Sequence record: SRR20825010_1978
Strand: one strand, 5' to 3'
DNA length: 44,009 bases
The translations under genes and the position numbers were made by a program. The stretch's first letter is position 1. Each line of letters starts with the position of its first letter. This document shows positions 1 to 44,009 of the stretch, piece after piece. The notes under the pieces were generated by a model. The model saw only the letters and a program-made list of their open reading frames with translations. It was not told the DNA's origin and did not search any database.

Positions 1-35
1 CAGGCCGGTATTCTAACCAACTGAACTACCGCTCC
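1..35 (-). tRNA. tRNA-Asp, 5' half (cut by window edge at the anticodon)
   Basis: Reverse complement GGAGCGGTAGTTCAGTTGGTTAGAATACCGGCCTG is the typical 5' end and D-arm of bacterial tRNA-Asp(GTC). Only the first anticodon base is in the window. Confidence 0.85.
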
Positions 36-70
36 ACTTATCCCTTACGGAATTCTTTCACTTACAAAAT

Positions 71-146
71 TGGTGGGTGATGACGGGATCGAACCGCCGA
101 CCCTCTGCTTGTAAGGCAGATGCTCTCCCAGCTGAGCTAATCACCC
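71..146 (-). tRNA. tRNA-Val(TAC)
   Basis: Reverse complement GGGTGATTAGCTCAGCTGGGAGAGCATCTGCCTTACAAGCAGAGGGTCGGCGGTTCGATCCCGTCATCACCCACCA is a 76-nt cloverleaf with TAC anticodon, GTTCGA T-loop and encoded CCA. Confidence 0.97.
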
Positions 147-164
147 TTGTTCGCGCTGCGAAGT

Positions 165-199
165 GGGCGCCATTTTAGGGATTGGGCCGGGGGTGTCAA
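165..199 (-). promoter_or_regulatory. sigma70 stable-RNA promoter of the tRNA-Val/Asp operon
   Basis: Minus strand reads TTGACA (199-194), 16 bp, TAAAAT (177-172), then the GC-rich discriminator GGCGCCC. Confidence 0.8.
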
Positions 200-319
200 C
201 GGCTTTTTTTCAGAAAGACGTTCGTTTGCCTAGAAAATGGACGATAAGCCTAAAACTTGGGCAAAACGAACACAAAACCATCGAAAACAGCCCCTTTTCC
301 AGAACCATACCGGGGCAAC

Positions 320-508
320 CTAGCCCGCCTCCAATGCCTCAATACGGGCTTTTGCCTCTTCCAGGCTGAATTTACCCGGTAATGACTGCCCGTTCGGCTT
401 GGCAATCAGGTAATGATGCACATCCAGCGCCCAAGTCTGCCGATTCAGCTCTCCCTCCTCGATGATGGAGTAACCACTTTCCCCCCACGCTATCGCATTA
501 CCAATCAT
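320..508 (-). CDS. small hypothetical protein (62 aa), translationally coupled to atuR
   Basis: Its ATG overlaps the atuR stop (ATGA at 505-508). The composition is protein-like. Confidence 0.65.
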   Translation of the reverse strand: MIGNAIAWGESGYSIIEEGELNRQTWALDVHHYLIAKPNGQSLPGKFSLEEAKARIEALEAG

Positions 509-1101
509 GATGCGGACTCACCAATCACCCGGGCCAACATGATATCGGCCAGATCATCCAGACTCAGCGGCCCTTCGCGATCAAACCAGTTCGGCGCCCA
601 GCCGGTCATTCCCGTCAGCAGGCGACGCATAATGAAGGGGTCCGTGGTGAAGTCGCCCTGATCGTGCAAATCAGACAATACATCCAGCCACAGCTGCTCA
701 TAAATACCTCGCAATTTGAGTGCTCGGGCCTGCTTGTCTGCGCTCAGGCAACGCCACTCCGTCACCATCACCGTCATCGCTTCGGCGGTATCCCCCACGA
801 TGGACTGCAGCTCCGCCCGAATCAGCGCTCGCAACCTGTCTTTCCCTGAATGGTGGGCAGCGATAGCTTGGCGCAGGCGCTCGGTATTGAAATGAATTAC
901 CTCTTCCATCACCGCATAGAGAATATCCTCCTTGGTTTTGAAATGATGGAAGATGGAGCCGCTCTGAATCCCCACCGATGCCGCAATATCGCGAACCGTG
1001 GTGCGATCGAACCCCTTGTCCCGGAACAGGTGCGCAGCAGCACTGAGCAAGCGCCCGCGGGGAGAATCATCAATTCCGTTAATCGCCAGAGACTCAGCCA
1101 T
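505..1101 (-). CDS. atuR: TetR-family repressor of the atu cluster
   Basis: N-terminal TetR HTH (AAHLFRDKGFDRTTVRDIA...GSIFHHFKTKEDIL). Divergent from atuA, as in Pseudomonas. Confidence 0.88.
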   Translation of the reverse strand: MAESLAINGIDDSPRGRLLSAAAHLFRDKGFDRTTVRDIAASVGIQSGSIFHHFKTKEDILYAVMEEVIHFNTERLRQAIAAHHSGKDRLRALIRAELQSIVGDTAEAMTVMVTEWRCLSADKQARALKLRGIYEQLWLDVLSDLHDQGDFTTDPFIMRRLLTGMTGWAPNWFDREGPLSLDDLADIMLARVIGESAS

Positions 1102-1297
1102 TGGTATCCTCTTTTTTGTGTACCCGCATTATGGCAAGACCGCATCGCGCTGCAAGCCACAACCGGATCGCGCCTTTTCAGGGCGTCATGGGTTGGCACC
1201 GCCCCCGCACATTCCACGCACACGCTCTCTCCAGCACCGGACTCCAGTGCGCACAAGCCCGTATTTTATTTTGCGTGAAACGCAATCGGTTTTGCCC

Positions 1298-1327
1298 TTT
1301 ACAAACCAAGCGCTTGCTTGGTAGCTT
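1298..1327 (+). promoter_or_regulatory. putative atuA promoter with AtuR operator palindrome
   Basis: ACCAAGC-N4-GCTTGGT inverted repeat (1305-1322) lies between TTTACA (1298-1303) and TAGCTT (1322-1327). Confidence 0.6.
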
Positions 1328-1362
1328 ACGAGACCATGAATTCACACGCAAATGGAGCCACC

Positions 1363-3159
1363 ATGTCAGAGCCTGTTCGCATCGGTTGTGCCGCCGGATT
1401 CTGGGGCGATACCAACAGCGCTGCCTTCCAGCTGGTTCACCAGACCGAGCTGGATTATCTGGTGTTCGATTATCTGGCCGAGGTCACCCTGTCGATCATG
1501 GCCGGGGCACGGATGAAAGACCCCAACGCCGGCTATGCCCACGATTTTGTCACCAATGTGATGGCCCCTCTGGCTAAAGACATCAAAGCGAAAAACATCA
1601 AGGTGATCAGTAATGCCGGTGGCGTGAACCCACGCGCCTGTCGTGACGCCCTGGAAAAAGCCTTCGCCGCCGCCGGGGTTGAAATGAAGATCGCCCTGGT
1701 AGAAGGGGATGATCTGAATAGCCGCCGCAACGATTTTGCCCGCGTGACCGAACTGGATAGTGGCGCCCCCCTGCCCCCCATGACCGTTACCATGAATGCC
1801 TATCTGGGCGCTCTGCCTATCAAGGCGGCACTGGATTGCGGGGCCGACATCGTGCTCACCGGCCGCATCGCCGACTCAGCCGTAGTACTGGGTCCGCTGA
1901 TGCACGAATTTGACTGGTCCGCCGATGATTACGACAAGCTGGCCCAGGGTTCACTCGCCGGCCACGTAATTGAATGCGGCGCGCAATGCACCGGCGGTAA
2001 CTTCACCGATTGGCGCGATGTCCCAGACTTCCACAATATGGGTTTCCCGGTGGCTGAATGTCATGCGGATGGCCACTTTGTGATTACCAAGCCTGCCAAT
2101 ACTGGTGGACTGGTCACCTGCGCTACCGTTGGCGAGCAGATTGTTTACGAAATCGGCGATCCACGTGCTTATTTGCTGCCTGACGTGGTTTGCGATTTTA
2201 CCCAGGTGACCCTGGAGCAGGTCGGCGAGCATCGCGTCAGCGTCTCTGGCGCCCGTGGCCTGCCGCCCACCGACAGCTACAAAGTGTCTGCCACCTACCC
2301 GGACGGCAACCGCATTACCGCGTCCTTCTTGATGGGCGGCATAGACGCGCCCGCAAAAGGCCAGGTAGTCGCCGATGCCATTCTGAAAAAGGTAGCCGGC
2401 CTGTTTCAGCAACTGGGTATGGCCCCGTTTCGCGATACCAGTGTGGAAATTCTTGGCAGCGAAAGCACCTATGGCGCCAATGCGCGCCGCGCCGACAGCC
2501 GCGAAGTCGTGGTCAAGATCGCCGCCCTGCACGATGACAAAAAAGCACTGGGCCTGTTTGCCCGGGAAATTGCCCAGGCTGCCACCGGCATGGCACCCGG
2601 CCTCTCCGGCCTGGTTGGCGGCCGCCCCAAACCCATCCCGCGCATCCGCCTGTTTTCTACCTTGGTAGAAAAAAGTGCGGTCACCGCCACTGTGGATCTG
2701 GACGGCAACACGCACTCCGTCGACATGCCCACCGGCCAGGTCTTTGATGCCGGCGCCCTGCCCCAGGACACGGATTACGGCACCGCTAGCGGCGATACTG
2801 ACACCGACACCACAGTGCCACTGGTCAAACTGGCCTGGGCCCGCAGTGGCGACAAGGGCAACCACGCCAATATTGGCGTCATCGCCCGCAAGGCAGAATA
2901 CCTGCCCTACCTGAATGCAGCGCTGACAGAACAGAGCGTGGCTACTTATATGCAGCACGTGCTGGACCCGAATACTGGCAGCGTTCACCGCTGGTCCATG
3001 CCGGGCATGAATGCCTTCAACTTTCTGCTGAAAAATGCCCTGGGCGGCGGCGGCATCGCCTCTCTACGTATTGACCCGCAAGGCAAAGCCTTTGCCCAGC
3101 AGTTACTGGATATGCCGATCCCCGTCAGCCAGACCATCGCTGACGAAGTAGACAAATAA
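1363..3159 (+). CDS. atuA: acyclic terpene utilisation protein AtuA
   Basis: [12 protein letters not shown]...[27 protein letters not shown] and ARSGDKGN motifs. Start placed at ATG 1363 after GGAG. Confidence 0.93.
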
Positions 3160-3170
3160 CGTTGATCTTA

Positions 3171-3199
3171 GCGTGCTGCATGCAACGTGACGCATGCAG
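3171..3199. repeat. 7-nt periodic tract with small hairpin between atuA and atuB
   Basis: GCGTGCT GCATGCA ACGTGAC GCATGCA; CTGCATGC...GCATGCAG inverted repeat. Confidence 0.45.
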
Positions 3200-3227
3200 G
3201 CGCCTTTAGGACTGCAAGGACTAAAAC

Positions 3228-4097
3228 ATGTCATACCGTTCCGTCTTTAAAGAGAACCTGTTCGCCGGCCAGAACATCATTGTCACTGGCGGCGGCTCCG
3301 GCATTGGCCGTTGCACCGCCCACGAACTGGCGGCCCTGGGCGCCCGCGTGGTGCTCATCGGTCGCAAACAGGAAAAACTGGATGCCGTCGCCGCTGAAAT
3401 TGCCGAAGACGGCGGCCAGGCGCTGGGGTTTTCCTGCGATATCCGTGATGAAGAAGCGGTAAAAACCACCGTTGGCGACGTCTACAAAGCGGTCCAGGTC
3501 GTCCACGGTCTGGTCAACAACGCCGGCGGCCAGTTCCCTTCTCCGCTGGCCTTGATCAGCCAGAAAGGCTGGGAAACCGTGGTGCGCACCAACCTGACCG
3601 GGGGCTTTCTGATGGCCCGGGAAGTGTTCCTGCAGGGCATGAACAAAAACGGCGGCGCCATCGTCAACATCGTCGCCGACATGTGGGGCGGCATGCCCGG
3701 CATGGGGCACTCCGGCGCCGCTCGCGCAGGTATGGTCAACTTTACCCAGACCTCAGCCTATGAATGGGGCAGCTGCGGTGTACGCGTCAACGCAGTCGCT
3801 CCGGGCTGGATCATGTCCAGCGGCATGGATACCTACCCCGATGGCTTCAAGCAAACCCTGAAAACCCTGCGCGCGGCCGTACCCCTGCAGCGCATGGGCA
3901 ATGAATCGGAAGTGTCCGGCGCAATCTGTTTCCTGCTCAGCGATGCGTCCGCCTTTATCAGCGGCGACACCCTGCGTATCGACGGTGCCGCCAGTCAGGG
4001 CAATGTGGCGATCTTTCCGCTGCCCTCCCACGACAAGAGCAAGCCGTTCGATGGCTTCCACCGTGCCACCACCCCGGACGTGTTCAAGGATCTCTAA
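3228..4097 (+). CDS. atuB: SDR, citronellol/citronellal dehydrogenase
   Basis: TGGGSGIG Rossmann motif, NNAGGQF, and its position after atuA. Confidence 0.88.
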   Translation: MSYRSVFKENLFAGQNIIVTGGGSGIGRCTAHELAALGARVVLIGRKQEKLDAVAAEIAEDGGQALGFSCDIRDEEAVKTTVGDVYKAVQVVHGLVNNAGGQFPSPLALISQKGWETVVRTNLTGGFLMAREVFLQGMNKNGGAIVNIVADMWGGMPGMGHSGAARAGMVNFTQTSAYEWGSCGVRVNAVAPGWIMSSGMDTYPDGFKQTLKTLRAAVPLQRMGNESEVSGAICFLLSDASAFISGDTLRIDGAASQGNVAIFPLPSHDKSKPFDGFHRATTPDVFKDL

Positions 4098-5707
4098 TGG
4101 CGACTCTCGACAGCGCACTTGACCCCAACAGCGAAGAATACCGCCAGAACCGCGACGCCTTGCTCGCGGCCGTGGAGGAATTCCGTGCCATCGAACAGGC
4201 CGTGGTGGATACCGCGGAAAGCAAACGGGCCAAGTTTGAAAAACGTGGCCAACTGCTTCCCCACGAACGTATCTCCCGGCTGCTGGATGCAGGCTCCCCG
4301 TTTTTAAGTCTGATGAACCTGGCCGGCTACAAGATGCACGACGACAAAGACGGCACCGAAGCCGGCGGCAGCACCATTGCCGGCATTGGCTATGTGTCCG
4401 GTGTCCGCTGCCTGGTCACCGCCTCCAACTCGGCCATCAAGGGCGGCACTATTTCTCCCTCCGGCCTGCACAAGACCCTGCGCCTGCAGCGCATTGCGCT
4501 GGAAAACAAACTGCCGGTGGTCAGCTTGGTGGAATCCGGCGGTGCTAACCTGAACTATGCCGCAGAAGTGTTCGTGGATGGCGCCCGCACCTTTGCCAAC
4601 CAGGCACGCCTGTCCGCCGCAGGCATTCCGCAAATCACCGTGGTTCACGGCAATGCCACCGCCGGCGGTGCCTACCAGCCAGGCCTGTCCGATTACGTGG
4701 TGGTGGTCCGCGAACGTGCCAAGATGTTTCTGGCCGGCCCGCCGCTGCTGAAAGCCGCTACCGGTGAAATTGCCACCGACGAAGAGCTGGGCGGCGCAGA
4801 GATGCATGCCGGCACCGCTGGGACAGCCGAGTACCTGGCGCAGTCCGATGCAGACGGTATCAGCCAGGCTCGAGATCTGGTGAAACTACTGGGCTGGCGC
4901 CGGGCGGCAGCCGAGGCGCCCGAGCATGAAGCACCTAAATTCCCGCCTGAAGAACTGCTTGGCGTGGTGCCTGCCGATGCCAAGAAACCCTACGACGTAC
5001 GCGAAATCATTGCCCGCATCGTCGATGGTTCCGACTTTCTGGATTTCAAAAACGAGTGGGATAGCGCCACCGTCTGCGGCTGGAGCACCATCGAAGGCAA
5101 GCCCGTGGGCATCATTGGTAATAACGGACCGATTACGCCACGCGGCGCCGCCAAGGCAGCCCAGTTTATCCAGCTGTGCGATCAGACCCGCCGCCCCTTA
5201 CTGTTCCTTCACAACACTACCGGCTTCATGGTCGGTACCGATGCGGAACAGAACGGGGTGATCAAAAACGGCTCGAAAATGCTGCAGGCTGTGGCCAACG
5301 CACGGGTGCCGAAAATTTCCGTGCTGGTGGGCGGCTCCTACGGGGCCGGCAATTACGCCATGTGCGGCCGGGGACTGGATCCGCGCTTCATCTTTGCCTG
5401 GCCGAATTCCAAAGTCGCGGTCATGGGTGGCCAACAGGCCGGCATGGTGCTGCGCATTGTGGCCGAGGGCAAACAACGGGCTAACGGTATCGAACCCGAC
5501 CCGAAAGTCCTCGACATGCTGCAACAGACCACCGCCCAGAAACTGGACAGCCAGTCCACTGCGCTCTACGGCACCGCCCGGCTTTGGGACGACGGCATTA
5601 TCGACCCCCGCGACACCCGCCGGGTGGTGGCCTACGCGCTGGATATTTGCGATGACGCAGAACAACGCCAGCTACACCCGAATTCGTTCGGGGTGGCGAG
5701 ACTTTAA
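4097..5707 (+). CDS. atuC: geranyl-CoA carboxylase, carboxyltransferase (beta) subunit
   Basis: Carboxyltransferase motifs (VESGGANL, GFMVG, GGSYGAGNYAMCGR). TAATG overlap with atuB. Confidence 0.9.
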   Translation: MATLDSALDPNSEEYRQNRDALLAAVEEFRAIEQAVVDTAESKRAKFEKRGQLLPHERISRLLDAGSPFLSLMNLAGYKMHDDKDGTEAGGSTIAGIGYVSGVRCLVTASNSAIKGGTISPSGLHKTLRLQRIALENKLPVVSLVESGGANLNYAAEVFVDGARTFANQARLSAAGIPQITVVHGNATAGGAYQPGLSDYVVVVRERAKMFLAGPPLLKAATGEIATDEELGGAEMHAGTAGTAEYLAQSDADGISQARDLVKLLGWRRAAAEAPEHEAPKFPPEELLGVVPADAKKPYDVREIIARIVDGSDFLDFKNEWDSATVCGWSTIEGKPVGIIGNNGPITPRGAAKAAQFIQLCDQTRRPLLFLHNTTGFMVGTDAEQNGVIKNGSKMLQAVANARVPKISVLVGGSYGAGNYAMCGRGLDPRFIFAWPNSKVAVMGGQQAGMVLRIVAEGKQRANGIEPDPKVLDMLQQTTAQKLDSQSTALYGTARLWDDGIIDPRDTRRVVAYALDICDDAEQRQLHPNSFGVARL

Positions 5708-5711
5708 AGGC

Positions 5712-5869
5712 AGTTAAAAGCTGAAAGTTCAAAGTTAAAAAGCGCGAATGATGCAAAGCCAAACGGACAAAGCTCAGCCCGCGCACGAAGACTGAGGCGC
5801 GGCTACCGATGACTTCAGTCAATGGCATGCCCGGCCCGCGTTTCAACTTTGAACTTTAAGCTTTCAACT
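5712..5869. repeat. heptamer-arm inverted-repeat element A1 (158 bp)
   Basis: Left arm AGTTAAA AGCTGAA AGTTCAA AGTTAAA AAGCGCG; right arm CGCG T TTCAACT TTGAACT TTAAGCT TTCAACT. Confidence 0.9.
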
Positions 5870-5908
5870 CAAACAACAGAACATAACGAACACAACAGGG
5901 AGCCTCCC

Positions 5909-7066
5909 ATGCAATTCACTCAGGAACACGAAGAACTTCGCCGTACAGTCCGTAATTTTGTCGACAAGGAACTGAACCCCCATGTCCGCGAATGGGAAGA
6001 TGCCGGACGCTTCCCGATTCACGAAGTGTTCAAGAAAATGGGCGACCTGGGGCTGCTCGGCGTCACCAAACCGGAAGAATTTGGCGGCATGGGCCTGGAC
6101 TATTCCTACGGCATGGTCATGAGCGAAGAAATGGGCCGCGTCCATTGTGGCGGCGTACCGTTGGCCGTTGGGGTACAGACTGACATGGCCACCCCCGCCA
6201 TCGCCCGGTTCGGTTCCGATGAACTGCGCCGTAATTACCTTGCTCCGGCCATTGCTGGCGACATGGTGGCCTCCATTGCCGTCTCCGAGCCCCATGCCGG
6301 TTCCGACGTGGCAGCGGTAAAAACCACCGCGGTGAAAGATGGCGACGACTACGTGATCAACGGTACCAAGATGTGGATCACCAACTCCCCCAGCGCGGAT
6401 TTCTTCTGCCTGCTGGCGAACACCTCCGACGCCAAGCCTCACGTCAACAAATCCCTGATCGTGGTGCCCAAGGATGCCGCTGGAATCACCGTGGACAAGC
6501 CTCTGAACAAGCTGGGCATGCGCTCTTCGGAAACTGCCCAGGTGTTCTTCGATAACGTGCGCGTGCCCCAGCGCAACCTGATCGGTCAGGAAGGCATGGG
6601 CTTCATGATGCAGATGATGCAGTTCCAGGAAGAGCGTCTATTTGCCGCGGCCAATAGTCTCAAGGGCATGGAACATGTCATCGATGAAACCATCGCCTAT
6701 GCCAAAGATCGCAAAATATTCGGCATGTCACTGATCGACAACCAGAGCGTGCATTTCCGTCTGGCCGAACTGCAAACCGAGGTCGAAGCCCTGCGCGCCC
6801 TCACCTACCAGGCCTGCGAAATGTATGTGAATGGCAAGGACGTCCTGCAGCTGGCCTCCATGGCCAAACTGAAAGTGGGCCGCCTGAGCCGTGAAGTCGC
6901 TGACAGCTGCCTGCAGTACTGGGGCGGTAACGGCTTCATGTGGGAAAACCCCGCCGGCCAGCTCTACCGTGATGGCCGCCTGGGTTCCATCGGTGGCGGC
7001 GCCGACGAAGTCATGCTAGGCATTATCTGCAAGACCATGGACATCCTGCCGGGCAAGAAAAAATAA
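5909..7066 (+). CDS. atuD: citronellyl-CoA dehydrogenase (acyl-CoA dehydrogenase)
   Basis: ACAD motifs (SEPHAGSDV, GTKMWITN, IGGGADEVM). Start at MQFTQEHEEL after GGGAG. Confidence 0.9.
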   Translation: MQFTQEHEELRRTVRNFVDKELNPHVREWEDAGRFPIHEVFKKMGDLGLLGVTKPEEFGGMGLDYSYGMVMSEEMGRVHCGGVPLAVGVQTDMATPAIARFGSDELRRNYLAPAIAGDMVASIAVSEPHAGSDVAAVKTTAVKDGDDYVINGTKMWITNSPSADFFCLLANTSDAKPHVNKSLIVVPKDAAGITVDKPLNKLGMRSSETAQVFFDNVRVPQRNLIGQEGMGFMMQMMQFQEERLFAAANSLKGMEHVIDETIAYAKDRKIFGMSLIDNQSVHFRLAELQTEVEALRALTYQACEMYVNGKDVLQLASMAKLKVGRLSREVADSCLQYWGGNGFMWENPAGQLYRDGRLGSIGGGADEVMLGIICKTMDILPGKKK

Positions 7067-7067
7067 C

Positions 7068-7226
7068 AGTTCAAAGTGAAAAGTTGAAAGTTCAAAAGCG
7101 CGGGCCGGCATTGTGCCATAAGCATTACACCCTTCCCGCGCTCAAATGTTGCAACGCGAATCAAGAAAATTTCATCTGACGTCAGAGCCTATTCGTATTT
7201 CAACTTTGAACTTTTAACTTTCAACT
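7068..7226. repeat. heptamer-arm inverted-repeat element A2 (159 bp)
   Basis: Left arm AGTTCAA AGTGAAA AGTTGAA AGTTCAA AAGCGCG; right arm CGTA T TTCAACT TTGAACT TTTAACT TTCAACT. Confidence 0.9.
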
Positions 7227-7248
7227 AGCTTTTCGAACGAGGCGACTT

Positions 7249-8055
7249 ATGAAGCTCCCGACAACCGAAACAATCACCCTTAACCAGGACGGCCCGGTTC
7301 TGCATATCACCTTGAACCGGCCCGAAAGCCGCAATGCCATGAGCCTGACCATGGTGAACGAATTGATGGCGGTGTTTGAAAGCGTGGCCGGCGATACAAC
7401 CATTCGTGCCATCGTTCTGCGCGGCGCCGACGGCCATTTCTGTGCCGGCGGCGACATCAAGGACATGGCCGGAGCGCGACAGCAGGCCGCCGGCGGCGAC
7501 GATAATGCCTTCCAGGCGCTGAACCGTCGTTTCGGGGAAATGATTACCGCTGCCAACCGCCAGCCACAGGTAGTGATCACCGTGCTGGAAGGCGCTGTGT
7601 TGGGGGGCGGGTTCGGCCTGGCGTGTATCTCGGACGTGGCCATCGCCAGCGAAGACGCCACCTTCGGCCTGCCGGAAACCGGGCTGGGAGTCATCCCCGC
7701 ACAAATTGCCCCCTTTGTCGTAGAACGCATCGGCCTGACCCAGGCCCGCCGCCTGGCCTTGACTGGCGTACGTTTCAAAGGAAGTGAAGCCTTGCGGCTG
7801 GGCATCGTGCATGAGGTGGCAAGTGACTCCATGGCGCTGAATGCTGCCCTGGAGAACACCCTGTCGGCCGTTCGCCGCTGTGCGCCACATGCCAATCGCG
7901 TCACCAAAGAGCTGGTATTAAACGTGGGCCACATTCCCATGGGCACCTTGCTGGACCAGGCCGCCACTGACTTCGCCGCTGCGGTCAACAGCGAGGAAGG
8001 ACAGGAAGGCACCATGGCGTTCGTGCAAAAACGCCCGGCGGCCTGGAATCAATAA
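7249..8055 (+). CDS. atuE: isohexenylglutaconyl-CoA hydratase (crotonase family)
   Basis: LNRPESRNAM, FCAGGDI, GGGFGL and FGLPETGLG motifs, and its operon position. Confidence 0.88.
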   Translation: MKLPTTETITLNQDGPVLHITLNRPESRNAMSLTMVNELMAVFESVAGDTTIRAIVLRGADGHFCAGGDIKDMAGARQQAAGGDDNAFQALNRRFGEMITAANRQPQVVITVLEGAVLGGGFGLACISDVAIASEDATFGLPETGLGVIPAQIAPFVVERIGLTQARRLALTGVRFKGSEALRLGIVHEVASDSMALNAALENTLSAVRRCAPHANRVTKELVLNVGHIPMGTLLDQAATDFAAAVNSEEGQEGTMAFVQKRPAAWNQ

Positions 8056-8066
8056 GCACATACGTT

Positions 8067-8141
8067 GCGAGGAACGAGTGACGAGTCGTGAAACCAGGTT
8101 GCCTCGTTTTTGCATTTCGCTACTCGTTACTCGTATCTCGC
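8067..8141. repeat. heptamer-arm inverted-repeat element B (ACGAGTN units, 75 bp)
   Basis: GCGAGGA ACGAGTG ACGAGTC GTGAAA, 21 nt, TTTCGC TACTCGT TACTCGT ATCTCGC. Confidence 0.8.
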
Positions 8142-8217
8142 TCCTGAGCGGTTCGTGTCCTCAAGCACCGCTCCTGAGGGAAAGCATTTTCAACCGGAAC
8201 ACCGGTAAGGAATCACA

Positions 8218-10188
8218 ATGAGCTTTGAAAAAATCCTGATTGCCAACCGTGGCGAGATTGCCTGCCGGGTCATCGCCACCGCCCAGTCCCTGGGCTACCG
8301 GACCGTGGCGGTCTATTCCGAGCCGGATGCCGGTGCCCGTCATGTGCAACTGGCTGACGAAGCGGTTTGTATCGGCCCGGCCCTGGCCAGCGCTTCCTAC
8401 CTGAACATGGACGCCTTGCTCGCCGCCTGCCAGCAAACCGGCGCTGATGCGGTGCATCCCGGTTACGGCTTTCTCTCCGAAAATGCTGCTTTTTCCAAGG
8501 CATGCAAAGAGGCGGGCATTACCTTTATCGGCCCCGATGAAGACGCCATTCAGCTGATGGGCTCCAAACGGCTTTCCAAGATTGCCATGCAGGACGCCGG
8601 TGTGCCGTGTATCCCCGGCTACCAGGGCGAAGAACAAAGTGACGAACGCTTACAGCAGGAAGCCGAACGTATCGGCCTGCCCTTGATGATCAAAGCCAGT
8701 GCCGGCGGTGGCGGTCGGGGTATGCGCGTGGTCACCGACGCAGGGGATATCAGCGCACAGCTGAAAAGCGCCCGTCAGGAAGCCAAGAACGCGTTCGGCA
8801 GTGACGAGCTGATCCTGGAACGCGCCGTGCTGCAGCCCCGGCATGTGGAAATTCAGGTATTCGGTGACCGCCACGGCAACGTGATCCATCTGGGCGAGCG
8901 CGACTGCTCCGTGCAACGCCGCCACCAGAAAGTGGTGGAAGAAGCGCCCTCCCCGGCAGTGGACGAGTCCCTGCGCCAACGCATGGGCGAGGCCGCCGTA
9001 CAGGCCGCCAAGGCCTGCCAGTATGTGGGCGCCGGCACGGTGGAATTCCTGCTTGCTCCGGAGGGCGACTTCTTCTTCCTGGAAATGAACACTCGCCTGC
9101 AGGTAGAGCATCCGGTCACCGAGCTGGTCACCGGTCTGGATCTGGTCGCCTGGCAAATCAAGGTCGCTAGAGGTGAAGCCCTGCCACTAACCCAGGACCA
9201 GGTACAGCTCACCGGCCATGCCATGGAAGTGCGCCTCTATGCGGAAGATCCGGCGCAAAATTACATGCCACAGACCGGCCCGGTATTGCGCTGGCAACCG
9301 GCCAGAGGTGACGGAATTCGCATCGACCACGGCCTGGTGGAAGGCGCCGAGATTGGCAGCCATTACGACCCCATGCTGGCCAAGATCATTGCCGTGGGTG
9401 ATAGCCGCGAAGACGCCCGCCGCCGCCTGATTCGTGCCGTGCAAGACACCACCCTGATGGGCGTCAACGACAACCGTCAGTTCCTGGCAGCGATCCTCGC
9501 CCATCCAGTTTTTGCCCGTGGTGACGCAACTACCGCCTTTATTGGGGATGACTTTGCCGACGACAGCAGCCTGGCCGGCGATGCCCCGGACGCCCTGTTA
9601 TGGGCACTGGCTGCCCTGTATCACTGTCGCAGCGAAACCCCCTCTGATGCCCTGCGCGGCTGGCACTCCAGCACCTTGGGCGCACAGCCGGTCACCCTGC
9701 GCTGCGGCGAGCACACCCAGACTCTCTACATTCGCTATCAGGATGACGCGGCACAAATCAGCGTCAGCGATGCGGCACCAGCCATCACTCTGGCACCACT
9801 CAGCGACAACCGCGTGGCTGTCAACGGCGTCGCTGTGGACGTCACCGTGTTACAGGATGGCAAGCAATACTGGCTGCAATGTCAGGGCCGCACCGCCTGC
9901 TTCACCGATGATACCCATACCGCAGCCGGCAGCAGCGACCAGGCCGGTTCCGGCCTGATCCGAGCCCCCATGGACGGCGCCATTATCGACGTGAACGTGA
10001 AAGCCGGCGATACCGTCAGCAAGGGGCAGGTTCTGGTGGTCATGGAGGCCATGAAAATGGAACACAGCCTGAAAGCAGACTGCGACGGCAAGGTAGAGGC
10101 GCTCGATCTGAGCCCCGGCAGCCAGGTAAAACGCCAGCAATTGCTGGTTACCGTCACCCCGGATGCAGCTGTCACATCCGGTCAGTGA
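8218..10188 (+). CDS. atuF: geranyl-CoA carboxylase alpha subunit (biotin carboxylase plus biotin carrier)
   Basis: KILIANRGEIA, HPGYGFLSENA, EMNTRLQVEHPVTE and the C-terminal EAMKM biotinylation motif. Confidence 0.92.
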   Translation: MSFEKILIANRGEIACRVIATAQSLGYRTVAVYSEPDAGARHVQLADEAVCIGPALASASYLNMDALLAACQQTGADAVHPGYGFLSENAAFSKACKEAGITFIGPDEDAIQLMGSKRLSKIAMQDAGVPCIPGYQGEEQSDERLQQEAERIGLPLMIKASAGGGGRGMRVVTDAGDISAQLKSARQEAKNAFGSDELILERAVLQPRHVEIQVFGDRHGNVIHLGERDCSVQRRHQKVVEEAPSPAVDESLRQRMGEAAVQAAKACQYVGAGTVEFLLAPEGDFFFLEMNTRLQVEHPVTELVTGLDLVAWQIKVARGEALPLTQDQVQLTGHAMEVRLYAEDPAQNYMPQTGPVLRWQPARGDGIRIDHGLVEGAEIGSHYDPMLAKIIAVGDSREDARRRLIRAVQDTTLMGVNDNRQFLAAILAHPVFARGDATTAFIGDDFADDSSLAGDAPDALLWALAALYHCRSETPSDALRGWHSSTLGAQPVTLRCGEHTQTLYIRYQDDAAQISVSDAAPAITLAPLSDNRVAVNGVAVDVTVLQDGKQYWLQCQGRTACFTDDTHTAAGSSDQAGSGLIRAPMDGAIIDVNVKAGDTVSKGQVLVVMEAMKMEHSLKADCDGKVEALDLSPGSQVKRQQLLVTVTPDAAVTSGQ

Positions 10189-10400
10189 CAATTTAGCCAC
10201 GGAGAGGGATGCTCCGCTGTGCTCCAATAATTTGCACCGGGCAAATTGGGCCAAAACGGGTCCCGACAATTTCCCCGGGCACTGCCACCGGGCAGGGCGC
10301 TTGCCCTGCCCTGGTGCTACGGTTAAGGTAAGCGCCCGCTTGCCAACACTGGGCTCCCGGCTTTTCCGGGCCTTCCAAGAACACAGACAATGGAGATCCT

Positions 10401-12230
10401 ATGAGCAACGCCGACATCATCACGTTGCCCAAGCTTCTGTCCAAGGTTCCAGAGGTAATCACCAATCTTCCCGGCCTGATCAAGGGCTCGAAGATGGCGA
10501 AAATCACTGACACCAGCAAGCCATTGGGGCTGGGCGTTGCTATCGAGCGCGCCACCAGCATGAACCCGAATGGCGCTGCCGTGATCTACCAGGACACAGA
10601 ACTTACTTACAAGCAGTTCAACGCCTGGGCCAACCGCCTGGCAGACTATCTGGCCTCTATCGGCCTGAAAAAAGGCGATACCGTTGCCGTCAACGTGGAA
10701 AACCGCCCCGAGCTATTGGCCACTGTTCTTGCCTGCGCCAAACTGGGCGTCTGTGCGGCCCTGATCAATACCTCCCAGCGCGGCAAGGTACTGATCCATA
10801 GTTTCAATCTGGTGAAACCCAAAGCCGCCATCGTTGGCGAAGAATTGATTGATGCCGTGGAAGAAGTCCGCGGTGATCTGGATCTGAAAGACAATTTCTT
10901 CTTCTTTGCGGATCAGAACACCCTGGAAAACCCCGGTGAAGCCCCGGCGGGTTACAAAAACCTGGCCAGCGAAAGCCGTGACTGCTCCAGTGAGAACCCG
11001 GCGTCCAGCAAGCAGACATTCCTGCGCGACCCGCTGTTCTACATTTATACCTCCGGCACCACTGGTCTGCCCAAGGCGGTGGTCTTCAACCACGGCCGCT
11101 GGGAAAAAGCCTATGGTGGCTTCGGCTTCTCCGCCGTACGCCTGACCAAGGATGACCGCATCTACACCACCCTGCCGTTCTACCACGCCACCGGCATGGT
11201 GATCTGCTGGGCGTCCGTGATCGCCAGTGCCGGCGCCATTGTCATTGCGCGTAAATTCTCCGCCAGTGGCTTCTGGGACGACATCCGTCGCCATAACTGT
11301 ACCGCCTTCGGCTATGTCGGCGAGCTGTGCCGTTACCTGCACGAACAACCAGAGAAGCCGAACGATCAGGACAACAAGGTCCACACCATCGTCGGTAACG
11401 GCCTGCGCCCGAGCATCTGGAAAGACTTCAAGAACCGCTTCGGCATTGATCGTGTGGTCGAGCTGTATGCCTCCTCGGAAGGCAACGTGGCTTTCACCAA
11501 CGTGTTCAACTTCGACAACACAGTGGGTTTCTCCCCGGTCAGCTACGCCATCGTCAAATACGACAAAGAGCGTGACGAGCCAGTGCGTGACAGCAAAGGC
11601 CACATGATCAAGGTCGGCAAGGGTGAATCCGGGCTGATGCTGGGCGAGATCACCGAGAAAACTCCTTTCGACGGCTACACCGACCCGGAGAAAACAGAGA
11701 AATCCATCTACCGTGATGTCTTTGCCAAAGGTGATGCCTGGTTCAACACCGGCGACATGATGCGCGATATCGGTTTCCGCCACGCCCAGTTTGTGGACCG
11801 CCTGGGGGATACCTTCCGCTGGAAAGGTGAAAACGTATCCACCACCGAAGTGGAACAGATTCTTGATGGCTACGACGGCATCCAGGAATCCGTGGTCTAC
11901 GGTGTGGAAATTCCCAACACCAACGGCCGTGCCGGCATGGGCCAGATCCGCCTGACCGGTAACCACAGCGACTTCGACTTCGAGGGCCTGTGTGCCTACC
12001 TGAAGCGGGAATTGCCGCCTTATGCCATTCCGGTTTTCCTGCGTATCAACGAAGAAGCCATGGAAACCACTGGCACCTTCAAGCACCAGAAAAACAAGCT
12101 CAAGGAACAGAAGTATGACCTGAGCCAACAAAGCAACGCGGTGTACGCGCTGCTACCTGGTGAAAGCTGCTACCAGAAACTGGACGAAGCCACGCAAAAC
12201 GGCATCGACAGTGGTGAGTACCGCTTCTAG
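10401..12230 (+). CDS. FATP/very-long-chain-type acyl-CoA synthetase
   Basis: AMP-binding YIYTSGTTGLPKA and the FATP signature DRLGDTFRWKGENVSTTEVE. GGAG RBS. Confidence 0.9.
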   Translation: MSNADIITLPKLLSKVPEVITNLPGLIKGSKMAKITDTSKPLGLGVAIERATSMNPNGAAVIYQDTELTYKQFNAWANRLADYLASIGLKKGDTVAVNVENRPELLATVLACAKLGVCAALINTSQRGKVLIHSFNLVKPKAAIVGEELIDAVEEVRGDLDLKDNFFFFADQNTLENPGEAPAGYKNLASESRDCSSENPASSKQTFLRDPLFYIYTSGTTGLPKAVVFNHGRWEKAYGGFGFSAVRLTKDDRIYTTLPFYHATGMVICWASVIASAGAIVIARKFSASGFWDDIRRHNCTAFGYVGELCRYLHEQPEKPNDQDNKVHTIVGNGLRPSIWKDFKNRFGIDRVVELYASSEGNVAFTNVFNFDNTVGFSPVSYAIVKYDKERDEPVRDSKGHMIKVGKGESGLMLGEITEKTPFDGYTDPEKTEKSIYRDVFAKGDAWFNTGDMMRDIGFRHAQFVDRLGDTFRWKGENVSTTEVEQILDGYDGIQESVVYGVEIPNTNGRAGMGQIRLTGNHSDFDFEGLCAYLKRELPPYAIPVFLRINEEAMETTGTFKHQKNKLKEQKYDLSQQSNAVYALLPGESCYQKLDEATQNGIDSGEYRF

Positions 12231-12251
12231 CGCACTCGCTGCAAAGAAGCA

Positions 12252-12281
12252 CAAAAAAGGCGCCTCACGGCGCCTTTTTTG
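12252..12281. terminator. bidirectional intrinsic terminator
   Basis: CAAAAAAGGCGCC-TCAC-GGCGCCTTTTTTG. Confidence 0.88.
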
Positions 12282-12373
12282 GTTCTGCACAGTCCACAGA
12301 TAAACACATCGCAGGCACCAGCCTGTTAACACTTGCACGGCACTCAGCTGTAACGACTCAATCACCAGCTCAG

Positions 12374-13062
12374 TTACTCACACCCACCTTTCTATCCACG
12401 ACATCTGTGGATAACACTGTTAGCGAGTGTCGGATAACGCGACCAAAGCCAGCCATGGCGGGCCATCCAGCGATTTGCGTGGTTTTTCACCAAGCTGACA
12501 CAGGCTCGGAAAAGCGACGAAAGGTCAAGCCCGTCAGGACTTTTTTCTGTGCTGGGGATTATTCCACAAAAGCTGTGCATAACTTTGTGAACAACCTGAC
12601 TAAAAGCCGCCGAAGCGCCCGGCATACGCCGCTTCCCCCAAACTGGTTTATTTTTACGCTAATCATAAACCATTGATTATTCAGTGACTTATTGGTGCTT
12701 TTTTACACTACTCACAGAGAGAGGTTGGCCCGGTTGGCAAAATGGCGGGAGTAATCAGCTTGTGCAAAAGCGTCAGACAAATCATATATCTGTCATAACA
12801 AACCTGTGTTTTCGGTCTATGGCGAATCAGTGTGTTCCTGGCTGGCAGACTTTTTCCACAGATCCTGTGGGTAACCCTGTGCATAGACGGTAGAAAACAT
12901 TGCAACATCACCCAAAAATCACGCCTCAGGACGACATGACTGTTTTTTAACCAATCTTTTTTTTATTTTTAAATCATGAGGTTACGCTATTTTTTATGGG
13001 TTTTTAACGTAGTTGTCATTTTTTTCAGCAGAAAAAGAGCATTGACAAAAAACTGTGTACAA
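12374..13062. promoter_or_regulatory. DnaA-box cluster with IHF/Fis-like sites (DARS-like)
   Basis: Three units of box, 5 bp, inverted box, 3 bp, box at 12392-12426, 12560-12594 and 12852-12886. Extra boxes at 12374, 12761 and 13054. Perfect IHF consensus at 12666-12678 (minus strand). Confidence 0.75.
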
Positions 13063-13153
13063 AATTGGGGCAGCCACACGTTACCAAGGGTGACACCCTG
13101 GTACAGCCGTGCATATAACAGGCCACTTTCCTTTTCCTCTATCCGGTTCGCCA

Positions 13154-13200
13154 CTGCCACCCTGCCCCTCAAGCACACACCTTCAGGGCAAGAGTGGCAG
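13154..13200. other. stem-loop just downstream of gcdH
   Basis: CTGCCACCCTGCCC...GGGCAAGAGTGGCAG imperfect inverted repeat with no U-tract. Confidence 0.4.
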
Positions 13201-13205
13201 AGTTG

Positions 13206-14372
13206 TTAGCCGAAGGCCTGCAAGCCGGTCTGTGCCCGGCCCAGTATCAAGGCGTGAACATCGTGCGTACCTTCGTAGGTATTTACCGCTTCCAGGTTCA
13301 TCACATGGCGAATCACATGGTATTCATCGCTGATCCCATTGCCGCCATGCATGTCACGGGCCTGACGGGCGATATCAATGGCCTTGCCACAATTATTGCG
13401 CTTCATCAGCGAGACCATTTCCGGTGACCAGTCTCCTGCATCCATCAACCGGCCCAGCTGCAAGGCGCCCTGCAGACCCAGGGTGATCTCAGTTTGCATA
13501 TCCGCCAGCTTTTTCTGTATCAGCTGAGTCGCCGCCAATGGACGGCCAAACTGTTTGCGGTCCAGGGTGTACTGGCGAGCCGCCTGCCAACAGAATTCCG
13601 CCGCGCCCATGGCGCCCCAGCTAATCCCGTAGCGCGCCTTGTTCAGGCAGCTGAACGGCCCCTTCAGGCCTTCCACGTCTAACCGGTTTTCTTCCGGCAC
13701 AAAGCAATCGTCCAGCGAGATCTGCCCGGTGATGGAGGCACGCAGAGAGAACTTGCCTTCGATCTTCGGCGTGCTGAAGCCGTCAAAGCCCCGCTCCACT
13801 ACAAAGCCGTTGATCTTGCCGTCCAGGTTGGCCCACACCACCGCCACATCCGCAATCGGCGAATTGGTAATCCAGGTCTTGGCCCCATTGAGCAGGTAAC
13901 CCCCATCCACTTTTTTGGCACGGGTGCTCATGGAGCCCGGGTCTGAACCGTGGTCCGGCTCGGTCAGGCCAAAGCAGCCCACCCATTCACCGGTGGCAAG
14001 CCTGGGCAGGTATTTCTCGCGCACCGCTTCACTGCCGAAGGTGTAGATAGGGAACATCACCAGGGACGACTGCACGCTCATGGCTGAACGGTAACCGGAA
14101 TCCACCCGCTCCACTTCACGGGCAACCAGGCCATAACTGACATGGTTTACGCCGGCGCCACCATATTGCTCAGGAATGGTGGGGCCGAGAAAGCCCAGTG
14201 CGCCCATTTCCGTCATGATTTCCCGGTGGAAAATCTCGTGACGGTTCGCCTCAAGCACGCGCGTCATCAACTTGCTCTGGCAGTAGTCCTGCGCCGCATC
14301 ACGGATCATTCGCTCGTCTTCAGTGAGCTGGGTTTCCAGCAACAAGGGGTCTTTCCAGTCAAATCTCTGCAT
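13206..14372 (-). CDS. gcdH: glutaryl-CoA dehydrogenase
   Basis: [11 protein letters not shown]-terminus, [47 protein letters not shown] at 14372 after AGGA. Confidence 0.92.
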
Positions 14373-14402
14373 CTTCAATCCTGTTCAAGTCATTCCTGTA
14401 AG

Positions 14403-14469
14403 GCGGAGATCGGCTTACGCTGATTTCCGCTCTATCGGGTTTTCGTTATTCACTATTAATTATTCACTG
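14403..14469. repeat. REP-like hairpin plus solo heptamer arm
   Basis: GCGGAGATCGGC-TTAC-GCTGATTTCCGC (14403-14430). Minus strand CAGTGAA TAATTAA TAGTGAA TAACGAA (14469-14442). Confidence 0.55.
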
Positions 14470-15666
14470 TCTTTCAATCACCATGGCCACACCCTGGCCC
14501 ACCCCGATACACAGGCTCACCAGTGCATAGCGACCGCCAGTGGCTTCCAGCTGCCGCGTGGCGGTGAGCGCCAGGCGGGCGCCGGAGGCACCCAGCGGAT
14601 GGCCCACGGCGATAGCGCCGCCATTCGGGTTCAGGCGTTCATCATCGCCGGCCAGCCCCAGCTGCTTACAGCAACCCAACACCTGGGCGGCGAATGCCTC
14701 ATTGATTTCGATGACATCCATCTGCTCCAGCCTCAGGCCGGCCCTGGCCAATGCCTTGTTACAGGCCTCAACCGGCCCCAACCCCATGACGCGAGGCGCC
14801 ACACCAGCAACGGCCCCCGCCAGAATACGGGCACGCGGTGCAATGCCAGCCGCTTCTCCGGCCGCTCGGGAGCCCACGATCAGCGCCGCCGCCCCATCAT
14901 TGACCCCCGACGCATTGCCGGCAGTAATCACCCCACCGTCTACAATCGCAGGCAGTTTGGCCAGCTTATCCACGCCGGTTCCCGGACGCGGGTGCTCGTC
15001 GTCAGTCACCGTCAGTGGATCTTTCTTGCGGCCCTGCGGCACCGTTACCGGTGTCATTTCTTCACGGAAGAAGCCCCGCTCGCGGGCGTCCTCGTAGCGC
15101 TGCTGGGATCGGGCGGCAAAGGCGTCCGCGGATTCACGGCTGATAGCCAGATCCTCAGCCACATTCTGGGCCGTCTCCGGCATGGTATCGTCGCCAAACT
15201 GCTGGAGGATTGCCGGGTTGGGGAAACGGGCACCAATGGTGCTGTCGAAAATCGTCATGTCCCGGCTGAAGGCTTTCTCTGCCTTGGCCATGACAAAGGG
15301 GGCGCGGCTCATGGATTCCGTGCCGCCGGCGATAACCAGATCGCCCTCACCCACGGTGACCATACGGGCGGCATCCAGGGTCGCGGCCAGGCCACTGCCA
15401 CAAAGCCGGTTCACAGTAATTCCAGCCACCGATTCCGGCAGACCCGCGAGCAGGCCGGCATGGCGAGCCACGTTACGGGCATCCTCACCGGCCTGGTTGG
15501 TGTTGCCGATGACCACGTCTTCAAAGCCCGCAGGCTCGAAACGATTACGCTGCACCAGCTCGCGGATCACCCCGGCCAGCAAATCATCCGGCCGCACCGG
15601 CGCCAGCGCGCCACCGTGGCGGCCAAAGGGGGTTCGCAGACCATCGTAAATATAGGCATCAAGCAT
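14464..15666 (-). CDS. 3-oxoadipyl-CoA/acetyl-CoA C-acyltransferase (PcaF/PaaJ-type thiolase)
   Basis: NQAGEDARNVAR, NRLCGSGL, NEAFA, GHPLGASG and CIGVGQG motifs. Start MLDAYIYDG after GGAGA. Confidence 0.9.
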   Translation of the reverse strand: MLDAYIYDGLRTPFGRHGGALAPVRPDDLLAGVIRELVQRNRFEPAGFEDVVIGNTNQAGEDARNVARHAGLLAGLPESVAGITVNRLCGSGLAATLDAARMVTVGEGDLVIAGGTESMSRAPFVMAKAEKAFSRDMTIFDSTIGARFPNPAILQQFGDDTMPETAQNVAEDLAISRESADAFAARSQQRYEDARERGFFREEMTPVTVPQGRKKDPLTVTDDEHPRPGTGVDKLAKLPAIVDGGVITAGNASGVNDGAAALIVGSRAAGEAAGIAPRARILAGAVAGVAPRVMGLGPVEACNKALARAGLRLEQMDVIEINEAFAAQVLGCCKQLGLAGDDERLNPNGGAIAVGHPLGASGARLALTATRQLEATGGRYALVSLCIGVGQGVAMVIERQ

Positions 15667-15682
15667 AAGCATTCTCCGAATG

Positions 15683-15837
15683 TGCAGCAGGCTCCACGCA
15701 ACACGCAACAACGCGTTAACACCCCTGATCAGAAGCCACCGCCGTGCCGCGAATCCGGGGCCGGACGCGACCACCAAGAGACAGTCCAATCCACTGACTT
15801 ACAGCGTGTTGTTGCGTGCAGCTTGAAGCGTGCCGCA
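15683..15837. repeat. heptamer-arm inverted-repeat element C (GCWNCAM-like units, 155 bp)
   Basis: Left arm GCAGCAG GCTCCAC GCAACAC GCAACAA CGCG; right arm CGTG TTGTTGC GTGCAGC TTGAAGC GTGCCGC. The arms match at 27/35 positions. Confidence 0.85.
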
Positions 15838-16017
15838 GCAAGCTCGTCCGCTATGCGGAATGATGTTTTGAAACTTGACGGGCAGAATAGGCCGTGACAG
15901 AGTGCGATGCAAGTGGTGCAACCGGGCAGTCGCAAGACATGCCTCCCCAGGCCGCAACCACCCAACAAGAGTCTGCCGTTACCGCCCCGAACCCCATTAT
16001 AGCCGCCGGACCCAGCC

Positions 16018-17175
16018 ATGATTCGTGATGCCGAAATTCTCTCGCAGTTGACTGACACCATTGCCCGTTTTGTACACGAACGACTCGTTCCCGCCGAACA
16101 GCAAGTGGCCGAAAGTGACGCCATTCCCGACGACATTATCGCCGACATGAAGGCCATGGGCCTGTTCGGATTGTCGATTCCGGAGGAGCTTGGCGGACTC
16201 GGGCTAACCATGGAAGAGGAAGTCATGGTGGCCTTTGAACTGGGTCGCACCTCCCCCGCGTTTCGCTCCCTCATGGGCACCAACAATGGTATCGGCGCCC
16301 AGGGCATCCTGATTGATGGCACCGACGAACAGAAACAAAAATACGTTCCCCAGCTCGCCACCGGGGACGTGATTGGCGCCTTCTGCCTGACCGAACCGGA
16401 CGTGGGCTCCGACTCCGGCGCAGTGAAAACCCGTGCCGACAAAGACGGCGATCACTATATCCTCAACGGCACCAAGCGCTTTATCACCAACGGCCCCCAT
16501 GCCGGCCTCTTTACCGTGATGGCGCGCACCAACCCGGATATCGCGGGCGGTGGCGGTGTTACCGCCTTTATCGTCGAGGGAGACACCCCCGGCATTCACC
16601 GCGGCAAGGCGGACGTGAAAATGGGCCAGAAAGGCGCCCACACCTGCGACATCATTTTTGAAAATTGCCGGGTCCCCGCAGAGAACATTATCGGCGGCCA
16701 GGAAGGCAAGGGGTTCAAAACCGCCATGAAAGTGCTGGACCGGGGCCGGCTGCATATTTCTGCCATCTGCGTGGGCGTTGCCTACCGGCTCATCGAGGAC
16801 GCGGTGAATTTTTCTGCCGAGCGCAAACAGTTCGGCAAGCCCATCATCGAGCACCAGCTGATTCAGGCCATGCTGGCTGACTCCCGGGCAGAAGCCTTCG
16901 CCGGCCGCTCCATGGTACTGGAAGCCGCCCGCAGCAAGGACCGGGGAGAACGGGTCAGCCTGGACGCCTCCTGCTGCAAGCTGTTCTGCTCGGAAATGGT
17001 AGGACGGGTGGCCGATCGTGCCGTGCAGATTCATGGCGGCGCAGGCTACATGGCGGACTATCCGGTGGAACGGTTCTATCGCGATGTGCGGCTGTTCCGT
17101 ATTTACGAAGGCACCACCCAGATTCAGCAGATAGTCATCGCCCGGGAACTGGCGCGGCAGGCGAAAAGCAGTTGA
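16018..17175 (+). CDS. acyl-CoA dehydrogenase
   Basis: FCLTEPDVGSD, GTKRFITN, QIHGGAGY and RIYEGTTQIQ motifs. Confidence 0.92.
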   Translation: MIRDAEILSQLTDTIARFVHERLVPAEQQVAESDAIPDDIIADMKAMGLFGLSIPEELGGLGLTMEEEVMVAFELGRTSPAFRSLMGTNNGIGAQGILIDGTDEQKQKYVPQLATGDVIGAFCLTEPDVGSDSGAVKTRADKDGDHYILNGTKRFITNGPHAGLFTVMARTNPDIAGGGGVTAFIVEGDTPGIHRGKADVKMGQKGAHTCDIIFENCRVPAENIIGGQEGKGFKTAMKVLDRGRLHISAICVGVAYRLIEDAVNFSAERKQFGKPIIEHQLIQAMLADSRAEAFAGRSMVLEAARSKDRGERVSLDASCCKLFCSEMVGRVADRAVQIHGGAGYMADYPVERFYRDVRLFRIYEGTTQIQQIVIARELARQAKSS

Positions 17176-17361
17176 ACGTTCAAAGTGGAAAGTTCAAAAG
17201 CGCGTTCCATGCCAAAGGTAACTGATGCAATCCGTGCCCGCGACCACTGGCCGATTCGCGATGCAAGCATCGCGAATAACATCGGTCGGCACGGCGCCGG
17301 CTTTGTTCAATCTGCAGCAACAGTGATTCGCGTTTCAACTTTGAACGTTACACTTTCAACT
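17170..17361. repeat. heptamer-arm inverted-repeat element A3 (192 bp)
   Basis: Left arm AGTTGAA CGTTCAA AGTGGAA AGTTCAA AAGCGCG; right arm CGCG T TTCAACT TTGAACG TTACACT TTCAACT. Internal perfect hairpin ATTCGCGATGC-AA-GCATCGCGAAT. Confidence 0.9.
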
Positions 17362-17366
17362 CATCC

Positions 17367-18761
17367 ATGCCGCTGACCCGCCTCCTCGATTACACCCTCC
17401 CCCTGTGCATGATCGGCACAATCCTGTCTCTGGTGTTCGATCTGGACGCCGGGGCCTGGCTGGCACGAATTGCCTTACTGGTTTATCTGCTGGTGCAATG
17501 GCCCCGGCAAGCCCCCATGGCCAAAGGCATTCTGCTGGTAGTGATCGCCATGGCCGGCGTTGTTATCTGCCGTGAAGCCCAGCCTGTTCCGGTTTTACTG
17601 CAGGCCCTGGACCGCCTCTGTTTTTTCGCCACTTTCGTTTCATCACTGGGCCTGCTGCGCGTCTCCGCCATGCGCTCGCGATTGGTCCGCGATGCGGGGC
17701 AAACCCTGATTCGCCAAAAACCTGCGCTGCGCTACCCCACCCTGTCTCTGGGGACCGCACTGTTCGGCATTATCATCAACATCGGAGTACTAAACCTGTT
17801 CGGCGCCATGGTGATGCGCAGCAATACGCTCAAGGCGGCAGGCGGACACGATGATATTCAACAGGCCCGCGAGCGGCGGATGATGTTGTCGATTTTGCGC
17901 GGCTTTGCCCTGGCCCCCCTGGTATCGCCACTGGGAGTAACCATGGCGGTAATTCTGGCGAATATGCCCAGCCTCACCTGGGCCAGCCTGGCCCCGGTGG
18001 CGCTGCCCACCGCCGGGCTCTTTTTTCTGCTCGGCTGGTGGCTGGACTGGCAACTGCGCCCCAAGCAACTGGCTGACCGTGTACCTGAAACACAGCCGCC
18101 CTCATTGTCGCCACTTATTCGCTTCACCCTGCTCGCCGTACTGATCACCCTGAGCGTCTTTGCCGTTGCCCTGGCGGGGAATTTGCGTTTACCCGTGGCC
18201 GTCCTGATTGCCTGCCCGCTTGCTGCCATCCTGTGGATGGCAAAACAGAGACGGCGACTTGGGGGCGGCACCGGGCTGCGCCGCTCTCTGACCTTGCTTG
18301 CCCGTCATTCGCGCTTGATCTTCGGAGCCAATCGAGGGGAAATTGCCGTGCTGGGTGGGTCCGCCTGCCTGGGCGCACTGATCACTCCCCTGGTAGATCA
18401 ACACGCCTTGCACGATCTGCTACTGGCCACCCATCTGCAAGGCGCCGCCATGGCCGTGGCGGCCATGTTGCTGGTGGTCGGGTTAGCGCAAGTGGGGCTG
18501 AACCCAATCGTGTCTGTCACCCTGCTCGCCTCCTTGCTGGGTGACGGCGTCGGGGTGGACCCGAGAGTCCTGGCGGTCGGGTTGATGTGTGCCTGGAGTC
18601 TGTCGATGATTTCCTCCCCCTTCACCGCCTCCATGCTGGTACTCAGCCAACTGATTCATCGCTCCCCCTACCGGATCGCCTGGCACTGGAACGGGCTGTT
18701 CTTTGTGTTGGTGGTGCCAATGCTGGCGTTGTGGATTGGGGTAATGACGCAATGGTTGTGA
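17367..18761 (+). CDS. polytopic membrane protein, probable carboxylate transporter (IT/DctM-like)
   Basis: About 12 hydrophobic segments, in a CoA-catabolic gene context. The family assignment is tentative. Confidence 0.65.
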   Translation: MPLTRLLDYTLPLCMIGTILSLVFDLDAGAWLARIALLVYLLVQWPRQAPMAKGILLVVIAMAGVVICREAQPVPVLLQALDRLCFFATFVSSLGLLRVSAMRSRLVRDAGQTLIRQKPALRYPTLSLGTALFGIIINIGVLNLFGAMVMRSNTLKAAGGHDDIQQARERRMMLSILRGFALAPLVSPLGVTMAVILANMPSLTWASLAPVALPTAGLFFLLGWWLDWQLRPKQLADRVPETQPPSLSPLIRFTLLAVLITLSVFAVALAGNLRLPVAVLIACPLAAILWMAKQRRRLGGGTGLRRSLTLLARHSRLIFGANRGEIAVLGGSACLGALITPLVDQHALHDLLLATHLQGAAMAVAAMLLVVGLAQVGLNPIVSVTLLASLLGDGVGVDPRVLAVGLMCAWSLSMISSPFTASMLVLSQLIHRSPYRIAWHWNGLFFVLVVPMLALWIGVMTQWL

Positions 18762-18765
18762 GAGC

Positions 18766-18928
18766 AGTTGAAAGTTCAAAGTGTAGAGTTGAAAAGCGCG
18801 CGCGAGCCTGTCGTGAACAGTTAAGCCGTGCCCGCGTTGCGCACTTTGTGGAAACGCGGAGGAAAGCACTTATCGGATGGCTTTGCCCATTTTCGCGCTT
18901 TTTGACTTTACACTTTGAACTTTCAACT
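18766..18928. repeat. heptamer-arm inverted-repeat element A4 (163 bp)
   Basis: Left arm AGTTGAA AGTTCAA AGTGTAG AGTTGAA AAGCGCG; right arm CGCGCTT TTTGACT TTACACT TTGAACT TTCAACT. The arms match at 32/35 positions. Confidence 0.92.
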
Positions 18929-18938
18929 CACCCTCAGA

Positions 18939-19967
18939 TCAGGCCGCAAAGAGCCAGATCCCATCGCGGTCTTCTCGCTGCACCCTGCCCTGCTCCAGCA
19001 GGCAGTTAAGGTGAGCAATACTCTCGCCCATGGCAAACATCATTTGCTGCACATCCAGTTGCCGCTTGAACATCACCGGCAATACATCGTGGGCATTATG
19101 AGGCTGCTCACAGCAGGCAGCATGCACCTGATCCAGCTGCTCGGCGTGGTGATCCACCAGCGTATTGATCCGCGTATGCAGCCCCCGAAAAGGCAAACCG
19201 TGGGCGGGCAGCACCAGCGTGTCTTCCGGCAATGCATCGCGGATTACTGTCAGGCTTTCCACAAACGCTGTCACTGGATTGGCGTTCGGCTCCGTGGGGC
19301 GCACCATCAAGTTACTGGAAATGGTCGGCAGCACCTGGTCCCCACTGAGCAACACCCGGTCGGCGCTGCGGTACAGACACAAATGCTCCGGTGCATGGCC
19401 GCGGCCGATATACACCTGCCAACGCTCCCCATTGATGGTCAACGTGTCGCCCTCGGCCACAAATTCCGGACTCTCAGGCAAAGGCATCACCACCCGGCGA
19501 AAGCCGTTGCCTTTACCCGCCACTTTATCCAGGTCTTCGCCTTGCAGGCCGTGGCTGCCCAGAAACCCCCTGAACCGCTCAATGGTCTGGGCGTCCGTTG
19601 CGTGGCAAATGCTGGTGGCCAGTTGCCACTCGCCCCGGCTCATGATCACCGGCGCCTCGCATTGCTGCTGCAGCCAGCCCGCCATGCCCAGATGATCCGG
19701 GTGATAATGGGTAACGATCACCCGAGTGACCGGTTTTCCGTCGAGCTGCTCTGCCAGCAGCTGCTGCCAGATTTCCCGGCTGCGCCTAACACCAAGGCCG
19801 GTATCCACAACCACCCAACCCTGGTTATCTTCCAGCAACCAGAGGTTGATATGGTCGAGCGCAAACGGCAGCGGAAAACGCAGCCAGAAAACGCCGTCGG
19901 CCACCTTGAAACGCTGAGCTGCCGGTGGCAGATCAGTAAACGGGTAGATTAATGGGGACGTCGTCAT
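18939..19967 (-). CDS. MBL-fold metallo-hydrolase
   Basis: THYHPDHLG (HxHxDH), GHAPEH, SGDQ and PAHG motifs. Confidence 0.9.
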   Translation of the reverse strand: MTTSPLIYPFTDLPPAAQRFKVADGVFWLRFPLPFALDHINLWLLEDNQGWVVVDTGLGVRRSREIWQQLLAEQLDGKPVTRVIVTHYHPDHLGMAGWLQQQCEAPVIMSRGEWQLATSICHATDAQTIERFRGFLGSHGLQGEDLDKVAGKGNGFRRVVMPLPESPEFVAEGDTLTINGERWQVYIGRGHAPEHLCLYRSADRVLLSGDQVLPTISSNLMVRPTEPNANPVTAFVESLTVIRDALPEDTLVLPAHGLPFRGLHTRINTLVDHHAEQLDQVHAACCEQPHNAHDVLPVMFKRQLDVQQMMFAMGESIAHLNCLLEQGRVQREDRDGIWLFAA

Positions 19968-20012
19968 AACGTTTTCCTTCTACTGCTAAATACGGCGAAT
20001 AGGAGCACAACC

Positions 20013-20978
20013 ATGCGTGCCTGGTGTATTGAAGATCAGCAACTGCAACTGGACACCCTGCCCGACCCACAACCCGGGCCGGAAGAAATCCGCGTTCAGG
20101 TCAAAGCCATAGGGGTAAACCGGGCAGATTTGCTGCAGGTGCTGGGCCGCTACCCGGCGCCAGCGGGCACCAGCAGCCGCATCCCCGGGCTCGAATATGC
20201 CGGTGTTGTCAGTGCCGTGGGCGAGCGAGTACAGCAACGGAAAGTGGGCGATGCGGTGATGGGGCTGGTGCCCGGCTGCGCCTATGCCGAACAGGTGATC
20301 ACCCATGAACGCGAAGCCCTGACCATGCCTGAAGGCATGGACTTTGCCCGCGCCGCCACGCTGCCGGAAGCGTTTCTGACAGCCTACCGGGCATTGTTTC
20401 TGGAAGGCGACCTGCAACCGGGACAGTGGTGCCTGGTGCGCCCGGCCACCGCCGGGGTCGGTCTCGCCGCTACCCAGCTGGCCCACACCCTTGGCGCCCG
20501 GCCCATCGGCAGCAGCCGGGACTTGAGCAAACTCGACACCGCCAACGATATGGGCCTCGCTGCCCAGGTGAGCGACGACGGCACCCTCTCCACCCAACTC
20601 AACGCCATTACCCATGGCGACGGAGTGGCGGTGATTCTGGATATGGTCGGCCCGGACTGGAACGACCTGCTCGGCGGCCTCCGTGCAGAAGGCAGCCTGG
20701 TGAATATCGGCGTTCTTGGCGGCTTGAGCACCGAGCTGAATCTTGGGGCTCTGCTGATGAAACGCCAGACCCTGAAAAGCATGACCATGCGCAGCCAGCC
20801 GCTGGAAAACCGCATTCGTCTGGCCCAGATTTTCAATGACCGGCTGGCGCCACTGTTTGCCAGCGGCGCACTGCTGCCCCTGCCGCTGGAAACCTTTCCC
20901 TTTAAAGACGCAAACGCTGCCCACCAACACATGGCCAGCAACGACTTCAGTGGCAAGCGCGTGATCCTGGTCGAATAA
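20013..20978 (+). CDS. NAD(P)H-quinone oxidoreductase (MDR/zeta-crystallin, PIG3-like)
   Basis: GVNRADLLQ..G.YP, PGLEYAG and LPEAFLTAY motifs. Confidence 0.85.
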   Translation: MRAWCIEDQQLQLDTLPDPQPGPEEIRVQVKAIGVNRADLLQVLGRYPAPAGTSSRIPGLEYAGVVSAVGERVQQRKVGDAVMGLVPGCAYAEQVITHEREALTMPEGMDFARAATLPEAFLTAYRALFLEGDLQPGQWCLVRPATAGVGLAATQLAHTLGARPIGSSRDLSKLDTANDMGLAAQVSDDGTLSTQLNAITHGDGVAVILDMVGPDWNDLLGGLRAEGSLVNIGVLGGLSTELNLGALLMKRQTLKSMTMRSQPLENRIRLAQIFNDRLAPLFASGALLPLPLETFPFKDANAAHQHMASNDFSGKRVILVE

Positions 20979-21109
20979 CGAAAGCGTTGGACGATGCATG
21001 TCGGCACACAGAGAAGCGGTATTCGGAATACTATTTCATATTGCCTTTCGACATCTCAATGACCAAAACGATCAGCCCGGCTGAATCCGACAAGCGCCCG
21101 CCCTGAGAC

Positions 21110-21143
21110 AAAAAAAAGCGGGTACCCAAGGAGGGTACCCGCT
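21110..21143 (-). terminator. intrinsic terminator of the phasin gene
   Basis: Minus strand AGCGGGTACCC-TCCTT-GGGTACCCGCT followed by a T-run. Confidence 0.88.
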
Positions 21144-21197
21144 GAAAGACACCACTAAGGGGTTAGCGGTGTGCGCTACAACACGGTTTGAATGCCG

Positions 21198-21653
21198 TTA
21201 ACTCTTTTTACGAGTCTGGCGTTTCGGGGCAGGTTTTTCGGACTTTTCTTCGGCACTATCCAATGCCTGAGTCAGTTCCCGCACCCGTTTTTCAAGCTGT
21301 TCGACCTCCCGCTTATTGGGCAGGCCTAAACGGGACAAAGCCTTGTTAAACCGGTCATCAAAGGCTTTTTCCATTTTATCCATGGTTTCGCCGGTATGAT
21401 GACGAACCCGTTCTTTAATCTCTTCCACCCGGGACTCGGTTTTGTCCTTGGTATGCCGCTCTACTTCGCGGCCCGCTTCCACCAGAGCATCAAAAAAACC
21501 GCTGCCCTCTTCTTCGGCGCGAGCAAAGGCGCCCAGACCGGCAAGCCAGATCTGATGGGTGTACTTGCGAATGTCTCGTGAAGCCCCACTCAGGGCTTTC
21601 AGCGGGTTTTGACGCCCGTCTTTTTCGTTCTGGTTCTGTTCTTGATCGGACAT
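21198..21653 (-). CDS. phasin (PhaI/PhaF-like granule-associated protein)
   Basis: QIWLAGLGAFARAEEEGSGFFDALVEAG and FDDRFNKALSRLGLP signatures. Start MSDQEQ after GGAG. Confidence 0.85.
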   Translation of the reverse strand: MSDQEQNQNEKDGRQNPLKALSGASRDIRKYTHQIWLAGLGAFARAEEEGSGFFDALVEAGREVERHTKDKTESRVEEIKERVRHHTGETMDKMEKAFDDRFNKALSRLGLPNKREVEQLEKRVRELTQALDSAEEKSEKPAPKRQTRKKS

Positions 21654-21858
21654 GGTCCAAACTCCCGAAGGCAATTCCACGAGCGAATGCAGCGGGAAAA
21701 CAACACACAAGCATTATCATCAGCGCGCGGAGTGAATTATAGGGGGGTAGTGACGCCTGGTAGCGGCGCATTGTCGAACAATAAAACAGTGTTGGTCAGG
21801 AGATTCCTTCCTGCTACGCCAAGTGCTCAAAATCCAGACAGCCTGCGCTATTCAGGCC

Positions 21859-22179
21859 TTACTCGCCGGTCTCATCCTTGTCGCTGGCGCCTTGCCGGCG
21901 GCCACTGATCAAACCGACACCACGGGCCAGATCCCTGGCCCTGTCACGGATAACGTCCCGCGAGCGGCCGGTCAGCAGATCCAGAAAACGCTGCCGCAAC
22001 CGTTCTTCAAGTTGTGCTGCACCCTCTTCAAGGCGCCGGTCAATCTTGCGTTCAACCCGGGGAACCAACCAGAAATGCCCGATAATACCCAGCAGAATCA
22101 GGGTGAGCAGCGAAGAGCCCGCCGCTGCTGCAAACAACAACCACCCAAGGGTGGCCATGTCTATCTGCAGCACCTGCAT
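21859..22179 (-). CDS. hypothetical membrane-anchored helical protein
   Basis: N-terminal hydrophobic helix followed by charged helices. It abuts the stop of the upstream gene. Confidence 0.7.
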   Translation of the reverse strand: MQVLQIDMATLGWLLFAAAAGSSLLTLILLGIIGHFWLVPRVERKIDRRLEEGAAQLEERLRQRFLDLLTGRSRDVIRDRARDLARGVGLISGRRQGASDKDETGE

Positions 22180-23400
22180 TCAACTGACTCCAAACATAAA
22201 CACCAGCTGGAAAACACCGGCCATGGCCCCCAGGAAGCCACCCACCACAATCAGGATCCATTCGTCTTCCTGAAAGGCCGGGCGCAACAAATCCTGAAAT
22301 TCATCGGAGCTCAGTGCCTGCATGCGTTCGGACATGAGCCGCTCCACAATTTGCCCGCGCTCCTTGTTGAAGCCCTGGTCTTCAAAAGGTTCCACCGCTA
22401 GATCGACCGCCTTTTCTTCCACCGCCTTTTTCAGGTCAGCGTAGCCTTCCGGCCCCACGGTAAGTTGGGCTGCCGTACGCACCACGCCACCGTTCAACAG
22501 CGGTTTCAAATGGCGTTTGATCAGCGCTTTGGTACGGTCACCTCGCGGCCCGTTCACCACCTGATACATAATATTGCGCAGGGTAATAACCTGATCCGTG
22601 GACAGCCGGGCAAAGGATTCCGCCACATCCTTCTGGCGTTTCAGGAATAGCCCCTGAATCCGGAATGGCCCAACCTTGATGGGATTGAGTGGACGAAAAA
22701 TCAGATTCAGTGCCAGCCAGTTGGTAGCAATCCCGACAATGAAACCGAACAGCGGTAACACCCAGTTTTCCGGCATAAAGATAAAGACAGGAACCTGGAT
22801 CAAGCCGAACAGGAAACCAAAATACAAACCGGAGTTGGTCACAAAGCGGAATTCGGGGTCGCCCACTTCGCGAAACATCTGGACCATGAGCTGCTTGTCT
22901 TCGCTCATCTGGGTGACAACCATGTGCTTCATGTCCACCAGGCTATCCAGATTACGGCTGATATCGTCAACCACGTTGTCCATGACGGCCGGAATGGCCC
23001 GGCGGGCACGACTATAGACCCGCTTGCGCACCAACAGCGGCAGGTTTTCCCACAGCACCGCATTGCGCTCGGTCATGACTTCGTCGGTGTATTCTTCGAT
23101 ACGAACCTGAATGGTGCGGGTGAGATGGGCAGAGATTTTTTCCGGTTCCATTTCGCGGAAGAACTCGTCCAGGCTACCCAGCTTCGAGAGCGCCTTGTCT
23201 ACCACGATACCCGCCATCTTTTCGACCTTGGAGGGGATAATGCCCTGCCAGCCGAAAAAAGGTCGGATGCCCAGAAATTCCAGGGGATAGAATGTCATCT
23301 GCACGGCCATCCAGTTGGTTGTCCAACCGACTGCACCAGCGATGAACGGAATACTGACGTACTTCCAGAAATCCGGGTACGCAAGCAAAGATTCCAGCAT
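22180..23400 (-). CDS. DUF445-family membrane protein
   Basis: Repeated G.VGW.TNW.A..M.F.P / GIATNWLAL..IFRP motifs and C-terminal LIVVGGFLGAMAG. Confidence 0.8.
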   Translation of the reverse strand: MLESLLAYPDFWKYVSIPFIAGAVGWTTNWMAVQMTFYPLEFLGIRPFFGWQGIIPSKVEKMAGIVVDKALSKLGSLDEFFREMEPEKISAHLTRTIQVRIEEYTDEVMTERNAVLWENLPLLVRKRVYSRARRAIPAVMDNVVDDISRNLDSLVDMKHMVVTQMSEDKQLMVQMFREVGDPEFRFVTNSGLYFGFLFGLIQVPVFIFMPENWVLPLFGFIVGIATNWLALNLIFRPLNPIKVGPFRIQGLFLKRQKDVAESFARLSTDQVITLRNIMYQVVNGPRGDRTKALIKRHLKPLLNGGVVRTAAQLTVGPEGYADLKKAVEEKAVDLAVEPFEDQGFNKERGQIVERLMSERMQALSSDEFQDLLRPAFQEDEWILIVVGGFLGAMAGVFQLVFMFGVS

Positions 23401-23632
23401 TTAAAAACAACTCCCCTCCAAGGGCTGGTGCACTGTAACGCGACAGTGCCAAGGCGAACAGGTCCCGTGTACACCTATCCAAGTCAAAAAAGCCAATGTT
23501 GTTTAATTATGAAAATGCATAGTATAGGGAGCCGTCATGCCAAATATAAGCGACATCGCGTAATTTTTGGCAACAAAACGGGACCGAAAACATCACCTCG
23601 GCCCAACATAAAGACAGGACCGCGCTGCCACC

Positions 23633-24385
23633 ATGCCTGAAACCGGTAGTTTCCCCCAGCTTATCGTGCTCGGGGGCCTGGAAAGTGCCCTTAACCAGGC
23701 CCTGACAGGGACACAACAAGGGCGAGAACGCCTCGCCGCCCTCCATGGAACCGTGGTGCGCATCCGTGCCGAACGCCCGCGTTCGGTCCTGTATGTGCTG
23801 ATCTATGAAGACGGCGTCGAGCTGCTGACCGACTACGAAGGCAATGTGGACATTCGGGTTCGCGGCCCGCTGGGTGGCATGGTCCACTGGCTGTTTGCCA
23901 GCGAACCGCTGGAAGACCACGAATCATTACGCATCACCGGTAGTGAAGCCCATGTGGCCCAACTGGCCGAGCTGATCAACCAGTTCAGCCTCTGGCCGTT
24001 GATACGTAACTGGCTGGACGACCACGTACGGCTCAAGGAGCTGCTGGCACTGCTGCGCCGGGAAGATCCGGTCTGGCTGGAGCAGCTGGCCACCCTGCCC
24101 CGGCAAGTGGGTCAGCTGGCTGAGCAGATGGCGCAACAACAATTGCTGCAGGAAGACATCCTTGATGAACTACGGCAACTGCGCGGCGAATTTCAGCGAG
24201 CGCGCAAACTGGACCAGTTCTTTACCCTCACCGGCATGCTGCTGATTCTGCTATCACTGATGAAGGCATCCGATCTCTGGGAAACCACCTGGCATGCGCT
24301 GCAACAGGACTTCCTGTCCCTGGCCATGCTCAGCCTGGGCATCGCCTGCCTGGTGATTCGTTTATTGCCAAAACGGCTTCAATAA
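23633..24385 (+). CDS. UbiJ-like SCP2 lipid-binding domain protein with C-terminal TM helices
   Basis: LESALNQAL...RLAALHGTVVRI...LRITG resembles the UbiJ SCP2 domain. A coiled coil and two hydrophobic helices follow. Confidence 0.65.
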   Translation: MPETGSFPQLIVLGGLESALNQALTGTQQGRERLAALHGTVVRIRAERPRSVLYVLIYEDGVELLTDYEGNVDIRVRGPLGGMVHWLFASEPLEDHESLRITGSEAHVAQLAELINQFSLWPLIRNWLDDHVRLKELLALLRREDPVWLEQLATLPRQVGQLAEQMAQQQLLQEDILDELRQLRGEFQRARKLDQFFTLTGMLLILLSLMKASDLWETTWHALQQDFLSLAMLSLGIACLVIRLLPKRLQ

Positions 24386-24448
24386 AAGCCCGACGCTGGA
24401 GGCACCGCACCTGACGCTATAACCCGGACCCGGCAAGCCGGGCCGAAG

Positions 24449-24769
24449 TCAGGGCTTGTCCTTACGCCCGAAGATTTGCCCCAGGCGCTCCCCTACCATC
24501 TCCGCACTGGTGCGCGCCAGGTTGCGGCTAGCGCCTTCCAGTAATTCCTTCGAGGGCAGATTACGCACCCCTTCCACCAAGCCCCGGCGAACCCCTTCTT
24601 CTACCCGGTCCGAAAGCACTTGTGCGGCCTTCTCGACCTGCTCATCCAGCTCCCGCTGCAGGCTGTCACGCAAACGGGGCTGAAAATAGAAATGTGCCCA
24701 CACACCCACAGCCAGCAGGGTGAACAGGGAGCTGAGCAGCGCCGACGCGACAATCCAGGTAACCGACAT
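24449..24769 (-). CDS. hypothetical membrane-anchored helical protein (paralog-like to 21859-22179)
   Basis: N-terminal TM helix, HFY..PRL, then amphipathic helices. Start MSVTW after GAGGGA. Confidence 0.7.
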   Translation of the reverse strand: MSVTWIVASALLSSLFTLLAVGVWAHFYFQPRLRDSLQRELDEQVEKAAQVLSDRVEEGVRRGLVEGVRNLPSKELLEGASRNLARTSAEMVGERLGQIFGRKDKP

Positions 24770-24965
24770 GATTGATCCCTCTGAGTGAAACCCGTTCCGG
24801 GCCACGCATGCTGGCAACTGTTTGCGTAACAGTGACCGACATTGTTGTTAAATAGAGTATGCACCCGATGCCGGACAGCCGTGAACCCGCTAGAGTTATG
24901 TCAGCGGGAATGGAAGCCTACAACATGAGCAGGATGCCATCATAATCTCTGGTCCCGAGGTGCCA

Positions 24966-25724
24966 ATGACTGCCGTGACAAGCCCGCAACGCGCAGAAAG
25001 CCATAGCCAACATGTTTTACAACAGGCGTTATCGTTTTCCCGGCGACACAAACACCCCCTCGCGCTCCTTGCCATCGACCTGCAGGAACTGAAAACACTG
25101 CAGGCTGAAATTGGCGAGCATTACATTGCCCCACTGTTCGCACAATTCTGCCAACAGCTGAATAACCGCAAACGCTGTGAAGATATCCTGATTACCACGC
25201 GCAGCAATCAGGTGGTGTTTCTGGCCCTGCCCGGCACCCATGCAGACGGCGCGGACATCGCCGCCGGCCGACTACTGGACTGGCTTAACCACCACGAATT
25301 CAGGATTGATGAATTTCGCGTCACGCTGAACGTGCGCATTGCCGTTCATGTGCACAGCGGCGCTGACAACGAAGGCACCGGGCGGCTGGTCAACGATACC
25401 CTGAAGCTGTTGCGCCAACCCGCGGAGCGCGGCCAGCGCATCCTCTCCCCCCAGGCGCAGAGGCAACAAAGCCAGCAAGCCCAGGCTCTGGAAGACACAC
25501 AACAGGATGAAGCAAACGCGCCCCAGGAGCTTAGCGATGCGTTACTGGCGCAGGCCCGCAAAGATGGCTTGCTCGACACCCTGACCCCCTTAATCAATGC
25601 ACTGGATGAAAGCGCGCGCCTGGAGTTGGTGGATCACCTGCTCGACGCCTCCACGCGCACCACATCGACAGCCAAACCTTACGGCTTTCGGGCAACCAGT
25701 ACCGCACGGCGAGGCGCCGGATAA
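24966..25724 (+). CDS. degenerate GGDEF-domain protein
   Basis: [15 protein letters not shown]...[14 protein letters not shown] follows the GGDEF fold pattern but lacks GG(D/E)EF. Confidence 0.6.
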
Positions 25725-26647
25725 CCTTCACGGGTAAGGCGGCGGTCGTCCGGATCCAGAAAATCCGGAAGCGACTGGAAACGCATCCAGTCAGTGGATC
25801 GCTGCTCTTGCACCGTAGTATTGCTTTCATCCACGCATCGCACATCCACAAAGCCACACCGTTCCAGCCAGCGGGTGAGCATGGCCACCGAAGGCAGGAA
25901 AAACACATTGCGCATGACCGCGTAGCGATCTTCCGGCATCAACACGGTGCGCTCGTCTCCCTCCACGACCAGGGTTTCCAGCACCAGCTCGCCGCCGGCG
26001 CACAGCGCACCTTTCAATTCCAGCAGGTGGTCCAGCGGTGAACGCCGGTGGTACAGCACGCCCATGGAAAAAACCGTATCAAACTGCCCCCCTTCCGCGG
26101 GCAGCTCTTCCATGCGCAGGGGCAGGAACCACACGGGCAACTCAGGGGCAAAACGGCGCACTGCCAGGTACTGCACCAGAAACAAAATGGTCGGATCGAT
26201 CCCAACGACCGCACTGGCGCCGGCCGCCGCCATACGCCAGCAGTGGTAACCACTGCCACAACCCACATCAAGAATACGTCGCCCCGCCAAAGGCGACAGA
26301 TGCGGCGCTACCCGTTGCCACTTCCAGTCCGAACGCCACTCCGTTTCCACCGACACGCCGAAAAATTCAAACGGGCCCTTGCGCCAGGGGATCAGCCCCT
26401 GCAACGCCTGTTTCACCGTCTCCGCGTCTTGCTCACCAGCCCCACCAATGGTCAGCGTGTCCTGGTCCAGGGCACACTCGGCGGGCCCCATCGGCAACGC
26501 CTCCAGTGCCGCCAGCCAACGGGGCAAATCCCCATGGGGACGGTCGACCAGACGCTCCCGGGACAGCGTCATAACGGCGCACAAGGGTTGCGGAGCAAAC
26601 AGGGACGCAAGCCCGCGTTCACAGGCCTGAAGGTAATCGGTAAGCAT
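25679..26647 (-). CDS. cmoB: tRNA U34 carboxymethyltransferase
   Basis: [27 protein letters not shown] and [12 protein letters not shown] motifs. Confidence 0.95.
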
Positions 26648-27378
26648 CAACGCACGGCCAGTAGAGAAATGAAATTAAAACAACGGAACCAGACATGAAT
26701 ATGTCGGTAGCCCGCCTTTTTTAGGCGCGCCTCATGATCGGCCAGAGTCTCAGGGATCAACACATTTTCCAGCGCGGTACGCTTCTGGCTGATTTCCAGA
26801 TCGGAATAACCGTTATTACGCTTGAAAGCATGATGCAGCTCGGTCTGCAGGGCATTCTCAACCTCATCGGCAAAACGGATTTTTTCCGACAACACCAGAA
26901 TGCCGCCGGGCACCGTGGCATCCGCCAGACGCTGAATCAGGGCGTCACGCTTTTGCGGGGCAATGAACTGCAACGTGAAATTAAGCACCGCCATGGAACA
27001 AGGCGCGAATGCCATCTCGGCCACATCGCCCTCTTCCAGTGTCACCCGGTGGGCCTGGCCTGCGTCTGCCAGCAAGGTGGCAGCCTGCTCAATCATGGCG
27101 CGGGAATTATCCACCGCCACAATCGGGTTACCGCTTTCTTCCGTCAGCGACGCCATGGCCGTGGCCGCCGCCCCCAGGGAACAACCCAGGTCGTACAGGC
27201 AGGTATCAGGTTGGGCATAACGGGCCGCCAGCACCCCGATCATATCGATAATGGTGGGGTAACCAGGCACCGAACGACGAATCATGTCGGGGAAAACCCG
27301 CACTACCGTATCGTCGAAGGAAAAACGCGCCACCTGCTGGTGGGACGTGGCGTAAATGCGATCATGCTGGTCTGACAT
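26647..27378 (-). CDS. cmoA: carboxy-S-adenosyl-L-methionine synthase
   Basis: [27 protein letters not shown] and [16 protein letters not shown] motifs. TGATG coupling to cmoB. Confidence 0.95.
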
Positions 27379-27493
27379 AGAGGCCCCGATATTCGTCTGC
27401 GGGCCGATTATAGCGGTGTGAGGAGCCGGGGAGAAACGGCTGCAAATGCAGCCGTCTGGAAAAACAGGAAACGCGGAGCGACAGGAACGATAA

Positions 27494-27940
27494 TTACTTC
27501 AGGCTGACCCGCAAATTGGGATTAAAGTCTTCGTCGGCCAGATCATTCAGGTAACTCTCTACAAAGTCCCGGGTGGCGGTATCGCTGTCAGCACCAAGAC
27601 GCGCCAGAGCTTCACCCAGACTCACCGTCTGGCCGTTCAGACTCACCTGGGACGCTGACAAGCTCAGGCCCATATCAATCACCGCATATTCCAGATTTTC
27701 CGCGTGACGACCGTTGACCATATGGGTAAGTACGGTCTGCCCATCCTGACAATCAATGGAAAGCAGGGACTCACCAGCCGTCATTTGCACTTCCCCGGTT
27801 TCAATCAACTGATCCACCAGCGCGCCAAAAGCGCTGTCCTGGGACGCCGCCAGACACAGCCGGCCCTCCATCCCCGGATTCAACTGGGCCTGGGCCGGCA
27901 ACACAGCGAAAAGAGTCAGAATAATTGCCAAAATACGCAT
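27494..27940 (-). CDS. exported acidic hypothetical protein
   Basis: Signal peptide [18 protein letters not shown] and two cysteines. Confidence 0.7.
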
Positions 27941-28173
27941 ATTTCCCCCCATTTCTCCCTGTTGCCAGCCCCCATTGGCTTTCACAGCAAGAAATCAATA
28001 AATCACGATTGCCGGTATTGCGGTGCGCATTATACGAACTAATGCGTACATTTGTTAACCGTTTTTAATCATTAATGGGGTAGAAAAAAGGCAAATATTA
28101 ACCTGATACGCTGAGGACATTCACACAGGTTTCATAAATAATGCTTAGCTTGCAGATGAACAAAGGACAGGTT

Positions 28174-28190
28174 TCGGCACGGTGCTTGCT
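28174..28190 (+). promoter_or_regulatory. sigma54 (-24/-12) promoter
   Basis: TCGGCACGGTGCTTGCT gives GG-N10-GC with GGCACG and TTGCT. Confidence 0.6.
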
Positions 28191-28233
28191 TGCACCATCC
28201 GTTACCACGGGGGTTACCTTTAGGATGTTGAAC

Positions 28234-28527
28234 ATGCCAGCCACTCACCATCACTCGTCATTTTCATTCCTCACCGTTTGCGCTGCAGCACTCACCGTCT
28301 GCGGCATCGGCCTGACATTCAATGATGTTCAATGGCAGCTGGTCAGCATGGCCAGTTTTTTCAGTGGCCTTGGGTTGGCAGTCGTCGCCTGCCTGTTTCA
28401 CGTCATACGCCGTCATCGGGCCTGGCGTATTGAAGGCGCGATTCTGGTAAGCCTGATGGCTCTCGTGTGGTCTGCACCGCTGCTACCGCCGGCCATGCAG
28501 GACACCTTGGTCTACCTTATGCCTTAA
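28234..28527 (+). CDS. small membrane protein (3 TM)
   Basis: Three hydrophobic helices. AGGA lies 8 nt before ATG 28234. The start is uncertain. Confidence 0.6.
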   Translation: MPATHHHSSFSFLTVCAAALTVCGIGLTFNDVQWQLVSMASFFSGLGLAVVACLFHVIRRHRAWRIEGAILVSLMALVWSAPLLPPAMQDTLVYLMP

Positions 28528-31159
28528 CGCCCAGATACTGGGAAAGCGCCTGTTTCATGGCCGCCAGAGACAGGGGCTTGATCAATTGCCCGTTCATCCC
28601 CGCCCTGGAAACCCGGCCTCCCTGCTCGCTAATGGCATGGGCACTGAGCGCCAATACCTGACAGGGTGCCCAGCCATGCTGCGCCTCCAATTCGCGGATA
28701 TGATGGGCACTGGTAAACCCGTCCATCACCGGCATGTCCAGATCCATCAACACCAGGTCCAGCTCTCCATCCTCAGCGTCAAAACAATCGACCCCCTGCT
28801 GGCCATCTTCCGCGACGATGATGTGCGCAATGCCCAGCCGCTCCAGATAGCCCTTGGTGACCATCTGATTGACCGGGTTATCTTCCACAATCAAAACACG
28901 CAGGCTGGAAATGGATTCCACTGCCACTGGTTCGGTGACAATCGGGATTGCCCCCGGCACATAGCTTCCCAACAGCTGCTGAAGATCATTGACCGTGACC
29001 ACCGAGCGGCGCAGCACACGCACCTCCCTGGGTAGCCAGTCCGGCGTATCGCAACGCATGCCAATCAACAGCAAGACCTGGATACGGGCCGGATTCAGAC
29101 GCACCATCTGCAATGCTTCATCGAGCAGCGCCTGTTCCGGCAGGCCATTGATCAGCAAAACACCACTGCGGATTTCCCCGTTCGCTTCCGCCAGTTGCCC
29201 GGTGTTTTCCACCACTTTCACGGTTTCAAAACGTGGGTCATCGATCAGCCAATCCTCCAGGCTTCCCTGCACATCCCAAAGCCAACTGGCTGGCGGCAGC
29301 TCGGCCATCATCGGGATTTCATCCTGCTCGCTGGCCATCTGGATACTGAAACTGAACCGCGAACCCAGCCCCGGGGCACTGTGTACATGAATCTCACCGC
29401 CCATCAGCCCCACCAGTTCGCGGCTGATGGACAGCCCCAGCCCGGTACCACCATAACGGCGGGCCGTATTGGCAGAAGCCTGGGTAAAACGCTGGAAAAG
29501 TTGCGTTTGCTCGTCCTGGGTCAAGCCAATGCCAGTATCCGTCACCGCAAAAGTGAACAGCGGCGCTTCACCGCCGTGACGGCGGCACACCAGGGACAGA
29601 ACAACCCGCCCATTGCGGGTGAATTTCACTGCATTACCGATCAGGTTGATGAGGATCTGGCGCAGCCGGATCGCATCCCCCACCACATCCGACGGGGTGT
29701 GCGGATCCACATCCAGAATCACCAGGGTACCGTTATCACTGGCCGGCAAATTGAACATCTGCACGCATTCCGCCAGCAGCGTCAGCAGATCAAAGCGCTC
29801 TTCGACTAACTCCAGTTTGCCAGCTTCAATCTTGGCAAAATCCAGCACGTCGTTAATTAGCGCCGTCAGGGTTCTGCCGGCGCTATCAATCAGGCTGATA
29901 TATTCCTGCTGTCGTGGTGACGGGTCGGTCTCGCGCAATAATTCCGCCAAGCCAATCACGCCATTCAGTGGCGTCCGGATTTCGTGGCTCATGCGGGCCA
30001 GAAAGAGGCCCTTGGCCTGGCTCTCGGCACGGGCATTGATCGCCCGGGAATTGGCCCGGTACACCCACAACGCCAGCCCCAGCACCAGCACATACAGCAA
30101 CACGATCCCCAGCATCATCCAGACCGTGGCCCGGGCCTTCTCCTGGCGAGCGTTGCTGAGCAACTGGTCCGCCAGTGAAATCAACGTGGCAGACAGCCCG
30201 TCCAGTGATTTCATGGCATTGCGGCTGCGATCGTAAGCCCCTTCCCAGGACACCTGAATGCGTGGTGCCAGAATCAGCTCACGTTCGGACCACTCCAGAA
30301 ACGACAGCAAGCCGCCCTGCACCAACCGCCACTGCTGCTGCAACTCAATGGCACCGGTACGTGCAACCAGCGCCTTGATTTCGCTGTCGATGATGCTCAC
30401 CTGATGCTGCAATCGCTGCCAGGCATTCTCCAGGCGCCGGGCATCATTGTCTCCCAAATAACCACCACGCAGGCTCACATACAGAGCCAGCGCCCGAATC
30501 AGGCCGATATCTTCCTGGGCCTGACGAAATGAGCCCAGTGGCAAGGACAGCACCTCATTGGGTTCCAGCCCCTCACCAATCGACAGATCCGAGACAAACA
30601 GTACCGTGGACAAGGCATTGCTCAACCGCTGGGTAATCTGGTTGACGTTATCGAAAGGGCCGACCACGTCCTCCATGGGGATACCGGTTTTCACCGTCAG
30701 GTCGCGCCAAGCTTCGCTCAGCAAGCCGCCCTGATCATTCAGCCCCGGAATATCGCGCTGACGGACAAGCTGCAGGAAGGCCAGCAAACGACTGCCGGCA
30801 CGGGAGCGGCTGAGCTCAAAACGGGAGACAATTCCCGGTTCCTGGGTATGAATCGCCGCCGGGGCCAGATCGCGCATGTCATTCAGCGGAGGGAACGCGG
30901 CCAGCCCCTCATCAAACAGTCGCACGTCTTCACGCATGGTATCGTAGGTATCGAGCATACCCAGGCGATGTTGAATCAGAAGCACCGATGCGATGGCGAA
31001 CGGCACCGTGATTAGCGCAAACAGCAACAGCATGGCCGCACTGGTTCGCAGGCCCACAACCGGCAAACCCGGCACTGACCGCGATCTGTCTGGCGACACA
31101 TTATGTGATGGCTTTTCCATCCGCCTGCCCTGAAAACGGTTATGCTCGTAGTTTGCCAT
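28517..31159 (-). CDS. hybrid sensor histidine kinase/response regulator
   Basis: Two TM helices around a periplasmic domain, H-box FLARMSHEIRTPLNG, N/G boxes (NLIGNAVKFT, DTGIG, GGTGLGL) and a C-terminal receiver (EDNPVN, MDLDMP). The start is uncertain. Confidence 0.93.
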   Translation of the reverse strand: MANYEHNRFQGRRMEKPSHNVSPDRSRSVPGLPVVGLRTSAAMLLLFALITVPFAIASVLLIQHRLGMLDTYDTMREDVRLFDEGLAAFPPLNDMRDLAPAAIHTQEPGIVSRFELSRSRAGSRLLAFLQLVRQRDIPGLNDQGGLLSEAWRDLTVKTGIPMEDVVGPFDNVNQITQRLSNALSTVLFVSDLSIGEGLEPNEVLSLPLGSFRQAQEDIGLIRALALYVSLRGGYLGDNDARRLENAWQRLQHQVSIIDSEIKALVARTGAIELQQQWRLVQGGLLSFLEWSERELILAPRIQVSWEGAYDRSRNAMKSLDGLSATLISLADQLLSNARQEKARATVWMMLGIVLLYVLVLGLALWVYRANSRAINARAESQAKGLFLARMSHEIRTPLNGVIGLAELLRETDPSPRQQEYISLIDSAGRTLTALINDVLDFAKIEAGKLELVEERFDLLTLLAECVQMFNLPASDNGTLVILDVDPHTPSDVVGDAIRLRQILINLIGNAVKFTRNGRVVLSLVCRRHGGEAPLFTFAVTDTGIGLTQDEQTQLFQRFTQASANTARRYGGTGLGLSISRELVGLMGGEIHVHSAPGLGSRFSFSIQMASEQDEIPMMAELPPASWLWDVQGSLEDWLIDDPRFETVKVVENTGQLAEANGEIRSGVLLINGLPEQALLDEALQMVRLNPARIQVLLLIGMRCDTPDWLPREVRVLRRSVVTVNDLQQLLGSYVPGAIPIVTEPVAVESISSLRVLIVEDNPVNQMVTKGYLERLGIAHIIVAEDGQQGVDCFDAEDGELDLVLMDLDMPVMDGFTSAHHIRELEAQHGWAPCQVLALSAHAISEQGGRVSRAGMNGQLIKPLSLAAMKQALSQYLGVKA

Positions 31160-31226
31160 TACTTAGGCTTTGCCACATCTCTGAACACAACGGCATATCC
31201 TTACAACAAGATATTTACCTTGCCCT

Positions 31227-31904
31227 ATGCTGCGACCGATGAATGTAAAAGCTTGCTATCTCTTGCCTGCCCTCACACTGGCGCTTCTACTGGCGGGTTG
31301 TGCCGGCAAGCCCGTAGAGGAAACCCCGGATACACCGCTAAACGTGCAAAAGCTGGACAAGGTCAGTCTGAAAGCCACTGGGTCGGAAAATCAGGCCCGC
31401 GCACTGCCCGATCGCCAGGCGCAGCTTGGGCTCTATCAGGCGCCCAAGACCCTGGCCGGCCTGCAATTCGACGGAGAGATCAGCTCCGAACACGCGCGCA
31501 CCCTGCGTTACCGGGACGCGGATGGCAAGGAACAGCTTTCGCTCACTCTGTCCGGCTTGCCCACGGGCTGGGATACCATGAAACCCGAGCGCGCCGTGGC
31601 CGGTTACTACAGCGAACTGCGCCAGCGCCGGGTCGACAAGGCGCTCAGTGACAGCGCCAACGCGCTCAGCATCATCAGCGAGCGACTGGTCGACCTGGAA
31701 GGCAACCCCAGCGCCCAGTCACAAATGCGCTGGATAGAACCCAACCGCCCGATCCAGAACCAGGCATTACTGGTCACTCTGATCAACGACGACTTCATTC
31801 GCATCAGCAACGCCAGCTATCGGCAAAAAACTGTCTGGCTGCTACAACAGGCGAAGCGTGTACTGGCAGAATTCAAGGCGGCCCAGGACGTGCCAGCTCC
31901 GTAA
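31227..31904 (+). CDS. hypothetical lipoprotein
   Basis: Lipobox LLLAGC after a hydrophobic stretch. Confidence 0.75.
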   Translation: MLRPMNVKACYLLPALTLALLLAGCAGKPVEETPDTPLNVQKLDKVSLKATGSENQARALPDRQAQLGLYQAPKTLAGLQFDGEISSEHARTLRYRDADGKEQLSLTLSGLPTGWDTMKPERAVAGYYSELRQRRVDKALSDSANALSIISERLVDLEGNPSAQSQMRWIEPNRPIQNQALLVTLINDDFIRISNASYRQKTVWLLQQAKRVLAEFKAAQDVPAP

Positions 31905-32015
31905 TCACAACGTGTTACCCTAAGCGCTCTGCGAAGCCGCCAATCACACAGGTTCCATGATCACTGCCCTGTCCACTGCCCCGATCTCCACCCGATTAAA
32001 GGGGCCGTCTTTGCC

Positions 32016-33170
32016 ATGACCGAAACCGCAGCCCCTGCTTGCCAGCATGCCATCGTCATCGGCGCCGGGCTGGCCGGAGCCACCACGGCCCGCGCCCTGG
32101 CCGAACGGAACTGGCAAGTGACCGTTGTGGACCCCCGGGGCGTTGCCGCCGGCGCCTCCGGCAATCTGGCCGGCGTGGTGTATAGCACCGCCAGCCCGCA
32201 CCTGACGCCGCAGAACCGCTTCTATAAGGAAAGTTACCGTCATGCATTACGCTGGCTGCACCGTTACGGCTTCCCCGCCAGCGATCAGGACGGCCAACTC
32301 AATGGGGTCATCCAGCACTTTGTAAACGACAAACAACGGGACAAATTCACCGCGGCCATGGACAGCGGCGCCTGGCCTGCCGACCTGCTACGCCCGGCGC
32401 CGGACGGCAATGGAGTGGAACTGGTGGGCGGCGGTTACCTGCGCCCGAATCGCTGGTGCCAGCACCTGCTTGATCACCCGGGCATCACCCTGCTTCGCGA
32501 ATCCGTGGCCTCACTACACGAAGGCACGCCCGCCAGCGTCATGCTGGACAATGGCAGCCAACTGCACGCCAACGCCGTGGTGGTCTGCGCCGCCGGCGCC
32601 AGCCAGCAGCTATCGGGCCTGGCCTGGCTACCGCTTAAACACATTCGCGGCCAGGTCAGTTATTGCCAGGCCACCGAGGCCTCCCGGCAATGGCAGCAGG
32701 CCCAATGCCATGGCGGCTACCTGACGCCGGCACTGGATGATCTTCATTGCGTAGGCGCCACCTTCAATCTGCACGACAGCCAACCCCGCCCCACCGATGC
32801 AGACGACGCTGACAACCTGGCACAACTGAAACACTACCTGCCCGAACACTGGCAGGCGCTAGGCGGGGAAGCCATTGTCATCCAGGACCGGCGTGTAGCC
32901 TTTCGTTGCCAGAGCCTCGACTTTCTCCCTCTGTGCGGCCCGTTGCCCGTGGCCACTGAAAACCCCCATCGCAGTGCCACCGGCCTGTACCTGAATGTGG
33001 CCCACGGCAGCCGGGGCATTACCGGCACCCCCCTGTGCGCCGACCTGCTGGCCGACCAGATTGGCGGGCAACCGCTTCCCGTGGATGCACAATTGGTTGA
33101 CGCCCTGGACCCATCCCGGTTTATTGTTCGCAAACGCAAAAAACAACCTGAGTGGAAACCATGCAATTAA
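32016..33170 (+). CDS. mnmC: FAD-dependent cmnm5s2U34 oxidoreductase (MnmC C-terminal domain only)
   Basis: VIGAGLAG, A.GASGN, IRGQVS, GYLTP...HCVGATF and HGSRG motifs. There is no N-terminal methyltransferase domain. Confidence 0.8.
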   Translation: MTETAAPACQHAIVIGAGLAGATTARALAERNWQVTVVDPRGVAAGASGNLAGVVYSTASPHLTPQNRFYKESYRHALRWLHRYGFPASDQDGQLNGVIQHFVNDKQRDKFTAAMDSGAWPADLLRPAPDGNGVELVGGGYLRPNRWCQHLLDHPGITLLRESVASLHEGTPASVMLDNGSQLHANAVVVCAAGASQQLSGLAWLPLKHIRGQVSYCQATEASRQWQQAQCHGGYLTPALDDLHCVGATFNLHDSQPRPTDADDADNLAQLKHYLPEHWQALGGEAIVIQDRRVAFRCQSLDFLPLCGPLPVATENPHRSATGLYLNVAHGSRGITGTPLCADLLADQIGGQPLPVDAQLVDALDPSRFIVRKRKKQPEWKPCN

Positions 33171-33553
33171 TCAGCTTGCCCATTACCGCCTTGTACGCCG
33201 CCCTGTGCGGTTTTCTTGTCGTCGCCCTGGCGGCTAACGTGGTTCGCTACCGTCTGGGAAAAAAAGTGTCCCTAGGTGATGGCGGCCACAAAGACGTGAA
33301 TCGCGCGATCCGTGCCCACGGCAACACGGTGGAATACATTCCGCTGGCGCTGATCCTGATGGCCTTGCTGGAAATCAATGGCGGAGGCAATAGCGCCCTG
33401 CATGTTTACGGCATCCTGCTGCTGGCCGGGCGCCTGTCCTACGCCTATGGCATGCTGGTGCCCCGCAGCAGCGCCAACCTGCCCCGCCAGCTCGGCATCC
33501 TCACATCCTGGATTGTCATTGTCGGCACCGGCATCCAGTTGCTGTTGGTATAA
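33161..33553 (+). CDS. MAPEG-family membrane protein
   Basis: VSLGDGG...RAIRAHGNTVEYIPLALILM motif. Confidence 0.85.
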   Translation: MQLISLPITALYAALCGFLVVALAANVVRYRLGKKVSLGDGGHKDVNRAIRAHGNTVEYIPLALILMALLEINGGGNSALHVYGILLLAGRLSYAYGMLVPRSSANLPRQLGILTSWIVIVGTGIQLLLV

Positions 33554-33681
33554 GACGTAAGCGCGACGCCCCAAGCCTGATGCCTGACGCTAAAGGCAAA
33601 AGACGAAAAACTGAAGTTCAGGGTTTTGCACGTCATCGAATGCATCCCTGACAATATTCACTTTTTTATAGAACTGGATAT

Positions 33682-33921
33682 ATGCCCATCATTGTTCCCT
33701 GGAAAGACCTACCGCCGGATACCCTTCACAACCTGATTGAAGAATTCGTGACGCGAGACGGCACCGATTACGGCGACACGGAAATTCCCACCGCCACCAA
33801 GGTGGAGCAGGTGCGTGAACAGTTGAAAAAGGAACAGGTTTTTGTGGTCTTCGATGAGACCACCGAGAGTGTTTCCGTGCTGAGCAAAGAGCAACTCGCG
33901 GAAATAGAAAACGGCCTGTAA
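33682..33921 (+). CDS. YheU-family (UPF0270) protein
   Basis: IVPWKDLPPDTLHNLIEEFVTRDGTDYG signature. Confidence 0.88.
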   Translation: MPIIVPWKDLPPDTLHNLIEEFVTRDGTDYGDTEIPTATKVEQVREQLKKEQVFVVFDETTESVSVLSKEQLAEIENGL

Positions 33922-33947
33922 CACAAGCCTCGTTTCTTTGACGAAGG

Positions 33948-33980
33948 GTTGGGTTACGCCGCGTTACGGAGTAACCCAAC
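33948..33980. terminator. hairpin between convergent genes (terminator- or REP-like)
   Basis: GTTGGGTTACGCCG-CGTTA-CGGAGTAACCCAAC. Confidence 0.5.
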
Positions 33981-33992
33981 TGGCAACACGTT

Positions 33993-34868
33993 TCAGAAGG
34001 TGAAACCCACCCCCAGACTGAATGCATAGACATTCATGTCAGCGTTGAACTCCGCATCCCCCACTTCAGCATACTGGTACTGCGGCAAACCCGGCGCCCG
34101 GATGAAAGTTCTTTCCACCGTGGCCGAAACATCTTTCACGCTGATGTATTTAAAATCCGCCGCCAACCACCAGTAGTCCGTCATCCGCCAGTCCACACCC
34201 ACCTGACCAACCCAGCCAAACTTGTTCTCGATTTCCAGCTCTGGCTCGCCCACTTCAGTGAGAATGGGATTAGTCACGTGGCTGTCGTAGGTGAACAGAT
34301 ACACCACTCCCAATCCGGCATAAGGGCGAAAATCTCGCTCGTTACGAAAACGTTTAACCAACGTCACCATGGGCGGCGCCACCTTGGTTTCCGCCACTTT
34401 TTCCCCCAAGGCTGGGACACCGGTGGGAATCCCGTTGGCTTCGGTCACCAGGGGTACATCGGCAATGCGCCCCTTAGCTTTTAGTTCAAGCGTCGGCGGC
34501 ATGGCCGCCATCGTTTCTACTGACCAACCACCACCCCAGGCTCCCCACCGCAGTTTATAGCCAATCGTTGCCGCCGGAATCATCAGCGGGTCACTAAAGG
34601 CATCACCTTCCTGTTCTCCTGATTCCACCGCCACTTCAGCAATTTCCGACAGATTGCTCAAAGTGATCGAGTTGGTCTTTACATCCGGGCTCATATAGAG
34701 AGCCCCGAGACGAAAATAGAGGCGGTCCTCGCCGAACAACTTCTGGGTAAACTTCACCCCGGGATAGTCCGGTCCGTAAAGATCCTGAGCGGCGGTGGCG
34801 CTGCCTCCCAACATTGTTAATGCGGCAGCAAGGTAAACCCGTTTTTTATTAGTCATTGTTATTTTCAT
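33993..34868 (-). CDS. OmpW/AlkL-family outer-membrane beta-barrel
   Basis: Signal peptide, PPMVTL...FRPYAGLGVVY, GWVGQVGVDW and C-terminal SLGVGFTF. Start at 34868 or 34856. Confidence 0.8.
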   Translation of the reverse strand: MKITMTNKKRVYLAAALTMLGGSATAAQDLYGPDYPGVKFTQKLFGEDRLYFRLGALYMSPDVKTNSITLSNLSEIAEVAVESGEQEGDAFSDPLMIPAATIGYKLRWGAWGGGWSVETMAAMPPTLELKAKGRIADVPLVTEANGIPTGVPALGEKVAETKVAPPMVTLVKRFRNERDFRPYAGLGVVYLFTYDSHVTNPILTEVGEPELEIENKFGWVGQVGVDWRMTDYWWLAADFKYISVKDVSATVERTFIRAPGLPQYQYAEVGDAEFNADMNVYAFSLGVGFTF

Positions 34869-34870
34869 GA

Positions 34871-37800
34871 TCAAAGATCTCCCGCGTTTTCCTGGCCAGC
34901 CGAGGTAAAGCGCGCGTGGGCCGGATTGTTGACCACCCGGATGCGGAAGTCGTCCTTGGCAATGCCCAGTTCAAGAGAGCCAACGCCCTCTTCCGGCAGC
35001 ACCCCGCCAATAATCAGATCCAGCAGGTCACCCAATACCGGGATAAGGGCCCCCAGGTCGATACTCAGATTCAGAGAGGCAGCAATGGCGGACGCATTAC
35101 TCGATTCCAGCGTAATCTGGCCATTGCGCAGGAATTTCACCGGTCCGTTCAGATAGGCAGACACCGGCAGGCTTCTCACGTTGGCGTCAGCCACATTCGG
35201 AATGGCTGCCCCGCCGGGGATCAATGCCGAGAAAAGTCGCACATCCGGCGCATCCAGCCAGGCATCCAGACGGGTAATAAAAACCGGATCGTCTATTTCC
35301 TCCCCGGTGTCCGGGTCGATGGCATTGATCACGAACCCCCGCAACGGCTGCGGCGGCATGTCGTCATAGGGTCGGAAACGCAGCACCAGCGCTCCCGTTT
35401 CCAATGGCAGAGGAATCAAGTCGCCCAACACCGGAATCGCCAGGTTTGCGTTGGCAACCAGCGACGTCCCCATGACATGCTGGGCATTAATTTCTACCGG
35501 AATAGCCGTATCTCCCACCGTCTGGATACAATAAATATCGCCATCGGCATCTTCCTCGGTGGCACACCAGCGACCATTACCTTCATCCACCAGACCGATG
35601 TAACTCAGGTCCAGTGGCACCTTGGGCAGAAACGCCATGGGCAACGCCGCATGGGTAAAGATCTGGTCGCCCTCATCAAGATTGGCGCCCCCGATCAGGC
35701 CACCGGTGCTTTTCACAAAGCCCCGGGCATGGTTTTTTTCTGCGTCCGGCTCGTCAACATCCTGAACACCGTTACCGTTCACGTCTGTGTATGTGCGAGT
35801 CAGCACCGTGGCATAGGCTGCCCCCACATCCGGCGTCGCGGTAAAATCAATCAGAATGGGCGGACCACCTTCGCAGGGCATATTGGACAGAGGGCCACAG
35901 GTACCCATGCCATTGAGCGGATCCGTATTGATACCCAGATTGTCGAAACGGTCATGACTACGGAATACGGCCTCCCCATTGTCACCACCGTTGATCACCA
36001 GCCGGTATGCCCTGCCCGGCACCATGGTGTTGGGCGGCGGTACCGCACGCAGACGCAGGCTGTTACGGCGGGCTGACAGCGCAATAGATGCCCAACCGCT
36101 CTCCGTTGCTTCAGCCAGACACATGGCTCCGCCTTCACAGGACTCACCATCAGCCGCAATGGTGCCAAAGGTCATGGACGCCAGCTCCATGGGCATATTG
36201 AAGCTCACCTCAATGGGGCGGCTGACGTCGTAAAAGAAGGGATAGTAAAGTGAGTCGTCGGCCAGGCCGCCCACGCAACGCCCCGCCATTTCCAGCGTAT
36301 TACCCTGGGCATCCTGGCGCTCGACACCACGGTCTTCCAGGGCACAGCCGATACCGGGGTACAACCCCAACACCACCGGCGGCAACACCGGAGCATCGTT
36401 ATTGGCCGCGTAGCTGGCAGTATCAAAAACAATTTGCCCACTGCCATCGGTGGCGTCACCGGGCACAAATTCCAGGTGTGAAGGATCGAAAATATCCATA
36501 TCTTTCAGGTTATCGCCCAGATCTAGGTTATAGCGTTCACCCGCCGCCAATTCATCAAGCGGCGTGATCACCAGATTGGAGCCACTGCTGCGCACCTGAA
36601 TCGGCACAGGCTCGCTGCTGGCTTGGCGGAACAGCTGAACCCCGTCCATTCCCTCGTCACTCACCGGCTCGTTGAATACCACGATGATATTGTTGCTCGG
36701 CTCTACCTGGGTTTGGTTATGTTCGGGAAAGGAACCGGTAACCTGCAGCGGATCACGGTTGAGCTGTTCAAATTCGAATGCCGAATCCGCACGCACCCCC
36801 AACGCAAAGTCCGCGCTCACTTTGGCTGCACCACTGAGGATATCCAGCTCCAGAGTACGGAAGACTTCGAAAGTCAGGGCGCCATCCTTTACGTCCACCA
36901 CACCAACTGCCTGCACATGCATCAGGTTCTGGTTAACCGAGGCATTGCCTCGCGGCTCTACCGCATGCATGGCGAGATCGAAATTCATGTGGACATACAT
37001 CGGCGCAAAGTCGTCATCGGGCTGAAAGCCCTCGGGCCGATAGGGATTGGTGGTCAGATAACCGGTGACGTCGGTAACAAAGGTGCCGATCAGATCACCG
37101 GTGAACATGGGCGTGCGTACTTCACCGCCCAGCAGGATTGGGTCGATGCCGGTAATGCGCAGCTGCTGACCGGCGCGGGCCACCACAGGCACGGCTTGCA
37201 CATGCTCATCCGGGCGACCCATCCAGCCCTCCAGCACCAGCGGCATGGCATCCACCTGGGTAAGCCCCAGGGCCTCGGTCACCAGGTTGAACTGGTTGAG
37301 CGGTAGCCCATGCAGGCGTGACGTTTCCGGGTACCCGGGATCACCCAGCGCAGGCTGGGCTTTCATCAACTGCTTGATCGGCGGATTGAGATCGGCCACA
37401 TCATCCTTGGATAACCGCGGCGTCAGTTCATAAACCACCGTCTCCAGCACGTCCTCATCAAAGTCCTGCAGCCCTTCCAGCGTCAGCGTGTAGGTATCAC
37501 CACCGATCAGATCGTCTTTCGGATCGAGAGTAATGTAATGGCGTTCGCTCAGAATGCGCGCATCTACCAGTTCGCCGGATTCCTGATGCACGAGCTGTAC
37601 CGTGTCACCGTAGCGTACGGTAGTTTGCACCAACGGTTCGGTAAAGGTGATGCGTACCGGGGAAAAATCCATGAACGGAAAACGTTCAGTCCCTTCAGGC
37701 TCAGGCAGATAGACCCTGGGGTTTTCCTGATTGATGACCAACACCTCGGGGGCCTGATCAGGCACTGGGTGATACTGGCGGGTGCGGAAGGTGATCAGCG

Positions 37801-38218
37801 GGCCGTTCTGGCCCAGGTTCACCACTCCCGGGGCAATCTCGGGTGACACCCAAAGGCGATATTGCTCACCCGCACGCAAGGTCTCCATGGAAAACGTCAA
37901 GGTCCGATTCCGGTTCGACACCTCGGCACTCGCCAGGTCAACCAGATTGCCTTGGCTGTCCGCCAGGCAAAGCGCCCCGACAAAGTCGTCACCGTCAGGC
38001 TGACAATCTTCCTTTGCCGCCGCCTCATTAATGCTGTTGGAAAACGTCAGTAGCAGCTTGCTTCCAAGAGGCAAGTCCACCATGCCACTGGAAGGATAGG
38101 CATAAATGAGGGCGCTGCCTGGGTCCGGCGGCACAAACACATCCGGTTCTTCTTCACAGCCTTGCAGCAATGGCAGCAGCAGGCAGGCGATGGCGGGGAG
38201 TTTTATTATACGCATCAT
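34871..38218 (-). CDS. large acidic lipoprotein with bacterial Ig-like (Big_5-type) domains
   Basis: Lipobox LLQGC. Repeated P..G...V.....I...F.EP motifs. DVNGNGVQD Ca-binding-like loop. Confidence 0.8.
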   Translation of the reverse strand: MMRIIKLPAIACLLLPLLQGCEEEPDVFVPPDPGSALIYAYPSSGMVDLPLGSKLLLTFSNSINEAAAKEDCQPDGDDFVGALCLADSQGNLVDLASAEVSNRNRTLTFSMETLRAGEQYRLWVSPEIAPGVVNLGQNGPLITFRTRQYHPVPDQAPEVLVINQENPRVYLPEPEGTERFPFMDFSPVRITFTEPLVQTTVRYGDTVQLVHQESGELVDARILSERHYITLDPKDDLIGGDTYTLTLEGLQDFDEDVLETVVYELTPRLSKDDVADLNPPIKQLMKAQPALGDPGYPETSRLHGLPLNQFNLVTEALGLTQVDAMPLVLEGWMGRPDEHVQAVPVVARAGQQLRITGIDPILLGGEVRTPMFTGDLIGTFVTDVTGYLTTNPYRPEGFQPDDDFAPMYVHMNFDLAMHAVEPRGNASVNQNLMHVQAVGVVDVKDGALTFEVFRTLELDILSGAAKVSADFALGVRADSAFEFEQLNRDPLQVTGSFPEHNQTQVEPSNNIIVVFNEPVSDEGMDGVQLFRQASSEPVPIQVRSSGSNLVITPLDELAAGERYNLDLGDNLKDMDIFDPSHLEFVPGDATDGSGQIVFDTASYAANNDAPVLPPVVLGLYPGIGCALEDRGVERQDAQGNTLEMAGRCVGGLADDSLYYPFFYDVSRPIEVSFNMPMELASMTFGTIAADGESCEGGAMCLAEATESGWASIALSARRNSLRLRAVPPPNTMVPGRAYRLVINGGDNGEAVFRSHDRFDNLGINTDPLNGMGTCGPLSNMPCEGGPPILIDFTATPDVGAAYATVLTRTYTDVNGNGVQDVDEPDAEKNHARGFVKSTGGLIGGANLDEGDQIFTHAALPMAFLPKVPLDLSYIGLVDEGNGRWCATEEDADGDIYCIQTVGDTAIPVEINAQHVMGTSLVANANLAIPVLGDLIPLPLETGALVLRFRPYDDMPPQPLRGFVINAIDPDTGEEIDDPVFITRLDAWLDAPDVRLFSALIPGGAAIPNVADANVRSLPVSAYLNGPVKFLRNGQITLESSNASAIAASLNLSIDLGALIPVLGDLLDLIIGGVLPEEGVGSLELGIAKDDFRIRVVNNPAHARFTSAGQENAGDL

Positions 38219-38466
38219 GTCACCCTTTTCTTGTTTTCGGACTACATAGTCACGGATGCATGCGACAGCGCGCCAGTGCCTGCGCGTTAGCGTTTGTAAT
38301 TTAAAAATCCACAAAAATCAGTATTTTATCTACTTTTACGGTATACGAGGACATTTTCCGTGTATCCGTCTCAAACACTCACCCCTTCTTTTACAGGCTC
38401 GTCCCCCGGCCGACTTTCATTAAGCGCTTTTGCACTGATCAACTTATTGCTTAACAAAAAGGTGAC

Positions 38467-38505
38467 AAAAAAAACCGCAACATGACGATAAGTATCATGG
38501 TGCGG
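38467..38505 (-). terminator. intrinsic terminator after the panE-like gene
   Basis: Minus strand CCGCACCATGAT-ACTTATC-GTCATGTTGCGG followed by T8. Confidence 0.65.
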
Positions 38506-38539
38506 CCTGATTGACATGATTTGGTTCAGTGGCGAATCG

Positions 38540-39475
38540 TCATGCCTGCCGGATGCGCAGCGTTACCAGCACCGTGCGCAGATGGGGAACGGGCACATTC
38601 AGGCGGTCCGCTATGGCGACCACGTTGCCAAGAATCGCATCCAGCTCAATGGGCCTGTCGTTCAGATAATCCAGCGCCATGGAGTTCTTATACGCGCCCA
38701 TGGCCCGGGTGCCCGACAAGTTCTTCTCAATAATGTTATCCGGCATCGGATAACCGTCCGCCTTAGCCACCGCGATCACTTCTTCCATGAGCGTACGAAT
38801 CAACGCTTCCCCCCCGGGGGCATCGAGCATGGATAAGGTATCGGCCCCATTGGCCAGCACACTCAACGGATTGAACGGGGTATTCCAGACGCATTTTCGC
38901 CAGCGTTCGCCAACCACAGCATCCGTCTCGTTGATATCGATGCCCCCCTCTCGGAACAAGCCCGCCAAATGCTCACAATGGTGATCAAAACCCTGGGGGA
39001 AATTTCCCATGACCAGCTGCCCGTAAGCCTGATGGTTCACGGTGCCTGGCCCGGTGCGGCTTACCGCGATAAACGCGAGGCAACTCACCAAAGGGTTACT
39101 CGGGAAGGCCTCCGCCAACTCACGCTCAATATCCAGACCGTTCTCAATCAACACCAACCCGGTGTGCTCCCCTAGCCAGGGCCGCACCAATTCCGCCCGG
39201 TCTACGCCCGGCAGCACCTTGACGCACAGCAACACATAATCCGGAACCCGCACCGGGGACTCGCCCGGCTGATAAACATGATCCGGCATCCACGACAGCT
39301 CACCCAGCGGGCTGGTAAACCGAAAGCCGTCGGCTTTTACTGCTTCATAATCCGACCGCAGCACCACGCTGACAGAACAACCCGCCCGCTTCAGAATCGC
39401 GCCATAGAAACTCCCGATAGCGCCAGCGCCGATTACCAGAATGTCTGGTTTCCCATTGCCGGTGTTGTGCTTCAT
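38540..39475 (-). CDS. panE: 2-dehydropantoate 2-reductase family protein
   Basis: VIGAGAIG, ENGL, WRKCVWN..FNPLS and SMALDY...RPIELD motifs. Confidence 0.8.
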   Translation of the reverse strand: MKHNTGNGKPDILVIGAGAIGSFYGAILKRAGCSVSVVLRSDYEAVKADGFRFTSPLGELSWMPDHVYQPGESPVRVPDYVLLCVKVLPGVDRAELVRPWLGEHTGLVLIENGLDIERELAEAFPSNPLVSCLAFIAVSRTGPGTVNHQAYGQLVMGNFPQGFDHHCEHLAGLFREGGIDINETDAVVGERWRKCVWNTPFNPLSVLANGADTLSMLDAPGGEALIRTLMEEVIAVAKADGYPMPDNIIEKNLSGTRAMGAYKNSMALDYLNDRPIELDAILGNVVAIADRLNVPVPHLRTVLVTLRIRQA

Positions 39476-40926
39476 TGTGTCTGCTCTCCCATACCTCGAA
39501 TACCCTGCTGCATGTTGCGCAAAGGCAACAACGCCACCACGAAAATAGCCAACAACAGCAGGAATGCCATATCAAAGCCCGACTCAAACGCCTGCGCTGT
39601 CGAGGCAGCCGGCCGGGCCTGTGCAAAGGATTCACTGAAAAACTGAATGCACAAAGCGCACAGATTCACGCCCAGTGCGCCACCAATCTGGCGGCCAAAA
39701 TTGAAGATGCCCGAGCCCTGGGGGATCAGCCCCGGAGGCAACAGGCCCAAGGCGCCGGTGGACGACGGCGGCATCATCAACCCCAGCCCCACCCGGCCCA
39801 GCAGGGTCCACCACACCAACCAGACCGCTGAGGTGCCCAGGTTGGCGCCAGCCATCAGCACCATATTGAAAATGAACAACACCAGCCCCGCCGCCATGAT
39901 GCGTGTTTCCGGAAAGCGGTCGGTTAAGTGCCCCGCCACGGGAAAGGTAAACGCCATGGCCAGACCCGCCGGCATCAACATCAACCCTGCGCTGGCCGGA
40001 CTCTCGCCCAGCACCTGCTGAAAATACAGCGGCGTAATGTAGGTAGAGGCAAACACCCCGGCACCAATCACCATGGACATGAGAAAGCTGCCGGTGAACC
40101 CCCGGTAACGAAACACGCGCAGATCCATCAACGGGTGCCGCAGGCGGGTTTGCCAGTAAATGAAAAAGCCCGTTAGGCCCAGCCCGCCCAAAAACGCCAG
40201 CAACAGCGCCGGGTCTAACCAGTCACGGCGGTGGCCGTTAGCCAGCGCCCACAACAAGGCAGTGATACCCAGTGCCAGCGACACCAGGCCAATCCCGTCA
40301 AGCGTCACCGGTTCCGCTTCTGCTTCACGTTTTGGCAGGTAACGGGCAGCCATTACCATGCCGACAACACAGGCCGGCAGCACCACCAGAAAGACTGCCC
40401 GCCAGGACAGCGTATCCACCAGCACCCCGCCAATAGCCGGCGCAATGGCTGGCCCCAATACGACACCCAGCCCATAGATACCCATAGCCTGACCGCGACG
40501 ATTGAGAGGAAACACCTGGAAGATGGTAATCATGGCCAGCGGCTGAATCAGCCCGGCCAGCAGACCCTGCCCCACCCGGGCAGCCACCAATAAAGGAAAA
40601 TGTTCACTGACAGCGCCAATAATGGACACCACCACGAACAGGCCCATGGCCAACAAATAAGCACCACGGGCCCCGAATCGTTGAGTGCACCAGGCATTGA
40701 GCAGCATGCCTACCGTCATCGCTGCCAGGAAACCGGTCGCCAGCCAGTGCACTTGATCCTGCGCCAGCTGGAACTCGGTCATGATGGTAGGAATGGCTAC
40801 ATTGATAATGGTGGATGCCAGCACCACAGACATGGTGCCCAGCATCACTGTTACCGTTGCGAGCCAGCGGTAGCGCGGGCCATGCAGAGCAAAAAGCGCC
40901 TGGACCTGCGCTTCCACTGTTGCCAT
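39472..40926 (-). CDS. DHA2 (EmrB/QacA) MFS efflux transporter
   Basis: 14-TM pattern, STIINVAIP and LGPAIAPAIGG motifs. ATGA overlap with panE. Confidence 0.9.
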   Translation of the reverse strand: MATVEAQVQALFALHGPRYRWLATVTVMLGTMSVVLASTIINVAIPTIMTEFQLAQDQVHWLATGFLAAMTVGMLLNAWCTQRFGARGAYLLAMGLFVVVSIIGAVSEHFPLLVAARVGQGLLAGLIQPLAMITIFQVFPLNRRGQAMGIYGLGVVLGPAIAPAIGGVLVDTLSWRAVFLVVLPACVVGMVMAARYLPKREAEAEPVTLDGIGLVSLALGITALLWALANGHRRDWLDPALLLAFLGGLGLTGFFIYWQTRLRHPLMDLRVFRYRGFTGSFLMSMVIGAGVFASTYITPLYFQQVLGESPASAGLMLMPAGLAMAFTFPVAGHLTDRFPETRIMAAGLVLFIFNMVLMAGANLGTSAVWLVWWTLLGRVGLGLMMPPSSTGALGLLPPGLIPQGSGIFNFGRQIGGALGVNLCALCIQFFSESFAQARPAASTAQAFESGFDMAFLLLLAIFVVALLPLRNMQQGIRGMGEQTQ

Positions 40927-41954
40927 TACCGAGAGGTATCTTCGCTGACCCGTACCAACAGCTTGCCCCGGTTACGACCTTGCAGCAGCCCCTGAAAGGC
41001 ATCCACGGTATTTTCCAGCCCTTCAACCACATCTTCCTGGTACTGGATTTTGCCGGCCTGCATCCAGGTACTCATGTCGCGGACGAAATCTTTCATCAGA
41101 TGCGCATAATCAAACTGGATAAAGCCCTTGATCAGCACACGCTTCACCAGCAGCTTGGTCAGAAACGCGGGCAACTGATCCGGCCCCTGGGGCGCCTCGG
41201 TATCGTTGTAATGAGCGATACGACCGCACAGGGGAATACGCGCAAAGTCGTTTACCAGCTTCATCACCGCATCAAACACCTTGCCACCCACGTTTTCAAA
41301 ATACACGTCGATGCCATTCGGGCACGCGGCTTTAAGCTGAGCTTCGAAGTCGTCGTCCTTGTAATTCACGCAGGCATCAAAACCATAGGTATCGACCACG
41401 TGCTGACATTTGTCCGGCGCACCGGCAACGCCGACCACGCGGCAGCCTTTGATCTTGGCGATCTGCCCAACGATCTGGCCCACCGCGCCGCTGGCCGCAG
41501 ACACCACCACGGTTTCGCCTTCTTTGGGTTGGCCAATTTCCAGTAGCCCTGCGTAGGCGGTAAAGCCCGGCATGCCCAGTACACCCAACGCCGTGCTGAT
41601 TGGCACCTGTTTCGGGTCCAGCTTGCGCAGCATCTCTTTGCCCTGCACGGAATATTCCTGCCAGCCACCAAAGCCCAGCACATAGTCACCGGCTTCATAG
41701 CCTTCCAGGCGCGATTCCACAATCTGGCCGACGGTACCACCCTGCATCACATCTCCCAGCTCCACGCTGGCCGCGTAGGACTTGGCCGGGCTCATGCGCC
41801 CACGCATGTAAGGATCCAGGGACAGGTAGATGGTCTTGATCAGTACCTGGCCCTCTTTCGGCGAAGGCATCGCACCGTCTTTCAAAGGCAGATGTTCTGG
41901 CTGGGGCATACCCTTGGGGTACTCGGATAAAATAATCTGGCGATTCACACTCAT
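40926..41954 (-). CDS. NADP-dependent oxidoreductase (CurA/YncB, prostaglandin-reductase-like)
   Basis: YLSLDPYMRGRM, LGMPGFTAYAGL and SAASGAVG motifs. Confidence 0.9.
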   Translation of the reverse strand: MSVNRQIILSEYPKGMPQPEHLPLKDGAMPSPKEGQVLIKTIYLSLDPYMRGRMSPAKSYAASVELGDVMQGGTVGQIVESRLEGYEAGDYVLGFGGWQEYSVQGKEMLRKLDPKQVPISTALGVLGMPGFTAYAGLLEIGQPKEGETVVVSAASGAVGQIVGQIAKIKGCRVVGVAGAPDKCQHVVDTYGFDACVNYKDDDFEAQLKAACPNGIDVYFENVGGKVFDAVMKLVNDFARIPLCGRIAHYNDTEAPQGPDQLPAFLTKLLVKRVLIKGFIQFDYAHLMKDFVRDMSTWMQAGKIQYQEDVVEGLENTVDAFQGLLQGRNRGKLLVRVSEDTSR

Positions 41955-42090
41955 GCTTTCTCTCCCGTAAAACGCAAAAAATAAAAGTCAGTCCACAGAC
42001 TGGGGGAAGGCAGGCCCGCTTCAAATAGCGCATGGCGCGGATTGTCGTTTCACGCCGCCCCTGTGTCGTTAGCGACCGCGCATCACAACC

Positions 42091-42117
42091 AAAAAGGGCG
42101 ACCGAAGCCGCCCTTTT
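42091..42117 (-). terminator. intrinsic terminator
   Basis: Minus strand GGGCGGC-TTCG-GTCGCCC followed by TTTTT. Confidence 0.85.
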
Positions 42118-42124
42118 CATCTAC

Positions 42125-43267
42125 TTATGCTGCATCGTCATCCACATCCAGCAAGCTTTCCAGCTGCTGCATGTGATAACCCAGATCACCCAGCTGGTGA
42201 TCAATCAGCACAATCCGCTTGGCGTAATGAGCCACTGCGGTTTCTTCCATCATGCCCATGCCACCATGCAACTGGATGGCTTCTTCCGCCACCTTGCGGC
42301 CAGACTTGCCGATAATCGCCTTGGCAGCCGCCAGACGCTTGGCACAGACCTGGGCCGGCGCATCCAGAGAGCAGGCCGCAAAAATGGTCATGGAACGGGC
42401 TTTTTCCAGCTCCATACGCATTTCCACCATGCGATGTTGCAGCGCCTGGAACTTGCCAATGGCCACACCAAATTGCTGACGCTCCTTGATGTAAGCCAGA
42501 GTCTGATCACAGGCCACTTCCATGGCACCAGTGGCTTCTGCGCACAGGGCCACAATACCCAGGGCCAGGGAGGCTTCCAGCGCATCAATGGCCTTGCCTT
42601 CTTCGCCCAGCAGCTCAGCCGCCGCACCGTTGAAAGTGATTTCTGCAGCACGCAGCCCATCGATGGTTTCGTAACCACGGCGGCTGACACCGTCGGCATT
42701 GGCATCGACGATAAACGCAGACAAGCCATCACGGTCCGTGCCATTACCACCGGTGCGGGCAATCACCACCAGCTGGTCGGCGCTGTCGCCGTGAAGCACC
42801 ACAGCTTTCTTGCCTGTCAGGCTGTAGCCATCACCACTTTTCTCTGCGGTGGCTGCAACGTGGGTATGGTCATAACGGCCTTCCGGCTCGTAAGCCGCCA
42901 ACGCCAGACGCAACTCACCGCCGACGATGGCACTGATCAGTTTTTCCTTCTGGGCATCGCTGCCCAGGGAATTGATCAAGGTCCCGCTCAGCACCACTGT
43001 GGCCAGATAAGGTTCCAACACCAGGCCACGGCCAAAGCCTTCAGCCACCACCATCAGTTCCGGGCCGCCGCCATTGAAACCACCGAAGTCTTCGGAAAAC
43101 GGCACACCCAACAGGCCAAGCTCGGCAAACTGCTGCCACATTTCTGCGGAATAACCCAGTTCACTGGTGCGGGCTTTCTCGCGTACGTCGAAGGGATAAC
43201 CATCGCGAACCAGACGGCCCACGGTTTCCTCGAGCATGCGCTGTTCATCGCTCAGTTTAAAATCCAT
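42125..43267 (-). CDS. acyl-CoA dehydrogenase, PimD-like small subunit
   Basis: MDFKLSDEQRML, R.QFG..IGKFQALQH and IQLHGGMGM motifs. AGGAG RBS. Confidence 0.85.
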   Translation of the reverse strand: MDFKLSDEQRMLEETVGRLVRDGYPFDVREKARTSELGYSAEMWQQFAELGLLGVPFSEDFGGFNGGGPELMVVAEGFGRGLVLEPYLATVVLSGTLINSLGSDAQKEKLISAIVGGELRLALAAYEPEGRYDHTHVAATAEKSGDGYSLTGKKAVVLHGDSADQLVVIARTGGNGTDRDGLSAFIVDANADGVSRRGYETIDGLRAAEITFNGAAAELLGEEGKAIDALEASLALGIVALCAEATGAMEVACDQTLAYIKERQQFGVAIGKFQALQHRMVEMRMELEKARSMTIFAACSLDAPAQVCAKRLAAAKAIIGKSGRKVAEEAIQLHGGMGMMEETAVAHYAKRIVLIDHQLGDLGYHMQQLESLLDVDDDAA

Positions 43268-43279
43268 GCTCAATACTCC

Positions 43280-44009
43280 TTACAAACCGAGAATCATCTT
43301 GGCGATGATGTTCTTCTGAATTTCGTTGGAACCGCCGAAGATCGACAGCTTGCGCATATTGAAGTACTTGGCGGACACCGTGTTGGCGAAATCCGGCCCA
43401 ACCAGCTCACCGTCATAATCCGCATCGAAGGTTTCCGGCAGGAACGGCTGGGCGTAAGGGCCAGCCGCACGACGGAACAGGTCGGTAATTTCCTGACGCA
43501 GTTCGGTACCCATGATTTTCAGGAACGAACTCTCCGCACCAGGTACACCACCGGCCTGGGCCGCAGCCACGGTACGCAGGTTGGTCATTTCCAGTGCCAT
43601 CAGCTCCATTTCCACATCCGCCAGACGGTTGCGGAACAGCGGATCCTCAATCAGTGGCTTGCCGTTCTGCTGTACCTTGCGCGCCACTTCTTTAAGGTGC
43701 TTAAGAGCCGCCTTGGACTGGCCCACACCGGCGATGCCGGTACGCTCGAAGGTGAGCAAGTACTTGGCACAGGTCCAGCCCTTGTTCTCTTCACCCACCA
43801 GGTTTTCTACCGGCACTTTCACTTCATCGAAAAATACTTCGTTGACTTCATGCTCGCCGTCCAGCGTGATCAGTGGACGCACGGTGATGCCCGGTGTTTT
43901 CATGTCAATCAGCAGGAACGAAATCCCTTCCTGTTTTTTGGCACTGGGGTCAGTGCGCACCAGGCAGAAAATCCAGTCTGCGTGCTGGCCCAGGGTGGTC
44001 CAGGTTTTC
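43280..44009 (-). CDS. acyl-CoA dehydrogenase, PimC-like large subunit (5' end outside window)
   Basis: The frame is open to the edge (KTWTTLGQHADWIFCLVRT). HEVNEVFFD and SIFGGSNEIQKNII motifs. Confidence 0.88.
   Translation of the reverse strand, partial: KTWTTLGQHADWIFCLVRTDPSAKKQEGISFLLIDMKTPGITVRPLITLDGEHEVNEVFFDEVKVPVENLVGEENKGWTCAKYLLTFERTGIAGVGQSKAALKHLKEVARKVQQNGKPLIEDPLFRNRLADVEMELMALEMTNLRTVAAAQAGGVPGAESSFLKIMGTELRQEITDLFRRAAGPYAQPFLPETFDADYDGELVGPDFANTVSAKYFNMRKLSIFGGSNEIQKNIIAKMILGL

Follow-up and report, generated by a model that had tools for sequence, protein, structure and literature searches.

The question raised by this locus is why several gene spacers in a 44,009-nucleotide stretch of DNA (record SRR20825010_1978; hereafter, the window) are occupied by similar palindromic sequences, and what kind of element these represent. 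An earlier note had described four such copies, and all four were present at exactly the coordinates it gave (A1–A4 below), each flanked by arms of four 7-nt AGTTNAA words in inverted orientation. When we computed the positions of the CGCG-type boxes between the arms, the successive gaps in A1–A4 were 33, 34, 34 and 32 nt, then 14, 14, 47 and 18 nt, and finally 35 nt in every copy, as the note had written. We also found a fifth copy, in which the same core is carried by another arm word.

5712..5869, no strand assigned: copy A1, in the atuC-atuD spacer; arms at 5712-5739 and 5842-5869; CGCG boxes at 5743, 5780, 5798 and 5837.
7068..7226, no strand assigned: copy A2, in the atuD-atuE spacer; arms at 7068-7095 and 7199-7226; CGCG boxes at 7099, 7137 and 7155, and CGTA at 7194.
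15683..15837, no strand assigned: fifth copy, same core with another arm word (CACGCAA type); CGCG boxes at 15712, 15748 and 15766, and CGTG at 15805; gaps of 32, 14 and 35 nt.
17170..17361, no strand assigned: copy A3, in the spacer from an acyl-CoA dehydrogenase gene to a 464-aa ORF; CGCG boxes at 17201, 17239 and 17329, and CACG at 17290.
18766..18928, no strand assigned: copy A4, between convergent genes; arms at 18766-18793 and 18901-18928; CGCG boxes at 18797, 18833, 18855 and 18894.

Copies A1–A4 measure 158–192 bp and contain no PF05635 ORF. The loop of A3 reaches 47 nt because a small nested palindrome (at about 17254-17277) lengthens it. A covariance model recovered A3, which was absent from its training set (43 bits, E 2.5e-8), and scored the fifth copy at 18.5 bits (E about 0.01, a rough value); the latter was also detected as an inverted pair. 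In a repeat search, the left ends formed a four-copy family of 41 nt (76–100% identity to the reference copy) and the right ends a family of 35 nt (80–100% identity), and the arms appeared as inverted pairs in A4 (18766-18800/18894-18928, 35 nt, 91% complementary) and A1 (5712-5744/5837-5869, 33 nt, 88% complementary). A 20-nt arm pattern allowing up to three mismatches gave four matches in the window compared with 0.01 expected, a number that none of 100 shuffled sequences reached. Folding was also far stronger than that of dinucleotide shuffles (for A1–A4, RNA z = –5.3, –6.9, –3.5 and –9.7; DNA z = –4.7, –4.0, –4.5 and –8.3), with A4 RNA reaching –81.4 kcal/mol and the arms (4 × 7 nt per side) pairing as a basal stem in all folds. 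The copies belong to a dispersed family of structured palindromic elements and did not arise by chance.

The majority arm unit is A-G-T-T-N-A-A, in which six of the seven positions are 87–97% conserved and position 5 is free. Variant heptamers are indeed common to both arms of a copy, AGCT in A1 and AGTGTA in A4 (alignment columns 10/165 and 18/157), from which the earlier note had proposed selection for pairing. Within the family, this proposal is weakly borne out: the fifth position was complementary in 110 of 233 heptamer pairs, compared with an expected fraction of 0.32; deviations from the word were confined to one arm in 159 cells and complementary in both arms in 25; and, by RNAalifold, 3 of 27 pairs showed a compensatory change. 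The signal for pairing was strong when word classes were compared across genomes (see below). The stem is thus imperfect, about half of the heptamer pairs being mismatched at position 5 and most deviations being uncompensated, which would not be expected under selection for a perfect stem.

The interiors had been described as unrelated sequences around a fixed scaffold, and this part of the description did not hold. They are homologous and diverged, with a median pairwise identity of 0.71 among the young copies of one Alcanivorax genome (G013), so that the constant spacing reflects inheritance with few indels. This young subfamily possesses a conserved core of ~95 nt, including a specific motif in the loop, at over 30 unlinked loci; among 32 copies, 5 of 496 core pairs were at least 0.90 identical, all at different loci, and one copy folds at –84.1 kcal/mol (z = –10.2). 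Because the core is shared, the fixed geometry was inherited from a master element of ~150 bp. A central-hairpin pattern accordingly matched G013 25+33 times (control, 0+0) and the genome nearest to the window, G001, 3+1 times. This core consists of two ~40-nt modules, bounded by CGCG and inverted relative to one another, with a 14-nt loop in the middle, and it is combined with at least four different arm words. Four exact CGCG boxes were present in 18 of 35 paired elements (gaps of 31–37, 13–19 with one of 40, and 31–36 nt), and another 21 elements from four arm-word classes showed gaps of 30–35, 14 (in 12 of the 21) and 29–38 nt; the scaffold is therefore not special to the window. A CRISPR-like array, an idea prompted by the variable segments of 32–35 nt, was rejected: the conserved parts are inverted rather than direct, and the segments are homologous among young copies.

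How widely is the family distributed? In Alcanivorax, a genus of marine oil degraders, an exact two-heptamer pattern was found in 23 of 24 genomes, with 0 to 257 matches per genome; the family's one other genus had no match. Two of 16 other families yielded a few matches (1+1 in one; 5, equal to the control, in the other). The 15 loci recovered as core-pattern records all came from Alcanivorax, Alloalcanivorax or Alcanivoracaceae, plus one unclassified Pseudomonadota metagenome-assembled genome. Among the genomes searched, the family is confined to Alcanivorax. No Rfam family matched the elements and no published description of the family was found in the literature.

The position of the elements relative to genes was far from uniform. 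With gene calls from a crude codon model, the spacers of 66 elements were co-directional in 37 cases, convergent in 20 and divergent in 1 (8 undetermined), so that divergent spacers accounted for 1 of the 58 elements with both neighbours called. Of 38 co-directional cases, 26 had the upstream stop codon inside the element or no more than 12 nt away from it. In the window, the atuC stop codon ends at 5707, 4 nt upstream of A1, and the stop codon upstream of A2 ends at 7066; in A3, the first heptamer contains the TGA of the upstream gene (17173-17175) and the next ATG (17367) is 5 nt downstream of the right arm; and A4 is preceded by a stop codon ending at 18761 and followed by that of a minus-strand metallo-beta-lactamase-fold gene, starting at 18939. 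The divergent genes on either side of the fifth copy encode a thiolase (minus strand) and an acyl-CoA dehydrogenase (plus strand). Palindromes of this type occupy three successive atu spacers. A1 and A2, with both neighbouring genes, were bridged by contigs from two RNA libraries of one study, although such assembled contigs are blind to RNA ends, processing, strand and level and may include DNA carry-over.

These positions raise the possibility that the host selects the elements as RNA punctuation of operons: the 28-bp stem would set the 3΄ end or the stability of the upstream message, or would provide an RNase III site that uncouples the amounts of atuC, atuD and atuE, the fold being kept while the sequence drifts. 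The abutment of copies on stop codons, their rarity in divergent spacers, the run of three atu spacers and the RNA-library contigs are all in line with this reading. REP elements near stop codons are reported to affect upstream expression in E. coli, which also speaks for it. Furthermore, the similarly built stems of intervening sequences (IVSs) in 23S rRNA are RNase III substrates; in Coxiella, as far as the available text describes them, the IVS has a 28 bp stem of tandem heptamers that vary in number between strains, and RNase III cuts it mid-stem (PMC4990558).

We compared orthologous spacers to see how the elements change over time. At two spacers followed through 23 genomes, many different arm words were found; arm complementarity was 0.82 and 0.81 within elements, compared with 0.60 and 0.54 across genomes, and joint word change of both arms was also seen at two further orthologous spacers. 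In the first of these spacers (slot 1), a heptamer-array palindrome follows the same stop codon in at least 21 of the 23 genomes despite complete word turnover, which again favors operon punctuation. However, the same spacers lack the element in other congeners, where they are empty or contain plain sequence or unrelated REPs: this applies to slot b in G005, G021 and G023 (in one empty G005 site, TGA is followed by six bases and then ATG) and to slot 2, with REPs alone, in five genomes. Therefore, no particular gene pair needs the element. The range of 0 to 257 matches per genome, the near-identical burst in G013, which looks like proliferation rather than local selection, and the periodic mismatches in the stem also count against host selection. 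So does the absence of strand bias, since 5 of 10 orientable co-directional copies were oriented with the genes and 5 opposite to them (9 ambiguous copies excluded). We accordingly regard operon punctuation as unlikely.

The same comparisons revealed changes to whole cores and spacers. Between G013 and G017, one core was 0.92 identical as the reverse complement and 0.70 on the same strand, while its flanks were collinear (0.88), and a similar inversion was found between G013 and G021. In G001, the slot of A2 contains an unrelated 217-bp element between blocks aligned at 99.6% and 97.9% identity. Thus, at the DNA level, copies persist for a long time at the 3΄ ends of genes and from time to time increase in number; exchange between the arms inverts the core; a new arm word is taken on by both arms jointly; and whole spacers are replaced between close genomes. 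At conserved spacers, vertical descent with change in place accounts for the data no less well than mobility does.

Another explanation is that the elements are by-products of mutation, that is, heptamer microsatellites generated by replication slippage beside existing hairpins or terminators, with one arm copied onto the other by quasi-palindrome (template-switch) correction and with gene conversion in place of transposition making the copies alike. The number of arm units varies from 2 to 7 or more, with more than 15 on one side of some cassettes; closely related copies (L141) differ in heptamer order, yet their cores are 0.95 identical; and related arm words differ by single substitutions, a variant unit being found in both arms of A1 and A4. 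Surveys have noted an excess of heptamer repeats in bacteria and, in their available portions, suggest polymerase slippage (PMC4679880, PMC4692102), which is consistent with such an origin. However, slippage cannot create the ~95-nt core at the unlinked G013 loci, and the arm count clusters at four units on each side. Moreover, the extracted G013 cores were always inside heptamer arrays (25/25; the window's word in 21 and two other words in 4). An origin by mutation only is consequently a distinctly improbable account.

We further compared the elements with known mobile and repetitive systems. The earlier note had likened the layout to REPINs and IVSs, and both likenesses were upheld. REPs, BIMEs and REPINs (PMC3116915, PMC3337134 and PMC2817692) are high-copy extragenic palindromes at gene 3΄ ends, as the present elements are. 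A REPIN joins two imperfect palindromes of ~40 nt in inverted orientation across a short spacer, similar to the inverted doublet of CGCG-bounded ~40-nt modules in the Alcanivorax core, and a BIME combines with other repeat modules as a mosaic, as the Alcanivorax element does. An absence of target duplication and long persistence at orthologous sites with bursts of copying are further shared features; no direct repeat flanked the 5 window copies or 25 G013 copies, in accordance with the claim that a target-site duplication is missing. In contrast, REPs carry a GTAG/CTAC tag that is absent from the window copies and the G013 consensus, and, unlike in REPs, every Alcanivorax core is enclosed by tandem 7-nt arms whose word changes. 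The elements are not built from GTAG REPs, which the genus possesses separately, some of them flanking Y1-transposase genes (two of ten PF01797 loci). With regard to a RAYT link, neither arms nor core occurred within ~1.5 kb of these ten loci (G001, G013, G017 and G021).

Convergent GGGAATC heptamer pairs in Xanthomonas (Rehm et al. 2015, PMC4692102) are a second relative in layout. According to the available text, 70–75 opposite-strand pairs per genome lie mostly between co-oriented genes within 50 bp of a stop codon, are rare between divergent genes and are transcribed, all of which resembles the Alcanivorax elements. However, the word in Xanthomonas is rich in G and was investigated for its ability to form quadruplexes, whereas AGTTSAA and the other words here are not G-rich and the majority unit lacks a G tract, and that portion of the description mentions neither a conserved core between the arms nor a link to PF05635. 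The elements also resemble MITEs in their length (~150 bp), terminal inverted repeats, lack of coding capacity, dispersed copies and recent burst in one genome. Unlike MITEs, they lack a target-site duplication, and their arms consist of internal repeats whose word changes around an unaltered core. No parent insertion sequence sharing their ends was found among the 34 window ORFs or at the Y1 loci of the four genomes. The scan of these ORFs detected no transposase or integrase Pfam domain, as the earlier note had stated for the window, and no transposition event, donor or enzyme was identified in the window and the Alcanivorax genomes compared.

The suggestion that longer copies might carry a four-helix-bundle gene was borne out in a congener. 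PF05635 (S23p, the 23S-rRNA IVS protein, a pentameric four-helix bundle) gave 56 matches in 21 of the 24 genomes. At locus L115 of G013, a PF05635 gene (E 9e-32) is flanked by four AGTTSAA heptamers on each side, and inverted period-7 heptamer arrays bracket all 50 PF05635 genes of the genus that were inspected by eye. Because the same arm device brackets every inspected gene, we regard the element as a gene-less relative of IVS-type cassettes. The AGTTSAA word was found in only 1 of the 50 cassettes, and G001, despite ~30 element copies, has no AGTTSAA-armed PF05635 gene (2/2 cassettes inspected); the gene-less core and the PF05635 cassette are alike in their arms only.

The available description of the IVSs of Coxiella burnetii, Leptospira and others (PMC4990558) contains the same terminal-inverted-repeat stem of ~28 bp, built from tandem heptamers whose number varies between strains, as the Alcanivorax arms are, and the same PF05635 cargo that has such arms in Alcanivorax. 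Both IVSs and window elements reside in transcribed DNA without destroying it. The IVSs, however, lie in helix 25 or 45 of 23S rRNA, whereas the five window copies lie between protein-coding genes, and Rfam detected no rRNA in the window or beside three G013 loci. ORF-bearing IVSs enclose a PF05635 ORF, in place of which the window copies have the CGCG-bounded double module. Processing by RNase III is a feature of IVSs and may, by analogy, apply to the window elements.

In a quick tree of 48 proteins, the PF05635 clades followed the arm word of their own cassette, in conflict with genome kinship. This agreement, the recognition-like word with one free position and the inversion of the core between the arms could reflect docking at the DNA level, in which phased 7-bp words bind an oligomeric protein (PF05635 or a nucleoid protein, for example) that organizes DNA or promotes recombination. 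However, one genome contains at least eight unrelated words, whereas PF05635 genes number only 1–4 in a genome and 3 of the 24 genomes lack them, and linkage explains the agreement equally well, because gene and arms move as one cassette. We therefore consider docking very unlikely.

Taken together, the observation in the earlier note was confirmed and its interpretation partly supported. The elements are, somewhat probably, Alcanivorax-specific gene-less palindromic mosaic repeats of ~150 bp, IVS-type relatives with a REPIN-like cargo that are mainly selfish or near neutral; the copies have the look of a selfish element that is tolerated more than that of a dedicated gene switch. Two inverted arrays of about four 7-nt words form a stem of ~28 bp, and between them lies the double CGCG-bounded module with its 14-nt loop. 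The arrays probably turn over by slippage, and templated correction or selection may keep the two arms alike. The element would be tolerated inside operons because its transcript folds into one long hairpin, which might take the insert out of the way and bring the next start close to the stop codon; this hairpin is probably cut by RNase III, as IVS stems are. For the copying of elements to new sites, the PF05635 cassette is no more than a candidate. A bolder idea, which we regard as doubtful at best, is that heptamer arrays serve as an evolvable container for cargo in transcribed DNA (operon spacers or 23S rRNA), that the ~28 bp stem is removed or neutralized in RNA, that each PF05635 protein reads or propagates its own word, and that gene-less copies with a REPIN-like CGCG core are non-autonomous riders. 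If true, this would explain why PF05635 clades track arm words, why a change of word affects both arms, and why the only young AGTTSAA burst is in the genome that has the AGTTSAA-armed cassette.

In practical terms, the elements fill operon spacers up to the stop and start codons and create false ORF extensions in Alcanivorax annotation, and short-read assemblies break at expanded heptamer arrays. To our knowledge, some thirty years have passed without an explanation of IVS elements and the S23p/PF05635 protein, and heptamer repeats, although they are the commonest long microsatellites in bacteria, have no agreed role. In the 24 comparable Alcanivorax genomes, the same spacers can be traced through word turnover, core inversion, cassette replacement and a recent burst, and the genus is therefore a concrete system in which to study how paired heptamer arrays are maintained. 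It is likewise suited to asking whether RNase III processes such arrays in messenger RNA, as in rRNA, and whether they have any connection with PF05635.

All four copies of the element that the earlier note had delineated in the window were recovered with the same boundaries. At its left end, each copy has four 7-nt units of the AGTTNAA type (hereafter, the 7-nt unit is called a word) and then A(A)GCGCG; the right end carries the same arrangement in inverted form. A repeat search of the window placed the left ends in one four-copy repeat family and the right ends in another, and also recovered the inverted pairs (for example, 35 nt with 91% complementarity in A4). A 20-nt arm pattern matched four times in the window, compared with 0.01 matches expected. 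The spacing of the CGCG-type boxes was as previously written, with gaps of 33/34/34/32, 14/14/47/18 and 35/35/35/35 nt for A1 to A4, respectively. These copies folded far better than shuffled sequences (RNA, z = -3.5 to -9.7; DNA, z = -4.0 to -8.3), and the arms form the basal stem of the folds. A fifth element displayed the same box geometry (32/14/35) and a different arm word.

Copies of the element in the window
5712-5869: A1, spacer between atuC and atuD, atu cluster
7068-7226: A2, spacer between atuD and atuE, atu cluster
15683-15837: fifth copy, with a different arm word
17170-17361: A3, spacer between an acyl-CoA dehydrogenase gene and an ORF without a family match
18766-18928: A4, spacer between convergent genes

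The ORF flanked by A3 and A4 (17367-18761, 464 aa) matched no Pfam family at E ≤ 1e-5. A long ORF on the plus strand (14287-15897), which reads through the fifth copy, was rejected as spurious; the real gene is a minus-strand thiolase (14464-15672; Pfam, E 1e-67). In this GC-rich genome, such false extensions of ORFs arise from heptamer arms and antisense frames. The central loop of A3 is 47 nt long because a small near-perfect palindrome (17254-17277) is nested within it, and loop-nested insertions were also seen in congeners, in which loops reach 30-66 nt. The atuE-atuF spacer contains a short heptamer palindrome (8064-8142) with another word (CGAG type) and a small AAACC...GGTT-like centre, followed by a REP-like inverted pair at about 8140-8200. 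This palindrome scored weakly in the covariance model described below (12.1 bits, E 0.27); together with A1 and A2, it means that three successive atu spacers harbor heptamer palindromes.

We then determined the range of the family. A covariance model trained on 41 family members, with A3 outside the training set, recovered A3 at 43 bits and the fifth copy at 18.5 bits. Genome-wide counts were made in the nearest genome, G001, and in congeners. In G001, the two-heptamer pattern gave 61+66 matches, compared with 22+36 for the controls. From G001 loci and the window we extracted 35 paired elements (86-194 bp). In 18 of these, all four CGCG boxes are exact, and the gaps between them measure 31-37, 13-19 (40 in one case) and 31-36 nt. 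The exact two-heptamer pattern was found in 23 of the 24 genomes of the genus Alcanivorax and was essentially absent from 17 other genomes searched, and the public records with the core motif belong to Alcanivorax or its close kin. No Rfam match was obtained at the elements, whether the whole window was scanned at the gathering threshold, positions 5600-7350 at E up to 1, or three loci of the genome G013. Likewise, the open-access articles searched contained no published description of this family.

The genome with the most AGTTSAA matches was G013 (257; the next highest had 105), which is a single 4.0-Mb contig and the only genome in which a young burst of copies was seen. A central-hairpin pattern gave 25+33 matches in G013, none in the control and 3+1 in G001. 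Between their arms, the G013 copies have a conserved core of ~95 nt in common: the median pairwise identity of the core among 32 copies was 0.71, and five pairs at different loci reached 0.90-0.95. One young copy folds into a single, almost continuous hairpin (-84 kcal/mol, z = -10.2). The interiors, which had looked unrelated at first, are thus homologous, and the window copies show constant spacing because they inherited their length from an old master element. This master has diverged by substitutions and a few indels; it is not a scaffold around unrelated inserts. Because the 32-35-nt segments are homologous among young copies, a CRISPR-like reading of them was also rejected.

The core is symmetric and laid out like a REPIN: its two CGCG-bounded modules of ~40 nt are arranged face to face around a 14-nt loop. 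The same core can occur with different arms. The window's word surrounds the core in 21 of 25 G013 copies and two other words do so in the remaining four; across the genus, 21 scaffold-bearing elements fall into four word classes with one geometry. Composite forms also occur in G001, in which inverted arrays of another word enclose a lone CGCG module together with one AGTTSAA array. These composites adjoin sequence resembling the leader of the PF05635 cassettes discussed below.

The earlier note had compared the element with REPINs and rRNA intervening sequences (IVSs) and had stated that it is not built from classical GTAG REPs; the interpretation is partly right, in that the element resembles both REPINs and IVSs. 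The element lacks the GTAG tag, and no copy lies beside Y1 (RAYT) transposase genes at 10 loci in four genomes; the GTAG REPs of the genus, in contrast, are found beside such genes. As had been noted, the element flanks show no target duplication, and none of the 34 window ORFs scanned encodes a transposase domain. Convergent heptamer pairs of Xanthomonas (PMC4692102) are similar in arrangement and position. Relative to the pairs described there, the Alcanivorax element differs in not being G-rich and in having a conserved core.

Arm variants had been reported to co-occur within A1 and A4, and selection for pairing had been proposed. The variant units do occur in both arms of these copies, and the signal for selection on pairing is weak within the family. 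Of 27 pairs evaluated with RNAalifold, three show compensatory change, and these include the two cases just mentioned; covariation within the family is weak because the arm columns hardly vary. Heptamer position 5 was complementary in 110 of 233 unit pairs, compared with an expected fraction of 0.32, and the other six positions were complementary in 0.91-1.0. Departures from the word were confined to one arm in 159 cells; in 25 cells they were complementary between the arms, a number that includes some artefacts of short arms. The match of an arm to its own partner (0.84) was close to that with other elements of the same word class (0.83), compared with 0.66 for other classes. These pairing counts indicate that the shared constraint is the use of one word by both arms. 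That the arrays are a docking site for a protein is very unlikely in our estimation. With respect to the interior, the choice between two local hairpins (boxes 1/2 and 3/4) and one long hairpin was abandoned, as the four bases adjacent to the boxes support differing pairings by copy (28, 28, 37 and 13 of 72 possible pairs). RNAalifold retains only the arms, the outer CGCG and a central CCGCG/CGCGG stem, and we claim no interior structure.

Four spacers were traced across the genus: those after atuC and atuD, and two beside young G013 copies. After atuC, a heptamer-array palindrome starts a few bases past the stop codon in at least 21 of 23 genomes, and no fewer than eight different words are represented among them; the arm-to-arm match was 0.82 within an element and 0.60 between genomes, even with 15 register shifts allowed. 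After atuD, we found an element of the window's type, its core combined with another word, GTAG-type REPs (alone or accompanied by a short heptamer palindrome), or another heptamer expanded on one side. In G001, the A2 slot is occupied by an unrelated element of 217 bp, and the blocks on either side are 99.6% and 97.9% identical to the window. The G020 spacer after atuD (L062; 768 bp) contains a run of N and apparent parts of other genes, and was excluded from the arm statistics. Elsewhere, 3 bp at window position 21105/21109 correspond to 302 bp in G001 (L031, reverse complement 18016-18316), between blocks of 97.9-99.4% identity. The contents of the two spacers beside young G013 copies also vary between genomes.

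Variant order and unit number both change quickly, as in a microsatellite. Different words found at a given slot frequently differ by one substitution, and the data fit stepwise word change that spreads by slippage; we infer that such change is copied or selected across the stem. That the elements are a pure by-product of mutation appears to us quite unlikely. The possibility that each genome has its own word, raised by G007, in which both slots carry one word, was dropped, since words differ between slots within one genome.

Heptamer arrays also surround genes for the 23S-rRNA IVS protein S23p (PF05635), of which there are 56 matches in 21 of the 24 genomes. Inverted period-7 arrays of many words bracket all 50 of the PF05635 genes read by eye. 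These cassettes lie in a few fixed housekeeping spacers. Judged from our reading of the flanking translations, these are the spacer between metK and ahcY and those upstream of radC, of nrdR and of a cysN-type gene. The upstream array of many PF05635 genes is expanded to 10 to >20 units, with ~4 units downstream (L103, L114, L116, L117, L167, L168, L172, L105). Several contigs end (L009/L032, L052) or carry runs of N inside heptamer arrays; these repeats therefore break short-read assemblies. The longer copy with a four-helix-bundle ORF that the earlier note had envisaged was found in a single case, a G013 PF05635 cassette with four AGTTSAA units per side. G001 contains ~30 old copies, and neither of the two cassettes inspected there is AGTTSAA-armed; CAAGCT-type gene-less copies are present in genomes whose cassettes bear other words. 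Only the G013 AGTTSAA case fits a relation between cassette word and abundance of gene-less copies with that word, and we claim no correlation.

In a maximum-likelihood tree of 48 PF05635 proteins (quick search, SH-aLRT support only), the proteins grouped by arm word, against genome kinship. Because protein clades follow the arm word, gene and arms appear to move as a unit, and the agreement may reflect linkage alone. The sequences suggest that whole cassettes may undergo allelic replacement. The G001 cassette groups with those of G021, G018, G004 and G017; in the same spacer, the close relatives G020, G010, G024 and G008 carry another clade and word. In PMC4990558, the Coxiella IVS is described as having a 28-bp terminal stem and tandem heptamers whose number varies among strains, enclosing an S23p ORF and being cut mid-stem by RNase III. 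The anatomy described there is the same as that of our element; location and cargo differ. In the open-access articles searched, we found no link of PF05635 cassettes to heptamer arms outside rRNA.

We further analyzed the gene context, calling neighbouring genes with a crude self-trained codon model in place of GC content at codon positions, by which sense and antisense frames were inseparable. Co-directional genes flank 37 of 66 elements, convergent genes 20 and divergent genes one; eight had no assignment. Of 38 co-directional cases, 26 have the stop codon of the preceding gene inside the first heptamer or no more than 12 nt away from it. The next start codon lies at a more variable distance (5 to >100 nt), with a Shine-Dalgarno sequence present in some cases and absent in others. 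In A3, the stop lies within the first unit and the next ATG 5 nt past the last. TGA and ATG are parted by 155 bp plus 7 nt at one G013 copy and by six bases only in G005, whose empty site, 17 bp as extracted, consists of the stop codon, these six bases and the first bases of the next gene. If the predicted hairpin formed in the message, stop and start would come to lie side by side, which is a plausible reason for tolerance of the element. Contigs of two RNA libraries from one study bridge A1 and A2 with both neighbouring genes; they are compatible with read-through transcription, and prove neither transcription nor processing. At the borders between arm and core, contig joints (5745/5746 to 5836/5837; 5745 to 7198) whose sides are only 21-35 nt long were taken as cross-mapping from other copies of the family.

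The core is inverted between G013 and G017 (identity of 0.92 when one core is reverse-complemented and 0.70 when it is not; the flanks are collinear, at 0.88), and also between G013 and G021. Inversion through exchange between the inverted arms explains the lack of a relation between core orientation and gene direction. No strand bias relative to transcription was seen: five of 10 orientable copies run with the genes and five against, nine ambiguous copies being left out. The alternative that the host selects the element as RNA punctuation is one that we regard as unlikely. We instead lean towards a palindromic mosaic element that is long-lived and largely selfish, that proliferates occasionally and whose folding out of the message lets it be tolerated at the ends of genes. 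Comparison across the genus gives evidence that words turn over in concert, that the core inverts and that cassettes are replaced.

Follow-up and report, generated by a model that had tools for sequence, protein, structure and literature searches.

The 155-bp inverted repeat at 15683–15837 of the DNA analysed here (record SRR20825010_1978; its full 44,009 nucleotides are called the window below) is a real copy of an abundant, dispersed Alcanivorax family of small hairpin-forming elements. We refer to this copy as C. Cassettes with a PF05635 (S23p) gene form part of the same wider class of heptamer-armed elements as this gene-less family. Concerning C itself, we favour, at somewhat better than even confidence, a gene-less, intervening-sequence-like hairpin element in the 5′ leader of a thiolase gene, the long stem of which is probably a target of RNase III.

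The repeat consists of two 33-nt arms, 79% complementary to each other, with 89 nt between them. Its parts are as follows:

15683–15715, plus strand: left arm, four heptamers (TGCAGCA GGCTCCA CGCAACA CGCAACA) followed by the junction ACGCG.
15716–15804, plus strand: interior of 89 nt; its length is conserved and its sequence unconserved among the 22 C-type interiors compared.
15740–15770, plus strand: central hairpin with the inner CGCG boxes at 15748–15751 and 15766–15769; weak in this copy and devoid of a T-run.
15805–15837, plus strand: right arm, CGTGT followed by four heptamers complementary to the left arm.

Over the 33 positions of the stem, 26 form Watson–Crick pairs and seven are mismatched. 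Both strands fold better than their shuffled counterparts (z = −2.8 and −3.0). The arms consist of four units in register that have G as their second and A as their seventh base, and the inner 12 nt of the left arm represent the conserved core of the C-type family. A reading of the arms as GCAGCAG GCTCCAC GCAACAC GCAACAA, given previously for this DNA, describes the same sequence with the register shifted by one base. Across the window the period-7 signal amounts to 48 positions, compared to 0–12 for periods 5, 6, 8 and 9. The proposed spacing of the CGCG boxes could be reproduced as well, since CGCG-N32-34-CGCG-N14-CGCG-N34-36-CGYG matches exactly at 15712–15808. For 18 elements RNAalifold predicts an outer stem of 23 pairs and a central hairpin of seven pairs, with compensatory changes at two pairs. 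Because of this prediction, two of the four CGCG boxes of the C scaffold can be assigned to the arm junctions and the other two to the sides of the central hairpin. In many other family members the central hairpin is strong, has A- and T-rich flanks and resembles a terminator; in C it is weak, and a terminator scan found no terminator-like site inside 15683–15837. With Rfam 15 at the gathering score, the sole match in the whole window was a tRNA at 74–146, and there was none in C.

Four sister elements with AGTTSAA arms are found in the same window (no strand assigned):

5706–5871: A1; fits the exact scaffold pattern.
7062–7228: A2.
17164–17363: A3, with a longer interior; orthologues occur in three related genomes (G001, G019 and G020).
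18760–18930: A4.

The inverted repeat of C is far above chance. A scan of the window for 30-nt arms with a spacer of 60–140 and at least 23 of 30 matches gave four repeats or clusters (A1, A2, C and A4) and none in 20 dinucleotide shuffles. At 22 matches A3 was added, so that five were observed compared to a shuffle mean of 0.2. The exact scaffold pattern occurs twice, in C and A1, with 0.02 expected, and none of 100 shuffles reached two matches. The original prediction had assigned to C the interior geometry of the A copies and the total length of A1, A2 and A4. With regard to geometry this applies to A1, where the exact pattern lies at 5743–5840, and not to A2, A3 and A4. The equality in length is approximate only, the same measure giving 160 bp for A1, 161 bp for A2 and 163 bp for A4. 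The motif CCGTGCC(C)GCG is indeed common to C (15742), A3 (17232) and A4 (18826), and one more match is located in a coding region at 9030.

Between the genes for enoyl-CoA hydratase and methylcrotonyl-CoA carboxylase alpha the window contains another heptamer-armed inverted repeat (8063–8145), which has ACGAGT-like units, an interior of only about 21 nt and no CGCG scaffold. In contigs of two DNA runs (X1 and X15, region 5000–20000) the left arm of C, up to 15715, is joined to sequence resembling the A3 interior, from 17254 onwards, and loose ends are numerous at A-type arms. From these joins and loose ends, the genome to which the window belongs would seem to contain additional copies outside this stretch, which may share interior modules.

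To describe the family, genome-wide counts were taken from the genome nearest to the window (G001) and from its relatives, not from the window's own genome. In G001, sequences matching the arms of C are found in at least ten other places. There, the exact inner-arm pattern CGCAACAACRCG-N70-110-CGYGTTGTTGCG occurs seven times and its reversed control not at all. Of the 24 genomes of the genus, 7 contain the pattern, compared to none of 46 from the family's other eight genera; when each species was represented by a single genome, 23 loci were obtained, all titled Alcanivorax or Alloalcanivorax. Among 22 distinct C-type interiors, 86–97 nt long (median 88), the first CGCG lies at position 33–37 in every case and a second at 49–54 in 20, while the remaining interior sequence is unconserved. 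Length and a central CCGCG...CGCGG hairpin are thus all that is constant in the interior. A strict half-scaffold, ACGCG-N31-36-CCGCG-N9-15-CGCGG, gave 35 matches in G001 compared to two for the control. In 20 of the 24 genus genomes the count is more than 2.5 times that of the control (at most 102 versus 2), which is the case in none of the 46 genomes of the other eight genera. Within the genus, only G002, G003, G017 and G021 contain this half-scaffold at background level.

A looser form, CGCG-N32-36-CGCG-N12-14-CGCG, is weak by count alone, with 86 matches in G001 versus 71 for the reversed control. An inflation of this control by the elements themselves was considered and rejected, as control matches are confined to one of the 18 elements examined, which appears in two overlapping loci. 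For modularity we rely on the strict pattern and on direct inspection of matches, not on the loose count. Inspection of the first 30 loose matches in G001, in contig order, showed that a search with the scaffold alone does recover armed elements: 27 fall into 18 distinct heptamer-armed elements and three are without arms. The arms of these 18 elements are AATTAAT-like in seven, AGTTGAC-like in five, AGTTSAA in three and C-type in three. Since the scaffold-only search in G001 finds the module flanked by at least four types of heptamer, scaffold and arms are modular.

The element is located in the gap between a thiolase gene (minus strand, start 15666) and an acyl-CoA dehydrogenase gene (plus strand, start 16018), which are clustered with genes for methylcrotonyl-CoA carboxylase subunits and enoyl-CoA hydratase. 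Two neighbouring features define its position:

15664–15682, minus strand: thiolase start ATG (15666–15664) with the ribosome-binding site GGAGA; C begins 17 nt upstream of the ATG.
15846–15916, no strand assigned: conserved block of about 70 nt, lying between the acyl-CoA dehydrogenase gene and C and containing the palindrome TCCGC-TAT-GCGGA (15847–15859).

We took the second ATG of the thiolase gene as its start, because the upstream ATG runs straight into a stop in G001. The block at 15846–15916 is kept in the window and in all 16 related genomes compared, including four that have no element, and it is probably the shared regulatory region (operator and promoter) of the divergent genes. Since the block persists where the element is missing and C abuts the ribosome-binding site, we place C in the putative 5′ leader of the thiolase gene, as suggested by its position relative to these two features. 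The earlier assignment of C to a divergent promoter region is thus correct as to the divergent gap, but an insert in the 5′ leader, beyond the conserved block, is more likely than a place in the promoter. When 15600–16100 was scanned for promoters, no site with the sigma-70 consensus emerged; a minus-strand candidate picked by eye, TTGCAT-17-TATTCT, fails this consensus scan.

A long dyad between divergent genes of fatty-acid or leucine catabolism might also be read as an operator or attenuator specific to this locus. We give this reading hardly any credence, because each genome contains the scaffold at dozens of unrelated loci, the element is missing from the gap in four relatives that keep the conserved block, and the arm sequence in the gap varies between species.

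This variation became apparent when the orthologous gap was compared in the window and the 16 related genomes, the site being that between the thiolase ribosome-binding site and the conserved block. The occupants are:

C-type element: window, G001, G009, G019, G020.
A-type element: G004, G011, G023.
E-type element: G005, G013, G015.
D-type element: G022, G024.
No element: G003, G007, G010, G017.

A target-site duplication is not visible at the thiolase gap, and the element-free genomes hold about 55 nt of unrelated sequence instead of a clean empty site. This bears on the possibility that C is simply a MITE, which would have arisen from an insertion sequence by deletion and would be moved by a DDE transposase via its terminal inverted repeats. 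Such an origin would account for terminal inverted repeats on a dispersed unit of about 155 bp that is present or absent at orthologous sites. However, the interiors are unconserved between copies, unlike those of MITE copies, and the arm sequence varies among copies at constant geometry. Furthermore, the sole gene found between such arms is PF05635 and not a transposase. We therefore regard a MITE as very improbable.

The A-type interior at the thiolase gap is inverted between G023 (L039) and G004 (L042), with an identity of 0.89 as reverse complement and the arms in place. Window and G001 are about 99% identical in flanks and arms, but their interiors only 0.67, which is close to the shuffled null given below. 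With G019, which is more distant, the interior of the window shares an identity of 0.84. Between elements of different arm types, the identity of the interiors lies at the shuffled null (0.61 ± 0.05). A change of arms in place, considered on the basis of a 20-nt interior start shared by A and E types, was discarded: unrelated A copies look similar by eye, and the global identity equals the null. Because interiors of different arm types are at the null and window, G001 and G019 are discordant, a change of arms in place and an exchange of whole alleles are indistinguishable at the C locus.

The arms of C had been described as unrelated to AGTTSAA. This does not hold. Aligned from the junction, the A, C, D and E types have the ACGCG end in common, and each of their four units has a G at position 2 and an A at position 7. 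All arm types follow N-G-Y-W-N-M-A in register, ending in ACGCG, and they form a series with steps of one or two positions, from A (AGTTSAA) through E (AGTTRCA) and D (AGCTNCA) to C (YGCWNCA), so that intermediate types connect A to C. Consequently, the claim of a conserved scaffold with interchangeable heptamers stands with respect to modularity, given the at least four flavours in G001, but "interchangeable" has to be qualified, as the arms are a graded series. In the arms of the 13 elements of the thiolase gap, 359 of 429 cells are Watson–Crick pairs and 16 of 33 positions show at least two types of Watson–Crick pair, which means that pairing is kept while the arm sequence changes. Two explanations had been offered for the variable arms, an address read by partner proteins and a role of structure only. 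The compensatory changes at 16 of 33 positions are one point for the latter.

The possible partner protein is encoded by cassettes with arms of the same kind. PF05635 gave 38 matches in 14 of 15 genomes searched, the exception being G002, where none was found. Period-7 arrays stand on both sides of the gene in 24 of 35 fetched loci and on at least one side in 28, compared to a background of 4.7% of random 170-nt stretches. Inspection by eye revealed inverted arrays in all of the first 12 loci. The genes are found at some four conserved loci, namely glyA-nrdR, metK-ahcY, a site upstream of radC and one other gap, with the neighbouring genes named from a reading of translated ends and not by a family search. 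Among their arms are C-type ones (L059–L061, L063) and AGTTSAA (L064). C itself has no PF05635 gene, its interior of 89 nt being too short.

Two observations may be added here. In the window, a solitary period-7 tract (GCCTGAT GCCTGAC ...) follows the open reading frame 33152–33553 at 33575–33602; no partner arm was seen, and the tract has the same flavour as the PF05635 arms upstream of radC in G009 and G011 (L058, L074). At metK-ahcY of G011 (L071), the PF05635 gene contains an in-frame TAG and is still bracketed by GTCNGAC heptamer arms.

At the glyA-nrdR gap, a PF05635 cassette is found in 10 genomes and a gene-less CGCG-scaffold element with AGTTGMA arms in G001 and G020; in G002 no heptamers were found in this gap. 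As the gap holds either form, gene-bearing and gene-less elements are alternative occupants of one site. The gene-bearing cassettes have neither the ACGCG junction nor the CGCG hairpin, and for this reason the gene-less scaffold is to be seen as a module of its own and not as a simple deletion derivative. Its kinship to the cassettes appears likely from arm flavour and shared sites. One PF05635 locus has an expanded heptamer array upstream, with 10–14 or more perfect units of (AGCTACG)n or (AGCTACA)n, and a downstream arm of about four units (L077 in G011, L068 in G009, L085 in G024 and L088 in G023). This expansion to 10–14 or more units is direct evidence of repeat slippage.

Proteins and flanking genes do not always agree. 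At glyA-nrdR, G014 and G022 are 89% identical in the flanks and 96% in the PF05635 proteins, with the same arms. G004 and G024, on the other hand, are 96% identical in the flanks and only 63% in the proteins, with different arms. The identity of the proteins at this site thus tracks arm type and not the flanking genes, and the tree of the PF05635 proteins splits by locus and then by arm type. Both observations would suit an address, in which the heptamers are bound at the DNA or RNA level by a sequence-specific protein, a PF05635/Avd-like pentamer being the candidate; each flavour would have its cognate protein variant, and the gene-less elements would be non-autonomous partners. The two heptamer positions that are invariant in all flavours could be explained in this way, too, and CGCG boxes set at fixed distances, with no constraint on the sequence that separates them, are reminiscent of a protein ruler. 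However, protein and arms are less than 400 bp apart, so that their covariation needs no explanation beyond co-inheritance. A single PF05635 match, with AGTTAAC or AATTGAT arms, is found in G005 and in G013, yet both have an AGTTRCA element at the thiolase gap. The two PF05635 genes of G001 have C-type and AGTTTCG arms, yet the genome contains many elements with AATTAAT and AGTTGAC arms. A matching protein can hardly be required where gene-less elements exist in genomes without a PF05635 gene bracketed by the same flavour. On balance we judge recognition of the arms as an address to be unlikely, though a serious alternative. A more elaborate form would regard PF05635 proteins and heptamer arms as cognate pairs of an addressable hairpin-cassette system: the pentamer would read the 7-nt unit, both would co-diversify, alleles would swap between species at fixed intergenic docking sites, and gene-less CGCG elements such as C would be non-autonomous partners that punctuate or insulate transcripts. 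This is a speculative proposal, to which we attach a lower probability than to the address as such.

As C is an intergenic, hairpin-forming inverted doublet with many copies, and homologues of Y1_Tnp occur in all five genomes searched, a repeat of the REP/REPIN type mobilised by a RAYT (Y1 transposase) was also taken into account. Yet heptamer-armed repeats adjoin none of the 13 Y1_Tnp loci fetched. Eight of these loci have flanking inverted repeats, namely three palindromes with a GTAGGAGC head and other palindromes, and five have none. The arms of C are tandem direct repeats and not palindromes, and they are without a GTAG or CGTC head. This reading is largely refuted already, and we assign it only a very slight probability. 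The palindromes at the Alcanivorax Y1_Tnp genes are a separate repeat system in the same genomes; among the palindrome-flanked loci are L147, L148, L155, L156 and L158, with the GTAGGAGC head in L148, L155 and L158. In L156 there is also a (GGAGCCC)n array of about 12 units, more than 1 kb from the Y1_Tnp gene.

Data on transcription come from RNA libraries of one study (runs X2 and X3), in the form of assembled contigs, which cannot show RNA ends or serve as evidence of processing. In the region 5095–7312 such contigs cover A1, A2 and both neighbouring genes, which would agree with co-transcription, although the data are limited to contigs and carry-over of DNA is possible. The contigs break near A3 and A4 and provide thin cover over C; part of the C interior is contained in one contig (run X3), with a 2-nt deletion.

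With C as a leader hairpin, our preferred reading, the following course can be proposed. C would be transcribed in the thiolase 5′ leader, between the conserved block and the ribosome-binding site, and its arms would pair in the RNA into a 33-bp duplex. RNase III would cut this duplex as it does in the stems of intervening sequences, a function that we infer by analogy, and the thiolase mRNA would be trimmed to just upstream of the ribosome-binding site. The two arms may change their sequence together, while selection would keep pairing and geometry. Three processes are probably involved in this: repeat slippage, to which the array expansion points; correction of one arm by the other; and the passage of whole alleles from one lineage to another, to which the discordance of proteins and flanks points.

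Short gene-less intervening sequences exist. Among the closest known systems are the 23S rRNA intervening sequences of Coxiella, Leptospira, Salmonella and others. According to PMC4990558, these have, like C, terminal inverted repeats forming a stem of about 28–33 bp; like the Alcanivorax elements, they have arms of tandem heptamers, whose number varies between strains; and like the Alcanivorax cassettes, they can contain a PF05635/S23p gene between the arms. The Coxiella 23S intervening sequence has a 28-bp stem based on tandem heptamers, with the RNase III cut at the first repeat (PMC4990558). There are three differences. C has protein-coding genes on both sides and is part of an intergenic region or mRNA leader, not of 23S helix 25 or 45. 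Its family has a fixed, CGCG-spaced interior module, of which no counterpart is described in 23S intervening sequences. It also occurs in dozens of copies per genome and in several flavours.

Pairs of convergent heptamer repeats, (GGGAATC)n, are described for Xanthomonas with 70–75 pairs per genome, and tandem heptanucleotides for cyanobacteria (PMC4692102). The Xanthomonas pairs resemble C in being intergenic, inverted and able to form stem-loops (PMC4692102). The Alcanivorax units differ in that they are not G-rich, so that no quadruplexes are possible; in that the arms are fixed at four units plus ACGCG, with a defined interior scaffold; and in the presence of several unit flavours within one genome. 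REP, BIME and REPIN sequences with RAYT are, like the C family, abundant intergenic hairpin-forming repeats, often between genes of an operon. Unlike REP, C has neither a palindromic unit nor a head of the GTAG or CGTC kind, and other repeats accompany the RAYT genes found here. Finally, PF05635 resembles Avd, the accessory protein of diversity-generating retroelements, in sequence and structure, as stated in PMC10053308. In contrast to these retroelements, no reverse transcriptase and no pair of template and variable repeats was noticed beside the cassettes examined, in an unsystematic look.

In the literature, supplements aside, we found no description of heptamer-armed elements in Alcanivorax or of PF05635 cassettes outside rRNA, nor of the CGCG-spaced gene-less scaffold or its alternation with PF05635 cassettes at fixed sites. 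To our knowledge, heptamer-armed hairpins, which occur in many bacteria, are still unexplained. Alcanivorax offers a tractable case: the gene-less scaffold is precisely defined and present in dozens of copies per genome, several arm flavours stand side by side in one genome, and close relatives differ at orthologous sites in flavour, in interior orientation or in the presence of PF05635. In addition, some members are in culture, including named strains among the one-genome-per-species matches. The role of the proteins of 23S intervening sequences, and the question why seven-base repeats build stems, become directly testable in this way. The finding also matters for genome annotation, since such elements take up the spacers of operons and the 5′ leaders of catabolic genes.
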